Assembly (NCBI GenBank): GCA_036170915.1
Contig: JAVHQC010000001.1
Coordinates: forward strand, 32,001 to 96,000
DNA length: 64,000 bases
From: Cyanobacteria bacterium auto_48_18
GTDB taxonomy: Bacteria; Cyanobacteriota; Vampirovibrionia; Obscuribacterales; Obscuribacteraceae
Direction: 5' to 3'
Made by a program: the position numbers and the translations under genes
Shown here: in pieces, positions 1 to 64,000 of the stretch
Layout of the letters: each line of letters begins with the position of its first letter
How positions within the stretch are numbered: position 1 is the first letter of the stretch
Notes under the pieces: model-generated
Databases searched by the model: none
What the model was told of the DNA's origin: nothing
What the model saw: only the letters and a program-made list of their open reading frames with translations

Positions 1-1
1 G

Positions 2-946
2 AAAAAAGATTATGACCGGGCCATCGACGCTCTTTTGCAAGCCACATATTTTGCTCGCAACGGTTACGCGCCAGAAGCGTTTTACTATTTAGGTCTCAGT
101 TATAAAGCCAAAGGTGACAATCGCAAAGCCAAAGAGGCTCTAAAGAAGCATCTGGCGCAATCTGTTGATGATGCTGCTTTAGGCAATATTGCCATGGCCG
201 AAGTTTTAATTGACCTTGGTGAACTGGACGGCATCGAACATTTCATTTCAGCTGCTCTGATTGGCTCAAAAGTTTACGGACCAATCTGGTGCTCGGCTCA
301 GTATGTTCATGCCAAACTAGACGTGGCGCGTGGCCACGACGCTGATGCTGTCAATCGTTACAAAGACGCTCTTGGTCAGCGGCCCTGGACTTATTTTGAC
401 GCCTGGATCGGACTTGCCGAATGTCTGATGAAAATGAAAAAGTGGTCTGAAGCTCATAAGTATTTAGACGATTTGCTCAACACTGATGCTGTGGTTAAAG
501 GCATGAATTATGAGCGCACTCATCTAGATTTGGGCATCTGCTCCCTCGCCAAAGGCAATCACCAGGGCGCTATCGACAATTGGCATAAATGTCTGCAGTA
601 TAATCCCGATAATCGCGAAGCTCATTTGCAGCTGGCCATGATTCTTGATGCTGAGAATCATATTTCGTCTTCCATTAAAGAGTATCGGCAATTTATTAGG
701 CTCTGTGACGATCCTAAATTGCAGTATTTGCCTAAAGATGTACGTTCAAAACAAGTTGAAGATCGCATTGCCATGTTAGAGCAGAAGTTGCAGACAGAAG
801 CACCCGCGCCGCGCCCCACTGTTTCGCCATACGCTCTAAAAGTAGAAGAGAAAGCGGCGCAAGAAAGAGAGCGCCAGGCCGAGTTAGAGCGGCAGCGCGA
901 CCTTGAAGAGCAAATGAAGAAATTGCCGAAAGACGCCGGTTTTTAA
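2..946 (+). CDS. TPR-repeat protein (5' end probably outside the window)
   Basis: The frame is open from position 2 (KKDYDRAIDALLQ...). Repeated TPR-like helices (AFYYLGLSY, AWIGLAECL, THLDLGICSL, AHLQLAMIL) and a charged coiled-coil C-terminus. Confidence 0.8.
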   Translation, partial: KKDYDRAIDALLQATYFARNGYAPEAFYYLGLSYKAKGDNRKAKEALKKHLAQSVDDAALGNIAMAEVLIDLGELDGIEHFISAALIGSKVYGPIWCSAQYVHAKLDVARGHDADAVNRYKDALGQRPWTYFDAWIGLAECLMKMKKWSEAHKYLDDLLNTDAVVKGMNYERTHLDLGICSLAKGNHQGAIDNWHKCLQYNPDNREAHLQLAMILDAENHISSSIKEYRQFIRLCDDPKLQYLPKDVRSKQVEDRIAMLEQKLQTEAPAPRPTVSPYALKVEEKAAQERERQAELERQRDLEEQMKKLPKDAGF

Positions 947-960
947 GTCGATACTACGAC

Positions 961-1605
961 TTAAAAAGGCAAAGCTGATTGTTTATAACCCTGCGGTATC
1001 TCAAAGAGAAACGGCTTGGGAGGCCGTGCCACCATTCTTGTTAGAGTGGCGGAGCTGTTGCTGTTTGGGATGCTCATAGAAACAAGACATTTGGTTTTTT
1101 GATCAAACCAAGATTCGACAACCGCATTTTTATCGCCGGGTAACTGCGAACGGTAACCGACGCAAGTGAGATTGCCATATTTGCGAAAGCCTAATTTTTC
1201 AGCATCCATACTTTTGAACATTTCTTCGTCAAAGGCTGCTAGACCCTTGTTGGGCAGTACGTCAGACATGAAAGTCTTTTGTTTTTCGTGCAAGAAATAT
1301 CTTTTCTTATTCTTAAAATCAACTATAGTGCTACTAACAGCGGTGCTATTAGGCATGGTTGATTCCAATCGCACTTTTCCCTTTCCATCGCAGTACAAAT
1401 ATAAAATCGAAAGACCTGAATTGCTTTTCTGCTCATAAGAAGCTTCGTAGGCCACTTTGGGATAAGTGGTAGTGAGATCGCGTTTCAGTTGACCAGAGTT
1501 AACTTCGTATTTGGTCACTTGCGAATAGATTGACATACCAATAATAAATGCCAGCACCACCCATAGTGGCGTTGTGCGAGTGCTGAACCAAGTGCTCGGG
1601 TTCAT
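961..1605 (-). CDS. Membrane-anchored exported protein, DUF4412/LolA-like beta-rich fold
   Basis: 214 aa ORF with an N-terminal hydrophobic helix. The GKVRLES...TIVDFK..YFL, E.LG....C.GYR and LFEIPQGY patterns are typical of DUF4412-like proteins. Confidence 0.55.
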   Translation of the reverse strand: MNPSTWFSTRTTPLWVVLAFIIGMSIYSQVTKYEVNSGQLKRDLTTTYPKVAYEASYEQKSNSGLSILYLYCDGKGKVRLESTMPNSTAVSSTIVDFKNKKRYFLHEKQKTFMSDVLPNKGLAAFDEEMFKSMDAEKLGFRKYGNLTCVGYRSQLPGDKNAVVESWFDQKTKCLVSMSIPNSNSSATLTRMVARPPKPFLFEIPQGYKQSALPF

Positions 1606-2219
1606 AGAAGCCCCTTCTTTCTCACTTCGATTGACGAGGCGAACTCCTCAAAGACGGTCATGCCGGCAAGATCTGTCTTTTTCACTGTGCCGGTTACGAG
1701 AAGCACTTTGCCTTTGAGATAAGGCATGACGTAATTGACCTGACGAATCTCAATGTCATCAACTTTGCCGGTGTGAATTATTCGGGCGCAGTTGACACCT
1801 GATGCCAATTTTGTCATTTCATTTGATTCAAGCTTAAAGCTATCGCATTGCTTTGATAGCTCATCTTCCAGCGCCTTGGCTGTTTTCTCCAGACTGCCTT
1901 TACTCTCGCGGTCGGCGATAATCAAACTGCCTTTTTCCTCAGTTGATTTTTTAACCAGCAAATCGTGGGCATAAAATGGGTTTTTAGTAGCCTGCCAACC
2001 CTTGGGCAAAGCATAAGTTAAATTGGCCGAGCGGTCAGTTTGCAATAATTCAGCGGTCGGGTGCTCTTCTTTGCTGCTATCGACGGCTTCCTGGAAAGTT
2101 TTCTTGGCCGCAGGTTGCGACTTTTTCAGGCCTGGCCAGGCCTCCACAGACACGGCGGCTGAACAGACGAGGGTCACGGAAATTGCGATTGTAAATAAGT
2201 TTTGGGTGGCCGGGCGCAT
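1602..2219 (-). CDS. Secreted hypothetical protein, PsbP/DcrB-like fold possible
   Basis: 205 aa ORF with a signal peptide (..AAVSVEA). LTYALPKGW motif and FEEFASSI end. ATGA overlap with the next gene. Confidence 0.5.
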   Translation of the reverse strand: MRPATQNLFTIAISVTLVCSAAVSVEAWPGLKKSQPAAKKTFQEAVDSSKEEHPTAELLQTDRSANLTYALPKGWQATKNPFYAHDLLVKKSTEEKGSLIIADRESKGSLEKTAKALEDELSKQCDSFKLESNEMTKLASGVNCARIIHTGKVDDIEIRQVNYVMPYLKGKVLLVTGTVKKTDLAGMTVFEEFASSIEVRKKGLL

Positions 2220-2385
2220 TTAACCGTCTCTTTCGGAATGATTTATGGGCTGATCAAAAGTCATTTGTAGCATAAACAGCCATGTTGAAAGTCTCAAGCT
2301 TTTCCTAAAAGTTTATTCTGGTAGTACTGGGGTTTCCCCTGGGTTACATTGAGGTTGGCAAGGGAATACTTAGATAGTTGATTAG

Positions 2386-3378
2386 GTGAACGCGATGCCC
2401 GAGCTTCTGGACCAACGCCCCATCAATGTCCCGGATTCGCCCGCGCGCGCCGGTATTTTCGTGGAAAATATTACCAAGACTTACAAGGGCGGCAAGGTTA
2501 AGGCTCTGAACGGCCTTTCGCTTGAGATTCACCCGGGCGAGGCTCTTGGGCTCGTGGGCCCCAATGGCGCCGGAAAAACCACCTTGCTCAGCTGCTTAAT
2601 GGGCTTTTTGCGTATTGATTCGGGCAGCATTTTGATTGATGGCGAGGCGCCAGATGCTTTAACCACTCGCCGTCTGGTGGGCTATTTACCTGAGCGGCTG
2701 ACATTCGACCGCTGGATGACCGGCCGCGATTACATGCAATATCACCATGAGTTGGCTGGTATGCCCGAATCGACCCGCAAAAGCGACTGCGAAATCTTAC
2801 TCGAGCGCGTGGAGTTACCGCCGTCGACTTGGTCCATGGCTGTGAAGAAATATTCAAGGGGAATGTTGCAGCGTCTTGGTTTTGCCCAGGCTCTGGTGGG
2901 CCAACCGCGTTATTTATTGCTCGATGAGCCGGCCTCTGGTATGGATCCCAGCGGCGTGCTTATTGTGCGTCAACTTTTGAAAGCTTTGAAGCAAGATGGC
3001 CTGACGATTTTGCTCAATTCGCACCAGCTTGATCAAATTGAAAAGGTTTGTGATCGTGTGGCTTTTCTTCAGGCTGGCACTGTCAGTCGTGTAGAAGATA
3101 TGCATGTAAAAATTGAGCAGGAGGAGAATTTGATTATTCGCTGGCTGGCCGAAGCCACTGATTTGGGTGTGGAAGATTTCGGCCGCATTGCGCAAAAAGA
3201 ATGCCTGGCCATTGCCGAAATCAATCAAGATTTCGCCCGCGTTAGCACCGCTGGTAGTGCTGCTACAGTCAAACTAATTAAGGCCCTAGTAGCCGCCGAT
3301 TTTCCTATTAACGAAGTCAGAGCTGAAGACACAAGGCTGGAACGCCTCTTCATTAAATCAAGTAAGGAGGGGTCTTAA
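2386..3378 (+). CDS. ABC transporter ATP-binding protein
   Basis: Walker A GPNGAGKT, signature YSRGMLQR, Walker B LLLDEP and H-loop NSH. Confidence 0.95.
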   Translation: MNAMPELLDQRPINVPDSPARAGIFVENITKTYKGGKVKALNGLSLEIHPGEALGLVGPNGAGKTTLLSCLMGFLRIDSGSILIDGEAPDALTTRRLVGYLPERLTFDRWMTGRDYMQYHHELAGMPESTRKSDCEILLERVELPPSTWSMAVKKYSRGMLQRLGFAQALVGQPRYLLLDEPASGMDPSGVLIVRQLLKALKQDGLTILLNSHQLDQIEKVCDRVAFLQAGTVSRVEDMHVKIEQEENLIIRWLAEATDLGVEDFGRIAQKECLAIAEINQDFARVSTAGSAATVKLIKALVAADFPINEVRAEDTRLERLFIKSSKEGS

Positions 3379-3380
3379 GC

Positions 3381-4157
3381 ATGAACCGCGCTGTCTGCAT
3401 CACCACCTGGCGAGAGTTTAAAGCCAACAAAGTGCGCATTATTATGCTCACCCTTCTGTTCTTAGGACCAGTTGTAGTTTTTACAATGCGACGCTGTACT
3501 AGCCCAGAAGCGCTCAATGAAGATTTGCTTTCGCATCCGTGTATGGCCAGCTTCTTTACTTTGTTGTGGGCCGCTGGAGTGATCGGGCGTGAGGTGCAGA
3601 ACGGCACTATTGCTCTGGTTCTTGCCAGGCCCATATCAATAGCCACATATGTATATAGCAAGTGGTTTGCCGTAGCTTTTGCTGCATCGCTTTGCGCCGT
3701 GGAGGCAGTGTTTTGCGAGCATATTATTTCGGCTGTGAATTGCCCGGCGCTTTTATGGCGCACCGAATTTCTCACCAATGGTGTTGAACGCGTTTTGCTC
3801 TGCTTCGGCACAGCTGCCTTTTTGATTTTGCTGTCGTCAATGGTATCTGGCCTGAAAGATCTAGCGGTGCTGGCCGGTTATGGCTTCAGCTTCATGGTGT
3901 TTGCCTCAGTCAGTTCAATGGTGCATCACCTCTGTGCCGTTGCTCATTTTGACCCAGACCTCGTCAGCGGTGCCTTCAGGGCTATTGAACATATTTTTGC
4001 TGGCATCATTTTTCCCTATGTTCAATGGTCAGTATTTTTCTCTGGCGATCTTTTCGCATTAGGTTCAATAGTTTCCTATCTAACATTGATTACTTGTTCA
4101 CTTGCTCTGGCCATTAGAGTGCTTACACGCAAGGAGTTTTCCTATGCAGCCGACTAA
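3381..4157 (+). CDS. ABC-2 type transporter permease
   Basis: About 6 TM helices and the GREVQNGTIALVLARPISIATYVYSKW permease motif. Follows the ATPase with a GGAGG RBS. Confidence 0.85.
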   Translation: MNRAVCITTWREFKANKVRIIMLTLLFLGPVVVFTMRRCTSPEALNEDLLSHPCMASFFTLLWAAGVIGREVQNGTIALVLARPISIATYVYSKWFAVAFAASLCAVEAVFCEHIISAVNCPALLWRTEFLTNGVERVLLCFGTAAFLILLSSMVSGLKDLAVLAGYGFSFMVFASVSSMVHHLCAVAHFDPDLVSGAFRAIEHIFAGIIFPYVQWSVFFSGDLFALGSIVSYLTLITCSLALAIRVLTRKEFSYAAD

Positions 4158-5262
4158 AAGCAAAAGCACACGCTATCAACCGAAGGGGCTCTATTTATGC
4201 GCCGGAGCATTGGCTATACTCTCAACCATCTGCAATTTTGGTGAGCAGTTTGCCTCTGACTATTTCGCCCAAATTAATGACTACCTGGCGGGCACCAGCC
4301 CAATTCAATGGCGTAGTCGCGAGCAAGCGGTCAATGAGGCAAAAGCGAAGCGTAAACCAATACTGTATGTGGTGCTTGTGAAAGGCGACGTCTACTCGAT
4401 GCGATTAAGTGGTGAAGGCCTGCACGACGCGGCGGCGGCTGCTCTAATCAACAAAAATTATATTCCCGTCAAAATCGTCTATAACGAGGCCCGCAATTAT
4501 AAAACACCCAAAGGCGATGCCAAAGTTCTGTATGATCTTGGCTTCAATATCTCTAACGGCTCGTTGATTACAGTTCCGTGGCAAATGACTGATATGCATT
4601 GCTCAGACATACTTTCTACGGCCAATCTGGCTGAAATGGGTGTGGAAGACACGACTAACCTGGAGAAAGGAAGTCGCTGGAATTACAATCAGAACTACAA
4701 TAGCTATCACACTCGCGGCCAATTTGGTGAACTTTACGGCCCCAGTTCCAAGTCAATTTTCTCAGGTTACACTGATCGCCAACAGCTGATTGATTATTTG
4801 CAGACCGCAAACCTCTGGCACCAGTTACCTGCCACCAAAGGCAAAATCGCCTGGTTGCCTGAAGAGACACTCAAGAAACCATTGACTGACAAGCCAAGGC
4901 TGATTGCCCTGGTGGAAAATTATGGTGCTTCCAGCGATGGCATGCGCCTGGACCTGTTTTGGAGAAAGTCTCAGTATGACCTGATCAATCAATCTTTTGA
5001 ACCTGTACTGGTGGAGTTTCGTCATGGCGACAAAGCTTACAACGAAAAATTCCAATACTTAAAAGATAAATATGGCGTCACTAGTTTGCCAGCACTGGTT
5101 GTAGAAGGAGCTAAACTAAAGGCACCTCTGGTGCAATTCGGAAATTCCGGCAGCAGCGGCACTGATGACTTCTTGCAATCGGCTCTCACCGGCAAAGAAA
5201 AGACTTCGCACAACTTTGAAAGGTACCCGCATGGCGCTCACTACCGCGCACACCACCATTGA
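4144..5262 (+). CDS. Membrane-anchored protein with two thioredoxin-like (DUF255-like) domains lacking CxxC
   Basis: N-terminal TM. IQW...AVNEAKAKRKPILY...LINKNYIPVKI is repeated as IAW...KPRLI...LINQSFEPVLV...KYGVTSLPALVV. Start moved to ATG 4144, which overlaps the permease end. Confidence 0.55.
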   Translation: MQPTKSKSTRYQPKGLYLCAGALAILSTICNFGEQFASDYFAQINDYLAGTSPIQWRSREQAVNEAKAKRKPILYVVLVKGDVYSMRLSGEGLHDAAAAALINKNYIPVKIVYNEARNYKTPKGDAKVLYDLGFNISNGSLITVPWQMTDMHCSDILSTANLAEMGVEDTTNLEKGSRWNYNQNYNSYHTRGQFGELYGPSSKSIFSGYTDRQQLIDYLQTANLWHQLPATKGKIAWLPEETLKKPLTDKPRLIALVENYGASSDGMRLDLFWRKSQYDLINQSFEPVLVEFRHGDKAYNEKFQYLKDKYGVTSLPALVVEGAKLKAPLVQFGNSGSSGTDDFLQSALTGKEKTSHNFERYPHGAHYRAHHH

Positions 5263-6454
5263 AGTAGACGGTAAAACACTCCACATTCCGCAGGGCATAA
5301 ATTACAGCTGCTCCGGCTGCGGACGCTGCTGCAATGGTGTGGCCGTGCCCATGACCCAAGACGATTATGAGCGGGTCTCGGCCATCGACTGGAGCAAAGA
5401 ATTACCCGAGTTCGACTGGAGCCGGCAGTTCAGGATGCTCAGCGCCAAAGAAAATGACAGCTCCACTTATACGCACGCCATTCGCCCCACTAATGATGGC
5501 CACTGCCCGTTTTTGATCAACAAACTTTGCCACATCCACGCCACTCGTGGTGAGCACGTCAAGCCCCTTATTTGCGGGCTCTTCCCTTATTCGTTTAATC
5601 ACACTCCATCAGGCGTTTACCTGACGGTGAGCTTCCGCAGCAACGCGGTGCTGGGCAATATGGGCACGCCGCTGACCGAACAGATTGATACGCTTAAAGA
5701 GAAGTTTGCTGTTTACAACACTCTCTATACAGCGCGCTCGGTCATCTGGGATTCAATCAAATTGACTGTGGACAAGCCAATTAGCTGGCCGCAATATCTG
5801 GAGTATGAGCAAGGTGTGCTCACGGCACTGACTCAAGAAAATGTGCCACTCAAGCAAAGGTTGTTTGCCGCTTCAGACGCACTCTTCAAAGATTTAAATA
5901 AGCCGCCTGCTCCAGCCGAAATTGCACCACCTAAGGGCATCGACAAGAAATTTTTAGCTGGTTTGTTTGCACTTTATTTTCCTAGTGACGCCAAGTTTCT
6001 CAACAAAGATGTGGTCTTCAACGGCGTAAAATTTGCCCTTGATTTGGCCCTCAAAGCACCGAAGTTTAAGGTGGTGAACAAGTCATTTACTTTTGAGGAG
6101 TTGACTGCTTTTCCGTGGCCTAAAGGCGATGCTGAAATCGAAGATTTGCTGACCAGGTTTTTGTATTCGCGAGTCTTCGGCAAATGGTACTTTGGTGGTG
6201 GCTTTGCACAACTCAGCGTAATTGCCGGATTTCACCATCTGGCCATGCTCATTACTCTCATTCGTTTGCATTCCGCTGGCCTAGCCATCGCCCGTGGTGC
6301 CGACCAGGTGTCAATGATTGATGTAATGGTATCAGTCAGGCAGGTAGAAGAGAAAGTGCAGGAAGCTGTTCTAGACGGCTACAGTGCCGCTCTCTGGGAG
6401 CTCATGCTCTTTGCCCCCGGTCGCTTGCGCAGAGTTTTGGAAGCAAGTATTTAG
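5231..6454 (+). CDS. YkgJ-family cysteine-cluster protein, FliB (Fe-S lysine N-methyltransferase)-like
   Basis: YSCSGCGRCC, CPFL..KLCHIH and KPLICGLFP cysteine motifs, plus a FliB-like helical C-terminus. Start ATG 5231. Confidence 0.75.
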   Translation: MALTTAHTTIEVDGKTLHIPQGINYSCSGCGRCCNGVAVPMTQDDYERVSAIDWSKELPEFDWSRQFRMLSAKENDSSTYTHAIRPTNDGHCPFLINKLCHIHATRGEHVKPLICGLFPYSFNHTPSGVYLTVSFRSNAVLGNMGTPLTEQIDTLKEKFAVYNTLYTARSVIWDSIKLTVDKPISWPQYLEYEQGVLTALTQENVPLKQRLFAASDALFKDLNKPPAPAEIAPPKGIDKKFLAGLFALYFPSDAKFLNKDVVFNGVKFALDLALKAPKFKVVNKSFTFEELTAFPWPKGDAEIEDLLTRFLYSRVFGKWYFGGGFAQLSVIAGFHHLAMLITLIRLHSAGLAIARGADQVSMIDVMVSVRQVEEKVQEAVLDGYSAALWELMLFAPGRLRRVLEASI

Positions 6455-6501
6455 AGTGCTGGTTGTTCGCTTTCTTCTGGATCTTTGAGGTTTTAGAACA
6501 G

Positions 6502-7836
6502 ATGCAACCAAGTAGAGATTTGCACCCGGACAATCAGCCGGTAGACGTGGATAAAGAGGCAAGCGATCTACTTCCCAGTCAGCTGCTTCGCGATTTGGAA
6601 GGTCGCAACAGTCTGTTGAGTGCCAGACAACTGAGCACAAAGCTCGAACTTTCGCCCGCCGGCAGCAGTCTTGAAATACCTAAAGCCTTAGAGTCAGTCG
6701 AATCGAATCGACAAATCGCAAAGAGTGCCGAATCATTTGCCAGAGCCAATCATTTTGAGCTAGAAGCCCGTGGCAATGATTTTGTTTACGGTATGCAAGT
6801 TGGAGGAAAGAAGCTCGAACTGATTCGAACTCCAGCGACAGAAAAAGGTTTGAGAGAGGCCGAGGAGCAGTTAAAAGAACTGGTCAGGCAAGAAGCCATT
6901 AACTTGGAGAAGACTTACAAGATTTCCATTGCACAACAAGGCGAGCCTGTAGACTACCAGAGAAGTTCGTCAGATAGTCCGAAGTCGGATCACATTGTAT
7001 TGGCTCGCGCTCCAGAACTTTTCGATCTCTATGGCGTTCGAGCTGCCCTCGAGAAGAGTCCTTCAAGTGCTTCAGGGCGAGATGGTCAGGGCTTGAAATT
7101 TTTCTGGCTCAACGAGAAAGTCATCACTGAAATTGGTCCATACGCGACTTTTCAGACTGATCAGAATGGGCGTGGCAGCGTATATATTTGGCCAGCCGCA
7201 AGAGAGATCAAACATGCCACAGAAGACGATTTGACTGAGTCGCAGAGAAAGATTTCTTACTACACTAGAGAAAGAGAAGTAAGCTGGCAAAGTATCATAC
7301 TTCATGAGTTGGGTCACAACACCGCTGACAAGCTTGGATACGAAAAGAAATCGAGTGTGAATGAAATCGTCTCAGAGCTAAGTGCTGCCGGAGAGAAGTT
7401 AGCTGAAGATATTGGCTGGGTCAAACGCAGAGATGTGGAGAATTCAGGAGAGGACTGGCTATTGGTCGGCAAGAGCGTAGACGACAACGGAAAGCCTGCC
7501 ACTTTCGTGCCAGACCACAACAACATCTTCTTTAGCTCCTATCTGCGCTGGCGCGCCGATGGCGGAGCTGTGAATGCAAAAGGAAAAGTTGTACCGGCAC
7601 ACGAAGGACAAAAACTATCCGAGCAAGAGATGATGGCAGAGGCTCTCGTAACACCTCCAACCTTCTATTTTGATAATCCTGCCGAGCTTTACGCTGAAGG
7701 CATGAAGCTCTATCGCCTTGGCGACAGTGCTAGATCGCATCTGCAAAAAGTCAGCCCGAAACTCTACGAAATAGTCAAACGAGACAATCAGCGTGAAATA
7801 GACTTTCCTAAGCTTGCCTCTCCAAAAATTGACTGA
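6502..7836 (+). CDS. Hypothetical protein with a zincin metallopeptidase motif
   Basis: IILHELGH (HExxH) with a downstream PAELYAEG third-ligand pattern. No signal peptide. Start ATG 6502 after GAGG. Confidence 0.6.
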   Translation: MQPSRDLHPDNQPVDVDKEASDLLPSQLLRDLEGRNSLLSARQLSTKLELSPAGSSLEIPKALESVESNRQIAKSAESFARANHFELEARGNDFVYGMQVGGKKLELIRTPATEKGLREAEEQLKELVRQEAINLEKTYKISIAQQGEPVDYQRSSSDSPKSDHIVLARAPELFDLYGVRAALEKSPSSASGRDGQGLKFFWLNEKVITEIGPYATFQTDQNGRGSVYIWPAAREIKHATEDDLTESQRKISYYTREREVSWQSIILHELGHNTADKLGYEKKSSVNEIVSELSAAGEKLAEDIGWVKRRDVENSGEDWLLVGKSVDDNGKPATFVPDHNNIFFSSYLRWRADGGAVNAKGKVVPAHEGQKLSEQEMMAEALVTPPTFYFDNPAELYAEGMKLYRLGDSARSHLQKVSPKLYEIVKRDNQREIDFPKLASPKID

Positions 7837-7868
7837 TCAGGTCTCGGGCTTTGTTGCCGATGCAGTGT

Positions 7869-9023
7869 TTACTGCTGTGGTGAATTCTCCTTTTTGTAAT
7901 AGCGCGGAATGGTTAAACCGCCGTGAGATCCTGAAGCTTCTTCCAATGCCCCCACCACGCCGTATAAACGAGCTGTGCCGCCGCCCGCTGATTGGTATTT
8001 GAGATTTTCTATATTTGATTCCACGGTGTCGGCATGGCTTTGTTCGCCTAACTGCACAGACATGTTTTTCACAGCAAGACCAAGAGGCACCGACGTATTT
8101 CCGCCGCTGAATTTAGCTCTGTTATTTAGGACGACGTTGAAATTATCCAGATTGCCGATACCGGTTTCCATTTGGCTGTCACCACTTGCGGCTACGTCTA
8201 CATTGCCGCGCACATCCTTTATAGTGACTTTGGAGGAGCCGTCTAATTTGATGGCACATGGTTTTGCGCTGGTGCTCAGTTTGTCGAGACGAATGCGACC
8301 ATTTTCCGTGGCCGTAATATTGCAATCACCGCTGACCTCGCCTACACCAAGTTCACCGCTGCCACTGCTGGCGATGGTGAGCGCACCTGAGGACCAATTA
8401 TCAACTTGAGCAGGAAGGTTACCTCTCCAATTAAGAGCCACTGCACCCGTATAATTTTCAGGCACCACAATTTGCATGCAGTCAACTTCATTGTCGCTGC
8501 CTTTGCGGCCTGATCCGTTTTGCACACGATGTCCGTTCACAAATATGCCTTCGCCGTTTATTTCCAGGCCTTTGACGCCTTTCCTTACCGCTTTCTTTTC
8601 TACGGGTAATTTTTTGCCGTCGATATAGATGCCGGTGGTGACCATGTTGATGCTCCCACCAACGCCATCGTCAACAGTGCCCTGACCAATCAAAGTATGG
8701 CGATTCTGAGTGCGATATACACCGCGATAACACTTAGCTACTTTGGTCTGAGTTACCTGGCCGCGATCGTCCACTAACCAGTGCCTGGGGTAGTTGACTC
8801 TGATTTCAATATCATTGCGGGCCTCGTGAGTAAGGTCGAAATCAGCGTTGTTTATGTCTAGATTGAGCGGCGAGCTGGCTGGCAATCTAATTGCCGTTTG
8901 CATTGGCTTTAAATCATAGGCCGATAGTTTCTTTGTTTTGGCCTCGGCGGTCAGAGTGAATGTGAGCGCCATCATCAGTGAAAGGCCAAGAGCGCGTGAT
9001 ATTGGCTGGGGCGATGATTTCAT
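7869..9023 (-). CDS. Secreted GIN/DUF2807 (adhesin-head-like beta-solenoid) protein
   Basis: Signal peptide ending AEA, and repeated SGSGELG/DGSSKVT/SGDSQME/AGGGTAR beta-solenoid units. Confidence 0.6.
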   Translation of the reverse strand: MKSSPQPISRALGLSLMMALTFTLTAEAKTKKLSAYDLKPMQTAIRLPASSPLNLDINNADFDLTHEARNDIEIRVNYPRHWLVDDRGQVTQTKVAKCYRGVYRTQNRHTLIGQGTVDDGVGGSINMVTTGIYIDGKKLPVEKKAVRKGVKGLEINGEGIFVNGHRVQNGSGRKGSDNEVDCMQIVVPENYTGAVALNWRGNLPAQVDNWSSGALTIASSGSGELGVGEVSGDCNITATENGRIRLDKLSTSAKPCAIKLDGSSKVTIKDVRGNVDVAASGDSQMETGIGNLDNFNVVLNNRAKFSGGNTSVPLGLAVKNMSVQLGEQSHADTVESNIENLKYQSAGGGTARLYGVVGALEEASGSHGGLTIPRYYKKENSPQQ

Positions 9024-9112
9024 CTGGGCGCTTCTCTTAGAGTGTGACTACAAAAGCACTACTTGGTTTTTTCACGGTTTAGGAGTTTTTGATAATTTTG
9101 GCCGTGGGTTGA

Positions 9113-9186
9113 CCTACTGCCTTTTGCGCGCCTAAGAAATTTTACAACTCTTAAGTTGTAAAATTACACAACCTAGAGGTTGTAAA
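9113..9186. repeat. Dispersed repeat copy 1: double palindrome ACAAC-N6-GTTGT
   Basis: CCTACTGCCTTTTGCGCGCCTAAGAAATTTTACAACTCTTAAGTTGTA...ACAACCTAGAGGTTGTAAAA aligns without gaps to 42597-42670. Confidence 0.85.
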
Positions 9187-9284
9187 AAAACTATAGACAG
9201 CAGATCAAGACTCCCTGACCGGAAGCCCAAAACTGCCAGAAACCCGACAAAACGGCCTAAAAACACCTAGCCGCGCAAAACTAA

Positions 9285-10082
9285 TTATTTACCGGTATAT
9301 TGCGGCGTACGTTTTTCAACAAAGGCAGCCACACCTTCAGCAAAATCATCTGAGCGACCGGCAATTTCTTGCAGGCTGGCTTCGTACTCTAACAATTCTT
9401 CCAAATCATCAAATACAGCGCGGTTAACTGCACGCTTTGTCAAACCAAATGCCTTGGTTGGTCCCATGGCTAATTTCTCAGCCAGAGCCATGGCTTCTTT
9501 CATCAAATCGTCTTCGCCTACGATTTTGTTGATGATGCCCAAATTCAATGCTTCTTCAGCGCTTAATTTGTCGGCACTGAGCATTAGCTCAAATGCTTTG
9601 GTCAATCCAACCAGACGAGTGAGAATGAATGTGGCTCCAGAGTCTGGAATCAATCCAACTTTGGTGAATGATTGAATGAAGTTGACTTTGTCGGTGACAA
9701 TTCGGTAATCGCAAGCAAATGCAATGCTCGCCCCGGCACCAGCAGCAACGCCGTTGACGGCTGCAATAATCGGTTTTTCAATGCGACGCAGTTTAATCAC
9801 AATGGGGTTGTAGCGGCGGCGAATCGAGTCACCAAGCGATGGGCGCTCACCCATTTCTTGAGCGATGCTGCGGCTCTGCAAATCTTGTCCGGCACAAAAT
9901 CCACGGCCGGCAGCCGTCAAAATGATGGCGCGTACGTCTTTGTCTTTTTCCATCTCCTTTAAAGCGTCTTGCAGCTGAAAAGTCAGCTCGTCGCTAAAAG
10001 CGTTCAATTTATCAGGGCGATTGAGGGTGATGATACCAACGCCATTTTTCTTTTCGGTCAACAGAATCTTTTCGTCAGACAT
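9285..10082 (-). CDS. paaG: Crotonase-family isomerase, PaaG-like (1,2-epoxyphenylacetyl-CoA isomerase)
   Basis: GRGFCAGQDL, AVNGVAAGAGASIAFACD and FTKVGLIPDSG (PaaG-type catalytic Asp). Last gene of the paa-like operon. Confidence 0.8.
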   Translation of the reverse strand: MSDEKILLTEKKNGVGIITLNRPDKLNAFSDELTFQLQDALKEMEKDKDVRAIILTAAGRGFCAGQDLQSRSIAQEMGERPSLGDSIRRRYNPIVIKLRRIEKPIIAAVNGVAAGAGASIAFACDYRIVTDKVNFIQSFTKVGLIPDSGATFILTRLVGLTKAFELMLSADKLSAEEALNLGIINKIVGEDDLMKEAMALAEKLAMGPTKAFGLTKRAVNRAVFDDLEELLEYEASLQEIAGRSDDFAEGVAAFVEKRTPQYTGK

Positions 10083-10122
10083 TTTAAAATTTCCCTATAA
10101 AGCGCGCGGCATGCGCAGCTAA

Positions 10123-10929
10123 CTATTTCCCTGTAAATGTTGCTTTGCGTTTTTCCATAAATGCTTTCATGCCTTCTTTTTGATCTTCTGAAGAGAAGAG
10201 CATATAGAAGTTCTTGCGCTCAAATTGCAGACCTTCATTTAATGGGCCATCAAACGATTTGAGCACTGCTTCTTTGGCCAGGCGAACGGCGATTGGTGAC
10301 TTGCCGGCTATTTCTTTAGCCATGGCTTTGGCTTCTTCTAGATAGAGTTCAACAGGCACCACTTTGTTCACCAGACCCAGTTCATAGGCCTCGCGAGCCA
10401 GAAGCGGACGGCCCGTCAATATGAGTTCCATGGCTTTATATTTGCCGAGCACGCGAGTCATGCGCTGAGTGCCGCCGGCTCCAGGAATGACACCAATATT
10501 GATTTCGGGTTGACCAAATTGAGCGCTTTCAGAAGCAATGATAATGTCGCACATCATCATCAGTTCACATCCACCACCCAACGCGTAACCACTGATGGCG
10601 GCGATGATTGGCTTCTTGATATTTTTGATGCGGTCCCATGTGGCAAAGCGATCTTTGAGCATAATTGAAACGGTTGTTTCGTCAGACATTTCTTTAATGT
10701 CGGCACCAGCGGCGAAGGCACGATCGCTGCCGGTGAGTACGATGGCACGTACCGAATCGTCACGATCGAATTCTTCTAAAGCGGTCACCAGTTCTTCCAT
10801 GAGCTCGTGATTGAGGGCATTGAGAACAGTTGGTCTATTGAGAGTGACTATGCCGATATTGATGCCTGATTTGGCGCCTACCTCTTCTTTGGCCGAGAGG
10901 ATATTTTTATATGTCATCGTCATCACCAT
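10123..10929 (-). CDS. paaF: Enoyl-CoA hydratase, PaaF-like
   Basis: AFAAGADIKEM, GYALGGGCEL and FGQPEINIGVIPGAGGTQR; both catalytic Glu residues are present. Confidence 0.8.
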   Translation of the reverse strand: MVMTMTYKNILSAKEEVGAKSGINIGIVTLNRPTVLNALNHELMEELVTALEEFDRDDSVRAIVLTGSDRAFAAGADIKEMSDETTVSIMLKDRFATWDRIKNIKKPIIAAISGYALGGGCELMMMCDIIIASESAQFGQPEINIGVIPGAGGTQRMTRVLGKYKAMELILTGRPLLAREAYELGLVNKVVPVELYLEEAKAMAKEIAGKSPIAVRLAKEAVLKSFDGPLNEGLQFERKNFYMLFSSEDQKEGMKAFMEKRKATFTGK

Positions 10930-10970
10930 TTCTCCTGATTAGACCTCCAGTTTTATTTTGACCGTTTGGC

Positions 10971-11942
10971 TTAGTTTAGTTTTTCGCCGCAGCTGCCACA
11001 AAATCCAAATGACACAGGCATTTCGTTCGAACACTTACCGCAATTTCTCAGGTCAACACCAAGGTTAACGCCCTCGGCATCCCCGGCGGCTTTGCAGCGA
11101 ATTTTGGCATAGTTGATTGGTTGCTTTTTGCGGAATGAACGCAGACCTTCAGCAGTTTCATACGAGCCTGCATGAAGTGACAACCAGTCTCTGGCGTGGC
11201 CCACTGTCATAGACCAGGAGAAATCGCGCCACATATTCAATTGTTGTTTAGTGTAGCGAGTGCACTCAGGCAGTTTGTTGTATAGCTTTTCGGCCATTTC
11301 GGCTACGGTGGCATCAAGCATTGACGAAGGCACCACTTGATTGACCAGGCCCCAGTCTAATGCCGTGTAAGCATCAACCGGTTCGCAAAGTAGCAACATT
11401 TCGCGTGCGCGGCGATCACCAATTATCATAGGCAGCCATTGAGTGGCGCCACCAGCAGCGACACTACCACGAGCGGCGCCCACCTGGCGAATGGTGACGT
11501 GATCGGCAGCGATTGCCAGATCGCAAGCCATGTTGAGCTCGTTACCTCCGCCCACTACCATGCCGTTTAGGCGGGCAATGGTCGGTTTGCCGATGTTGCG
11601 CAAGCGATCGTGCATTTCAATAAAGGTGTACATCCACTTGTGATAGTTGTTTGGCTTTTTGAGAATGTGATCTTCTTGCTCTTTTAAATCGGCGCCGGTG
11701 CAGAAGGCGCGGTCGCCTGCGCCGGTGATTACTACTACCGCAATGGCGTCGTCTGAACCGCAATCAAGAAAAGCAGTGCCCAGTTCTTTTAGAGTCGTGG
11801 TGTCAAAACAATTGAGCACATCTGGACGATTGATGGTGATTGTGGCCACGTATTTGTTTTTAGTGTAGATAATGCGCTTGAACTGATAGCTCTCTGCTGG
11901 AGCGCCGGTGAACACTACGTCTGGTGAGGTTGCCTGTGGCAT
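10971..11942 (-). CDS. Crotonase-family ring-opening hydrolase (Oah/BadI/MenB-like) with a C-terminal zinc ribbon
   Basis: DRAFCTGADL, ARLNGMVVGGGNE and QVGAARGSVAAGGATQWLP resemble the Oah/BadI clade. C-terminus CGKC...FCGSCG. Confidence 0.7.
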   Translation of the reverse strand: MPQATSPDVVFTGAPAESYQFKRIIYTKNKYVATITINRPDVLNCFDTTTLKELGTAFLDCGSDDAIAVVVITGAGDRAFCTGADLKEQEDHILKKPNNYHKWMYTFIEMHDRLRNIGKPTIARLNGMVVGGGNELNMACDLAIAADHVTIRQVGAARGSVAAGGATQWLPMIIGDRRAREMLLLCEPVDAYTALDWGLVNQVVPSSMLDATVAEMAEKLYNKLPECTRYTKQQLNMWRDFSWSMTVGHARDWLSLHAGSYETAEGLRSFRKKQPINYAKIRCKAAGDAEGVNLGVDLRNCGKCSNEMPVSFGFCGSCGEKLN

Positions 11943-11967
11943 TGTTTTGACCTTTTTTTGTGATTAC

Positions 11968-12294
11968 TTAAACGGCGGCTGGAACTTTTTCTTCCACGGT
12001 GGCATACATCATCGAAACTATTTCTTTGGCGAAGCCCATCAGATTTTTGGCTGAAGCTCTGCCTTCTGGGCTCGACATGGCAGCGTCAAGCGCTGCTTGA
12101 TTTTCAAAATAAAGTTCGGCCATCAAATAAAATGGAGCTTCGCCCATAGGAGCGCCGGTAACTTTTGATAATTCCGCTTTTAAAAGACCAGGCATTTTCA
12201 TGGCCAGTGGAATATGGCCGTTGAAATAGTTTTCGTCAAAAGCGGCTGTATCAGTAGGATTTTTATAAAGAGCAATCAACTTGACCATTTTCAT
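11968..12294 (-). CDS. EthD family protein
   Basis: MVKLIALY..P...AFD..YF..HIPLAMKMPGL...AELYFEN...AAMSSPEG is the typical EthD pattern. Confidence 0.85.
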   Translation of the reverse strand: MKMVKLIALYKNPTDTAAFDENYFNGHIPLAMKMPGLLKAELSKVTGAPMGEAPFYLMAELYFENQAALDAAMSSPEGRASAKNLMGFAKEIVSMMYATVEEKVPAAV

Positions 12295-12320
12295 TTCCTT
12301 TATCTAGTTTCAGTTTTTAT

Positions 12321-13685
12321 CTACTTTTTAGTAGAATCTTTAGCACGTCTGTCAACGATGCGCACCGCTTTGCCTTCGCTGCGGGCGATTGATTTTGGTT
12401 TGAGTAGAGTGACATCAGCAGTGAGCCCGAGGCTGTCTTTGAGCAGCTTTTGAATGTTTTCGGTCAGGGCGGTCATATCTAAATGGTCATCTTCGAAGTG
12501 TCCCCACCTCTCGATAATTGCCTCAGTTACTTCTACTTGAATTTCCAGAGTATCCAGCGCTTTCACCCGGTCGATAACCAGCTGATAGTGTGGTGCCAGC
12601 TCTTCCATTGATAGCAGTGCTTTTTCAATTTCAGAAGGATATAAATTAACGCCGCGAATAATCAGCATGTCGTCAAGACGCGCGCGCACACGGGTCATGC
12701 GTCTCATGGTGCGGCCGCAAACACAGGGCTCCACAATTAAGCGCGAGAGGTCGCCGGTGCGATAGCGCACTACCGGAATCGCTTCTTTTGTCAGCGTGGT
12801 GAAGACGAGCTCGCCTTCTTCTCCATCAGGTAAAACTTCACCGGTCAGTGGGTCTACTATTTCGGCAATAAACAAATCTTCCCAGATATGCAAACCATGT
12901 TTAGCTTCCAGGCATTCCATAGATACGCCCGGGCCCATTACTTCGCTCAGTCCGTAAATATCGAGGGCTTGAATTTTGAGCAAATTTTCGAGCTGGTCGC
13001 GCATCTCTTCGGTCCAGGGCTCAGCGCCAAAGATGCCGATTTCAAGCTTAATAGACTCGCGCGGAATACCCATTTCGGCCATGGTGTAAGCCATGTTCAA
13101 AGCATACGAAGGAGTGGAAAGCAAAATGCGGGCACCAAAATCTTGCAGCAACATAATTTGTTGTTGAGTGCGACCGCCGCTGGCAGGCACCACTGTGCAG
13201 CCTAATTTTTCGGCGCCATAATGCATACCAAGGCCGCCGGTGAATAAACCGTAGCCGTAGCTGTTGTGCAAAATATCAGCTGGTTTGCCGCCACCACAGG
13301 CAAGTGCGCGAGCGCAGGCTTCGGCCCAGGTCTCAATGTCACCCCTTGTGTAACCAACAACGGTGGGTTTGCCTTTAGTGCCTGAGCTGGCGTGCAGGCG
13401 ATTGACGTCTTTAAGTGGCCGGGCGAAAAGTCCGAACGGATAATTGTCGCGCAAATCGCTTTTTTTCATGAATGGCAAGCGCGATAGCTCGGCCACACTT
13501 TTCATTGCTTCAATAGAACTGGCTGTGACACCACAGGCGGTGAAGCGTTCCTTTAAAAGCGGCACATTGTGAAAAACGTCGAGCAGTGTAGCCTTGAGAC
13601 GCTTCAGTTGCAGCGCCTCAAGGCCGGCGCGATCGATTGACTCGATGGCGCGATTCCACATAAACACTTCAGACTTGGTAGTCAC
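12321..13685 (-). CDS. paaK: Phenylacetate-CoA ligase
   Basis: HASSGTKGKPT, YGYGLFTGGLG, GIFGAEPW, DIYGLSEVMGPGV, RYRTGD and EGKAVR motifs. Confidence 0.93.
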   Translation of the reverse strand: MTTKSEVFMWNRAIESIDRAGLEALQLKRLKATLLDVFHNVPLLKERFTACGVTASSIEAMKSVAELSRLPFMKKSDLRDNYPFGLFARPLKDVNRLHASSGTKGKPTVVGYTRGDIETWAEACARALACGGGKPADILHNSYGYGLFTGGLGMHYGAEKLGCTVVPASGGRTQQQIMLLQDFGARILLSTPSYALNMAYTMAEMGIPRESIKLEIGIFGAEPWTEEMRDQLENLLKIQALDIYGLSEVMGPGVSMECLEAKHGLHIWEDLFIAEIVDPLTGEVLPDGEEGELVFTTLTKEAIPVVRYRTGDLSRLIVEPCVCGRTMRRMTRVRARLDDMLIIRGVNLYPSEIEKALLSMEELAPHYQLVIDRVKALDTLEIQVEVTEAIIERWGHFEDDHLDMTALTENIQKLLKDSLGLTADVTLLKPKSIARSEGKAVRIVDRRAKDSTKK

Positions 13686-13721
13686 AGCTCTTTAGTTTTT
13701 TGCCACTTAGTTTTTTGCCAC

Positions 13722-14477
13722 TTAGTTTTTAGCTATTAGATCAATCGGTGGGCAAACCATACCGTAGCTGTCAAAGAGCAATTTGATTTCGTTGTACCAG
13801 CTTGCGCGCACTTCTTGATTGTCTCTTTGTTTGATTTTGAATTTCTGGAAGGTCTTGTTGGTCTCGGTGTTTGGTTTACCGAAAACTTTGTTGACCATAG
13901 GGAACCAGAAATCTAAAGCAGCTTGAATTTCAGGCTTGGTCTCAGGATTTGCAGCCATGCGCTTGACCCAGGTCTCGCCGTGTTTGACGTGCATCCACTC
14001 TTCTTTCTCAATTTGCACCATGGTGCGTGACCATGGGCCATAAGAAGACTCGGCGGCATCATGCAACTGGTGCCCAGCGGCGCGGTCCATCAAGAAGTTG
14101 AACATTACAAGGTCAGCCCAGGTCTTGATGGGCTCATAGAAAACTTTCATGCGATTTTTCATTTTGTCGACATTGATCAAATGATTGGTATCAACGTCCA
14201 ATCTGTCGAGCAAATCGTACATAGCTTTAGCATGGCGAATTTCGTCTTTGACGATGTTTGCCATGGCCAGCTTTTCAGCGTTGGTGGGAGCGCCTTCGAT
14301 CCATGGCACATAACCATAAGCTCCAGCCAATTCTGAATCAGCCTGGGCGATCATCAAAAGCAAAAGGGCTTGTCTGTACTCATCAGTCAGTTCTTCCGGC
14401 GATTCTAATTTCTCCCCGGCTTCAATCTTCGCCATCATTGCTTCATGTTTGGCTTTTTCGTCCATCACAAGCATCAT
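13722..14477 (-). CDS. paaA: Ferritin-like diiron aryl-CoA epoxidase subunit, PaaA-like
   Basis: Diiron ligand pattern ADSE, DEIRH, MDRAA and EEWMH, plus SSYGPWSR and Q.ALDFWFP. Start ATG 14477 behind AAGGAG (251 aa). Confidence 0.75.
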   Translation of the reverse strand: MMLVMDEKAKHEAMMAKIEAGEKLESPEELTDEYRQALLLLMIAQADSELAGAYGYVPWIEGAPTNAEKLAMANIVKDEIRHAKAMYDLLDRLDVDTNHLINVDKMKNRMKVFYEPIKTWADLVMFNFLMDRAAGHQLHDAAESSYGPWSRTMVQIEKEEWMHVKHGETWVKRMAANPETKPEIQAALDFWFPMVNKVFGKPNTETNKTFQKFKIKQRDNQEVRASWYNEIKLLFDSYGMVCPPIDLIAKN

Positions 14478-14667
14478 AAATCTCCTTGCAAATAGGCTGT
14501 CTGAGAGGTTATACAGATAGGAATCATCTTGATTTCCTGTCAATCAATATATCACGCCAGGACTGCTACCCCTTTATTCTCAATGTTCTGTCTATTTTTC
14601 AAATTTGGGCTAAAGTCTGAATAGGTCAATAACTCTTTTTACTAGTTTACTAATTGGCGCTGAGCTA

Positions 14668-17600
14668 ATGGCATCCGATCACCCAGCCATACCAGAAACA
14701 CCTGCCGGGCCGGCGGCCGCTCATGGCAAGCCATCGTTCTGGTCAGATCGCGTGCTCTGGATTTTAATCGCGCTTGCCGTGGTCGGTTTCAGCATCTATT
14801 TGAAACTCGACAAAAGAGTTTTCCCCGCGGCTTCCATCGATCTCAAGTACAGCCGCGAGCAAATTGCCGTCCAGGCTCGCGAGTATGCCAAGCGCTTTGG
14901 TTACGAACAAGCGCGACCGATTGAGTCCACAACATTCACCTTTTTTAACGAGAGCAAAACCTTCCTCGAATACGAACTGGGCCTAGACGAAGCCAATCGT
15001 CTAATGCGCGAGAAAATTCCCGTTTGGGCCTGGACCACCAGATTTTGCCAGCAGTATCAACTAGAGCAATTTAGAGTCTGGATTTCACCGCAAGGAAAGC
15101 TCATAGCATTTTCTCGCACCATTGAAGATGAGCGGCCAATGCCTACAATTTCTCACGCGGATGCCCTGGCACAAGCGCAGGCTTTCTTGCAAAAAGATGT
15201 GCAGGCTCCGCTTGCGCATTTGAAACTTGTGCGTGATGAAACCACTACCAAAGCTCATCGCGATGATCACTCATTTACTTGGGAAGATGTCAGCCAAGAC
15301 TATAAAGACGCAAAAATGCGTTATTTCATTGCTTTTTCCGGCAACAAGTTAACCGCTTATTCTTCTTTCCTATCCATTCCCGATAAATGGACGCGCATGT
15401 ACGCCAAGATGCGCTCCATGAACGATTTGCTGCAGAGTATAGCCAGTATTTTTTATGGCACTTTGCAGACACTCGCCGTACTGGTTGTGCCCTGGGCCCT
15501 GACGCGCAAGCTGATGCGCTGGCGCTTTGCCATTTTTGGTGGGCTGGTCACCGCTCTGGTTGGCGCCTTTGATTCGGTGAACGATTACGCTTCGGTGATT
15601 GATAGTTACAGCCCCACCAGCTCTTTTCGCGACTATTTGTTCTCTTATTATTTCCGTCAAGCTATAGCGTCGTTGAGCTCATTTGTCTCAGGTGCGCTCT
15701 TGTTTGGCGGCGCTGATGTGATTTATCGCTTGAGCTACCCCAAGCGCATTGCCCTCGAAAATTATTTGACCTTCAAAGGATTCGCCAGCCGCGAAGGCCG
15801 CAAAGCAGTGCTGATTGGCTACTGTGTTTTTGCCGTGCACTTAGGCTGGATTATCGCTTACTACATGATTGGCGAAAAACTCAAGTTCTGGTGCCCGCTT
15901 GGAGTTGACGACTATCAGCTGATGGGCAGCGCTTTGCCTTTCTTCTCAGCCATTTCTTTGGGTATTCATGCTGCTACTCAAGAAGAAACCATCGCTCGAG
16001 TTGTAGCCCTCAGTCTGGTGGAGAAACTAACAGGCCGCTTCTGGCTGGCCAACCTTTTTCAAGCGGCGTCCTGGGGCTTCATGCATAGCTCGTATCCGCA
16101 GCAACCTGCTTACGCGCGGGGCGTAGAGCTGACCATTGGTGGTCTATTTTATGGCTACATAATGCGCCGCTACGGGCTTTTGCCTTGTTTCATCGGTCAC
16201 TATTTGGTCGACGCTTTTTTAACCGTCAAACCGATTTTTTCTGCTTCCAGCCCGTGGCTTAATTTGTCTGGTTTCATACCAATAGTGCCTTTTGCCATTA
16301 TTACCGTGGCCTCAATCTTGTATGACCGCTTCAAAAAAGCCCCATCACCAGCAGCCGCTCCACACCAAACTCATGACGAAGACCTGTTTAACGACGCTTT
16401 GCCCGTTCACCCTGTAGAGATTAAACCGCTTGAGGGCGAAGTCGAGGCTTATACTTACCAGCCTTTCAAGCAAAAGCTGCGCGTGATTTTAGCTGTGGTC
16501 GGCATTGTCGGAATATGTTTTTCATTCTGCACGAGCACGCCTTTGCCCGGCGACAAAAGCAGAGTGACCATTGACCGCAACCACGCTATCAGTCGTGCTA
16601 AAGAAATACTGGCGAAAAACGGCATCGACCCCAGTTCTTATCGAGAAGTAGCGTCGCTGGTGACCAATATTTCTAGCGAAGAAATGCAATACATTTTTGA
16701 AAAAGAAAAACTGACGCGCACACTGGAGCTGGCCAGTAAGACCCAGCCGGGCTACATCTGGTCAGTGCGCTTTTTCAAAATTATGGATTCTACCGAGTAT
16801 AAAGTGGAACTGTATGGCGACGGCCGCGAATATTCTTTTGATATCACTGAAGATGAAGACGCGCCTGGTGGCACGATTGATAAAGCGGCAGCAGAAAAAA
16901 TCGCTCTGGCTTATGTGAAAAGAGTGCACCCTGAATACAAAGATGTGGTGCTCGATAAATGTTCGTGGGACAAACGCAAGAACCGCACAGATTATGACGT
17001 TGCTTGCCTGGTACCGTCGCTTAAAGTGGGCGATGCTGACTACAAAATTTCATTGCAAGTTGTTGGCGCGCTGCCATGCAATTTTTCACAAGCCTGGCAA
17101 ATTCCCGAACAGTGGTCGCTTGATCGCTCAAAGCAGACACGCAAAGATGCGGTTCTATCAAGCGTGCGATCGGTGGCCTATTTCATCATGGGTGCCTTTG
17201 GCCTCTGGTGGGGCATTGGCATTTTGCGCTCAGGCACCATTCGTTGGCGGCCTGCAGTTTTGATCGCTATAATTTGCGGCCTGTTAATGGTGCCTGAAGA
17301 ATTCAACCACTGGCCTGTACTCTGGAATAGCTACGAAACTTCCGTACCTGAAACCACTTTCTTACTCAGCCAGGTGCTACAGCTGATTACAAGCTGCTCA
17401 AGTAAAGTGGTTTCTACCTTTATATCAATTGCGCTGGCTTTAGCGGTCTACAAATTGATGTCGCCCAAGCTCAATGCTCTCACCATTGTCAAAGCGGCTT
17501 TCAGACCAAGCGGAGTGGCTCCACGTCTGGCCCAGCAGCAAATGTGGCTTGACGGCATTCTGGTGGCACTGGCCTGGGCCGCTGTGACTCAGACTAAAGA

Positions 17601-18195
17601 TTCCATTCTTGATTTTATGCTGCACTGGTTCTCGCCTGAGGTGCGCACAGCTTCACTGGGTAGTCTCGCAAGCCTGACCGATTATGTTTTCCCGGTGGCT
17701 TCAGATCTGCTTGATTTGCTGCCGTCGCTGGTGGGCGCCATCACCATGGCGCTGCTCATGGCTGGCCTCTACAACAAATATTTCCCGCGCTTTGGTCTGT
17801 TTTTGATTTTTGTTTTTGTTATGAACATGATCAAATACAGCTACGCCAGACACTGGCAAGACTTTGTCATTAACTTGATTGCTGACACGATTCAACAAAT
17901 TATTTTCTGGTTCTTTGTGGCTAAGCTGGCTAAGTTCAATCCGGTGGCTTACCTGGTAAAAGTGATGATTGATGATTCGCTGCCGCTTATTTATGTCATC
18001 TGGATTTTCGGCTGGCCTTGTTTTGCCCCCACATTTTTCTCACTGATAATTTACGTGCTCTCGCCACTGCTGTTGCTGGCCTACTACCGCGCTCGCAACG
18101 TGCGGCTACTGGCCTCGCTATCAGGTGAGCCCGTTGCCGAATCGATCATCTCAGCTGATACTACGGCTGGGGAACCGGGGGGCGAAAGTCCTTAA
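14668..18195 (+). CDS. Large CPBP (Abi/CAAX-type) intramembrane glutamic metalloprotease, internally duplicated
   Basis: 1175 aa. CPBP motifs EETIAR, WGFMH and GHYLVD. Two similar extracytoplasmic domains, each followed by a TM bundle. Confidence 0.8.
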   Translation: MASDHPAIPETPAGPAAAHGKPSFWSDRVLWILIALAVVGFSIYLKLDKRVFPAASIDLKYSREQIAVQAREYAKRFGYEQARPIESTTFTFFNESKTFLEYELGLDEANRLMREKIPVWAWTTRFCQQYQLEQFRVWISPQGKLIAFSRTIEDERPMPTISHADALAQAQAFLQKDVQAPLAHLKLVRDETTTKAHRDDHSFTWEDVSQDYKDAKMRYFIAFSGNKLTAYSSFLSIPDKWTRMYAKMRSMNDLLQSIASIFYGTLQTLAVLVVPWALTRKLMRWRFAIFGGLVTALVGAFDSVNDYASVIDSYSPTSSFRDYLFSYYFRQAIASLSSFVSGALLFGGADVIYRLSYPKRIALENYLTFKGFASREGRKAVLIGYCVFAVHLGWIIAYYMIGEKLKFWCPLGVDDYQLMGSALPFFSAISLGIHAATQEETIARVVALSLVEKLTGRFWLANLFQAASWGFMHSSYPQQPAYARGVELTIGGLFYGYIMRRYGLLPCFIGHYLVDAFLTVKPIFSASSPWLNLSGFIPIVPFAIITVASILYDRFKKAPSPAAAPHQTHDEDLFNDALPVHPVEIKPLEGEVEAYTYQPFKQKLRVILAVVGIVGICFSFCTSTPLPGDKSRVTIDRNHAISRAKEILAKNGIDPSSYREVASLVTNISSEEMQYIFEKEKLTRTLELASKTQPGYIWSVRFFKIMDSTEYKVELYGDGREYSFDITEDEDAPGGTIDKAAAEKIALAYVKRVHPEYKDVVLDKCSWDKRKNRTDYDVACLVPSLKVGDADYKISLQVVGALPCNFSQAWQIPEQWSLDRSKQTRKDAVLSSVRSVAYFIMGAFGLWWGIGILRSGTIRWRPAVLIAIICGLLMVPEEFNHWPVLWNSYETSVPETTFLLSQVLQLITSCSSKVVSTFISIALALAVYKLMSPKLNALTIVKAAFRPSGVAPRLAQQQMWLDGILVALAWAAVTQTKDSILDFMLHWFSPEVRTASLGSLASLTDYVFPVASDLLDLLPSLVGAITMALLMAGLYNKYFPRFGLFLIFVFVMNMIKYSYARHWQDFVINLIADTIQQIIFWFFVAKLAKFNPVAYLVKVMIDDSLPLIYVIWIFGWPCFAPTFFSLIIYVLSPLLLLAYYRARNVRLLASLSGEPVAESIISADTTAGEPGGESP

Positions 18196-19090
18196 GCGCT
18201 AAATCATGTTTAGCACCGTCTTTGTCTGTGACCACTAAGACCGGCTCAGAGACTACGAAATGGAAAACCGTAAATGGTTGCCTGTGATCTTTGCGCACCA
18301 TATGCAATCGCAAAAGTGCGCTTTTAAGATGAGGAAGTTTGGCAGCTACATCAGTCTCAGGCATGATCGAGCCGTCAGCCAGGCGCACGGAGCCTGCGTC
18401 TTTAGGCGTTTGATAGCGGGCTACGTCGCTGCCGTAAAAGAGTTCCTTTTCAAGTTTATTTTGATCAGGTTTTTGCTGGTCTGGTTTAGTACTCTCTTGT
18501 GTTTGCGCTTGTGTTTTCGCTTTTTCAGCTTCAGCCCGATTGACTAAAATTTTCACCTGCTCGGGCTGGTCGGTGACGCCTTTTGCTAAGCCTGGACGCA
18601 GGCGCAGAGTCAGGGCCTTCCAGGCTTCATGGTCTGGATCTTTGAGAAAATCATCCAATTGCCCCTGGCTGATTTCGTAACCGTAGGCCATGTCGAGGGG
18701 CAAAAACAGCGGCTCGTAGCCACGGTTGAAATGCATTGGCACATCGACTTCAAAATCTTCGGGCTGGTCAAGAGCGGTGGTGGCTTGAGCCTCGCCTTTC
18801 ATTTTTTTGTAGGTAATCGGCCCAAATTCAAAAGGCTGGCCCACTAAAAAGGAGAGGTTGGGTTCTTCACCCGAACTATATATAAGGTAAGAAACCCAGC
18901 CCAGTTTTGCCGGGCAGCGGCAAATGTTGCCGCCAAAGGCCTCTACGGCTTTGGCATATTCGCCGTTCTGTACATGTTTTACAAACTTTCGCGCATTATT
19001 TGTGGGGTCACCAGGCTTGTCACCGGCAAAGACCTGAAATAAGACAATGGCAAAACATAACAGTAAAAATATGGGAAGCAATAACCTCAT
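18161..19090 (-). CDS. Exported hypothetical protein
   Basis: 309 aa ORF with an N-terminal hydrophobic signal/anchor, a CRC motif and short KPDQ repeats. Confidence 0.6.
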   Translation of the reverse strand: MRLLLPIFLLLCFAIVLFQVFAGDKPGDPTNNARKFVKHVQNGEYAKAVEAFGGNICRCPAKLGWVSYLIYSSGEEPNLSFLVGQPFEFGPITYKKMKGEAQATTALDQPEDFEVDVPMHFNRGYEPLFLPLDMAYGYEISQGQLDDFLKDPDHEAWKALTLRLRPGLAKGVTDQPEQVKILVNRAEAEKAKTQAQTQESTKPDQQKPDQNKLEKELFYGSDVARYQTPKDAGSVRLADGSIMPETDVAAKLPHLKSALLRLHMVRKDHRQPFTVFHFVVSEPVLVVTDKDGAKHDLALKDFRPPVPQP

Positions 19091-19158
19091 TACCTGAGTG
19101 TAACTTGGATTTGGCTGTGATACTATCCCGGTTTCTATCTCGTCAATGGGGCAATAGT

Positions 19159-20637
19159 ATGGACCTTCTTGGAAACGCCGGCATGTTGGCTAAAAATCTC
19201 ACGCCACTGCTGCTTGGTTTAACCATTTTCGTCTTTCTTTTTGACCTCTTGCGCGGGCGCACCTGGTCAACCCTTGAGCCCAACAAAGTATCTTCGCAAA
19301 TAAAGCCCCTGGCCATCACTGCCCTTAGTGGTGCCATGATGCTCTTTATTTGTTCGCTGACCGGTCTGGTTTTAGAAAATGTGGCACCATATTATCTAGG
19401 CGGCATGTTGATTACTTATGTGCTGGCAACTTTGGCGCTTAAGCCGGCCATGCGCATGATGTTGCAACTTGCTTGTGCTGTGGCTTTGACCATGTTTGTG
19501 CCCAGCGAAAATTTAGAGCTGGCCGCCGCCGCTTATTTATTTGGTGCTTTAGCTATTCGCCTGGTTTTGAATTTTCTCAAGCCTAAAGAATCGCGTCTTG
19601 ATGATATTGCTCCGCCTTTTGTCTACCTGGCAGGCGCCATGTTTGTGCGTTGCGGCGCCACCGGATCTGGCACCACTGCTCTGACGCAAATGGCCATGAT
19701 CAATAGCGCTTTTATTATTGCTACTTTGATGACGCTCATGCAAAGACCGTTTATGCGTGACGACAAAATCTTGGTCAAGCGGCTTGTGTTGACACTTTCA
19801 GCTGGCCTGGCCTACCTCGTTATGGTGACTAAAGCTGTAGGCGCACCTGAGTATGCACGCATGGCCGCACTGGTGGGTGTGGGTTATGGTATGGCTTACG
19901 CCCTTGACGCGCTGGCCATCAAAAAAGATTGTGCTACTGGCGCGGTCAAACAAATTTTGATCATCGGCATCTTTAGTTTGCTGGCCGCTAAACTTTACGG
20001 TAACCTCGGCCTTACTTGTCTGGCAGCCGGTTGTATGGTGGGAAATTTTAGTCAAATTCCCGCTGCCGCAGCTTTATATTTTGGTGCCAGGGTGTTAGAG
20101 CAAGTCTTTGCTTACACCAATGTATCTAACGTCACCGGCATTAACCTCAATCACCCTTCAGTCAGTGCCGCAGTTTATCTCGGATTGTTTTCCGCTCTTG
20201 GTCTATCGGCTCTGCTAAAAGATGTGAGCGACCGCCGCATACTGGCAGCAGCTGCTGCTATTGCCGCAGCTTTCGGCACCTGTGCCGTTAGCTATCTATT
20301 GCACAGCGAAGCGGCGGGCGGATATCTAATTAGCTTGATCATCTCAGGAGTGATGGTTTCAATCATCGGTCAAAGTTTCTTCCCTGAAGAAGAAGAAAAA
20401 GCTGTCAACCTGGCTATTGTGCCGGCTTTAGCTACATCGTGCGCTGTTGTTTCGGCTTCGCTTTTAGCAGCTGGTGTCAGTGCCACCATAGAGCAACGCT
20501 TCACCGTACTTGGGGTCATGGCTGGTGCCGCTGTGCTGGCGTTGGTGGCAGTCTATTTAAAGAATCGCGGCAGCCAGGCCAGTAACGATAAGACTAATGG
20601 CGACTCAGGGCAACCGGTAGTTGTCGCGGGAGACTAA
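19159..20637 (+). CDS. Polytopic membrane protein of unknown function
   Basis: From ATG 19159 (MDLLGNAG...) the protein is an almost uninterrupted series of hydrophobic helices. The upstream part of the called ORF overlaps the divergent gene. Confidence 0.7.
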   Translation: MDLLGNAGMLAKNLTPLLLGLTIFVFLFDLLRGRTWSTLEPNKVSSQIKPLAITALSGAMMLFICSLTGLVLENVAPYYLGGMLITYVLATLALKPAMRMMLQLACAVALTMFVPSENLELAAAAYLFGALAIRLVLNFLKPKESRLDDIAPPFVYLAGAMFVRCGATGSGTTALTQMAMINSAFIIATLMTLMQRPFMRDDKILVKRLVLTLSAGLAYLVMVTKAVGAPEYARMAALVGVGYGMAYALDALAIKKDCATGAVKQILIIGIFSLLAAKLYGNLGLTCLAAGCMVGNFSQIPAAAALYFGARVLEQVFAYTNVSNVTGINLNHPSVSAAVYLGLFSALGLSALLKDVSDRRILAAAAAIAAAFGTCAVSYLLHSEAAGGYLISLIISGVMVSIIGQSFFPEEEEKAVNLAIVPALATSCAVVSASLLAAGVSATIEQRFTVLGVMAGAAVLALVAVYLKNRGSQASNDKTNGDSGQPVVVAGD

Positions 20638-21375
20638 GTCAGACTGACCGGCTTTAGAAGAGCCGGCTTTAAAAGATTCAGCTTTAAAAGATTCGGCTTT
20701 AAAAGTGCCAGCTTTTGTCGACTGGTCTAAATAGACTTCGACCAATAAATTGCGGCCATCAAATGCCAGTTCGCGCCTCCGCAATTTTCGGCTCTGAGCT
20801 TCATTGTGCATCTGGTCGGTGCCGTAGATTGCCACCACTAAATTGTCTGGGCCACTAGATGTGGTGCAGCGAATTTGCACAGGCTGTTTGTAAGGGTTAG
20901 TCAGTTTCAGATCGGCCTGGCCATACCAGACGGTGGCATCGAGTCCAGGAGGCACTGAGCCAACACAGGTTGTGTGAGCCGCCCGTTCTTTGATCTTAAG
21001 ACCAGAGAGCAGGGCTGTCTGGTAGAGGCAAGAAGAAATTAGACAGATGCCACCACCAGCGCTGGCAACAGATTTACCGCTGACATAGCTTGGTGCGGGC
21101 ACAAAACCGCGACTGCCTGTGCGCGCGCCGACGCGGTTATTGAACGAAAAAGTCTGCCCAGGGTTAATGACGCATCCATCAAGAGACCTGGCGGCGGTGA
21201 TGAAATTGAGTCTTTGCTCACGTGAATAGTGGCTGAGCGAAACCGAGCGGTGAGCCAGTTCACTTTTAAATGGATGGTCAACCAGATAATAAGTTAGCAA
21301 AATCACTGGCAGCGTAAAAAGAGCCAGAGTCATCAGGGGGATTTTGTTTAAAATCGGCGTTTTGATCATATTCAT
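20605..21375 (-). CDS. VanW family protein
   Basis: R.LNF..AA..LDG.VI.PGQTFSFN..VG, GGGICLISSCLYQ, ER.AH and PPGLDATV..G..DLKL.NP. Confidence 0.9.
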   Translation of the reverse strand: MNMIKTPILNKIPLMTLALFTLPVILLTYYLVDHPFKSELAHRSVSLSHYSREQRLNFITAARSLDGCVINPGQTFSFNNRVGARTGSRGFVPAPSYVSGKSVASAGGGICLISSCLYQTALLSGLKIKERAAHTTCVGSVPPGLDATVWYGQADLKLTNPYKQPVQIRCTTSSGPDNLVVAIYGTDQMHNEAQSRKLRRRELAFDGRNLLVEVYLDQSTKAGTFKAESFKAESFKAGSSKAGQSDLVSRDNYRLP

Positions 21376-21399
21376 GACATTCTGGCCCTATTCACTAAC

Positions 21400-24300
21400 T
21401 TATTCAGTGACATTGAGTCTGTCCACGTTAGAGAATCCTTTGATGTTTTTGGTGTACATACCAGCCAACATAGCCGGATTCACATTGACGCGACCAGGCA
21501 ATTCCATACGCAAGAGAGTGGTGAATTCTGATTTGCCTTCTCTCAAGTTGGTTCCGAAATAAACAATCTTGTCGTCGAGCACATCCTGGTGCGTCCACCA
21601 TGGTCTGCCCCAGTCGCCATCGATAGTGGTAGAGGCTGTGTCTTCTTGTACGGCGTTAGCCTGGTCATGGCTTTCCACTACTTCAGCCCCGGAAGGCAAA
21701 GCGGCTTCAACGATTACATAAGGCAGTGCTCGTGGCGTATCTACCATTACTTTCATCAAAATCGTTTCACCGGCTTTGATTGAGCTGCCGTTTAGTGGTT
21801 CAGCCTTGAGCTTAATTACACCACTGCTGGTGTCGGCAATCGACCTGAGATGATAGAACTGGCGCTCTACTTTCATATCGTCAGGCAGGTTGGCCACACC
21901 GGTGGCTCCGGCATCTGTCAAAGTTTTGTAGTAGCTTGTAGTTACTGCCCAATACAATCTGCCTTCGCCTCCGCGTGTCAGTTTGAGATTTTCTTGGGCA
22001 ACCGGCAAGGTCATGGTCTTACCGGCAGTCAGTCTGTCGGCAGGAGTGAAAGTGAGATCACCGATGTTTTTACTTTCGCCACCACTAGCAGTAAGCAAAG
22101 CTGCCAGGGTGAAATCAGAAAGTTTGCCAGCGGTGGACAGCGAGGCTTCAGCATTAAGTTCGTCAGCCAGCAGTGCTTTGAAGACTTGAGCAGTAGCTTT
22201 GGTAGAGCCCCAGCCATGCCCACCCCGCTGCAATAGCAGCCAGGCTTTAACTCGCTCAATTTTGTTGCTGTCGTTAGGGCTTAACTCGAGCACCGCAGTC
22301 AGTGCCAGAGCCGTAGTCTCTTCAGGAGTGAAGCGGTACGAATAAACCCACTGTTTTTGACCGAGCTTGGCGGCCATAGCCTTGGTGTGGTCCCAGTCGA
22401 TAGTGGTATCAGTAGTATTGGCAATCACCATTAAGCGATTGAAAACACGCTGAGCAGCATCATCTTTGTGGGCCAGCTTAAGGGCACGACACAAGTAGCT
22501 CAATGCTTCCGGCCCAAGAACGCTTTGATTTTTCTCCAGGTACGCAACGGCAGCTTCATGCTCTTTTGGCAGCTTCTGTTGCCAGAGAGCCTGGGTGTAG
22601 ACCATATAAGCGAGATCGGTGCGACCCTCATTATCAAACCAGTCGTTGAGCATGTGTTTAGGATCGCTTAGTTGGCCGGTGAGACTTTTCACAGCATTGG
22701 TCTGCCATGAAAGACCTTTTTTCACCATCTCATCGCTAACCGGATAGCCCACACCTTTGACCAGTTTAAGACCATCCAAGACCAGGGCGGTCAAATAAGG
22801 ATTAGTCTGGTCGCCTGCCCACCAGCCCCATCCACCGTCAGATTGCTGATACTCATTGAGTTTGGCAATGCCGATTTTATAAACTTTGGCAAATTTGGTC
22901 TGGTCAGTGGCACTGAGTGGTGCACTGAGCTTTTTGTTCAATTCGATTGCCACTACAGACGGCATCAAGCGCGACATTGTCTGCTCAGTGCATCCGTAGG
23001 GGTAATCAATTAAATCGGCAAAATTGTTCAGTACCGCGCCGATTGTAGAAGACGACAGATTGAGCGAGCGGCTCGCAGTGCCCGCCGCAGCGTCGGTAAT
23101 GGCAGGAAGAGTGAGGTCGGCCACACTTTCATCTTTGAGCAAACCTGATTGAACAACGGTGACAGGAATACCGAGAGCGTTCACCGCTATTTCTCTTTCT
23201 AATGCGTCAGCAGCTGTCTGACCTTTTGCCACCAGTTTAATTTTGGCTTTACCGAGTTGCTTAGCGCTAATGGGCCAGTCAAAGCGAGCAGCTTTTTCAG
23301 GTTCGATGGTGAGCATCTGTTTCAGTGGTGTTTCAGTGCTCAGCTGGTCACCCATGGTCAAGTTGAGGTCAACTTTTTGTGACTGATTAGTGTAGTTGTG
23401 CACCACTGCCGACACCATACCCTGGTCGCCCAGGCTGAAGAAGCGGGGCAGTGCCAATCTGGCAATAATGTCTTGAGTGACCATTACTTTTTCGATGGTG
23501 GCGCCCACATTAGTTTTCATATCGATACCGCGCAAAGTGGCACGCCAGGTGGTGAGGTTATCTGGCAATTTGACAATTGCTTTGGCCTCGCCTTTTTCAT
23601 TGGTGAGCAGTTCAGGCACCCATGCGGCGGTATCGCGGAAGTCTTTTCTCACTTTGGGCTCTAACTTGTCTGGGCCGCCGGAATATTGTTCAGGGAATGA
23701 ACATACGGTGGTGACCCAGTTAGGCAGCCGCTGGTAGAAGAATTTTTTGATGTCTGCGGCGGTTTCAGCGCGAATAGAATAAATGCTTTCGTCTACCACA
23801 CCAAGCGAAAGTTCAACGTCTTTCACCGGTTTACCCAGCTGATTAACAGCCTTGATGGTATAGGTAGCATTCTCGCCCGGTTTATATTTTTCTTTGTCAG
23901 AAGCAATGGTCAAGTTGAGGAAATGGCTCTCTGGGCTGACCATCACCACTTGTTCTTGATTGTAGAACTGTTTATTTTTCGCCACCAGTGAAACGGTAAC
24001 GTAGAAGTTCGGTGTGTAAGCATCTGTCACTGGAATTTCTATCAACTGCGCAGCAGAAGTTAGAGGCACGGTTTTAAAGCTGTGCAATTTGGTGCCTTCG
24101 ATGCTGACAATGGCTTCCGCTCCATCAGTGCCGGTGAATGGACCGGTAATAATGAGCTTAGCTTTGTCGCCTGGTTTATAAACACGCTTGTCGAGTTTTA
24201 GTTTAAGCGGTTCTTTTTTTGCGTCTGAGGCCGCCAGCATAAATGGCCTGCTTCCACTGGCCACCCATATAGAGCTCGCATCTTGCACTTTGTGGCCGCC

Positions 24301-26448
24301 TTTATCTACGGCTTGAGCAATGATGTAATAGCTGTCTGAAGCCCATTTAGACTTTGTCTCTAAATCAAGATGCACGTCACCTTTTTCATTGGTGGTGGCA
24401 GTTTTTTCTTCAAGGGTTTCGGCGGGGCGATATTCATATTTAAAGCGGTCATAGGGATACCGCATCAATTTCACAGAAAGCGCTGTGCTGACAGGTTTTC
24501 CTTGATAGTCGACGGCCTTAATATCGACGCCCATGGTCTGGCCTGTGGTGACAACATAATTTGTTGGTGTCACTGCTAGCAAAAAGTCGCCGGCGGTTTC
24601 AGTGAGCGAGCCGCTGCCCACAACCGATAGCCTGCTGATGTCAGTGACTTCAGCTTCGACTTTGAGTTTTTTGTCGGCGTATTCGCTGCCGGGAGGGCCA
24701 GCAGTAACTCCTGGAGCTGTGGTGTCAAATTCTACAATCGCTTCGCCATTAGCATCGGTAACGGCGAAACCTTCCGCGCTGAAATCACCGGCGCCTTCAT
24801 AATAGTCGGCGTCATACCAGTCGTCGAAGAAGCTAAAGTATTCTGGTCTATCGGTTAAACGCCAGCGTGTATTCCAGTCGGTTGATGAATAGACGTTATA
24901 TTTCACTCTGGCATTGGCCACAGGCCCGCCGAAGAAATAAGTGGCTCGTACTCTGGCTTTGCCTTTCTCGCCAGCAATGACGCGCTCGGTAATGGGCAAT
25001 ACTTCGACTTGATATTCGGGTTTGCGATATTGCGCAATTTCAAAGCCTTGATAGCTGGTGGTGCCATCAGCATATTTGACTTGCACCTGATAGCCGCCGG
25101 TTTTGCCATCGGCCGGTACTTCAACCAGGCCATGGAAAGTGCCATGAGCATTGGTTTTTACTTTGAAACTCTTGAGCTGATTATTGTCTGGATCTTCAAT
25201 TGAAATATCTAGTTCTTCATTGGCACCAGGATTGTTGATACCATTTTCATCAACTGCACGGCACATGCCTTTGAAATAAACTGTCTGCCCGAGGCGGTAA
25301 ACAGGTCTGTCGGTATAGAAATAAGTTTTGTGCGTGTCGCTGTCAGAGCGATAATAGCTAAAGCCGCTATATGCCTTGTTTGCGCCCATGGTGCCAAGTA
25401 GCACCAGATCATAGCTGAGGCGATCGCGAACATCTTTTGCCAGCACCAAACTGGCCATGCCATCAGCACCGGTTGTGGCATTGATTTTGCTATTAAGATC
25501 TATTTCTCCGTTGCTTCTTTGATAAATATTGAGATCAACGCCGGGCATTCCTTTTAGTGTATTTAAATTGACTGCCTTCACGAGCGTTTTATCTGGTGCG
25601 TGCTTGATGATTAAGCCCACGTCGCTGATTGAAAACCAGGTGAGAGCTTTAGCTGTGCTGCGACCAAACATATCTGTGACGCGGGCTACGGCAAAATAAT
25701 CACCTGCCGGCAGTGGTCCATCCATTTTGAATTGAGCTGAAGACGAATCACTGTCGTCCATGGTCAAGTCGCGTTTAAAGCTGTGTACAGGCTTGTCGTG
25801 TTCAAATGGGCTGACAAATTTTTTCGACGAATCAACATAAATGCTGAAGTCTGATGAAAGCGACATGCCGGTTGTTTTTGACTGTTTCATCAAGCTAAGA
25901 AAATCTTTTTTGTAGATTTTCACATCAGCGCTAACTGCACCAGTGGCGTTGATCCAAAAATGTGGTGCCTCTTTGGTGGTGAAAACTCTGGTGTTGGATG
26001 CGATGTTGACGGTGGGATTGAGCAAAGACAATTCCACTGTTTTGGGAAGAGTCTGAGGTGGCCCCTGGGCCACGAATAAATTGTTGACGATGGCGGTAGA
26101 AAATCCGGGAGCACGGGCGCGCAAACTATATTCGCCCACCGGCAATTGTTCAATTTTAAAAGTGCCGTCTTTGTTCACCCAGGCGCCTCTTTCCACTGAT
26201 GGACCTGAGCGCGGGCCGTTGACAAGTACAAAAACTTTATTCTGTTTCAGATCGTAAGTCTTGAGGTTAAAGCCTTTTTCTTCGAGAGCAATTTGCCCTG
26301 AAATCGAGCCCATAGGTTTGTCGAGCATCACAGCCGCCATGGCCAAAATCACTACCTGCAAACCGACAAATATCCAGGTGGCCAGCGGTGTGCGCCTGCC
26401 CTGGTTCTGCGATGAGAATTGCAAAGACCTGATTTCACCTGAAGACAT
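21400..26448 (-). CDS. Bacterial alpha-2-macroglobulin (MG2-domain) protein with an intact thioester motif
   Basis: 1682 aa. YTDRPVYRLGQTV, VRKDFRDTAAW, LPDNLTTWR, YPYGCTEQ (CxEQ at 22981-22992), QQSDGGWGWW and WGSTKAT. N-terminal TM anchor. Confidence 0.93.
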   Translation of the reverse strand: MSSGEIRSLQFSSQNQGRRTPLATWIFVGLQVVILAMAAVMLDKPMGSISGQIALEEKGFNLKTYDLKQNKVFVLVNGPRSGPSVERGAWVNKDGTFKIEQLPVGEYSLRARAPGFSTAIVNNLFVAQGPPQTLPKTVELSLLNPTVNIASNTRVFTTKEAPHFWINATGAVSADVKIYKKDFLSLMKQSKTTGMSLSSDFSIYVDSSKKFVSPFEHDKPVHSFKRDLTMDDSDSSSAQFKMDGPLPAGDYFAVARVTDMFGRSTAKALTWFSISDVGLIIKHAPDKTLVKAVNLNTLKGMPGVDLNIYQRSNGEIDLNSKINATTGADGMASLVLAKDVRDRLSYDLVLLGTMGANKAYSGFSYYRSDSDTHKTYFYTDRPVYRLGQTVYFKGMCRAVDENGINNPGANEELDISIEDPDNNQLKSFKVKTNAHGTFHGLVEVPADGKTGGYQVQVKYADGTTSYQGFEIAQYRKPEYQVEVLPITERVIAGEKGKARVRATYFFGGPVANARVKYNVYSSTDWNTRWRLTDRPEYFSFFDDWYDADYYEGAGDFSAEGFAVTDANGEAIVEFDTTAPGVTAGPPGSEYADKKLKVEAEVTDISRLSVVGSGSLTETAGDFLLAVTPTNYVVTTGQTMGVDIKAVDYQGKPVSTALSVKLMRYPYDRFKYEYRPAETLEEKTATTNEKGDVHLDLETKSKWASDSYYIIAQAVDKGGHKVQDASSIWVASGSRPFMLAASDAKKEPLKLKLDKRVYKPGDKAKLIITGPFTGTDGAEAIVSIEGTKLHSFKTVPLTSAAQLIEIPVTDAYTPNFYVTVSLVAKNKQFYNQEQVVMVSPESHFLNLTIASDKEKYKPGENATYTIKAVNQLGKPVKDVELSLGVVDESIYSIRAETAADIKKFFYQRLPNWVTTVCSFPEQYSGGPDKLEPKVRKDFRDTAAWVPELLTNEKGEAKAIVKLPDNLTTWRATLRGIDMKTNVGATIEKVMVTQDIIARLALPRFFSLGDQGMVSAVVHNYTNQSQKVDLNLTMGDQLSTETPLKQMLTIEPEKAARFDWPISAKQLGKAKIKLVAKGQTAADALEREIAVNALGIPVTVVQSGLLKDESVADLTLPAITDAAAGTASRSLNLSSSTIGAVLNNFADLIDYPYGCTEQTMSRLMPSVVAIELNKKLSAPLSATDQTKFAKVYKIGIAKLNEYQQSDGGWGWWAGDQTNPYLTALVLDGLKLVKGVGYPVSDEMVKKGLSWQTNAVKSLTGQLSDPKHMLNDWFDNEGRTDLAYMVYTQALWQQKLPKEHEAAVAYLEKNQSVLGPEALSYLCRALKLAHKDDAAQRVFNRLMVIANTTDTTIDWDHTKAMAAKLGQKQWVYSYRFTPEETTALALTAVLELSPNDSNKIERVKAWLLLQRGGHGWGSTKATAQVFKALLADELNAEASLSTAGKLSDFTLAALLTASGGESKNIGDLTFTPADRLTAGKTMTLPVAQENLKLTRGGEGRLYWAVTTSYYKTLTDAGATGVANLPDDMKVERQFYHLRSIADTSSGVIKLKAEPLNGSSIKAGETILMKVMVDTPRALPYVIVEAALPSGAEVVESHDQANAVQEDTASTTIDGDWGRPWWTHQDVLDDKIVYFGTNLREGKSEFTTLLRMELPGRVNVNPAMLAGMYTKNIKGFSNVDRLNVTE

Positions 26449-27031
26449 GGGCTTTTATCCTATACATCTGGCACTGTTCAGTTGGGGTTATACCAGCTTT
26501 GACTTTGCACTGCATCACTTGATAATGGGCGTCGCTGGCCTCGCCAGGTAGCAGCACCGCAGCCTTTCCGCCACTTCTGACCATGAGCCCGTCGAGCATG
26601 GGGTGCAAACTGACGTTGCGCTCCACTGGTTCTATTTGGTCAATGACGGTCACCTGCGTTTTCAACTCGGGTAATTCTTGTTTCTTAATTGGTGGGAATC
26701 GATACTCTTTGGTTAACGCGTTCTCAGTAGTAAAAATGGTGGCCGCCACCAAATTTCTTTCAGTGCCGCTAATCTGCCCCCAACAGGCGCGGGTTTTGCC
26801 ATGTTTGCTCAGTGTCACGAACAATCCTTTTGAATGCATATAAGAAGGATGGATATTTTTGCTCATAGCCTCCACAAGATTGCTCATACTTTTAGGATGG
26901 TCGCTGAAGTGATTGGCTACGGTGGTTTTTGCCACTTCCACCAGGGTGAGCGTTTTTTCGCTTTTCCCCAGCGCCGCAGCATTGAGACCCGCTGCCAGAG
27001 TAAGCGTCAATAAAAAAAGGCGTTGATGCAC
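26435..27031 (-). CDS. AMMECR1-domain (AmmeMemoRadiSam protein A-like) protein with a signal peptide
   Basis: GLFVTLSKHGKTRACWG (cf. LRGCIG), EYRFPPI...EL..L, DGLMVRSGGK.AVLLP and KAGI. Hydrophobic leader MHQRLFLLTLTLAAGLNAAALG. Stop overlaps the A2M start. Confidence 0.8.
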   Translation of the reverse strand: MHQRLFLLTLTLAAGLNAAALGKSEKTLTLVEVAKTTVANHFSDHPKSMSNLVEAMSKNIHPSYMHSKGLFVTLSKHGKTRACWGQISGTERNLVAATIFTTENALTKEYRFPPIKKQELPELKTQVTVIDQIEPVERNVSLHPMLDGLMVRSGGKAAVLLPGEASDAHYQVMQCKVKAGITPTEQCQMYRIKAHVFR

Positions 27032-27179
27032 GCGTACCAGACCTCGTGAGGTGTACCGCTTTCTTATACTTCACCTATTATCGACCGTTGCTTCCAAATC
27101 GTCGCCCATGATGTGTCAGAATTGCATGAGCTAGAGGTCAAATGGTTGTCAACTGCGTGTAAGTTGAGACTGAAAAATC

Positions 27180-28094
27180 ATGCCTGATATTGATAGACGT
27201 GGATTCATTCGCTCGCTGTTTGGTATTACCGGCGCGCTGCCGGTCGCCCAGCAAATGGCACACGCTCGCACCCAGGTTTCGTTTTTCTGGTGCAATCTAA
27301 ACAACGGTCAGGTAGGCTTTCCTACTGGTTTAGTAGTTCCAAAAGAACGCCCGGGCTCAATCATGAAGCTCGTTGCCGCCGCGGCCTTGATTGACGAAGG
27401 TTTGTACTCTGGCAATGAAAAATATGAATGCACAGGCACATATACAGTGGGAAAAGAAGCGGTGCATTGTCAAAATGCCCACGGGAGAATTGATTTAACC
27501 CAGGCGATTGGAAAATCTTGCAATATATTTTTCGCTCAGGCGACCAAACATTTAACTGCTCGTGGTTTTTTAGATAAGGCCAAGCAGTTTGCTCTCGATA
27601 AACCTTGTGCAGGTACGCCTTCTGGAGCATTTCCGGCTGAACCAACGCAGACGGCTTCGCTGCATTACGTGCTGGGCCTGGCACCAGATTTAACACCATC
27701 AGCATTGCAGTTGATGCGCCTGGCTGCTCTTGTTGGTATCGCCCCTGGTGCCACGCTTGCCCCTTTGCACTCGGCTGAAAATTTAGATATGAAAGCAAAA
27801 GAACCGCTTTTTACCTCACCACTTACGGCGCAGTCGCATAAAGTTCTGGCAGAGGGCATGCGCCTTTCGGCTACATCTGGAACAGCAAAGAAAATAGATG
27901 TGGACGACAAGCTCAAGGTGGCAGCTAAGACCGGCACCACCCCACATGGTAATAAATTTCAATCTTATGTAGTTGGTTATTTTCCTTACGATAAACCAGC
28001 TCACGCATTTGTGCTTTTCGCGCCTTCAGGCACTTCGCAAGATTCAGCGGTGCCTAAAGCGCGAGATTTTCTTATGTCGACTACCTGGCCTTAG
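27180..28094 (+). CDS. Stand-alone penicillin-binding transpeptidase domain protein with a Tat-like leader
   Basis: PGSIMK (SxxK), SCN (SxN) and KTGT motifs. N-terminal IDRRGFIRSL twin-arginine signal. No dimerisation domain. Confidence 0.85.
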   Translation: MPDIDRRGFIRSLFGITGALPVAQQMAHARTQVSFFWCNLNNGQVGFPTGLVVPKERPGSIMKLVAAAALIDEGLYSGNEKYECTGTYTVGKEAVHCQNAHGRIDLTQAIGKSCNIFFAQATKHLTARGFLDKAKQFALDKPCAGTPSGAFPAEPTQTASLHYVLGLAPDLTPSALQLMRLAALVGIAPGATLAPLHSAENLDMKAKEPLFTSPLTAQSHKVLAEGMRLSATSGTAKKIDVDDKLKVAAKTGTTPHGNKFQSYVVGYFPYDKPAHAFVLFAPSGTSQDSAVPKARDFLMSTTWP

Positions 28095-28098
28095 TTTC

Positions 28099-29232
28099 GT
28101 GGAAGTATGGCGTTCTAGCAGATGGCCTTGTTTAGCTTTTCTTTTTGTGGCAATCACCTTGCGTTCGCCTGCCGCTGAAGCCTTGCCTGCTGAAGTGCAT
28201 GTTAATTTATTTCAGGCTAATCACGAGCTCTCTAGACTAGCTATTGACGGACCTCACAGTTTTGACTCTGTACACGGAAACCATAGCGAGCTTTTTGTCA
28301 ACCGAAACAGCGTGGCATCAAAAGACCGGCAGGGCTTGCGCGTCTATGGCGGTCGCTGCGTGATTCGCCCAGATGGTGGGCCTCTGCTTTTATCTGACGG
28401 CAACAAAAAACGACATTATCGTGGACGCTTTGTTATCACAGTTGATCGCGGTAAATTGCGCGTGGTCAATATTGTGGACAGCAAGTCTTATATTACCAGT
28501 GTTGTTGGTAGTGAGAGCCTGCCTGATTTTCCACTAGAAGCGTTGAAGGCGCAGGCAGTTTTAGCTTCTACTGTTCTGGCAAAACATGCTGGTGTTGTTG
28601 GTGATACCACAGAAATTCAAGCTTACCTTGGCAGCGAGTACGAGCGCCCTCTGGCAAAACAAGCAACCGATGCGGTGTTTGGCCAAGAACTCAAGAACAA
28701 GAGCGGATTTACTGCCACCGTCTATTATTCGTCGACATGCGCTGGTGGTACTAGCGATGCTCGCGAGATATTTTCTGGAAAGAAGCAAAAAGATGCCAGG
28801 GTAAATCAGGTTACCTGTAATTTCTGCAAAAGTTCACCTTTTTTCAAAAGCCATGAGGTTACTTTGCCTGTGGCTACCGTAAAAGAAAAATTGGGCTATT
28901 TGCCCATTTCTATTGAAAGTTATGATGCGCAGAAGCGCCCACTGCAAGTTAAAGTGCAACGCGCTGACGGACGCAGTTTTCAAATTTCTGGCTACGACGT
29001 CTGGCTGCGAATTGGCCAAAGGCTTGGATGGGATGTCGCACCTGGCATGCGATATAACTTTGCAATCGACAAGCAAAATCAAAATTTTGTTTTGCGCTCA
29101 ACCGGCGCCGGTCACGGAGCAGGTCTTTGCCAGTGGGGTGCTGCAGCAATGGCCCTGAGCGGAAAAACCTACAGAGAAATCCTGAAGTATTATTTCCCTG
29201 ATTGTAGTTGTACGTTAGCGACCGATAAATGA
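28099..29232 (+). CDS. SpoIID/LytB domain lytic transglycosylase-like protein
   Basis: YRG...VN.V....YITSVVGSE, EALKAQAV, DTT..QAYLG, YSSTCAG, G.GHGAGLCQWGA and YREILKYYFP. Likely start GTG 28099 after the upstream stop. Confidence 0.9.
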   Translation: MEVWRSSRWPCLAFLFVAITLRSPAAEALPAEVHVNLFQANHELSRLAIDGPHSFDSVHGNHSELFVNRNSVASKDRQGLRVYGGRCVIRPDGGPLLLSDGNKKRHYRGRFVITVDRGKLRVVNIVDSKSYITSVVGSESLPDFPLEALKAQAVLASTVLAKHAGVVGDTTEIQAYLGSEYERPLAKQATDAVFGQELKNKSGFTATVYYSSTCAGGTSDAREIFSGKKQKDARVNQVTCNFCKSSPFFKSHEVTLPVATVKEKLGYLPISIESYDAQKRPLQVKVQRADGRSFQISGYDVWLRIGQRLGWDVAPGMRYNFAIDKQNQNFVLRSTGAGHGAGLCQWGAAAMALSGKTYREILKYYFPDCSCTLATDK

Positions 29233-29314
29233 GCTGGCCTAATCTGCAAGATGGGTTGGCCTGATGGGTCGGCCTGGTGGGTATATGAGTGTTGGATTAG
29301 TGTAAGGACAATTA

Positions 29315-30697
29315 ATGGATACTTCGGTGGCTATCGTAGCCGTAGGCGCAATCGTATTTTTGGCCCATCTTTTCGCCGTCGGCTTTGAGAAAACGCGCAT
29401 TCCTGATGTATTGCCTCTGGTAATTTTAGGTGTGCTGATTGGCCCGGTTTTTCACTTTGTTAAACCTGACGACTTTGGCCAGGTGGGCCAGGTCTTCACC
29501 ACTCTCGCTCTAGTCATTATCTTGTTCTATTGCGGGCTCGAGCTTGACCTTAATTTGCTGGTGAAATCTTTTTTGCCGGCACTAAAATTGGGTCTGATAA
29601 ATTTCACTGTCACTGTTGCCACTACCGTCTGGTTAGGCATGCAGGCTTTAGGTCTGGGAGCCACAGAAGGGTGCATCTTAGGCTGCATCGCTGCTGCCTG
29701 TTCGCCTCCTGTAGTCATTCCGATGTTGGCAAAGTTGCGCGCCACTGAACAAACGCGCACCATGTTGATTTTAGAGTCGACCATTTGTGAAGTGCTCGGT
29801 ATTGTAGGCACTCTCGCTTTTATCAAAGTGGCCACGCAAAGCTCTGTACAACCGGTGGCAATGCTCGGTCACATTATTGCTTCATTCATCATGGCGGCCA
29901 TTATTGGTCTGGCAGCCGGAGTGCTCTGGTCGAAATTGCTCACTGTGGTGCGTCACGTCGATGACAATATTTTTTGCACCCCGGCATTTGTTTGCATAGT
30001 TTTCGGCACCGCCGAATTGTTTGATTACAGCGGCCCGGTGGCTGCTCTGGTATTCGGTCTGGTACTGGGAAACATCAAAGAGTTGAAGTTCTTGAAGGGG
30101 CTGCGTGGCATCCACGGAGAAGCCGTAACTTTAACCTTGCAAGAAACTACATTTTTTGCCGCACTGGTGTTTTTGCTCAAGTCTTTGTTCTTTGTTTATG
30201 TTGGTCTATCAATGCAGTTCGATTCTGCGCGTCTGGCTGGCGCGGCCTTGATTCTTACTGTCTGGACACTGCTTGTGCGCCTGGTTGTGGTGCGCTTCAC
30301 CACTAGCGATAAGCTTTCCATCTACGACCGCTCACTGGTATCGATAATGGTGCCCAAAGGATTAGCTGCCGCAGTACTGGCATCGTTGGTTTTACAATCG
30401 GGCGTAAATGGTGCCGCCACCATTCGCGAAGTAGCGTTCGGTGTGATTCTCTTCAGTATTGTGCTGGTGGCTTTCCTTGCGTTCTTTCTTGAGCAAGGCT
30501 GGCTTGATGCTTTCTTCACTTATGTGTTTGGTAAAAATGCCCCGCTCAAACCAGACCCTGCTCTGGTTGTCACCGGCACTTTTTCTCACGCGTCGGCTCT
30601 TGAGGCTGCTAGAAAAACTCTGGCTGATACCGAGGCCGGTTTAAAAGTGATCAAAGACGATGGTGCTGTTACGGAACCTTCAGACAGCGGTCATTAG
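29315..30697 (+). CDS. Cation:proton antiporter (CPA1/NhaP-like)
   Basis: About 13 TM helices, with IILFYCGLEL, LILESTICE, FFVYVGL and MVPKGLAAAVLA. Confidence 0.88.
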   Translation: MDTSVAIVAVGAIVFLAHLFAVGFEKTRIPDVLPLVILGVLIGPVFHFVKPDDFGQVGQVFTTLALVIILFYCGLELDLNLLVKSFLPALKLGLINFTVTVATTVWLGMQALGLGATEGCILGCIAAACSPPVVIPMLAKLRATEQTRTMLILESTICEVLGIVGTLAFIKVATQSSVQPVAMLGHIIASFIMAAIIGLAAGVLWSKLLTVVRHVDDNIFCTPAFVCIVFGTAELFDYSGPVAALVFGLVLGNIKELKFLKGLRGIHGEAVTLTLQETTFFAALVFLLKSLFFVYVGLSMQFDSARLAGAALILTVWTLLVRLVVVRFTTSDKLSIYDRSLVSIMVPKGLAAAVLASLVLQSGVNGAATIREVAFGVILFSIVLVAFLAFFLEQGWLDAFFTYVFGKNAPLKPDPALVVTGTFSHASALEAARKTLADTEAGLKVIKDDGAVTEPSDSGH

Positions 30698-30793
30698 TAT
30701 GGTCGTTTGGCCTTTTCATCAGACAATACAAGACAAACTGCAAGCCCGGGCGATATCATGTATATGTCGTTAAGCAGAGGCAGGTAGGAAGGT

Positions 30794-31966
30794 ATGCAGT
30801 CCACCCGTAAAGTCGCGTCCAACCGGGCAGATCAGTTTCAAGAGTCGGTTATACGCGAAATGTCGCGGCTCTCAGCGCAGCACAAGGCCGTTAACCTGGC
30901 CCAGGGGCTTCCTGACTTCCCCTGCCCACCTGAGCTAAAAGAAGCGGTCACTCGGGCGGTTTTAGACGATGTCAACCAGTATGCCATTACCTGGGGCGAC
31001 AAATTTTTAAGGCAGGCACTGGCGGATCAATTTAAAAAATTCACGGGGCTCACAGTAGAACCTGAAACCGACATCACAGTTTGCTGTGGCGCTACAGAAG
31101 CCATGGTTGCTACCATGCTGGCACTGGTTGATGTTGATGACGAAGTAATTGTTTTCGAGCCCTTTTATGAAAACTATGGCCCTGACTCAATTTTGTGCGG
31201 TGCTAAGCCACGTTATGTGAAACTGCATGCACCTGATTGGACATTCGATGAAGCTGACCTGGCCAAAGCTTTCAACGATAAGACACGCGCCATTATCATC
31301 AATACTCCTCATAATCCTACGGGCAAAGTTTTTAGTTTGGAAGAGATGACTGCCATCGCCAAACTCTGTCAGAAACACAATGTGCTTGCATTCACTGACG
31401 AAATTTACGAACACATTTTGTATGATGGTGCCAAGCATGTCTCTATGGCCGCATTGCCAGGCATGGCTGATTTGACAGTGACAATCAACAGTTTATCGAA
31501 GACTTACAGCGTCACCGGATGGCGGGTGGGCTGGGCAATTGCCAACGCCGAACTGACTTTGCCCATTCGCAAAGTGCACGATTTTCTCACTGTCGGATCT
31601 CCAGCACCACTTCAACGGGCTGGTGTTACCGCCATCAACATGCCAGACAAATATTATGATGAGCTCAAGGCAAAATATACCGAGCGCCGCACCATGATGC
31701 TCGATATTCTTGATGGCGTAGGCATTCCTTACTTCAAGCCGCAAGGCGCCTATTATGCCTTTTGCGATATCAGCAAACTCGGTTTTAAATCAGACATGGA
31801 TTTCACCAAACATCTTGTCAAAGACATTGGTGTAGCCGTGGTGCCTGGTGGTAGTTTCTTCGGTCCTGATGCTGAAACACGCCATAACTATGTGCGGTTT
31901 TGCTTCAGCCGCAAAGAAGAAACCATGCTGGCAGCGAAAGAAAGATTAGCTAAGCTAGGAAAATAA
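30794..31966 (+). CDS. PLP-dependent aminotransferase class I/II (YbdL/kynurenine-methionine aminotransferase-like)
   Basis: VNLAQGLPDF, INTPHNPTGKVF, TDEIYE and SLSKTYSVTGWRVG (PLP lysine). Confidence 0.93.
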   Translation: MQSTRKVASNRADQFQESVIREMSRLSAQHKAVNLAQGLPDFPCPPELKEAVTRAVLDDVNQYAITWGDKFLRQALADQFKKFTGLTVEPETDITVCCGATEAMVATMLALVDVDDEVIVFEPFYENYGPDSILCGAKPRYVKLHAPDWTFDEADLAKAFNDKTRAIIINTPHNPTGKVFSLEEMTAIAKLCQKHNVLAFTDEIYEHILYDGAKHVSMAALPGMADLTVTINSLSKTYSVTGWRVGWAIANAELTLPIRKVHDFLTVGSPAPLQRAGVTAINMPDKYYDELKAKYTERRTMMLDILDGVGIPYFKPQGAYYAFCDISKLGFKSDMDFTKHLVKDIGVAVVPGGSFFGPDAETRHNYVRFCFSRKEETMLAAKERLAKLGK

Positions 31967-31995
31967 TCGCCCTCAGGGTTATCCGAGGAGGCTGA

Positions 31996-33426
31996 TTGCC
32001 GAGAAAAATTCCTGGCTTAACGCCATGGCGACTGAGTGTTTTCTGGATCTCATTTATCGTTTGTTTTTTGTTCGGAATTTTTGGCGGTCATTTAGAGGCG
32101 CTGCCATTTTTCTTTGCTCTGCAGTTTTTTCTAATTTGTCTCCCCGAGCTGATGGCTGTTTTTGCTTTGCCTTTTTGTCTCAGCGGACGACCGTTGCTGG
32201 CTTTGAAGATCAATAATGCCGCTCTTTTACTTGACGAGCATAATGTGCTGGCGCTCTGGTCAAAGTCATGCAGTTTGCTCTATAGCGGCGATCTTGAAGG
32301 TGCTCTCAATTCGTCTTCTGAGCTTATTAGCCTTGATCCAAAAGGTGTTCTAGGCTACAAAATTAGAGCACTCGTGCGCATGAATTATTGCGACTTCGCT
32401 GAAGGTGAAGAAGACTGCAAGGTGGTTCTCACCCGTGATCCCAAAGATTTCATCGCCTATCTCAACAGAGCATGTGCACGTTTACACATGGGCAAATTTG
32501 AAGAGTGTCTTGCCGATTGCGATAGCGTTTTGAAGTTCAAAAAGCTGCGCGAAAATGCTCATTTCGTTAGAAATGCCGCTTTGCTCGAGTTGCATCGAGT
32601 GGCCGAGGCTGAAGCCAGCCTGCAACAGCTAAATAAGATGGGCAGTAAAAGTTTTCTCGTGCCACTGACGACAGCTACTTACTATTGCCATTTTTATCGT
32701 TTTGAAGAAGCCTTGAGCATTTGCGCCAGCATTCCCCGAGACGTAAATGCCAAAGCCTTTCTCGGTATTCAGGCGGCATCATATATTGGCCTGAGCGAAG
32801 GAGAGCTGGCGGTGCAATGTGCCACCGCTCTGGTGACCGAATATCCCCATTTCTATTCTGGATATTTTTACCGCTCTACGCTTTTGACAGAAGCAAATTT
32901 TCTCGATCAAGCCATGATTGATTGTGATATGGTGCTGGCGTTGCAGCCTTATTTGAGCACGGTTAACACGCTGCGCGCGCGAATATATCTGGCTCAAGAG
33001 CAGTTCGATGATTGCTTGACTCAATGCGAGCAAGCCCTGATGAAAAACCAGTTCGACGTAGAAGCAATCGGTGTAAGAGGACGTTGTTTACTGGCTTTAG
33101 GCCGCCCTGCCGAAGCTGCATCTGAGTGCACGCGGGCTCTTGAAATCGACCACATCAACTGCAATTGTCTTGTTACTCTTGCCCTGGCCAAGGCAGAAGT
33201 TGAAGGTGCCGCCAGTGCGCTTGCTTTTCTTGAGCGCGCTATGGTCAACGATCCACATTCTCGTTTTGCTTATCAGAGTCGCAGCAAAATTTACGCACAA
33301 TTAGGTGAAATGGAGCGCTCAAAATCAGATTTTGAGCGCTATGAGAGTATGCAGAAAGAGTTGGTATCGGGAGTGCAGCAGAAGTTGCTGATTATGCTTG
33401 AGGGTGGAATGCACTATACTGATTAG
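31996..33426 (+). CDS. Membrane-anchored TPR protein
   Basis: N-terminal TM segments followed by TPR units (AYLNRACARL, YFYRSTLL, AYQSRSKIY). Confidence 0.8.
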   Translation: MPRKIPGLTPWRLSVFWISFIVCFLFGIFGGHLEALPFFFALQFFLICLPELMAVFALPFCLSGRPLLALKINNAALLLDEHNVLALWSKSCSLLYSGDLEGALNSSSELISLDPKGVLGYKIRALVRMNYCDFAEGEEDCKVVLTRDPKDFIAYLNRACARLHMGKFEECLADCDSVLKFKKLRENAHFVRNAALLELHRVAEAEASLQQLNKMGSKSFLVPLTTATYYCHFYRFEEALSICASIPRDVNAKAFLGIQAASYIGLSEGELAVQCATALVTEYPHFYSGYFYRSTLLTEANFLDQAMIDCDMVLALQPYLSTVNTLRARIYLAQEQFDDCLTQCEQALMKNQFDVEAIGVRGRCLLALGRPAEAASECTRALEIDHINCNCLVTLALAKAEVEGAASALAFLERAMVNDPHSRFAYQSRSKIYAQLGEMERSKSDFERYESMQKELVSGVQQKLLIMLEGGMHYTD

Positions 33427-33446
33427 GTAGGTACAGGAATTGCTAA

Positions 33447-34391
33447 TTGAGCTTTTTAAAGCACAGAAAAAATATTCCACTGCAGATTCTGATCGCCTTT
33501 TCTTTTTGTCATGTTTTTATCGCGACAGCTGCCGCTGCCCCACCGGCAAAACCTTCTGCTGACACTGTTCGAGTCAGCCGCGCCATTGACCTGATTTGCA
33601 CAGGCCATGTGATGGAAGGTCGGCGAATGCTCATACCTTTTTGTCATCGACCTGAAACTACGGCACCAATGTACTTTTATTTGGCACGCAGTTATATCGA
33701 AGATCCTGAGATGGATTCGAAAATGAATAACGAAATCGTGCAAGATTTGAATATGGCAATTAAGCTTGAACCTGACAATGGTGAGTATTACCGCTATATG
33801 GCTAAATATCACAATATTCAAGGCCAGTGGGACGAAGCGTTAAAGTACGCAGAGAAAGCGCTTAAGGCAAAGAAAGTTGATCTTGCAGCATACCGCGAGC
33901 GCAGTGGCACATACGCCAGTTTAGGCCGTTATAACGAGGCTCTGGCGAACATGGATATTTTCATGTCCAAGGTTCCTCCAGGCGAGGGTGCATATTTCAA
34001 TAAAGCGGTAATGCTGCAAGAATTGAAGCGATATGACGAGGCGGCAAAGTTCTATCGCCTATCAATTAGTCTGCGCAATCAAGATCGCACCATCATACAG
34101 TTGTCTCGCTGTCTTGATCTTGCGGGCAAGTATCAAGAAGCAATTGACGAATTGTCTAAGGTGATCAAAACCACTCCACAAGACGACGAATCGCTGGTGA
34201 TGCGAGCACGACTGTATCGTAAAAATAAAAATCCGCAGCTTGCCCTGAACGATTTTACTAAAGCACTAGAAATTGAACCGTCAGCAAAAACCTACACCGA
34301 ACGTGCTGCCGTGTATGCTCAGTTAGGGCAAAAAAGTGCTGAGGCTAAAGATCTGGCTAAAGCAAAAGAAATGCAGAGCATGCCTTTCTGA
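33447..34391 (+). CDS. Exported TPR protein
   Basis: Signal peptide followed by TPR units (AIKLEPDN, AYRERSGTY, ALNDFTKALEIEP). Confidence 0.85.
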   Translation: MSFLKHRKNIPLQILIAFSFCHVFIATAAAAPPAKPSADTVRVSRAIDLICTGHVMEGRRMLIPFCHRPETTAPMYFYLARSYIEDPEMDSKMNNEIVQDLNMAIKLEPDNGEYYRYMAKYHNIQGQWDEALKYAEKALKAKKVDLAAYRERSGTYASLGRYNEALANMDIFMSKVPPGEGAYFNKAVMLQELKRYDEAAKFYRLSISLRNQDRTIIQLSRCLDLAGKYQEAIDELSKVIKTTPQDDESLVMRARLYRKNKNPQLALNDFTKALEIEPSAKTYTERAAVYAQLGQKSAEAKDLAKAKEMQSMPF

Positions 34392-34417
34392 AATGAAGGC
34401 CAATTTCGATTTAGAAG

Positions 34418-34504
34418 ATCGGCCAAATAATCGGCCAAAATGATTACTGTTTGTCCGTAATCCGTGTATAATGGCTGGGTTGTATAGTTAAAAGATCGGC
34501 CAAA
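34418..34504 (+). promoter_or_regulatory. Three ATCGGCCAAA direct repeats around a TATAAT box upstream of the fic gene
   Basis: Copies at 34418, 34430 and 34495. TATAAT at 34467-34472. Confidence 0.5.
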
Positions 34505-35692
34505 GTGAGTGAAAATCCAAGTAGAATAGAACCGACGCGACTTGAGAATGTGTCTGAAGAAATTTCTGACGTGGTGGCAGAATTGTCCGCACGTTCAGCT
34601 GTTCTTGGAGCGACACTTCACCCTACCAGCGCTGCCAACTTAGCGGCGATAGTGCGGATGGTAAATACTCACTACAGCAATTTGATTGAGGGCCACGACA
34701 CAAAACTAAGAGACATTGAGCGCGCACTCGCTGGCGACTTCGAGCGTGATTTGACACGTCGCAATTTACAAAAAGAGGCAGCTGCGCATCTGCGAGTTCA
34801 AGCGGAAATAGACAGGTTGTACGCACAAGAGGCTCTGCCCGAGCCAACATCAGGTGCCTTTATCTGTTGGGTTCATCGAGAGTTCTATGACGGAGCAGAT
34901 GAAACAATGCTGACGGTGGTAGGTGAGAGCGATAAAATTGTTATGGTGCCAGGAGTGTGGCGGCACTCAATGCACAATGTGGTTGTTGGCAGACATCATC
35001 CTCCTTCTGGCGATACAGTTGACGACTTTATGCGTTATTTTGAAATGCGCTATGAGCTTGCTGCATTAGGCAAAGCCAGTCGCATCATGGCGGTTGCTGC
35101 TGCTCATCACCGCTTTAATTTCATTCACCCCTTTGCTGATGGAAACGGTCGTGTCAGTCGGTTGATGAGCCATGCTATGGCACTCAAGTCTGGTATTGGC
35201 GCTCATGGGCTCTGGTCTGTGTCGCGAGGCTTAGCCAGAGGCCTGGAAAGCGGCTCTGAATATAAGCTCATGATGGATCGTGCCGACTCTCCACGCGAAG
35301 GAGATTTCGATGGTCGGGGCAATCTCTCGCAAAATGCGCTGGCTGAATTTACGCTCTGGTTTTTAAAAGTTTGCCTCGACCAGGTGAATTTTATGTCTGC
35401 TTTATTTGACTTGAACAATCTTGAGCGCCGTCTCAAAAATTATGTCGACCAAAGTGACGTGCTGAAACCAGAATCGTTTCTGCTGCTGCGAGAAGCACTT
35501 GTGCGAGGAGTAGTTGAGCGAGGTGATGCGCCACGCATAACAGGGTTACCTGAGCGTTCAGCGAGAAGAATTTTAAAGGACGTGATTGATGTCGGACTAT
35601 TGGCTTCCGAAACACCCAAATCGGCAGTGTCTTTGCGCTTCCCGGCCAACTCGCTAGATACGCTGTTTCCACGACTTTATGTCAACAGCTGA
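34505..35692 (+). CDS. Fic family AMPylase, class II, with a C-terminal HTH
   Basis: Full HPFADGNGRVSR motif, N-terminal inhibitory SNLIEG (SxxxEG) and C-terminal ITGLPERSARRIL HTH. Confidence 0.92.
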   Translation: MSENPSRIEPTRLENVSEEISDVVAELSARSAVLGATLHPTSAANLAAIVRMVNTHYSNLIEGHDTKLRDIERALAGDFERDLTRRNLQKEAAAHLRVQAEIDRLYAQEALPEPTSGAFICWVHREFYDGADETMLTVVGESDKIVMVPGVWRHSMHNVVVGRHHPPSGDTVDDFMRYFEMRYELAALGKASRIMAVAAAHHRFNFIHPFADGNGRVSRLMSHAMALKSGIGAHGLWSVSRGLARGLESGSEYKLMMDRADSPREGDFDGRGNLSQNALAEFTLWFLKVCLDQVNFMSALFDLNNLERRLKNYVDQSDVLKPESFLLLREALVRGVVERGDAPRITGLPERSARRILKDVIDVGLLASETPKSAVSLRFPANSLDTLFPRLYVNS

Positions 35693-35706
35693 TCTCGTTG
35701 CAAGTT

Positions 35707-36033
35707 TTAAAGCGGAATCGCAAAAGACAAGTTAGACATGATGATTACTTGAGTAACAATGCAAAGTATGAGAATCATTCCGGCAGGCATGAATTTTTTT
35801 GTTTTGATCAAACGCATGATAAACACTATATCTAGCAATGTAATCACGACCATGCCGCTTATCAGTGCTGCTTGCATGTTGACAAAGCCAATGGCAAAGC
35901 AAATATCTAGTGCCACTGAACTGGCCACGCCGGCGATTAAAGAAGCCTTACTCTTAGCTTTCTTGAAGCCAATAATGCCGCCCACCAGTACCAGGGTCGA
36001 AAGTATCATCAGGGAGTAGTGAGCAAGTTGCAT
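35707..36033 (-). CDS. TMEM14 family small membrane protein
   Basis: GGIIGFKKAKSKASLIAG and RLIKTKKFMPAG motifs. Start moved to ATG 36033. Confidence 0.85.
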   Translation of the reverse strand: MQLAHYSLMILSTLVLVGGIIGFKKAKSKASLIAGVASSVALDICFAIGFVNMQAALISGMVVITLLDIVFIMRLIKTKKFMPAGMILILCIVTQVIIMSNLSFAIPL

Positions 36034-36112
36034 CTTATGTTTTTCCTGTAAATTCGGGCTTCTATTTTTATAGTCTGTTTGTCTTTTAGTTTCGTTTTTT
36101 ATTTTACTGCTG

Positions 36113-36583
36113 TTAACTATGTGATGGTTGGAAAACTCGCTCGATTTCCTCATCTTTTAAAACGAATTTTTCATCATCTTCCAGCTCGGTGCCGCCGTCT
36201 GCCCGTCGGGCGATCCATGTTCCAAGGCCGGCGCCTCCTCCTCCTGAAGTCGGTAGAATCCACCAGGTGCCAGATATTACGTTGCCGTCAGCGTTCATAG
36301 TACCGACGTATTCAACGGGGTCTAAGTTGCTTTTGAAATATTTTTTGGAGAAGCGCAAATCAGGATAGGTAAAAGTGCCGTTGACCACGGCTTCGCCAAG
36401 CTGACCGTCATCTAAAATGCTACCTTCTAAGTGAGGGCCAATTTCGATAAACACCGCTTCGAAGCTACCACCATCAGTGCGGCCGAAATAAAAATACTGA
36501 CCCATCCAGCTGCCCGAGATGGAATGATTTGGTGCTCCACCGCTGCCGGAGCCAAAGCCAAAGTTGCTACCAGAGCCGCTCAT
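36113..36583 (-). CDS. Hypothetical protein (small beta-barrel-like)
   Basis: 156 aa ORF with ISGSWMGQY...F.KKY...VEYVG...ISGTW beta-strand pattern. ATGA-coupled to the phosphoesterase. Confidence 0.6.
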   Translation of the reverse strand: MSGSGSNFGFGSGSGGAPNHSISGSWMGQYFYFGRTDGGSFEAVFIEIGPHLEGSILDDGQLGEAVVNGTFTYPDLRFSKKYFKSNLDPVEYVGTMNADGNVISGTWWILPTSGGGGAGLGTWIARRADGGTELEDDEKFVLKDEEIERVFQPSHS

Positions 36584-38067
36584 TTGGTAACGACAAACTG
36601 ATCGATGACTTTACCCTTGCTATTGATTTGTCTGACTGTGAGCGTTCTATCGTTGACATCCATGTCGGTATACGAATAATCGTTTGAGTCATATTTGAGA
36701 ATAAAATCTGATGGCAGGCCCTGCATATATAGCCTTGCCCCGCCTGCACCGGTGACTATGTGAATTGTCCCTTTGGGTTTAGTATTGGTGACCCCATCGT
36801 AATCCGTGTCAGTGGTCAGCGCACCATTGACGGTGCCATTGGTATTAAGAGTGAAGTTTTTTTGACCGGCCTTAGGCAAAAACGTGAGCGGATAACTTCT
36901 TTCATAACAGTGAGCGTGACCGGCGTAGACCATATCAACTTTGTATTTTTTTAAAAGGTCACTAATCAGGCGCATACGTTGTTCGTTGCCGTGAGGCAAG
37001 TCAATACTGAAGGCAGGCTGGTGGAAAGTGACAAATCTCCAGGTGGCTTTTTGCGCGTTTCTTAAATCATCAGCTAGCCATTTGCGGGTTTTAGCGTTGG
37101 TCCAGTCCATGTAATAGTTGCCGTCGAGCACCGTCCAGTGAGAGTTGCCATAATCAAAAGAAAAGTTCGCCATGGGTGGATAGGCGTCACCGGCAGACCT
37201 CTTAAAGAGTTCAAGTTTGCGTTCTTCACCCACAATAGGAGGAGTATTTCTTGCACCGTATACGGTGCCTGGGCCGTTTAGCGGCTGGTTCCAGAAAATA
37301 AAGTAAGCCATGGCATCAGGATGTTTTTCGAAATTAGTGCCTTTGCCATCAAGAGCAATGTCGTGATTGCCAAGCACACCTACTGAAAGCGTTGAGCGCA
37401 ACATTGGTACGCTGAGATTTTTGTTGGCATTTTTTTGCGAAGGGTCTTCAGCATCTTCGTTGTATACAGGAAAGAAGTTAGTCAAATACTGATTAAAGAG
37501 CCCGTGTTGATAGACAATATCGCCTGGAATTACAATCATGTCAGGCTTTGCTTTATAGACTTGTTGAGCGATGGCGCGCTGGCCGTCGGTGTTAGCTCCG
37601 CAGTCACCAAATATGGTTACTTTATATGGCTGGTCGGCCGATTTTTTGGCTGTGGCCGTGGCCGAAAAAACTTCGGTTCCACCAGTAGACAATTTATACG
37701 TAAAGCTGGCTCCAGGAGTCAGTCTGGTAAAGCGCGCGGTGTATTTCCTCACCGGCGTGGCCATTCCCGGTAAGGCCACCAATCTCTCTAAAACAGATGC
37801 CGCTGGCCTATAGTCCTGCGAATTGCCAGACTTAACTTCCACCCGCCATTTTTGCGGCTCTTGTTCAGCTTGGACCGCACCTTTTTTAGTGGCGCCCATG
37901 GTGCCGGTAAACCAGACAATGGTGGCTGTGGTGGCATCGGTTCGCGTTTCATAGCCGAGCTGCATATATGGTTTAACGAGAAAAGTCTCAGCAGCTTGCG
38001 CACTCAGGGCCGACTGCAAGCAAAGAGTGAGGAGCAAAGTGACGGCCGGATTGATCCATTTGCGCAT
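36580..38067 (-). CDS. Secreted metallophosphoesterase, purple acid phosphatase-type
   Basis: Motifs GDCG, GDIVY, GNHD, TFHQP and GHAH, with an FN3-like N-terminal domain. The signal peptide starts at ATG 38067; the longer ORF call runs into the tRNA. Confidence 0.9.
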   Translation of the reverse strand: MRKWINPAVTLLLTLCLQSALSAQAAETFLVKPYMQLGYETRTDATTATIVWFTGTMGATKKGAVQAEQEPQKWRVEVKSGNSQDYRPAASVLERLVALPGMATPVRKYTARFTRLTPGASFTYKLSTGGTEVFSATATAKKSADQPYKVTIFGDCGANTDGQRAIAQQVYKAKPDMIVIPGDIVYQHGLFNQYLTNFFPVYNEDAEDPSQKNANKNLSVPMLRSTLSVGVLGNHDIALDGKGTNFEKHPDAMAYFIFWNQPLNGPGTVYGARNTPPIVGEERKLELFKRSAGDAYPPMANFSFDYGNSHWTVLDGNYYMDWTNAKTRKWLADDLRNAQKATWRFVTFHQPAFSIDLPHGNEQRMRLISDLLKKYKVDMVYAGHAHCYERSYPLTFLPKAGQKNFTLNTNGTVNGALTTDTDYDGVTNTKPKGTIHIVTGAGGARLYMQGLPSDFILKYDSNDYSYTDMDVNDRTLTVRQINSKGKVIDQFVVTK

Positions 38068-38096
38068 GATCAACCTCGTTGGTTTTAATTTAAAAA

Positions 38097-38172
38097 TGGT
38101 GCCGAGACGCAGAATTGAACTGCGGACACAAGGATTTTCAGTCCTTTGCTCTACCAACTGAGCTACCTCGGC
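38097..38172 (-). tRNA. tRNA-Phe (GAA)
   Basis: Reverse complement GCCGAGGTAGCTCAGTTGGTAGAGCAAAGGACTGAAAATCCTTGTGTCCGCAGTTCAATTCTGCGTCTCGGCACCA: 76 nt cloverleaf, GAA anticodon, encoded CCA. Confidence 0.98.
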
Positions 38173-38238
38173 AGAATCACGCGAAACTCAGCGCTGGACT
38201 GATTGAGAGTCGGCTCTAAGCGTGAAAAGCGTTGGATC

Positions 38239-38266
38239 AATATACCACAAGACTTTTCACGGTCAA
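38239..38266 (-). promoter_or_regulatory. Sigma70-type promoter for tRNA-Phe
   Basis: Minus strand TTGACC-N16-TATATT with an extended TG, about 65 nt upstream of the tRNA. Confidence 0.6.
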
Positions 38267-38305
38267 ATGTCATACATCACAATGCTGCGAATCTTTGCGC
38301 AAACT

Positions 38306-38965
38306 TTATTGCTGTTGCACTGGTGAGACGGCGCGGTTGAAGAATGCCGCCACTCGGCAGCCTTCGCCGGCTTTTTTGACGAGAAAATCCATTGTCAGTT
38401 GCTGGCTGGCTGGCGGCTGGCCTGACATTTGCATCACCAGAGTGCCCGTGACGGTCACAACCACGGAGCCATCAGGGTTGGTGGCCACCGGTTGAATCGA
38501 GACCGGCTGGAAAGAGCCTACAGTATTGCCTGAAGCGATTCCCTGCTGCACTCCGGCGTTCCAATACATATCTTCGAAAGCTTTTTTAGCCTCAGGAAGC
38601 ATCCAGGCATCGGCCTCTTTGTGATTGGCAACGGCTGAGGCCATCTGGTAGTCCATGGCTTTGGTTATCCACCAGTGCACAAAATCTGCCGCCAGCTTGG
38701 GCGTCAGCGATGACTGAGCCGGTTGAGCGGCTGGATCAGCTGCTTTTTGCTCTGCAGGCTTGGTCGCGGCGGCTTTGGCCGGGTCATCTTCAGCCGCAGG
38801 CACTGGTTTGGTTTGAGTGCCGCGCCTGGAGCCGGTCTTTTCAGGGTTTTCTTGCATGCTAACCCCGCCGAAAAATATGCCCGCAATGCCTATCAGCACA
38901 ATGGCCATGACGATTTTGTCGTGCATCAAACGTTGAATAAAAGCTCGAATAAGGTCTTGAATCAT
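38306..38965 (-). CDS. Membrane-anchored NTF2-like protein, DotI/IcmL/VirB8-like
   Basis: N-terminal TM and an Ala/Pro linker, then a helical part (FVHWWITKAMDY...WMLPEAKKAF) and beta strands (VVVTVTGTLVMQ...QQLTMDFLVKK...GCRVAAF) in the DotI/VirB8 layout. Judged by eye. Confidence 0.45.
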   Translation of the reverse strand: MIQDLIRAFIQRLMHDKIVMAIVLIGIAGIFFGGVSMQENPEKTGSRRGTQTKPVPAAEDDPAKAAATKPAEQKAADPAAQPAQSSLTPKLAADFVHWWITKAMDYQMASAVANHKEADAWMLPEAKKAFEDMYWNAGVQQGIASGNTVGSFQPVSIQPVATNPDGSVVVTVTGTLVMQMSGQPPASQQLTMDFLVKKAGEGCRVAAFFNRAVSPVQQQ

Positions 38966-39125
38966 CTTTATTGCTGCGATCTACACTCTCTATCAAATAG
39001 CCTGGCGGCGGAAAAATCAACTGGCTACTAGTAATCTTCCCATTCTAAACCGCTTGCGCGTCGTTCGGCGCAGGTTACATGTACAATTGCATCGGTGTGC
39101 ATGGGTGCTCCACAGGACTTTCAAC

Positions 39126-39608
39126 TTGGAAGACAAGCGTTCGCAAAAGAAAAGTGACAACGAGCAAGCTGATAAAGCTGAGCACAAGGACGCGCCCGCT
39201 GATTTGGGCCAGCCCCATGCTGATTCAGAGAGCGACGCTGAAAGTACGTTTTCTTTTGAAGATGACGGGCCCCGCGAGATTATTCCAGGGTTCGCTGAAA
39301 TGAAGGCTCTCGACACAGTCGCCGCCAACGCCGACATTTATTTGTCAGAGCAAATGCTTATGGGCAGCGCCAAAGGCAATTATGTGGCCTATACAATTAA
39401 ACTTCCCGCTGATCAGCTGGCTGCTCTGCAGTCAATCTGGCTCGAGCTAAAGCGCCTTTACGGCACTCATTCGCCTGACAAAAGCGGCATGATTCAACAA
39501 GCGATTCAAGACTGGCTCAAGCGTTGGGACGGCCCCGATCGGCAGAAACTTTTGAATGAATTGCTCGAAATACGGCAGGACACCAGGCGTCGGCAGTATA
39601 AGAAATAG
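39126..39608 (+). CDS. Hypothetical protein, possible C-terminal ribbon-helix-helix
   Basis: Likely TTG start at 39126 after AGGA. Acidic N-terminus, then YTIKLPADQLAALQ...KSGMIQQAIQDWL (RHH-like). Confidence 0.55.
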   Translation: MEDKRSQKKSDNEQADKAEHKDAPADLGQPHADSESDAESTFSFEDDGPREIIPGFAEMKALDTVAANADIYLSEQMLMGSAKGNYVAYTIKLPADQLAALQSIWLELKRLYGTHSPDKSGMIQQAIQDWLKRWDGPDRQKLLNELLEIRQDTRRRQYKK

Positions 39609-39620
39609 CACTTGCCAAAT

Positions 39621-39651
39621 CGCAGAGAAATTTTGGGTAAATTTCTCTGCG
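39621..39651. terminator. Hairpin terminator between convergent genes
   Basis: CGCAGAGAAATTT-TGGGT-AAATTTCTCTGCG, a 13 bp stem followed by TTTTT on the plus strand. Confidence 0.75.
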
Positions 39652-39657
39652 TTTTTG

Positions 39658-40269
39658 TCAATCGTGTTTGAGGTGCCGCCAGAGGTACCAGCCGAAGCCG
39701 CCAACGCAGACGAGCACAATCACTAAATCAAATTTGTGCCAGATATCGCGGAACTGTTCCATGTTATCGCCGAACCAGATGCCGACGTAGGTGAGGAAGT
39801 AGCACCAGACTAGCGATCCGATGAATGTGTAAATCAAGAATTTGCCCAGCGGTGCGCGCAGCACCCCGGCGGGAAATGAGATGAAAGTGCGCACCACAGG
39901 CAGCATACGGCAGATGAAAAATGTCATGTCACCGTATTTGGTAACCCACTTGTCAGCCAGCTCCATATCTTTTTCTTTTAATAGGAAGTAGCGGCCGTAT
40001 TTGGTGAGAAACGGTCTGCCGCCGAGCATACCGAGAAAATATGACGGGATGGAGCCCACAACGCAACCGACTGCACCAGCTAACGCTGCCAAGTGCACGT
40101 TCATTTTGCCTTCTTGAACCAAGAGGCCCGCGGTGGGCATGATTGCTTCACTGGGCAAGGGAATATTGGCTGATTCAATCGCCATCATAATCAAAACGGC
40201 CAGGTAGCCGCCTTGTTCGACGCCACTTTTGATCCAGAGCAAAATCGGATCGAGAAATTGATGAAGCAC
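39658..40269 (-). CDS. DedA family membrane protein
   Basis: MAIESANIPLPSEAIMP.AG, YG...FFICRMLPVVRTFISFPAG. Confidence 0.93.
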   Translation of the reverse strand: MLHQFLDPILLWIKSGVEQGGYLAVLIMMAIESANIPLPSEAIMPTAGLLVQEGKMNVHLAALAGAVGCVVGSIPSYFLGMLGGRPFLTKYGRYFLLKEKDMELADKWVTKYGDMTFFICRMLPVVRTFISFPAGVLRAPLGKFLIYTFIGSLVWCYFLTYVGIWFGDNMEQFRDIWHKFDLVIVLVCVGGFGWYLWRHLKHD

Positions 40270-40444
40270 TTGATCTCCAGATAATTATTGGCTGCGAGTG
40301 ACGATTCTACAGTGCTTTGTTGTTTTTTCCTTTTAGCAAACTCTCAGTATGCGCGATTGTTGGATAATAAAACTGATCTGATAGTCATTCGCCTGTCGAG
40401 GTGACATCGATCGCATATCTTTATTTTAAAATTTTGGAAATAGC

Positions 40445-42565
40445 ATGCCACCTGTAATCACGACCTCTTATTGCACCATCGCCACTGCCGGTCACGTTGA
40501 CCATGGTAAGACCTCTCTTATTAAAGCGCTGACGGGCATCAACCCCGACCGCTTGAAAGAAGAGCAAGAAAGAGAAATGACTACCGACCTCGGTTTTGCT
40601 CATTTAGATTTTGACCCACGTGAGAACAATAATAAATTTGTGCTCGGCTTTATTGATGTGCCAGGTCACGGCAAATTTCTGAAGAATATGTTAGCTGGAG
40701 TAGGCGGTATCGCCAGCGCACTACTGGTGGTTGCAGCCGATGAAGGCCCCATGCCGCAAACCTTGCAGCATGTGAAAATTTTGAGCTTACTGGGCGTGCA
40801 GCACTGCATTGTCGCCCTGACAAAAATTGATATTGCTTCAGAGCAAGAAATTGCGCAAGCTGAAAGCAAAGTGAAAGCATTGCTCGCTCAATACGACATT
40901 GAGCTTCTGGCACTGCAGCCGGTGTCAACAGTTTCATCGGTTGGCATTGAAGAGCTCAAAAATGTGCTTTTCACTCATTTAAGTGGAATGGCGCAAGACG
41001 AAGTCGAGTATATTCCAGCAGCGGCTGAGCATTTAAATGTCGTGGATGGCGAAGGAATTTCCGCATCAGCGGGAGCTGCCACCCAGCCAACAGTTGAGCC
41101 CGGAGCAAGTACAGCTACTCATAGCGCAGAAACGAAAAAGCCCAGTCTCTATCTACCGGTTGACCGCGCTTTCACCAAATCGGGCTACGGACTTGTGGTC
41201 ACAGGCACCTTAGTGGAAGGGCAGATTGCCGTTGGTGATCAGATTGCCGTCGAGCCAGGTGGTGTTAAAGCCCGCGTGCGCGGTATGGAAAGCTTTGGCA
41301 AGCAAGTTGATAAAGCTACTGCTGGTCAACGTTTAGCTGTTAATTTAGCTGTTAAAGACGGTGGCGCAGTCGCTCGCGGACAATGTCTCGCCGGCGACGA
41401 TCGCGTGGTTGTGCAGAATTTGATCGTAGCAATAACAGATCATGGCGGCCTTGATTTTGACGAACACAAAGTTGCCATTTCACCCCAACCAATCAAGCTT
41501 TATCATGGCACAGCCGAAGCCAAAGGCACCTTGCGTTGGCTCGAGAAAACAAAAACTGACGACGGCAAAATGTTTGGTCATATTCACTTAAGTGAACCGA
41601 TTGTCGCCCGGCCGACTAATCGTTATATCGTGCGCTATGGTGACGATGGCATTGCTGGTGGTGCGATACTTATGATTGATCGTCCGCGCTGGCTGACGAG
41701 ACAAACTCTGCATGATGTCAGCGCGCTGCTAATTGAAGGCAGTGCCGACGCTCAGCAAAAAGCTTTTACTCTAGTTGTGGCCGCTCATCCGCTTAAGGCA
41801 GTAAATCTATCGCAACTGCACTGGTTCTTGCCTTTTGTGCAACTGCAGGCTGCAGCCGAAAGCGCGCTAGCAAGTGGTGCTGTGGTCAGCATTGCTGATT
41901 TGTATATGGCGGTGTCAACCCGTGAGCAAATCGGCGAAAAAATTCTCGCACTACTTAAAACTTTGATGACCAATGAAGACAACGGACGTTTTGGTGTAAG
42001 CATCGAAACCATGCGCAAAAAGACTTTCAACACTCTAACGCGGCCGGTGATGCAGGCGATTATTAATGACCTCGCTGACAAAAAGCTGCTTTATCGCCAG
42101 GGCGATCGCATTTTTACTCGAGATGATGAAGCTGAAAAAGCGGCCCTGAAAGAAGCTAATGAAGCAGCTGCCGCTGCCAATGATCCTGCTTTTGTCGCTG
42201 CTAATCGCCTGCGCGATTCGGTAATGAGCATTTTAAATCAGCATCCGTGTTTAGAAATCGATGACCTGGCCAAGCAAGTCAATATTGATGGTAAGCGTAT
42301 GCGGCTTGTGCTTGGTGAGATGGTCAAAAATAAGCAAGTGCAAATAGTCGATCACGATTTTGTCGCTACTGAAGGCAAACTTCGTGCGGCGCATTTGTTA
42401 CTTTCAAAATTGTGGTTGAGTAAAAAAGAAATTTCTCCATCAGACTTTCGTGAAGGTCTGAGCACCACACGCAAATACGCCATGGCTTTGCTTTCTTATT
42501 TTGACGAAAACAATGTGACAAGGCGCATGGCTGGTAGTCGTGTCTTGCTCAAGCAAGTGGAGTAA
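40445..42565 (+). CDS. selB: Selenocysteine-specific translation elongation factor
   Basis: [48 protein letters not shown] and AGQRLAVNL, with the SECIS-binding winged-helix end [14 protein letters not shown]. Confidence 0.93.
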
Positions 42566-42596
42566 CCGGTCTTCAACTGTTGGCAGATTCTGGTGG

Positions 42597-42680
42597 CCTA
42601 GTGCTTTTTGCGCGCCTAAGAAATTTTACAACCCTTAAGTTGTATGTTTTAACAACCTAACAGTTGTAAAATTCCTTAGG
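42597..42680. repeat. Dispersed repeat copy 2: double palindrome ACAAC-N6-GTTGT
   Basis: Matches 9113-9186. Outer inverted repeat CCTAAGAAATTTTACAAC...GTTGTAAAATTCCTTAGG. Confidence 0.85.
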
Positions 42681-42706
42681 AGTTTTAGAAGGAGTGTAGT
42701 CACCTA

Positions 42707-43939
42707 ATGACCTTTCGCCGAACCACCATTTTACTCTTAACTCTTTTGACCCTGACAGCTCCCGCCCTCGCTCAAGAAGAAACCAGCACCTTCGAAGATG
42801 AGCCCGACAACGTGTCAGCCGCTCAGCCGGCTGCGCGCAATTTAAGTGAGTTGGCAGGCGTTGTTGAACAAAATATGAATCAGTATGTGGTGCCTGGTGC
42901 CGCTCTGGCTGTGGCATATAAAGGACGCCTGGTATACGCACGCGGTTTTGGTTTCGCTAATTTGCGCACCAGAGAACCCGCTACCGAAACCACTCTTTTT
43001 AATTTGGCCAGCTGCACTAAGGCGATTTCCATGTTTGGAGTGCTCCGCTTAGTAGATGCCGGACGATTGCAATTAGATCAGCCAGTTTACGATGTCATAG
43101 GTCGTCCGCCTTTGCCAATGCGGCGAGTCGATCCCCGGGTTCTTCAAATTACTGTTCGCCAACTGTTGCATCACTCAGGCGGTTGGAATGATGACTCGGG
43201 TTTCGTCACTGCCAGCAATGAAGTGCAGCGTCAGGCACCACAAGGCATGTCCTACAGCGAAGGCGTGCGCATTTTATTTATGACGCCTCTCGATTATGCG
43301 CCTGGAACGCAAGCGAAATATGCTAACGGCCAGTGGAATCTGGTCAAGTATGTAATTGAATGTGCGGCGCAGATGCCTTATGGTGACTTTATGAAGCGTG
43401 AGCTTGCGGCAATCGGCATTACCGATATGCGTGATGAGTCACGTGGGGCAACTCCCGGCGAAGCAATGCGTTACGCAGGCAATCCGCCACATGTAGTGCC
43501 TGGCGGCCCCAGTCAAACACCGTTGCAGCCTTCATTCGGCAACTGGATGGCCTCAGCTGTCGACATGGCGAAATATCTCACTGCCATTGATGCTTCTCGT
43601 GTGCCTGGTATTTCTCATGCATCTTACGATCAGATGATTGCTGAGCTGCCACCACCAATGGTGAACGAGGCTAAAGGCGCCCATTTTGGCCTTGGCATGG
43701 ACACCGTTCGGCAGACACCTACCGGATTTTTCTATACTAAGAACGGCGGCAAGCCTGGAGTGCATGCGCAAATTGTCCATCTTGAAAATGGTGTCGATTA
43801 TGTTCTGCTGATGAACGGCGGCGCCAATGCCGACGGCTCTAACTTCAATCCGCTGGGGCCCACCATGAAAGGCGTCAATCAAATTTTGCGCAATTGCAGC
43901 CAGTGGCCGCAAGAAGACCTGTTTCAGCGTTATCCGTAA
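42707..43939 (+). CDS. Secreted serine hydrolase (class C beta-lactamase-like family)
   Basis: Signal peptide, FNLASCTK (SxxK), ITVRQLLHHSGG, YAN (YxN) and KNGG. Confidence 0.9.
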   Translation: MTFRRTTILLLTLLTLTAPALAQEETSTFEDEPDNVSAAQPAARNLSELAGVVEQNMNQYVVPGAALAVAYKGRLVYARGFGFANLRTREPATETTLFNLASCTKAISMFGVLRLVDAGRLQLDQPVYDVIGRPPLPMRRVDPRVLQITVRQLLHHSGGWNDDSGFVTASNEVQRQAPQGMSYSEGVRILFMTPLDYAPGTQAKYANGQWNLVKYVIECAAQMPYGDFMKRELAAIGITDMRDESRGATPGEAMRYAGNPPHVVPGGPSQTPLQPSFGNWMASAVDMAKYLTAIDASRVPGISHASYDQMIAELPPPMVNEAKGAHFGLGMDTVRQTPTGFFYTKNGGKPGVHAQIVHLENGVDYVLLMNGGANADGSNFNPLGPTMKGVNQILRNCSQWPQEDLFQRYP

Positions 43940-43996
43940 TTTGGCCTATAAGGGGTATATAGACTTTGGTCAGCCACGTGGGAAGCGGAGTCTAAA

Positions 43997-44641
43997 TTGC
44001 CCCGACACCAACTCGAAATCGTTAATCGAGTCGCGCATGCGACATTTGTGCACAGCGAGAAGTTTTATCTGCTGGCCATGCTTGTCTGCTTCGGCGTCGG
44101 TGTGCTGATTGCCTCTAGCGGCCTTCTGGCATCCAGATTCGCCACTCCTCCAGTCTTCATTGGTTTGGCCCTGGCGATTTTGACGGTGGTGGGCTCATTC
44201 ACAAAAGTCTATAGCGCAATGGGCAAAAATATGTGGGAGTGCTCATGTTCGCAACTTGAAGAAATCGAAGCCCTTCAAGTCTTTGACTTCTTCCGTTATC
44301 TGCTACTTATCACAGTCGTTGGTGCTTTGGCTTACTGTTTGCCGCATTTGCTTCAGAAATTTCTAGATAGAGAATTCGCCATATCCCTTTCCGTAGCGAG
44401 TTTTTTTATTGGCGCCGGGTTAGTGTTCTTCAGTGCGTATAGAGCAGATCTGATCGATAAGTTAGTCGCCAAATTACCATCAGAAGAAGAGTTTTTGCGT
44501 GCGCATTTTGAAGACACTGATGAAGTGCCTGAATATATAAAACTTCACGCGAAACTAAATGAAGAGTTATCTGAAGAAAAGCGTTTTAAACGAAAACCGG
44601 CTGAACAAAAACCGGAACAAAAAGAGCCGCCAGCAAATTAA
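43997..44641 (+). CDS. Hypothetical membrane protein (4 TM)
   Basis: 214 aa ORF with four hydrophobic segments and a charged tail. Confidence 0.6.
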   Translation: MPRHQLEIVNRVAHATFVHSEKFYLLAMLVCFGVGVLIASSGLLASRFATPPVFIGLALAILTVVGSFTKVYSAMGKNMWECSCSQLEEIEALQVFDFFRYLLLITVVGALAYCLPHLLQKFLDREFAISLSVASFFIGAGLVFFSAYRADLIDKLVAKLPSEEEFLRAHFEDTDEVPEYIKLHAKLNEELSEEKRFKRKPAEQKPEQKEPPAN

Positions 44642-47136
44642 GAATCTACCGCCACTACAATATGGTCGCTCGCCTGGCCACTGTTGCCGTCTTTAAAGCG
44701 GGGCCACAAGCGAATCTGATAAAGCCCTACACCCGGAAATTCATCGCGCTTCAGTTTAATGGTGCCAGCTTTACCATCGAAGTCTTTGTATGAAAGAGCG
44801 ACTGCACTTTTTCGGCTGCAATTTTGTTCTTCGAACATCAGATTTGTTCTTGTGATTTCCATTTCTGCGCCCACTGCATCACCTTTGATCTTGCTGACGT
44901 CATAATCAAATTGGTCTGCTGTCTTGGTTTTAGAAAGATGTATGAAACCTTTGCTGCCGAGATATCCCGAATTCGAAAAACTGATCTTGGCAATGAGATC
45001 TTGCGCCGGCACGATGCGCACTTCTTCAATCGAGCAGTCACTGTGGTGAGGTAGTCGCAATTTGAGAATATGCGATCTGCCACCCAGGCACCATTCAGGC
45101 AAACTGCGCAAGGGGAAAATCAATGTCGCTTCGCCAATCTCAGACGGCATAGGGGTGGGTGTGCGGCTCTTGTTATTGAACTCTGTAATTACATCGTTGG
45201 TGTAAAGGAGGTCGGCACCTTCTTTTGCAGCGGCCTGCTTAAAGGCGTCGCTTGCGCTGTTAACTCTCAATTTCACAGCTACAAATTCAATGGCGTAGGC
45301 ATTGCCTGAGCCCGCATCAAAAGTAACTTCCGGACGTCCTTTTTTCTCTGAATGAGGAGCTATAGGATGCTGCCCGTTTTCTATTACTTGACCAGGTATG
45401 ACTTTTGTTTCAGTCACCGGATATTGATCAATGTCATCCAGAATGACCTTTTCAAAATCCCCTGCGCTGTTGTAGCGGTCTTTCCAGCGATAGACCAGAA
45501 TTTTGTCGCGGTCTTTATACAGTGTGTCTTTCAAATAACCGAAAGGCATCATTGGCTCAAAGGGGTTGACCATGATGGCGTTGTAAACGTCGCGGTGTAG
45601 CTGTGGTGTGCGTGTCATGCCTTCCAGGGCATTGCGCGAGACGTAAGCACCGTGTATCTGGTCAGGCAATCCAACTATGAGTACTTGCGGATCTCCCGGC
45701 ACCTGTTGATAAAGCTTACCGAGAGCAGCTCTGATGCTGTTAGCGCTATTGCCTGCGTCTATCCAGGCTGTGTTGTTGATACTAAGCACGTAAAAACACA
45801 GCGCTAAAAATCCGAGGGCCAATGAATTTCTAGACATCAATTGAATGCGGGCGTTTAGACCACGGCTAACTACCACGCCTGCTAGGGCGAACAGCAATGC
45901 TAGTGGAACAGTGGCTACATAAGCCAATCTGCTGCCTTGCAAATCGTGGCTGATAGCAAACACTTTATAGACTGGCACCAGAGATAGTACCAGCCATCCG
46001 CTTAAGAATAGAAAGAGACGGCCCAGCGCTGGTGTGAGAATCAAATTGATTAGAATGCCAATGCCAATCAATCCTAAATATAAATTCCAGAGTTTAGTAA
46101 ATATATTGCCATGGCCAAAGAGCTCGCGGTTAAGCGGTTCGACGAACATTTTCAATCCGCTTAACCATGAGCTGATGAAGACTTTGATATTAGAAACGAA
46201 AAATAGCGAATTGTCATATCCGCCAACCAATGTGCCCAGTGCGAAAAAGCGCACCACAAAATAAACAACGATAAGAGCCCAAAAAATTGCAGTACTTTTC
46301 GCGGCCCGAACCCAGTAAACAGGGCTTAAAGCCCCTGCCAAAACTGTTCTTGGCGTATCTTGGGGCGAGGCATAAAGTAATTCCAGCAAAACGAAAATCG
46401 CTGGTAATGTGATTGCCATCTCTTTAGAAAGTAGCCCCAGGGTGAGCAAGACAAGTGAAGCAGCTACTGCTGTTTTTCGGCCTTTTGCCCCTGGCAATGT
46501 TCGTCTGGCTTTCAAATAAAACCAGAATGATGAGGTGATAAAAGCGGTGACAATGACGTCAACTCTGCCTGTGATCCAGGACACTGTTTCGATGTGCAGC
46601 GGGTAGAGACCGAAAATAGCAGCCGCAATAAATGGCCAGTAACGCGTTAAAGAAACAGGCAGGGCCTTAAATTTGTGCCTTTCTTTGGCGCCCTCTTCTT
46701 CTCTTATGGTGAGGGCCGCTAATTCGCGAGCAATGAAAAATATAAAAATCGTGCTGCTTATGTGGAAGAGCAAATTGGTGAGGTGAAAGCCAAAACCGTT
46801 GCCTTTCCAAATTAAGTAATCGGACACCATGAAAACAGATATGAGTGGGCGATAGAACTTAGTATTGGTGCCGTCTAGCCACGAACTGTGAAAGTTGCGC
46901 CAGATCATTTCAGGATTTCGCACTGCTTCTTTGAGCCATACCAGATGGCCAAAGTCGTCTCCGGCAAAAAAGTCGAAGAGAATTCCTTTATAGGCTACGA
47001 AGGTTAGTGCGGCGGCTAACAATACAAGTGCCAGCAAATATTTGCTTTCGAAACTTTTCAAGCCGGATTTCTCCAGGCCAGAATCTTTAGAAGATGCGCT
47101 GGTGTCTGGATTTAAGCTGGAATTAGCTTCGTTCAA
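44638..47136 (-). CDS. GT-C fold membrane glycosyltransferase (TMTC/ArnT-like) with a C-terminal extracytoplasmic domain
   Basis: GDD loop motif, YRPL, HLTNLLFH, PLHIETVSWITGR and LLSKEMAITLP, with many TM helices. Confidence 0.75.
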   Translation of the reverse strand: MNEANSSLNPDTSASSKDSGLEKSGLKSFESKYLLALVLLAAALTFVAYKGILFDFFAGDDFGHLVWLKEAVRNPEMIWRNFHSSWLDGTNTKFYRPLISVFMVSDYLIWKGNGFGFHLTNLLFHISSTIFIFFIARELAALTIREEEGAKERHKFKALPVSLTRYWPFIAAAIFGLYPLHIETVSWITGRVDVIVTAFITSSFWFYLKARRTLPGAKGRKTAVAASLVLLTLGLLSKEMAITLPAIFVLLELLYASPQDTPRTVLAGALSPVYWVRAAKSTAIFWALIVVYFVVRFFALGTLVGGYDNSLFFVSNIKVFISSWLSGLKMFVEPLNRELFGHGNIFTKLWNLYLGLIGIGILINLILTPALGRLFLFLSGWLVLSLVPVYKVFAISHDLQGSRLAYVATVPLALLFALAGVVVSRGLNARIQLMSRNSLALGFLALCFYVLSINNTAWIDAGNSANSIRAALGKLYQQVPGDPQVLIVGLPDQIHGAYVSRNALEGMTRTPQLHRDVYNAIMVNPFEPMMPFGYLKDTLYKDRDKILVYRWKDRYNSAGDFEKVILDDIDQYPVTETKVIPGQVIENGQHPIAPHSEKKGRPEVTFDAGSGNAYAIEFVAVKLRVNSASDAFKQAAAKEGADLLYTNDVITEFNNKSRTPTPMPSEIGEATLIFPLRSLPEWCLGGRSHILKLRLPHHSDCSIEEVRIVPAQDLIAKISFSNSGYLGSKGFIHLSKTKTADQFDYDVSKIKGDAVGAEMEITRTNLMFEEQNCSRKSAVALSYKDFDGKAGTIKLKRDEFPGVGLYQIRLWPRFKDGNSGQASDHIVVAVDS

Positions 47137-47161
47137 CTATGGCCTTAGGCTAAGTGCTCAA

Positions 47162-48391
47162 CTAACTGAGAGCCGCAGCTGTCACCGGTGGTGCCACCAC
47201 AACTGGAGTGGCAATTTCGCTTGCCATAATTTCAGTTATAACTTCGCCCACAGTTTTTACTTGTTCGTCAGTCAGTTCAGGATACATAGGCAATGACAGA
47301 ACTTCTCTAGAAAGCTGTTCTGAAATTGGGAAATCACCCATCTTATAACCAAGATTTTCGAATGCTTTTTGCACATGCAATGGCACTGGGTAATAGCACA
47401 TAGAGCCGATTCCACGCTCGGTCAGGCGAGCTACCAGTTTTTCTCTGTTTGGATTTTCGAGAGTCGGAGCCTGGTCTGAAGCAAGCACACGAACAGTGTA
47501 CTGGTGATAGACGTGTTTCACAGTAGCTCTGGCACCGTCACGCACACCACCAGCCAGGCTTACGCTTGGGGTGACGAGGCCTGGGCAATTCTTCAGAGTG
47601 CTGTCGTAAATAGATGCAAGATGTGCGCGGCGATCATTCCACTGTTTGAGATAAGGCAGCTTGACCACGAGAGTGGCTGCTTGCAATTCGTCTAAGCGGC
47701 TGTTGACGCCAAGTTCATCATGATAATAACGACGTCTCATACCATGGGCACGAATGGCGCGAATGCGCTCGGCCGCTACGTCGTCTTTGCTCACGATCAT
47801 TCCGGCATCACCGGCGGCACCAAGGTTTTTAGTGGGGTAAAAACTTGTGCAAGCAACATCACCAAAAGATCCGGTTGGTTGGCCGTTGTAAGTTGCACCA
47901 ATACCTTGAGCGTTGTCTTCAATTACTTTCAAGCCGTGCTTTTTGGCGATGGCGCAAATTGGCTCCATATGTGATGGCAGGCCGTACAAGTGTACCGGCA
48001 TGATTGCTTTGGTTTTGCTGGTGATGGCGGCTTCAATTAAAGCCGGGTCAATGTTGTAACTGTTGGCGTCGATATCGACGAAAACCGGGGTTGCTCCGCG
48101 CATCACGATTGCTTCAACTGTGGCGGCAAAAGTGAAAGGAGTGGTGATAACTTCGTCGCCTGGGCCGATGTCGAGGCCCCAGAGGGCCAGCATCAGAGCG
48201 TCGGTGCCGTTGGCTACGCCGATGCCGTGTGCCACGCCTGAGAGCTCTGCAACTTGTTTCTCAAGTGTGCCGACGTATTTGCCTAATATGTAGTTGCCGC
48301 TGCGAAGTACTTGAAGGACGGTTGACTCTAACTCTTCCTGGATCGTTTCGTACTGGGCCTGAAGGTTGAGAATCGGAATGCTTTGGGTCAT
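47162..48391 (-). CDS. DegT/DnrJ/EryC1/StrS sugar aminotransferase
   Basis: VANGTDAL, IMPVHLYG, IEDNAQ, SFYPTKNLGAAGDAG, NSRLDELQA and LSLPMYPEL. Confidence 0.95.
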   Translation of the reverse strand: MTQSIPILNLQAQYETIQEELESTVLQVLRSGNYILGKYVGTLEKQVAELSGVAHGIGVANGTDALMLALWGLDIGPGDEVITTPFTFAATVEAIVMRGATPVFVDIDANSYNIDPALIEAAITSKTKAIMPVHLYGLPSHMEPICAIAKKHGLKVIEDNAQGIGATYNGQPTGSFGDVACTSFYPTKNLGAAGDAGMIVSKDDVAAERIRAIRAHGMRRRYYHDELGVNSRLDELQAATLVVKLPYLKQWNDRRAHLASIYDSTLKNCPGLVTPSVSLAGGVRDGARATVKHVYHQYTVRVLASDQAPTLENPNREKLVARLTERGIGSMCYYPVPLHVQKAFENLGYKMGDFPISEQLSREVLSLPMYPELTDEQVKTVGEVITEIMASEIATPVVVAPPVTAAALS

Positions 48392-48708
48392 TTACTAGGT
48401 TCCTTTGGCGATGGCCTGCGAGCAGGCAACATACGACATCTTCTAGATTGCTCTCTGTCGGTTGTAATCAAGATGGTGAAAACTCGATGACATTTATCCG
48501 ACAGAATGAGTCTAGCTGGTTGGCATGATGATTCAAAGGTGATGCAAATAAGGTTATCTTTTCTGGTAGCTGAGTGTTTGTTAATCTTCGCTGTGTACTT
48601 TGGGCCAGTTTGCCGCTCCCACGCTGCTCGCGACAATCAATCAATATTTTCCTCCGATTTTCTTTGTTGATTTCTGAAAATGCTCTCATCAATTAAATAG
48701 TTATGAGC

Positions 48709-48747
48709 AAAAAAAAGAGGAGGCGCAATGCCCCCTCTCCTTTTTTT
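48709..48747 (-). terminator. Rho-independent terminator after the HicB-like gene
   Basis: Minus strand GAGGGGGC-ATTGC-GCCTCCTC followed by a T run. A/T runs on both sides suggest it may act in both directions. Confidence 0.75.
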
Positions 48748-48763
48748 AATTACGACTGGTCGA

Positions 48764-49099
48764 TTATCTTTTCGATTTACCAGGCATTGCTACTGTTCTC
48801 GAAAGAGCATTAGTGACGAACAAGTTCAGGCTGACGCCTTCTTTTTCGGCTCTGTCTACGAGTGCTTGGTGCAGTGACTTAGGCAAACGTACGGTAAATT
48901 TACCGGAGAAGCTCATGTACTGGTCATCGCCGCCACGTGATGCTGTTGAAGCTTTGGCTTTAGTGGTGTGTTTAGGTGCTGCTGTCTTGCGAACAAGTTT
49001 GCGGGTACCGACTGCTTTTTTAGCTACATGTTTTGCAGCTGGTTTTGCGGATTTAGCAGCTTTAGGTTTTGCCTTGCCACCAGTTTTACGTACTGCCAT
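48764..49099 (-). CDS. HicB-type ribbon-helix-helix domain fused to a Lys/Ala-rich histone-like N-terminal tail
   Basis: ATG 49099 behind AAGGAG. C-terminal FSGKFTVRLPKSLHQALVDRAEKEGVSLNLFV is the HicB-type RHH. The first ~57 aa are basic with no D/E. Confidence 0.8.
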   Translation of the reverse strand: MAVRKTGGKAKPKAAKSAKPAAKHVAKKAVGTRKLVRKTAAPKHTTKAKASTASRGGDDQYMSFSGKFTVRLPKSLHQALVDRAEKEGVSLNLFVTNALSRTVAMPGKSKR

Positions 49100-49522
49100 T
49101 GGTTCACTCCTTCGTGATATTGGGTCAATCAGAAACCAGCCCGCGGGCGGCCCTTGGGGCTGCTTCGGGTTGCTAATCAGAGAAAAGAAATTTGGACATT
49201 TCTCTGTAGAGCGCTGCATGTTATTGCATCGCTCTAAATGTTCGGTGGGACTTAAATGGTTTCCACCGTTTAACGGTTACCACCACTCTAGGTGGCATAG
49301 GTATTGTACCAAACAAGTATGCGTTTATAACCTATTTGTATATAGAAATTTTCAAGCCTTGTGCCCCAAGGGTTTCGGGGATCTGATACCAGATTGGAGT
49401 GATACCAGGGGTGATTTTTTACGCTGACGACACTAGCACCATTCATAATGGCTGGTATCAAAGCAGGAGTTGTACAATCGGGTAAGCTTGGTGGCGCTGC
49501 TAACCCCCACTGGTGGAATGAC

Positions 49523-50872
49523 TTGAGAGTTCTGATTGTAAAACTTAGCGCCATGGGTGATGTCGTTCATTGCTTACCTCTGGCAGCAAGAATCAAAGAA
49601 AGATTGCCCGAAGTGGAGTTGACATGGCTGGTCGAGCCGGCTGCTCAAGATCTCATCAAGGCCAACCCTGTGGTCGATAGAGTGTTGGTGCTACCACGCA
49701 AAAGCTGGCTAAAGGCATTGAAAAATCCTGCCACCATATTGCCTACCACCACCGAAGCCAGAAAGTATTTCAAAGAGTTGAAAGCTTACAATTTCAACCT
49801 GGCGATAGATGCTCAAGGATTGCTCAAGAGTGCCGTGCCTGCCTATTTATCGGGCGCACCACTGCGCGTCGGATTTGCCGACACCAGAGAATGGGCCCAT
49901 AAGTTTTTGACTCACGCTTTAGAAGTGAATGACTATTTCGGACATGGCCGTCATGTAGTTGACCTCAATATTGCCCTGGCCGATTATGCGCTCGAGGTTC
50001 TAGCCCAAGAGCACGGTAGTTGCTTGCGACTTTCTTTCAGTGATCAGACCGTTCGTTTCCCGCTGCCAGACACGGCCTCGAGTGGTGCCGATGCGTCGGT
50101 TCTTAAGTTGCCTGGTCTAGACCGAGATTTTTGGGCCGGTGTCACCAGCGGTGAGGCACCGCCTACAGTTAGTTTGTCACCGTCTACCGATAGATTGGCA
50201 CCGCTTACCAATAAGTTGGCACCATCCACAGAACTAGTATCAGGGGCGGGGCAAAAGCAAAATCCGCTGATTGCCATAATTCCAGGCACCACCTGGGTCA
50301 CTAAAATCTGGCCGCAAGAGCACTGGATAGCCCTCGGACGTATGCTGGTAGAGCGTTTTGGGGCTCGTCTGCTTATCTGTGGTGGCCCAGGCGATGCCAC
50401 CACAAATCAATCTATATATAAAGGAATACTTTCTACCGAATTTCCCGGCTCGGTAAAAAACCTCACTGGTGAAACCAGTTTAATGCAGCTGGTGGCACTC
50501 TTTAAAAAGTGCGATCTTGTAGTTGGTGCCGATACCGGCCCACTGCATTTAGCTGCCGCGGTGGCGCATCAAGCCGTGGTGGCAAAAAGCGAGGCGCTAG
50601 CTTCGGCACATGAGACTCTTGTCACCGCCGGTGAAGCGCCGGTGTTGCAGGGGGTCAAACCAAAGGTGGTGGCAATTCATGGTGCCACTCCGTGGTTGCG
50701 CAATGGACCGTACGGAAGTATGGGTAGTACCGTGCATCTCAATCTTCCTTGCCAACCTTGCTTCTCTAAAACCTGTCGCATCCAGACCCTGGCATGCTTA
50801 AAAGACCTCCCGGTGGGGGAGGTCTTCCAAGCGGTTGAGACGATTTTGCTCGAAGCTAACTCGTCATCTTAG
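49523..50872 (+). CDS. Glycosyltransferase family 9 (LPS heptosyltransferase WaaC/WaaF-like)
   Basis: RVLIVKLSAMGDVVH, AIDAQGLLKSA, PGTTW.TKIWP, NLTGETSL and GADTGPLHLAAA. Likely TTG start at 49523. Confidence 0.9.
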   Translation: MRVLIVKLSAMGDVVHCLPLAARIKERLPEVELTWLVEPAAQDLIKANPVVDRVLVLPRKSWLKALKNPATILPTTTEARKYFKELKAYNFNLAIDAQGLLKSAVPAYLSGAPLRVGFADTREWAHKFLTHALEVNDYFGHGRHVVDLNIALADYALEVLAQEHGSCLRLSFSDQTVRFPLPDTASSGADASVLKLPGLDRDFWAGVTSGEAPPTVSLSPSTDRLAPLTNKLAPSTELVSGAGQKQNPLIAIIPGTTWVTKIWPQEHWIALGRMLVERFGARLLICGGPGDATTNQSIYKGILSTEFPGSVKNLTGETSLMQLVALFKKCDLVVGADTGPLHLAAAVAHQAVVAKSEALASAHETLVTAGEAPVLQGVKPKVVAIHGATPWLRNGPYGSMGSTVHLNLPCQPCFSKTCRIQTLACLKDLPVGEVFQAVETILLEANSSS

Positions 50873-50881
50873 TTGTCTAAA

Positions 50882-51340
50882 TTATTCGCAAACCCATTTA
50901 TCGATGGTGCGATTCCAGTTATTGACCAGTTCTTCTTCTTTGAAAAACAAACCTATCTCACGCGTGGCGCTCTCTGGGCCGTCAGATCCGTGCACCGCAT
51001 TTCTGCCGATGTCGGTGGCCAGGTCACCCCGGATGGTGCCTTGAGCGGCAGCCGTCGGGTTGGTGGCACCAATGACATTGCGGGCTAAAGTGATGGCATT
51101 TTTGCCTTCCCAAACCATCGCTACAATTGGTCCGGAGGTAATAAATTTGACCAGGCCTTCAAAGAATGGCTTGCCTTTGTGCTCACCATAATGACGCTCA
51201 GCCAGCTCAACCGGGACCACCATCATCTTCATGCCAACCAGTTTGAGGCCACGACGCTCGAAGCGGCCGAGAATATCGCCAACCAGACCACGCTCAACGC
51301 CATCAGGCTTGACCGCGACAAAAGTTCTTTCCACTGCCAC
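50882..51340 (-). CDS. ndk: Nucleoside diphosphate kinase
   Basis: [27 protein letters not shown] and RNAVHGSD (catalytic His). Confidence 0.98.
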
Positions 51341-51401
51341 CTTGTGACCCCCTTGCTCAACTGAGACTAATCGCGTCTATGGTCTTACAAAGAGGATGCC
51401 A

Positions 51402-54400
51402 TCAGGAGAGTTTTGTAAGTTTTGCAAACTTCGGATCAAGCAACTTATTGCCTTCGCCCTCGAAAGCCACGTTATACAGCTCTTTTTCGCCTTCGCCGAT
51501 AACGGTGATTACTTTGCCGATGCCGAACTTGACATGTTGCACGGTGTCGCCCACTTGCAGCCTCTGGAATTGCGGAGGCATGCCTTTGGGGGTGCTGTCT
51601 TCAGGCGGCAACTTGCGCATGGCCCTTGGCTTGACACCCTCGGCGGCGCGAATAGCCTGAGGCCGCGAGGCGTTCTGTGACTGATAACCAGTTTGTCGGT
51701 TGTAGCCGCCGGCACTTTGAGTTTTATTCCAGCCCGAGCCACCACCTGACGCTGGTTTTTTGTAACCACCAGAGGTGCCGGTGGCGTAATCGTTGCCGCC
51801 ATATTTAGAGTCGCCGAAGTTGCCCGGCTTTTTATTATTGCGGTCGTCCCATTCCTGGCTTTCGTTGGCTTTGTCGTCAAAGGCACCAAAGCTGCCACCA
51901 CCACCAAAGTTTCCGCCAGAATTGCGTTTGAATTCTTCATCACCGCTTGGGTAGAAGCCTGAAACCAATCCAGGTGTGATTTCTTTTAAGAAGCGGCTGG
52001 GAATGGTGTAGGTCGACGAGAAGCCTGAGTTTGAAAATCCGCGGCCGATCATGGTGCGTTTGCGGGCGAGGGTCATGTGCAGAATGTCACCGGCCCTGGT
52101 GATGGCCACGTACATCAAGCGGCGTTCTTCTTCCATCTGTGTGGGCGAATCGAGAGAGCGCACATGGGGAAATAATCCTTCTTCGCAACCCATGATAAAG
52201 GCGCAAGGAAATTCGAGACCTTTAGAAGAGTGAATGGTCATCAGTTTGACCGTGTCTTCATCGAGGTTGGCTTTGTCGAGATCGCTTACCAGCGATATGC
52301 GTGTTAAGAATGAGTCTAAGTCTGGCTCATCTGCGCTGACTTCAAATTCTTTTGCCACCGCCACCAGTTCCATAACGTTGTCGATGCGACCGAGTGCCAG
52401 TTCGTCTTTTGCCGCTCTGGCGTCGTCTTCTAAGCGTGATATGTAACCGGTGCCTTTTAAAATTTGCTCGAGCAAATCAGATACTGGTATCACTTTTGAT
52501 TGCTGATTTAGCGACACAATTAAGCGAGCAAAATCTTTCAAAGCAATAGCTGCTTTAGGTGAAAGATCCGCAATGCGATCGGCTTCTAGACAGGCTTCTA
52601 GTGGGCTTGAGTTTTTCAGCTCGGCGTAGGCGTTGACTCTATCAAGAGTGGTCTTGCCGAGGCCGCGTTTCGGAGTATTGATGACGCGATTAAATGCTTG
52701 ACCGTCGCGCAGATTGTAGACAAGCTTCATGTAGGCGAGCATATCTTTGATTTCTTGACGGTCATAAAATCTGGTGCCGCCCACTACTATGTATGGAATA
52801 TGGCTTCGCACAAGAATTTCTTCAATCGCTCGTGATTGAGAGTTGGTGCGGTAAAGCACAACACAATCGGCATATTTTTTGTTGCGCGCTTTCAAGCGTT
52901 TGATTTCTTCGGCCACATAATAGGCTTCGTCAATTTCGTCTTGCGCTTCGTAGCAATTGACTTTTCCACCCTTGCCGCGATTGCATCTCAGTTCTTTCTC
53001 GATGCGCTCAGTGTTGTTAGAAATAATGCTGTTGGCAGTTTCTAAAATGGTGGCAGTAGATCTGTAATTTTCTTCTAGCTTAATCAGCTCGCAGCCTGCG
53101 TAGTCTTTTTGGAAACCAAGAATGATGCGATAGTCGGCTTTGCGCCATGAATAAATTGATTGGTCAACGTCGCCCACAACTAGAAGGCTGCGCTCGCGCC
53201 ACAGTTGTGCTGGTGTCAGTTCTTTGCCCGCTTCTTTGGCTTCACGCGTGAGGAAATGTTCAGAGCTATCAACTTTGGCAATCAATGAAATCAAATCGTA
53301 TTGTGATTTGTTTGTATCTTGAAACTCGTCGCACAGCACGTGGCGATAACGGCGCTGCATGCGCTCGCGCACGTTTTGATTTTGCTGCATCAAATCGGTG
53401 AAAATCAAAATCAGATCGTCAAAATCTAGTGCGTTATTGCGCGCCAGTTCTGTTTGATAAGCAGTGAAGATTTCAGACAGTCTTCCTTCTCTATAATTTT
53501 TCGCTTCAGAGGCATAACTCTGGTGCGTGTAGCCGTCGTTTTTAAGCGACGAAATTGTGTGCCGCACTTCTTTAGGCACGAAGACTTTGTCGTCTAAATT
53601 AAGTTTGACTATTTGGCCTTTGACGAGACTCATGCTGTCGGTTTCGTCGTAGATGACAAAATTGTTATCCCATTTGAGCCCGTCTGCAGTCTTGTAGTTA
53701 GTGATTTCCTGGCGCAGCAAACGGGCGCAAATACTGTGGAAAGTGCCAATAGCAATGCGCTTGGCCTCGAATGGTCCCACGATTTTTTCGATACGCTGGC
53801 GCATTTCGCCCGCAGCTTTATTGGTGAAAGTGACAGCCAGAATCGATTCGGGCTCCTGGCGCAATTTGGAGATAATCCAGGCGATGCGTTTGGTCAAAAC
53901 CGTGGTCTTGCCCGAACCGGCGCCGGCAATGATTAATGATGGTCCCCATTCTTGCGACACGCACTGGGCTTGCTCGGCGTTTAATCTATCTAGCAGCTTC
54001 ACTTCCATGGCAGCCGCTTCGGCATCAGAAATGGGGGCGTATTCAGAGCGTCCGTAGCGCGGGCCAGGATCTGGCGGTACAAAGCTGCGTGCCGCCGGTG
54101 CTGGAGGCGCAACTGCCGGAGCTGGCGGGGCTGTAGACACGTAGCGCGATTGCACAAAAGCTTGGGCGCTGGCGGGCACAGCTGCAGCAGGTCCAGCTGC
54201 AGAAGGACCAGTGCTAACAGCATCAGCCTGCGCTTGGTCCTCTACCTTAAATTCCACCGTCAAATCTTCTTCGAGATCTTCAGGCTCAATGGCCAGGCTG
54301 CTGAGCTCCTCCACTTCCAACTCGGCCAGAGCCAGTTCGTCGGCGTCAGAGGGCTCAAGGTCGCTCGACCCGAATAAGCTCAATTGTTTGTCTTTGCCGG

Positions 54401-54404
54401 CCAT
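51402..54404 (-). CDS. pcrA: ATP-dependent DNA helicase PcrA/UvrD
   Basis: AGAGSGKT, VTFTNKAA, DEFQDTN, VGDVDQSIYSWR, NYRST, MTIHSSKGLEF and EEERRLMYVAITRA, with a C-terminal Tudor-like GDTVQHVKFGIG. Start uncertain; ATG 54404 chosen. Confidence 0.93.
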   Translation of the reverse strand: MAGKDKQLSLFGSSDLEPSDADELALAELEVEELSSLAIEPEDLEEDLTVEFKVEDQAQADAVSTGPSAAGPAAAVPASAQAFVQSRYVSTAPPAPAVAPPAPAARSFVPPDPGPRYGRSEYAPISDAEAAAMEVKLLDRLNAEQAQCVSQEWGPSLIIAGAGSGKTTVLTKRIAWIISKLRQEPESILAVTFTNKAAGEMRQRIEKIVGPFEAKRIAIGTFHSICARLLRQEITNYKTADGLKWDNNFVIYDETDSMSLVKGQIVKLNLDDKVFVPKEVRHTISSLKNDGYTHQSYASEAKNYREGRLSEIFTAYQTELARNNALDFDDLILIFTDLMQQNQNVRERMQRRYRHVLCDEFQDTNKSQYDLISLIAKVDSSEHFLTREAKEAGKELTPAQLWRERSLLVVGDVDQSIYSWRKADYRIILGFQKDYAGCELIKLEENYRSTATILETANSIISNNTERIEKELRCNRGKGGKVNCYEAQDEIDEAYYVAEEIKRLKARNKKYADCVVLYRTNSQSRAIEEILVRSHIPYIVVGGTRFYDRQEIKDMLAYMKLVYNLRDGQAFNRVINTPKRGLGKTTLDRVNAYAELKNSSPLEACLEADRIADLSPKAAIALKDFARLIVSLNQQSKVIPVSDLLEQILKGTGYISRLEDDARAAKDELALGRIDNVMELVAVAKEFEVSADEPDLDSFLTRISLVSDLDKANLDEDTVKLMTIHSSKGLEFPCAFIMGCEEGLFPHVRSLDSPTQMEEERRLMYVAITRAGDILHMTLARKRTMIGRGFSNSGFSSTYTIPSRFLKEITPGLVSGFYPSGDEEFKRNSGGNFGGGGSFGAFDDKANESQEWDDRNNKKPGNFGDSKYGGNDYATGTSGGYKKPASGGGSGWNKTQSAGGYNRQTGYQSQNASRPQAIRAAEGVKPRAMRKLPPEDSTPKGMPPQFQRLQVGDTVQHVKFGIGKVITVIGEGEKELYNVAFEGEGNKLLDPKFAKLTKLS

Positions 54405-54764
54405 AACTTGACTGTCTCTTCCCACGGCTTCTCCATCCATATTAAAAGTGATTGGGCAGGGCTCTTGCGCAGGCATGTGCCATTTTGCCGCAAAATTAAT
54501 GATGTCAAGCTTGCTCCGCACCTGGGCGGATATCTGCTTGCTATGCTTAAGACTCCCTGGCGAATATCAATGAAACGCAGCGCCAGAGGCTCCTACAAGA
54601 GTAATTGTGCGTCATTGACGCCTCGCTGTTAATTAAAACTTGTAAACAGCAAGCACCTCGCTAGGGTAAAACCACCGGGAAGACTTGTAATCTTAATGAT
54701 TAGCTAGCAGATTGTTGAGACCAGTAATGACTGCGTCTATATAAAAGGGATTGGATAGATATAT

Positions 54765-55283
54765 ATGAGTCGAATTGAACCCAGTGCCGCCACTATACCT
54801 ACAGTCGATGAACTGGCCCAAGAGTTATTGCTCATCCAACAGTCTGGCCCGCGCAAAGTCGCCATCATCGGCACCCGCAACCTGCCACTCACACATCAGC
54901 AACTGGTAGAAATGCTTTCTTACGCGCTGGTGCTCTCAGGCAACCAGGTGGTCACCAGCGGTGGTGCTAACGGATGCAACATGGCAGTTATTCGCGGCGC
55001 GCAAAGAGCGAATCCTGATCGATTAAATATTATCTTGCCCCAAACAATCAGCCAACAGCCAGGCGAAGTTCAGGACCTTTTAATAGGTATCAAGAATATC
55101 GTTGAGTATCCTGAAAGACGTACCATGACGCTCGCCGATGCCAGTCGCATATGCAACCATGAAATAATCGATAGATGCCAGCAAATAATTTGTTTCCTCT
55201 ATCACACGAGTCATACACTGCTTGAGTCGGTAAACTATGCCAAGGAACATCGTAAGATTGTGACTAGCTTCTACCTCGACTAA
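54765..55283 (+). CDS. SLOG/DprA-like 'DNA recombination-mediator A' protein, cyanobacterial type
   Basis: VAIIGTR.LP..HQQLVEM.SYALVLSGN...TSG...N.AVIRGA, CN.EII.RCQQIICF..H.S.TLL and KIVT.FYLD, as in the conserved cyanobacterial family. Confidence 0.8.
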   Translation: MSRIEPSAATIPTVDELAQELLLIQQSGPRKVAIIGTRNLPLTHQQLVEMLSYALVLSGNQVVTSGGANGCNMAVIRGAQRANPDRLNIILPQTISQQPGEVQDLLIGIKNIVEYPERRTMTLADASRICNHEIIDRCQQIICFLYHTSHTLLESVNYAKEHRKIVTSFYLD

Positions 55284-55345
55284 CCAGCGGGAATCAAACA
55301 GTCAATTTAAACGGACACGCTGCGGCTTTATTTCCGCAGGGAACT

Positions 55346-56488
55346 TTGCTAGCAGCCTTGTACTCGCTAGTTTTGCCCTGTGTAATTGCGCTTGCCTTAA
55401 CGTCAGCGTGCATGCCCTTCTACATAAAGTGGCTCAAGAGTCTGCAAATCAATCAGTTTTTGCGAGAAGAAGGCCCGGCCAGTCACGCACATAAAGCCAA
55501 GACCCCAACCATGGGTGGTCTGGTTTTTATCATCACCACATTCGCCACCACAATTGGCATCTCGTTCATCCCCGGCATGTCGCATGACCCGAGCTATTAC
55601 GCTGTGATTATCACAGGGGTTTTGTGCGGAATAGTGGGGCTGATAGACGACTCAGCCAAGGTTATACAGAAAGCCAACAAAGGCATATCAGCATATGTGC
55701 GTTTAGGCACCGAGACTGTTTTTGGCGTGGTATTGGCCCTGGTGCTGGTGGCACTGAATGACAATCGCCTGATTGTGCCCTCCGCCCTTTATTCAATTTT
55801 GCACGGCCAGCTGGGCACCATGCCTGATATCACCCAGCCAGTGGCAATCATGATTTTGCCTGCCATTATTTTCATCGCCCTCAGCGCATTTCTTACAGCA
55901 GCCACCACCAACGCCGTTAATTTGCACGACGGCATGGACGGCCTGGCCGCCGGCACCGCCTGCCAGATTTTCGCCACCATGGCCGTGATTTTATTCGCCA
56001 CCGGCAGCGACGCGCCGGTGCAATACGGCTATGCCACCATATCTGCCACCGTAGCCGGAGCACTGCTCGGGTTTCTTTTCTTCAACGCCAATCCGGCAAA
56101 AATTTTCATGGGCGACACCGGCTCGCTATTTATCGGCGGATTAATGGCCTGCATCGTTTTAGCCGGCGGCATCACAATCTGGTTTGTGCCGCTCTCGCTG
56201 ATTTATATTCTCGAAGCTCTTTCGGTGATGGCCCAGGTGATTTATTTCAAGCTCACCAAGCCGTACACACCTGAAAAACCCATGAGCGCTCCCGCCTTAA
56301 TTATGCTCAAATTGACCAAAAAGCTACCCGGCGAGGGCAAGCGGCTATTTCGCATGGCACCTTTACATCATCACTACGAAGCGGTCATGGCCGAAAAGGG
56401 CTGGGCGGAATGGCAAGTGGTGTTGGCTTTTTGGGGAGTGCAGTTTTTACTCTGCGCGGCTGTATTATTGAATTTCCACTACCGCTAA
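55346..56488 (+). CDS. mraY: Phospho-N-acetylmuramoyl-pentapeptide transferase
   Basis: KTPTMGG, GLIDD, NAVNLHDGMDGL, PAKIFMGDTGS and FRMAPLHHHYE. Confidence 0.96.
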   Translation: MLAALYSLVLPCVIALALTSACMPFYIKWLKSLQINQFLREEGPASHAHKAKTPTMGGLVFIITTFATTIGISFIPGMSHDPSYYAVIITGVLCGIVGLIDDSAKVIQKANKGISAYVRLGTETVFGVVLALVLVALNDNRLIVPSALYSILHGQLGTMPDITQPVAIMILPAIIFIALSAFLTAATTNAVNLHDGMDGLAAGTACQIFATMAVILFATGSDAPVQYGYATISATVAGALLGFLFFNANPAKIFMGDTGSLFIGGLMACIVLAGGITIWFVPLSLIYILEALSVMAQVIYFKLTKPYTPEKPMSAPALIMLKLTKKLPGEGKRLFRMAPLHHHYEAVMAEKGWAEWQVVLAFWGVQFLLCAAVLLNFHYR

Positions 56489-56506
56489 AATGCCAGGAGT
56501 CTCTGG

Positions 56507-58354
56507 GTGTCTGCCCAAATATCACAGTTAGTCTCTGATTTAGTCTCACAAGGCAAGTGGGAAGAGGCTTACGCCGCGCTTATTCGTTTCGGTCAGCAGA
56601 ATCCAAGTGGAGTCAACGACCCCGACTTGCAATGCCAACTCGGCATCATCGCTTTCAACAGCGGCAAGTTGCCCGAGGCCGAACGCCATCTCAAAACCGC
56701 TCTCTCTATCGACTCGAGCCGCTCAGACGCGCACTATCAATTAGGTTTGGTGCTGCTCAAAGACGGCCGCCCGGCCGAAGCCATGCCCGCTTTTCGCGAA
56801 GCCTGCGAGCGCCGCCCCAACTATGCAGTAGGCCATTTGCACTGGGGAATGGCTCTGATGGCCAATGGCAGCTTCAGAGGAGCAATCGGACAATTTAATC
56901 AGGCCATAAAGATTGATGGAAAATTGAGCGCCGCGTACGTGCAGGGTGGCATGGCAAGCTTCCGCATGGGGCAATTTATGGAAGCGGCACAATATTTTCA
57001 AGCCGCCGCCAACAATGAACCAGACATTCCAGAACCCCTGGTCTGTCTCGGCATCGCACTCTCTGCCCTGGGCAACGATGTGGATGCCGGCAAATGTTTC
57101 ATGCGCGCCTGGCAGGTAGACGGCAAAGACATCACTACCTTGCGTTACGCTGCATCTGCCATGGCCAACGCCGGAATGATCGACGACGCCGTGCGACTCT
57201 TCCAAGAGTCAGTGGGAATGGGCCACCGCGTGCTCACCGCCCGAGAGCGCGCCTTGATATATAACGACTGGGGCGTCTCACTATTCAAGGCCGGACGCGC
57301 CGAAGATTCTTCAGATAAATTACTCGAAGCATCCGACATGGATCCAACATGCTTAGAGCCAGTGATGAATCTCGGGCTGGTTTGCGTCGAGTTGGCAGAG
57401 TATGAGCGCGCCGCTGAAGCATTCGAAAAAGCCCTGGCTATTGATAAAACCAATAACGAAGTGCGCGTCTATCTGGCTGTCACTCTGATTTTGATGAATA
57501 GCTGCCAGGCTGCCATAAATGTTTTGCAGGAAAAAGAACAAGACGGCCGCTTTGATTTCTGGCTCGGCCACGCGTACTTAGGTATCGCCAACTATGATCG
57601 CGCCAAACAATATTTTGAACGCGTACTAAAAGAATCGCAAATCAACTATCAAGCCTTAGACGGCCTGGGTTGCGCTTTGATGTTGGGTGGGAATTATCCG
57701 GAAGCGGTAGAGAAATTTGAACAAGCAATCAGTATGCGCGAAGATTATGCGCTCGGGCATTTGCATTTAGCACGCGCTTTAGACGAACTTGGTCAGACAG
57801 AACTTGGTGCAAATCACTTGCGCATTGCTGTTAATTTAGATCCGCAATGTTTGAACCCGCAAAAAGAAGCCCTCGATAGATTAGTGAAAGCCGCTCGTTA
57901 TGAGCTTGTTGAAGCGCAGTCGCTCAAGATTCTGGCAGCCAATCCACAAGATTCTGATGTGCGTGTTTCGCTTGCCCGTGCCTTCAAAGAACAACAACGT
58001 CTTGACGAAGCCGTCGATCTGGTGGCACTGGTGATTCAAGAAGATCCAAAAAATGCCACCGCTCGCATTGTCGCCGGCCAAATATTTTTACTGCAAGGAC
58101 GTTTTGTCGAAGCCGACGAAATGTTTCGCGAGGCCGATGAAAACTCAGACGGCGACCCCGGTTTGTTTTACTACTGGGGCAAAACTTTGTCACTGCTCGG
58201 ATTGCAAGAATTAGCACTAGAGAAATACGAGAAAGCTTCAGAGCTCGACCCTTATGACGCAGATGTTTATGATGCCTGGGGTTCAGCTCTAAAGTCGCTG
58301 GGAAGATTCGCCGATGCCGCCGAAGTGTATCGCAAGGCGTCGGAGTACATTTAG
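56507..58354 (+). CDS. TPR-repeat protein
   Basis: 615 aa made almost wholly of TPR units (AHYQLGLVL, IYNDWGVSL, LFYYWGKTL, VYDAWGSAL). Confidence 0.9.
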   Translation: MSAQISQLVSDLVSQGKWEEAYAALIRFGQQNPSGVNDPDLQCQLGIIAFNSGKLPEAERHLKTALSIDSSRSDAHYQLGLVLLKDGRPAEAMPAFREACERRPNYAVGHLHWGMALMANGSFRGAIGQFNQAIKIDGKLSAAYVQGGMASFRMGQFMEAAQYFQAAANNEPDIPEPLVCLGIALSALGNDVDAGKCFMRAWQVDGKDITTLRYAASAMANAGMIDDAVRLFQESVGMGHRVLTARERALIYNDWGVSLFKAGRAEDSSDKLLEASDMDPTCLEPVMNLGLVCVELAEYERAAEAFEKALAIDKTNNEVRVYLAVTLILMNSCQAAINVLQEKEQDGRFDFWLGHAYLGIANYDRAKQYFERVLKESQINYQALDGLGCALMLGGNYPEAVEKFEQAISMREDYALGHLHLARALDELGQTELGANHLRIAVNLDPQCLNPQKEALDRLVKAARYELVEAQSLKILAANPQDSDVRVSLARAFKEQQRLDEAVDLVALVIQEDPKNATARIVAGQIFLLQGRFVEADEMFREADENSDGDPGLFYYWGKTLSLLGLQELALEKYEKASELDPYDADVYDAWGSALKSLGRFADAAEVYRKASEYI

Positions 58355-58633
58355 AAGCTCAGCTGCATCTAAGAACTCAGCCTTGCGCCTAGCCCGACAG
58401 CGTCTGCAAAACTGCTAGTTGAGCTATCGCATTCAACTCATCTGATACCGGATCTGGTGCCTAGTTTCGGCAAACCCGATCGGCGACAATGCTTAGAACG
58501 CAGTCAGACAGTGAGTATTCGTTTTCAAACATTAAAGTTGAGGGAAGCCCCTATATCTATTGGTTTTGTGCGGCACTACTATATATTTGTTCACAGTGAG
58601 CGCACCACCACACGGTACTTGAGAGGCGAAATT

Positions 58634-59281
58634 ATGTTAGACAGTCAACCTTTAGAGCAAAATGCTGACGATGAAAGTACTGAAGTTATCTATACCTTAG
58701 AAGATTTAAGAGCTCTTCATACAACTTCCTCTGTAGAGCTAACGGCTGTTACAGAGCGCGAGCCCGAATACCGAACTCTAAATTTCTTTCGCGGAGGGGT
58801 TACTGAAGATAGGATAGTTCACGAAACAAGATCTCAGCATGGTGCCCTGGCACACTGGCGTCACAATGGCAGCAAGCAAAGTGAACATGATGGCGACATT
58901 CTCCGCAATGGTGTGGACCCCAGCAAGCGTTATGATCGCAACGCTCAACGCAACCTGCCTGGTTACAGTGTTAACACTGCGGGCATGGGTCTGGAGAATG
59001 AAAATCTTTACTCTTTTATCACACGCACTCGGCAAAATGTAATTCCAATTACGGCAAATGAAGGTGCAGAAGAGCCTGCGGCTGAGCCAGTTGTCGAAGA
59101 ACCATCTGTAGAAGAGAATGATAAGCCAATTATTGAAGAGCCAGCGATTGATGAGACTGCACCGCATGCGATGCCTGAAGTGTTGCTTTCAGGAGCACCT
59201 GCCCCAGCGATTTTGTTCAAGTTTAGACGCATGAAGACTGCTACCTTTACCAACTTGCTGGCACGGGCACTTAATCAATAG
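58634..59281 (+). CDS. Hypothetical protein
   Basis: ATG 58634 behind GAGG. Acidic EEP-repeat region. No recognised domain. Confidence 0.55.
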   Translation: MLDSQPLEQNADDESTEVIYTLEDLRALHTTSSVELTAVTEREPEYRTLNFFRGGVTEDRIVHETRSQHGALAHWRHNGSKQSEHDGDILRNGVDPSKRYDRNAQRNLPGYSVNTAGMGLENENLYSFITRTRQNVIPITANEGAEEPAAEPVVEEPSVEENDKPIIEEPAIDETAPHAMPEVLLSGAPAPAILFKFRRMKTATFTNLLARALNQ

Positions 59282-59285
59282 GTCG

Positions 59286-59720
59286 TCAGACTTTAAAAAG
59301 TCTTTCGTCAAACTCGAAAGGGTTAGTTTTTAGCACTTTGACGTCTGTCATTCTAGGATGTAGAGGGTTGAGAATAATATTCTGTTCTACACAGATAACA
59401 GCTGATGGAACAACGAGATAAAGTGTACGGTTCTTGCTCAGCCATTGATCTCCGAAAGCGCTCGCCTCCGACTGGGTTGGCGTTTTTGCTTCAGAGAAGG
59501 TAGCACCTTCTTTCATTGGCAATTCTATTTTTAGCCACACTAGATCACTGGGAAAATCATTTAAGTCTAAGTGCACCAGCATTTCTAATACTGCAAGTGA
59601 AAGGTTTGATGAAGTGTAGACTGCAGGTCGACCTGGCGAATTCCATCTGCCGCCAAACAGCTTTGCTCCTTCACCATCTAATGCGATGTGACGACGAGCG
59701 CAAATTCGATACACGATCAT
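59286..59720 (-). CDS. RES-domain toxin (ParT/MbcT-like)
   Basis: YRI...GEGA.LFGGRWNSPG..AVY.S...SLAVLE.LVH...VPSA...E.N..LNP.HP; the R, E and S residues are present. Confidence 0.92.
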   Translation of the reverse strand: MIVYRICARRHIALDGEGAKLFGGRWNSPGRPAVYTSSNLSLAVLEMLVHLDLNDFPSDLVWLKIELPMKEGATFSEAKTPTQSEASAFGDQWLSKNRTLYLVVPSAVICVEQNIILNPLHPRMTDVKVLKTNPFEFDERLFKV

Positions 59721-60145
59721 TAGGAGTAGATTCCATGCTCGATTCGGCCCAGAATAGATTCTACGATTCGAGCACCATATTCTGATTTAAGCAAAGTCAG
59801 AGGAAGCTCTCCGTCGATTGCTCTGTTTGTTGTCCGCAGCCATCTAGACGCCTTTACATTGTCGCCGAACACTTCCACTGTGTAGTCATAAATGCGTGCC
59901 AATCTAGCCACGAGGTCGGACTCTTCTGGAGTCAGGCGTTTTTCGTTTTTTCTACGAGCTAGCGTGCGGGCTGGAATAAATTCTTTAAGCTCGGCTTCAT
60001 CGATAATTCCGCGTTTTAAGAGGCTCTTTAACGCATCAACAGAAAATCCTTCATTGACAGCGTTCAGCATTTGAATGTCTGATGTTATCTTGGCAGTCCA
60101 GCTACCCTGCGCCGATAAAGCGCGAAGTATTCTATCGCGGTCCAT
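59720..60145 (-). CDS. Xre/MbcA/ParS antitoxin
   Basis: RTLARRK..RLT.EES..AR.AR...VFG...A.RWL..N.A..G..PL.LL..G...V..ILGRIEHG. TAATG coupling to the RES gene. Confidence 0.92.
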   Translation of the reverse strand: MDRDRILRALSAQGSWTAKITSDIQMLNAVNEGFSVDALKSLLKRGIIDEAELKEFIPARTLARRKNEKRLTPEESDLVARLARIYDYTVEVFGDNVKASRWLRTTNRAIDGELPLTLLKSEYGARIVESILGRIEHGIYS

Positions 60146-60251
60146 AATTTACCTCTCGGCCATATGCCTACTATTGTAGTGCCAGTTGGCAGTTTGTGCA
60201 ACGCTGTTTTACGGCCACGGCAGGTCTGTCCAGGGTGTTCAAAACTCAAGT

Positions 60252-60296
60252 AAAACTGCTTACAGAAAAACCTCAAGTTTTTCTGTAAGCAGTTTT
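60252..60296. repeat. REP-like hairpin copy 1 (20 bp perfect inverted repeat)
   Basis: AAAACTGCTTACAGAAAAAC-CTCAA-GTTTTTCTGTAAGCAGTTTT. Confidence 0.85.
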
Positions 60297-60336
60297 GACA
60301 GCGAGAAAGAAGTACCGAGGCAACCGGTTTTGGTAG

Positions 60337-60807
60337 CTAAAGTTTACGGCGCATAAATATGGTCGCTTGCGGATTGTCGTTGTAGCGCTCGCAATGCTCA
60401 TAACCATTTCGAATATAGAATTTTATGGCTGCCTGCAAGTCATCTTTAGTGTCCAAGTAACTCCACAGATAGTTCTCAGAAGCGGCATACTGGTGCAGTG
60501 ATTGCAATAACTGTTCGGCGATTCCCTGGCCACGATAAGGCTGTTTGACATACAACCGTTTTACTTCGCACGAATTTTCTATCTGCGGCAGCGGACGCAC
60601 AGCGATGCAGCCGACTAATTGATCATCAACTTGCGCTAGCCAAACACCAGAAGCTTTTTCGAAGTACTTTCCAAATTCTTGTTCGTTTTCGCGCACGGTT
60701 GCGTTAATTTCTTCGCAGTACTGTTGAACTATCGAATAGGCTTTTTTCAAGTCGCTGCTAGACGCCTTGTAGATCTTTGCTTCTTTGAGTTGGCCCTGTT
60801 GTGTCAT
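60337..60807 (-). CDS. GNAT family N-acetyltransferase
   Basis: VGCIAVR, EVKRLYV..YRGQGIA (acetyl-CoA binding), LDT...AAIKFY..NGY and RYNDNP. Confidence 0.92.
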   Translation of the reverse strand: MTQQGQLKEAKIYKASSSDLKKAYSIVQQYCEEINATVRENEQEFGKYFEKASGVWLAQVDDQLVGCIAVRPLPQIENSCEVKRLYVKQPYRGQGIAEQLLQSLHQYAASENYLWSYLDTKDDLQAAIKFYIRNGYEHCERYNDNPQATIFMRRKL

Positions 60808-60850
60808 TGTTAATTAGCGACCTTGTTGGGAAGCGCAATTATAATCTACC

Positions 60851-61339
60851 CTAAGACCTCTGTTTGATTTTGCCCTTTTGCAGCTTAGGCACACGAGGCA
60901 GTAACCTCTTAATTGCTGCAATCAATGCCGGAGCATCGAAGACCGGCATACTAATGAAAGCATCAGCCCCCATCAACTGGCCTGCTCTTTCTGTTGAAGC
61001 GTTGATTCGAGCCCCCATTGGACCAGGCTCTAGAGCCAGAATCATAAACATCGCTTCGGTATGTTCTGGATCTTTTCTCAACCGTTTTAGAAAATCAAAG
61101 AGCGATTCATTTTCTAAATAGGCTGCGCAAATGATAACGTCAGCGTGATCCGTTCCATTTAGAAAAGCAAATGCCTCATCAATGGTGTGAGCTCCCACAA
61201 CTGAGTGTCCGGCATGTTTGCAAGCTTCTTTCAAAAGGTCGGCATGTTCGACACTGTCCATAATCAAAATTCGAAAAGTATCTTGGGCAGGCAACCTAGC
61301 ATCAATGCTGGCCACCTCAACGAGTGGTTCTATAGTCAT
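60851..61339 (-). CDS. Single-domain atypical (pseudo-)receiver protein
   Basis: Receiver pattern RILIMD...ADVIICAA...FDFLKRLR..GADAFISMP. No Asp at the phosphoacceptor position and no conserved Lys. Confidence 0.65.
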   Translation of the reverse strand: MTIEPLVEVASIDARLPAQDTFRILIMDSVEHADLLKEACKHAGHSVVGAHTIDEAFAFLNGTDHADVIICAAYLENESLFDFLKRLRKDPEHTEAMFMILALEPGPMGARINASTERAGQLMGADAFISMPVFDAPALIAAIKRLLPRVPKLQKGKIKQRS

Positions 61340-61450
61340 GGGCTGAACCTAAATTCTTTAGTAAATCAACGATGGCGACTGACAGAAATGCTCTTGGTTC
61401 CATTTATTTAACGTGCAGTTTGTGCTCGGTGTCCGAGAACGGCTTGAATC

Positions 61451-61486
61451 TGCTTACAGAAAAACTTCGAGTTTTTCTGTAAAGCA
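61451..61486. repeat. REP-like hairpin copy 2
   Basis: TGCTTACAGAAAAAC-TTCGA-GTTTTTCTGTAAAGCA, near-identical to 60257-60291. Confidence 0.8.
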
Positions 61487-61504
61487 CTTTTGCCGCCAAA
61501 AGAC

Positions 61505-62617
61505 CTACTCGCCCATCCAGATATCTTTCGGCAAATAGGCATCAATGGCTATAGCCAAATCTTGATCTGACATTTGGACAGCATCGAGATAACACGTTGC
61601 ACCGATGAGTTTCGCAGCTAGTGGAGCAGTCGATTCAAGATGCGCATTTCGTGTTGATTGCCGCAGGCAGATAAATGGTTTTGGTTTAAGTGATTTGTCT
61701 TGCTTGGTATGGCGAAGAAAGTCAAACATGCGCGATTCATCGAATTTTGTGCCGCAAACAATCATGTCAAAATGGCCGTTATTGAGCGCATTCTTAGCCG
61801 CGGCCAGAGTGCTGACTTCGACTATTTCGTGATGCTGACCGAGCACTTTGAGCAGCCTGTCTGCGGTGTGTTCTTCGTCAGCAAGTAAGATTCGTGCTCT
61901 ATTATGTTTTTCGCGGGGCAAGTGAATAATTGCTTCTTCCAGGCCCTGAGCCAGTAATCCGAAGCGTGCCGCTGTTTTAGCCGCAATGAAAACGCGCATA
62001 AAGCAAAGAACAGCGAACATATCACCAGAGGGAAGTAGGCCTCCAAACCCAATTACGGTGCGAATTTTCTGAGGTACAACAAATTCATCTTGAGCAACAA
62101 TAGACGGATCATTCAAAGCTTCTGGTATGTACATGACGTGATAGCTTTTTTGTTTCGGATTCAAAAACAATCCGGGGCTCGGCGTCACCACTTGTGCAAT
62201 GTCGATGCCCAGACGCTTAATCAGCTGTGCCACCATTGGTGCCGCTTCAACAATTTTAGAACTGGTTAGGGGAATAACTTGATGGTTGCGCGATTGAAAG
62301 CGGTCGTTCCATTCTTTTTCACTACCGCGTGAAGCCAGTAAGGTCAGACAGTTAGTGTTAGGCGAAGGCTGCTCAGTGAGTATCTCATTGACGGTCTTTT
62401 TCAAGTGAGCAGTCAAGTCTTGATAAGGAATAGTGCGGAAAAATCTAATCAGCGCACAAGGGTCGTCTTCACCCTCACTCAGCTGATTGTAGAGAAAGTT
62501 GACAGTATCTTGGGCGAGCGCCTCCGTGGTCGACGATTTGTCGCCAAGCTCAATCAATTTCAGAGCACAGGGTTCTAAAACGCCTGCCTGCTCGATCTTC
62601 TGCATCCGCAGTACCAT
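61505..62617 (-). CDS. GAF-like sensor domain fused to an atypical receiver domain
   Basis: N-terminal CALIRFF...CLTLLA..G...WNDR..S..H..IPL...AQDEFV.P..I..VIGFGGLLPSG GAF-like domain. C-terminal RILLAD...FDMIVCGT...MFDFLR pseudo-receiver. Confidence 0.65.
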   Translation of the reverse strand: MVLRMQKIEQAGVLEPCALKLIELGDKSSTTEALAQDTVNFLYNQLSEGEDDPCALIRFFRTIPYQDLTAHLKKTVNEILTEQPSPNTNCLTLLASRGSEKEWNDRFQSRNHQVIPLTSSKIVEAAPMVAQLIKRLGIDIAQVVTPSPGLFLNPKQKSYHVMYIPEALNDPSIVAQDEFVVPQKIRTVIGFGGLLPSGDMFAVLCFMRVFIAAKTAARFGLLAQGLEEAIIHLPREKHNRARILLADEEHTADRLLKVLGQHHEIVEVSTLAAAKNALNNGHFDMIVCGTKFDESRMFDFLRHTKQDKSLKPKPFICLRQSTRNAHLESTAPLAAKLIGATCYLDAVQMSDQDLAIAIDAYLPKDIWMGE

Positions 62618-62710
62618 TTTTCAAGAGGTGATCTTTGCTAACTTTATCATGAACACTTGCGCTATGTGCAATATTGTACATAGATCAGCAAGCTCAATGG
62701 GTGGCCAGCA

Positions 62711-63745
62711 ATGTGGGACAACATAATCTCGAAGCAATTGAAGCGCGGCAATACCAATGTGCTTGTCACAGGCATTTTTATGGCGCTTTTAAGTGTTTTG
62801 ATGCTGGTTTTCACAGCGCGATCAAGCCTCAACGAAGTTCTTGGGCCGGTAACTATGACACCGGCCGAAGTTCTTGCCGTTAAAGATCCGAGTAAGCTTC
62901 TGCGTTATTACATCTGCACAAAAGGTTCCGCTGTTAGCCCAACCATTTGGCAAGACGGCTGGCTTAATACTGATCGCAAAACTGGTGCAAAAACGTTTAC
63001 AGCCACCAGTGATATTCAGCTGCTGAAGCTGGATGACGGCTTGGTGCTAGTACGGCGTCACGTAAGCTCTCCCGACACAAGTATTGCCGGTGCACTGGTG
63101 AATGTTCCAAATGATCTGTCCGTTACGGTTGCACATATTAACGCCAGCGCATTGAGATCGAAATTTAGGCCCCTCTTGATTGATTCAACGCGTTTTAGCT
63201 GGGGAGGTCGCATTACCCTGGCCATTATGCTTCCGTTTCTGATCATGTCAGTGGTGTTCATCCGTAGAGCAATCACGCGTTTGTCCGACAAGTTTCAAAA
63301 TCCCAGCATTCTCGCTCTCAAGCGCTTTGGCGACCCTCGGTCAGTGCTTTCTGAAATTGAGCAAGAGCTCAGAGACACTGACAATGTCTATCGTGACTCG
63401 ATGTTATGGCTCACTAAAAACTGGTTGATTACCACAAATTTGGCTGGTATTGAAATCAGAAACGTCAAAGAGTTGGTCTGGGTTTATCCGCAGACAACCG
63501 CTCATAGCGTTAACTTCATACCCACCGGCAATTCGTATGGTTTGCTAATTTGCGATAGTGCTGGAAAGTACACGCAAGTATCGCTTCCCTCGCAGCATTT
63601 TGGCACCATACTCGATGTCTTCAGTGCACGCGCTCCGTGGGCATTTTATGGCTATGATCTGAATTATAGACAAATGTGGCAATCAAAAAAACGCGCTGAG
63701 ATGATTGCACAAGTGGAAGAGCGCAGAGCGGCTATGGGGAAATAG
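62711..63745 (+). CDS. Membrane protein (DUF6709-like)
   Basis: Two TM segments, with L.RFG...EIEQEL, LTKNWLI, LVWVY..T.H..NFIPTG and APWAFYGY. Confidence 0.6.
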   Translation: MWDNIISKQLKRGNTNVLVTGIFMALLSVLMLVFTARSSLNEVLGPVTMTPAEVLAVKDPSKLLRYYICTKGSAVSPTIWQDGWLNTDRKTGAKTFTATSDIQLLKLDDGLVLVRRHVSSPDTSIAGALVNVPNDLSVTVAHINASALRSKFRPLLIDSTRFSWGGRITLAIMLPFLIMSVVFIRRAITRLSDKFQNPSILALKRFGDPRSVLSEIEQELRDTDNVYRDSMLWLTKNWLITTNLAGIEIRNVKELVWVYPQTTAHSVNFIPTGNSYGLLICDSAGKYTQVSLPSQHFGTILDVFSARAPWAFYGYDLNYRQMWQSKKRAEMIAQVEERRAAMGK

Positions 63746-63758
63746 GTCAAAGGTCACT

Positions 63759-63998
63759 TCACCAGGTTCGTTTGTGCTTAAAAGCAGCCTCAGTCTGATT
63801 TAGGAGCGCTTTCCAATTATCGTCGCGTGGTTGAATTCCAATTTCTTCGATGGCAAATCTGATCACATCTTCGAGAGCTACTCGGCCGGTAGGCAAATGC
63901 TTATCAACTAAATAATGATTGGTTAGGTGCATGTCATCTCTAACATGAAGATGAGATTCAAAACTATCATTTTTGCGGCGGTGATAGTGCCAATCGAT
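63759..63998 (-). CDS. 3' part of a conserved hypothetical protein; the gene starts beyond the window and is not in the ORF track
   Basis: Open minus frame from the window edge: IDWHYHRRKNDSFESHLHVRDDMHLTNHYLVDKHLPTGRVALEDVIRFAIEEIGIQPRDDNWKALLNQTEAAFKHKRTW*. Confidence 0.6.
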   Translation of the reverse strand: MDWHYHRRKNDSFESHLHVRDDMHLTNHYLVDKHLPTGRVALEDVIRFAIEEIGIQPRDDNWKALLNQTEAAFKHKRTW

Positions 63999-64000
63999 TA

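Follow-up and report, generated by a model that had tools for sequence, protein, structure and literature searches.

A conserved gene cluster combining a Type I thioester alpha-2-macroglobulin with cell-wall enzymes in a non-photosynthetic relative of cyanobacteria

The window, a stretch of 64,000 nucleotides from an uncultured non-photosynthetic relative of cyanobacteria, contains a gene cluster built around an alpha-2-macroglobulin (A2M). ORF and Pfam searches recovered all the genes originally named at 19159-29232 in their predicted places (Table 1). The genes of AMMECR1, A2M and VanW form a minus-strand unit as predicted, with a 14 bp overlap between the first two and a 24 bp gap between the last two. 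The divergent region, put earlier at about 150 bp, measures 148 bp, and a scan of it for promoter-like sequences remained at background (15 found, 10.2 +/- 2.7 expected). The membrane protein gene converges on vanW with a tail-to-tail overlap of 33 bp.

Table 1. Features of the A2M cluster and its outer neighbour (positions in the window)
Feature	Position	Strand	Assignment
Membrane-anchored protein, 309 aa	18161..19090	-	without Pfam family; lineage-specific neighbour
Polytopic membrane ORF, 492 aa, ~16 helices	19159..20637	+	M-PPase-like predicted fold; conserved sixth member
VanW-domain protein with N-terminal membrane anchor	20605..21375	-	PF04294, E 2.3e-39
Type I (thioester) A2M, 1682 aa, N-terminal transmembrane anchor	21400..26448	-	MG2, A2M_BRD, A2M, TED_complement, bMG10
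Exported AMMECR1-domain protein, 198 aa	26435..27031	-	PF01871, E 4.5e-27
Divergent intergenic region AMMECR1/transpeptidase, 148 bp	27032..27179		from gene coordinates
Stand-alone PBP transpeptidase-fold domain, 304 aa, twin-arginine leader	27180..28094	+	PF00905, E 2.6e-24
SpoIID/LytB-domain protein, 377 aa, signal peptide	28099..29232	+	PF08486, E 6.3e-14

A neighbourhood search, proposed earlier as a check on co-occurrence, found the gene set syntenic in relatives whose A2M identity is as low as 25-35%. Among 48 loci of Obscuribacterales, A2M immediately follows AMMECR1 in 46/46 testable cases and VanW comes after A2M in 38/38, while the transpeptidase (43/43) and SpoIID (37/41) are found upstream; the relatives are kin, and such locus counts overstate independence. 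In 17 loci from other, non-photosynthetic classes of the phylum, A2M is adjacent in 16/17, VanW in 11/12, the transpeptidase in 8/15 and SpoIID in 8/14. The genes of these loci share a strand and follow one another almost without spacers, in the order membrane protein, transpeptidase, SpoIID, AMMECR1, A2M, VanW, and the A2Ms are 25-30% identical to that of the window. Of the 63 loci on metagenome contigs (GC 0.31-0.70), 44 could be tested for A2M, which is adjacent in 33, and 22 for VanW, which follows in 18. The A2M-VanW junction ranges from a 4 bp overlap in one locus (L110) to spacers that in most loci measure from some tens of bases up to about 270 bp. A few loci carry inserted genes at this junction; in one relative the insertion is an M23 peptidase gene, which is consistent with a wall-remodelling theme.

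The gene linkage exceeds chance, since the arrangement recurs in relatives at such low A2M identity. The neighbours could still lack a common function, their adjacency being gene order inherited within one lineage: one phylum supplied most of the loci examined, and gene order is shared among kin. However, the set survives rearrangement, with a divergent layout in Obscuribacterales and a collinear one elsewhere; the membrane gene switches cluster ends yet stays within the cluster; and the association holds at 25-30% A2M identity and over the whole GC range of the contigs. This explanation is disfavoured and hardly credible. The set is modular rather than obligate, as follows from incomplete loci. 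Five loci of one family (f22) retain AMMECR1-A2M-VanW, with the transpeptidase and SpoIID absent from the flank. Three metagenome loci carry transpeptidase-SpoIID-AMMECR1: in L186 and L187 no A2M was found in 10 kb downstream and VanW is absent, and in L184 no A2M was found in the ~1.5 kb of contig remaining. In a relative at class level (G038), an exported AMMECR1 adjoins an SLH-domain gene, and A2M is absent.

The A2M carries the thioester sequence YPYGCTEQT. Retention of CTEQ, claimed from the window gene, extends to the family: C1153, E1155 and Q1156 are invariant in 21/21 aligned orthologues, in all of which the thioester and bait-region domains are intact. The closest solved structures are E. 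coli YfhM/ECAM (4rtd, 5.9e-27) and Salmonella A2M (4u48). With the Type I yfhM (ECAM)-pbpC locus and Salmonella Sa-A2M (PMC5764988, PMC4498604) the window shares a CxEQ A2M that is about 1650 aa long, contains bait-region, TED and bMG10 domains, has an inner-membrane tether and is encoded next to the gene of a peptidoglycan cross-linking enzyme. For Type I loci, it has been hypothesized that A2M traps and PBP1c repairs (PMC5764988). The window, in contrast, contains no PBP1C; its A2M is anchored by a transmembrane helix (the lipobox cysteine is absent from the N-terminus), whereas ECAM-type proteins are lipoproteins. The pbpC-type BiPBP_C domain was not found in the genome (86% complete), nor a glycosyltransferase domain in the locus by Pfam search. 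The partners here are a bare transpeptidase domain, VanW, SpoIID, exported AMMECR1 and a membrane protein of M-PPase shape.

For Type II A2Ms, multi-protein Mag complexes have been described (PMC5764988). The magABCDEF operon of P. aeruginosa and the yfaA-yfaT-yfaS-yfaQ-yfaP operon of E. coli (PMC5764988, PMC3735191) have in common with the window a six-gene A2M operon with membrane and periplasmic partners. The pairing of bacterial A2M with a SpoIID gene, cited in the original prediction as the yfa type, was borne out by a weak SpoIID match of E. coli YfaQ (27 bits, cut-off 23). Unlike the window A2M, Type II A2Ms are described as lacking the thioester. The six-gene mag operon, as far as the available sections of PMC5764988 describe it, and the annotated yfa operon lack AMMECR1, VanW and any PBP-fold protein; conversely, DUF2135, DUF1175, DUF2138 and DUF2300 were not found in the window locus by Pfam search.

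The transpeptidase gene of the window encodes RRGFIRS (Tat), SIMK, SCN and KTG, so its SxxK/SxN/KTG motifs were read correctly. Among orthologues SxxK is retained in 54/55, KTG in 53/55 and SxN in 46/55, with SCS in eight orthologues of other classes. Its description as a stand-alone Tat transpeptidase applies to the window gene but not to the family in general: the Tat motif is present in 46/46 orthologues of Obscuribacterales vs 1/9 elsewhere, that one a truncated ORF. The closest solved structures are class B PBP domains (SpoVD 7rcz, 1.3e-9; PBP2 6pl5), and the protein consists of the catalytic domain alone, without their N-terminal pedestal. The longest SpoIID ORF begins at TTG 27973, within the transpeptidase gene; a start at GTG 28099, 4 bases past the stop of that gene, is more likely. 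The SpoIID protein scores 114.7 bits with TIGR02669 (cut-off 83.3), and its solved relatives are 4rwr (2.4e-12), 5i1t and 5txu. Its VVGSE aligns to VVASE, and the Glu column is retained in 49/49 orthologues.

SpoIID and SpoVD-like domains, both among the best solved matches, are familiar above all from engulfment and cortex synthesis. The cluster could accordingly be viewed as an endogenous wall-morphogenesis machine of SpoIID, two cross-linkers and the membrane protein, in which A2M, rather than defending against foreign proteases, would keep in check or scaffold the peptidoglycan hydrolases of the cell itself as it grows, divides or differentiates. The inserted M23 endopeptidase gene would fit this, as would the distribution of the cluster, which is present in large free-living genomes and absent from the 169 small genomes of family f6 searched. 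The intact thioester and bait-region domains, however, point to covalent protease capture, and housekeeping PBPs are encoded elsewhere, which leaves such a machine a low probability. Outside the cassette the genome encodes four full-length PBPs, two YkuD enzymes and one S11 carboxypeptidase; the cassette enzymes are thus accessory.

The VanW domain has a Cys-His-Asp triad and acts as an L,D-transpeptidase; it catalyses 3-3 cross-linking and requires tetrapeptide donors (PMC11348318). VanW proteins are described there as scarce outside gram-positive bacteria. The Cys (GGGIC), His and Asp (LDATV) columns are retained in 52/53 orthologues, the remaining one being truncated, and the cassette VanW is a predicted L,D-transpeptidase. 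It shares with Ldt4/Ldt5 of Clostridioides difficile (PMC11348318) these columns and a VanW domain behind an N-terminal membrane anchor, but lacks the accessory domains PG4, G5 and SH3. It is also a fixed partner of an A2M whose best matches are periplasmic, those of E. coli and Salmonella. The transpeptidase had been named as the re-crosslinker. A PBP-fold domain is indeed present, but the locus holds two predicted cross-linkers because VanW domains are L,D-transpeptidases (PMC11348318).

By tblastn, the cassette VanW gene is the only one found in the genome. Together with a PBP-fold protein reduced to its catalytic domain, this could indicate an antibiotic or stress bypass, in which a PBP-fold D,D-carboxypeptidase makes tetrapeptides, VanW builds beta-lactam- or stress-tolerant 3-3 cross-links from them, and A2M is a co-regulated but separate guard. 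The donor requirement of VanW domains (PMC11348318) and the link between carboxypeptidase activity and L,D-transpeptidase function (PMC13753750, available part) agree with it. The bypass, however, leaves the universal, translationally coupled AMMECR1-A2M-VanW order unexplained, the genome already has YkuD-type enzymes and an S11 carboxypeptidase, and the PBP-fold gene of f22 is not close to VanW. We regard it as quite unlikely.

In E. coli, YkuD enzymes attach Braun lipoprotein to peptidoglycan. VanW could similarly attach A2M or another envelope protein covalently to peptidoglycan instead of cross-linking glycan strands, and its constant position directly after A2M, at the short junctions seen in the window and L110, would suit such a role. 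This is very improbable: an acceptor motif was not identified, A2M already has its own membrane anchor, and the available sections of PMC11348318 give only cross-linking and carboxypeptidase activities for VanW.

The AMMECR1 protein begins with a hydrophobic leader, MHQRLFLLTLTLAAGLNAAA, and scores 82 bits with TIGR04335, under the cut-off of 99. It shares the AMMECR1 domain and R-x-C-x-G with AmmeMemoRadiSam protein A (TIGR04335), and R-x-C-x-G and PGE are retained in 66/66 orthologues. In contrast to the cytoplasmic AmmeMemoRadiSam protein, it is exported and accompanied by A2M and wall enzymes; a domain search of the locus found no Memo or radical-SAM gene.

The membrane gene had been noted merely as converging on vanW; the overlap is real, but the gene is also a conserved sixth member of the set. 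Its homologue in loci of the other classes, a ~485-aa gene, immediately precedes the transpeptidase gene (tblastn E values as low as 2e-11). The protein has no Pfam match at E<=10. Its AF2 model (pLDDT 78.5, pTM 0.83) matches membrane-integral pyrophosphatases best in Foldseek, and in a VIA search aligns with 5gpj_A (Z 23.9, rmsd 3.7 A, 433 residues, 14% identity) and 8b37_B (Z 23.0, 417 residues), the next unrelated row having Z 8.7. It thus shares the predicted 16-helix fold with HppA (PF03030), but has 492 aa instead of about 700 and lacks the pyrophosphatase sequence signature; hhalign with HppA of the same genome gave a probability of 1.6%. In the alignment, Arg, His and Gln are the polar residues that never vary; no Asp, Glu or Lys is invariant. 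The positive-inside count (K+R in loops: 10 inside, 2 outside) suggests an N-out/C-out topology with the conserved polar residues on the cytoplasmic face. The outer 309-aa protein has no Pfam/NCBIfam match even at E<=10, and its AF2 model (pLDDT 71.2) gives weak and generic NTF2-like matches (Z 8.6-7). Its gene is syntenic in family f1 loci and divergent from the membrane gene throughout Obscuribacteraceae.

The genes present, their conservation and the catalytic motifs they retain are consistent with a conserved envelope module around a Type I thioester A2M, combining a trap with wall mending, to which we give somewhat better than an even chance. From these data we infer the activities of the proteins, their physical association and the trap-and-mend logic. 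A2M would sit at the inner membrane through its N-terminal helix and most likely act like ECAM and Salmonella A2M: a protease reaching the periplasm would cut the bait region and be bound covalently via the Cys-Gln thioester. The partner role of pbpC in E. coli could be taken over by three accessory wall enzymes. The soluble exported PBP-fold domain may be a D,D-transpeptidase or D,D-carboxypeptidase, VanW a membrane-anchored L,D-transpeptidase, and SpoIID a glycan-strand-cleaving or peptidoglycan-binding protein. Together they could trim, open and re-crosslink damaged peptidoglycan after protease attack, also by 3-3 cross-links, whose tetrapeptide donors could be supplied by the PBP-fold protein as carboxypeptidase. 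Exported AMMECR1, translationally coupled to A2M, and the 16-helix membrane protein are taken as putative non-enzymatic or regulatory partners in the assembly.

None of the literature searched joins the A2M, VanW, AMMECR1, transpeptidase and SpoIID families, in agreement with the original view of the combination as undescribed. The proposal of a distinct class of A2M locus is likewise supported: the locus is deeply conserved, is without pbpC and places SpoIID and a transpeptidase domain beside a thioester A2M. Judged from its sequences, it may give Type I bacterial A2M a third genomic context, that of a trap plus accessory wall remodelling.

Eight tightly packed features lie within positions 18161-29232 of the window. 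The original prediction described a minus-strand unit of AMMECR1, alpha-2-macroglobulin (A2M) and VanW genes, divergent from a transpeptidase-SpoIID pair and met by a convergent membrane gene, and every element of this gene set and geometry is confirmed. The start of A2M is overlapped by AMMECR1 by 14 bp, the spacing between A2M and VanW is 24 bp, and a 148-bp spacer separates AMMECR1 from the divergent transpeptidase. Promoter and terminator consensus scans gave background levels (15 promoters found vs. 10.2 +/- 2.7 expected; 20 terminators found vs. 14.5 +/- 4.3 expected). The longest open frame of the SpoIID gene begins at TTG 27973; GTG 28099 was judged the likelier start.

Features of the cassette and of the adjoining anchored protein in the window
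Feature	Position	Strand	Remarks
Anchored protein, 309 aa	18161-19090	minus	no family; lies beyond the membrane gene
Polytopic membrane protein, 492 aa	19159-20637	plus	convergent with vanW, 33-bp overlap
VanW-domain protein	20605-21375	minus	anchor at N-terminus
A2M, 1682 aa	21400-26448	minus	MG2, bait-region, A2M, TED and bacterial MG10 domains; YPYGCTEQT
AMMECR1-domain protein, 198 aa	26435-27031	minus	hydrophobic leader
PBP transpeptidase-fold protein, 304 aa	27180-28094	plus	RRGFIRS, SIMK, SCN, KTG
SpoIID/LytB protein	28099-29232	plus	likely start GTG, 4 bases past the transpeptidase stop

The linkage of these genes is conserved among relatives. The AMMECR1 protein was searched in 41 related genomes and matched in 33; 20 flanks were fetched, and the window proteins were mapped onto them by tblastn. 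A2M follows AMMECR1 in 19 of the 20 flanks, the exception being genome G038. At that locus (L044:9295-10609) an exported AMMECR1 orthologue adjoins the gene of an SLH-domain protein, and no A2M is present on the 12.9-kb contig. Scanning of a species-genome collection with an AMMECR1 alignment, by a single peptide pattern to which only Obscuribacterales-type records came back, yielded 48 loci. Counted only where the contig reaches far enough, A2M comes after AMMECR1 in 46/46, VanW after A2M in 38/38, the transpeptidase lies upstream in 43/43 and SpoIID in 37/41, and the membrane gene is present somewhere in 26 of the 48; these loci overlap the genomes of the 20-flank set and are kin, so that the counts are not independent events.

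An AMMECR1 profile was also compared with 401 genomes drawn from the whole phylum. It matched in 38 at E<=1e-20, and 20 loci were fetched (17 high-scoring and three lower-scoring). The three lower-scoring loci encode AMMECR1 proteins of the cytoplasmic type (~180 aa) and carry no cassette. At the 17 high-scoring loci, which belong to classes other than the window's, A2M is adjacent in 16/17 and VanW is next in 11/12, while the transpeptidase is found upstream in 8/15 and SpoIID in 8/14. The genes there run on one strand in the order transpeptidase, SpoIID, AMMECR1, A2M, VanW, with spacers near zero. The transpeptidase start at these loci adjoins a membrane gene of ~485 aa. This gene and the membrane gene of the window are homologues: tblastn matches in the C-terminal half reach E 2e-11, and the proteins are compared in alignment A2 (14 sequences). 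Among 63 metagenome loci with a GC content of 0.31 to 0.70, A2M is adjacent in 33 of the 44 testable, VanW is next in 18/22, and the transpeptidase and SpoIID are upstream in 29/38 and 24/30, respectively.

The gene set and its conservation are matters of observation. Synteny, on which the original prediction had depended, extends through Obscuribacterales to other classes of the phylum and to metagenome contigs. Where A2M identity has fallen to 25-30%, the cassette has outlasted both an inversion of its transpeptidase-SpoIID arm and a change in the place of the membrane gene; because the set survived both at this divergence, plain inherited gene order is hard to reconcile with the linkage. 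Chance adjacency, by which the genes would merely have come to lie side by side, is likewise disfavoured. The membrane gene converging on vanW, already seen in the original prediction as a neighbour, is now counted as a cassette member in view of its other-class homologues; its pyrophosphatase-shaped product is a mobile yet constant component across classes. The window represents an unfused, divergent form of the cassette with a transpeptidase domain that is predicted to be Tat-exported. A SpoIID-AMMECR1 fusion considered for genome G117 (515-aa open frame) was rejected, the genes being in different frames of that high-GC locus.

The cassette is modular. Five loci of the genome family f22 possess AMMECR1-A2M-VanW alone, and three metagenome loci possess transpeptidase-SpoIID-AMMECR1 with no A2M after AMMECR1. 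In two of the latter, L186 and L187 (metagenome contigs, GC 0.68), neither A2M nor VanW occurs within 10 kb downstream; at L184 there is no A2M in the ~1.5 kb of contig left past AMMECR1. The genes at L186 and L187 lie on one strand and are followed by unrelated-looking open frames, one of which by eye resembles 6-phosphogluconate dehydrogenase. On two short contigs VanW precedes AMMECR1. AMMECR1 is what the two halves of the cassette share. In a family relative (genome G023, L045:10150-11541) a 463-aa Peptidase_M23 gene sits between A2M and VanW, a further wall hydrolase recruited into the cluster.

Two contexts of bacterial A2M are described in PMC5764988: Type I, a thioester A2M with pbpC, and Type II, devoid of the thioester and encoded in the six-gene mag/yfa operon. 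The thioester motif CxEQ is present in the TED domain of the window A2M (YPYGCTEQT; PF07678, E 4.5e-21), and its residues C1153, E1155 and Q1156 are invariant in 21/21 aligned orthologues. The MG2, A2M_BRD, A2M and bMG10 domains all exceed the Pfam cut-offs, and the closest solved relatives in the PDB are E. coli YfhM/ECAM and Salmonella A2M (Sa-A2M). No GT51 or BiPBP_C domain is encoded at the locus, and PF06832 (BiPBP_C, PBP1C-type) was not found in the genome, whose 4.9-Mb assembly of 39 contigs is 86% complete. By sequence and motif, the window A2M is thus assigned to Type I, although it lacks the pbpC neighbour, and covalent protease trapping is predicted for it. The resemblance of the locus to Type II is limited to a SpoIID-like domain and a format with several partners: DUF2135, DUF1175, DUF2138 and DUF2300 are absent among the locus proteins and the thioester is kept. 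The pairing of the yfa-type A2M with a SpoIID-domain gene, assumed in the original prediction, is borne out by E. coli YfaQ, which scores 27 bits on PF08486 (cut-off 23).

Three more A2M-family genes are present in the same genome, on contigs C29, C11 and C31 (open frames of 2094, 1399 and 1451 aa). A genome-wide tblastn search placed no VanW, AMMECR1, transpeptidase or SpoIID gene beside them.

The VanW domain of the window protein scores 134 bits on PF04294. Among 53 orthologues, 52 retain the Cys, His and Asp columns and one is truncated. A 2024 study (PMC11348318) identifies VanW domains as L,D-transpeptidases that use a Cys-His-Asp triad and form 3-3 cross-links from tetrapeptide donors; the triad in the window protein is equated with that of the Ldt4 (C286) and Ldt5 (C298) enzymes by motif only. 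For the VanW gene of the original prediction, the function of its domain is thereby known, and the protein is a predicted L,D-transpeptidase (PMC11348318). As a less likely alternative, VanW could anchor A2M to the wall; the anchor found in the window A2M is an N-terminal transmembrane helix, not a lipobox.

The PBP-fold orthologues retain SxxK in 54/55, SxN in 46/55 and KTG in 53/55 cases, eight of the other-class proteins reading SCS. The protein is closest to the transpeptidase domains of class B PBPs (SpoVD, PBP2) and consists of this domain alone: in its 304 aa, Pfam and PDB matches span only the transpeptidase domain, with no class B pedestal, and a Tat leader occupies the place of the class B anchor. 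The Tat leader is found in 46/46 Obscuribacterales transpeptidases and elsewhere in 1/9, that one being a truncated ORF; other-class leaders look Sec-type. SpoIID scores 114.7 bits on TIGR02669 (cut-off 83.3). The Glu of its VVGSE motif, which we take to be the catalytic residue, aligns with VVASE of 4rwr and is kept in 49/49 orthologues.

Since VanW domains are L,D-transpeptidases, the locus encodes two predicted cross-linkers of different chemistry, together with SpoIID. The two cross-linkers could instead, though less probably, serve as a stress or antibiotic bypass pair. Four other PF00905 proteins (628-797 aa), two YkuD enzymes and one S11 carboxypeptidase are encoded elsewhere in the genome; because the housekeeping wall enzymes are thus provided, those of the cassette are accessory. 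It is against this inventory that another less likely rival, an endogenous morphogenesis machine, has to be set.

Exported AMMECR1 is a truly puzzling member of the cassette, its export being predicted from the leader. The AMMECR1 domain (PF01871) reaches 95 bits (cut-off 25), and R-x-C-x-G and PGE are kept in 66/66 orthologues. The score for AmmeMemoRadiSam protein A (TIGR04335) is 82 bits, below the cut-off of 99, and the Memo and radical-SAM partners are absent at the locus. The family extends to humans, and we know of no established function for it. A second AMMECR1 domain of the genome (G000:C6:21936-22382) lies within a 509-aa open frame, and this long form, presumably a fusion protein of the cytoplasm, recurs in relatives (505-532 aa).

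The second truly puzzling member is the membrane protein, which belongs to the gene set; its shape was not expected. The AlphaFold model obtained for it (pLDDT 78.5, pTM 0.83) matches structures of membrane-integral pyrophosphatases (M-PPases) at Z 23.9 over 433 residues and at Z 23.0 over 417 (3.7 A). The best unrelated entry scores Z 8.7, and the top 24 Foldseek matches at E<=0.001 are M-PPases. The 16-helix M-PPase fold is thus recognizable, in the predicted model only. Pfam gives nothing for the protein at E<=10, PF03030 included, and its hhalign comparison with the genome's own HppA returns a probability of 1.6%. The catalytic set of M-PPases comprises acidic and lysine residues binding Mg-pyrophosphate. 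In alignment A2, Asp and Glu are nowhere invariant or nearly so, and no Lys is shared throughout the family; its invariant polar residues are R99, R311, Q315, H382 and R447, and position 278 is a near-invariant Arg replaced by Lys in the window protein. By the positive-inside count (10 vs. 2), the two termini face outward and the conserved residues lie on the cytoplasmic side. We read the protein as pyrophosphatase-shaped, its pyrophosphatase chemistry probably lost or never present. Identity as a SEDS protein, Wzy or a flippase was also considered and rejected: Pfam shows none at E<=10, and WzxE and others reach Z<=6 vs. 23.9 for M-PPases.

Several genes flank the cassette. The 309-aa protein has a CxC motif and further invariant residues. 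Its model is NTF2-like, a generic fold with matches at Z<=8.6, including the NTF2 domains of the wall L,D-carboxypeptidases Csd6, Pgp2 and Bd1075 (Z about 8). Its gene is overlapped tail to tail by a plus-strand gene (14668-18195), syntenic in same-genus loci, for an 1175-aa polytopic protein with DUF4901 (YcdB/YcdC repeat) and CPBP/Rce1-like intramembrane protease domains. On the other side, a Na+/H+ exchanger gene (29315-30697, plus strand) lies between SpoIID and a class I/II aminotransferase, only in the window's closest relatives; other same-genus loci, several with coverage gaps, give no exchanger match in this interval. Two consecutive TPR-repeat proteins (476 and 314 aa; 31996-34391, plus strand) are encoded downstream of the aminotransferase.

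Within the phylum sample, the cassette is restricted to non-photosynthetic lineages. Phototrophy was scored in the 401 genomes by the Photo_RC family, giving 164 phototrophs, and none of these carries the cassette. The genome families with the cassette include no phototrophs (f10 0/8, f19 0/1, f22 0/8, f24 0/10, f36 0/1). High-scoring AMMECR1 occurs in a sole phototroph, G308, where it stands alone. The AMMECR1 profile has no match in 169 small genomes of f6, a family of the window's own class, and a tblastn search of plasmids with AMMECR1 returned only a cytoplasmic amrB gene on one Segatella plasmid. AMMECR1 clusters of the protein Atlas are labelled mostly Melainabacteria, with one Thermodesulfobacteriota, which is a lead only.

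According to the hypothesis published for Type I systems, A2M traps invading proteases and PBP1c repairs the wall (PMC5764988). The best-supported account of the cassette, held by us with moderate confidence, would extend this trap-and-repair hypothesis to accessory wall remodelling. The motifs of the proteins are observed to be retained; their activities, contacts and logic we infer. The anchored thioester A2M would capture proteases, while the accessory enzymes would remodel and re-crosslink peptidoglycan. Here the PBP-fold protein could supply or use peptide stems, VanW could make 3-3 links, and SpoIID could cleave glycan strands or hold on to them. The membrane protein would act as a partner, and so would AMMECR1, whose translation is coupled to that of A2M. 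A bolder scheme, which we consider unlikely, unites the six proteins in one trans-envelope, damage-triggered repair machine: bait cleavage by an invading protease would be relayed via exported AMMECR1 and a catalytically dead pyrophosphatase-shaped protein, and this relay would locally activate glycan cutting as well as re-crosslinking of the 4-3 and 3-3 kinds. If true, such a machine would be a third class among bacterial A2M systems, and a widespread one, and would provide the first biochemical role for the AMMECR1 family.

The A2M-cassette system is apparently undescribed in print. In a literature search that left most subscription journals outside, macroglobulin and AMMECR1 co-occur only in human-gene lists, macroglobulin and SpoIID only in an unrelated proteome table, and macroglobulin and VanW, as whole words, never. 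Within that scope no paper was found to join macroglobulin with any of the three, in agreement with the novelty originally proposed for the combination. The original interpretation is partly supported: the locus stands as a distinct A2M type, revised as to VanW function and membrane-gene membership, and the coupling of protease trapping to wall cutting and re-crosslinking is a proposal.

The 'immune and repair' role of bacterial A2M in the periplasm is still a hypothesis. The cassette offers a third conserved context, in which the place of PBP1C is taken by three predicted enzymes, two of them individual cross-linkers and one a cleaver of glycan strands. From an independent direction, it would thus support the idea that protease trapping is linked to maintenance of the wall. 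VanW proteins are called scarce outside gram-positive bacteria in PMC11348318; here VanW L,D-transpeptidases, a recently recognized group, are predicted for bacteria with an apparent periplasm and a presumed outer membrane. The membrane protein appears, on its model, to keep the shape of an ion-pumping pyrophosphatase and not its chemistry. Two orphan proteins, exported AMMECR1 and the pyrophosphatase-shaped protein, gain a concrete and testable set of partners.
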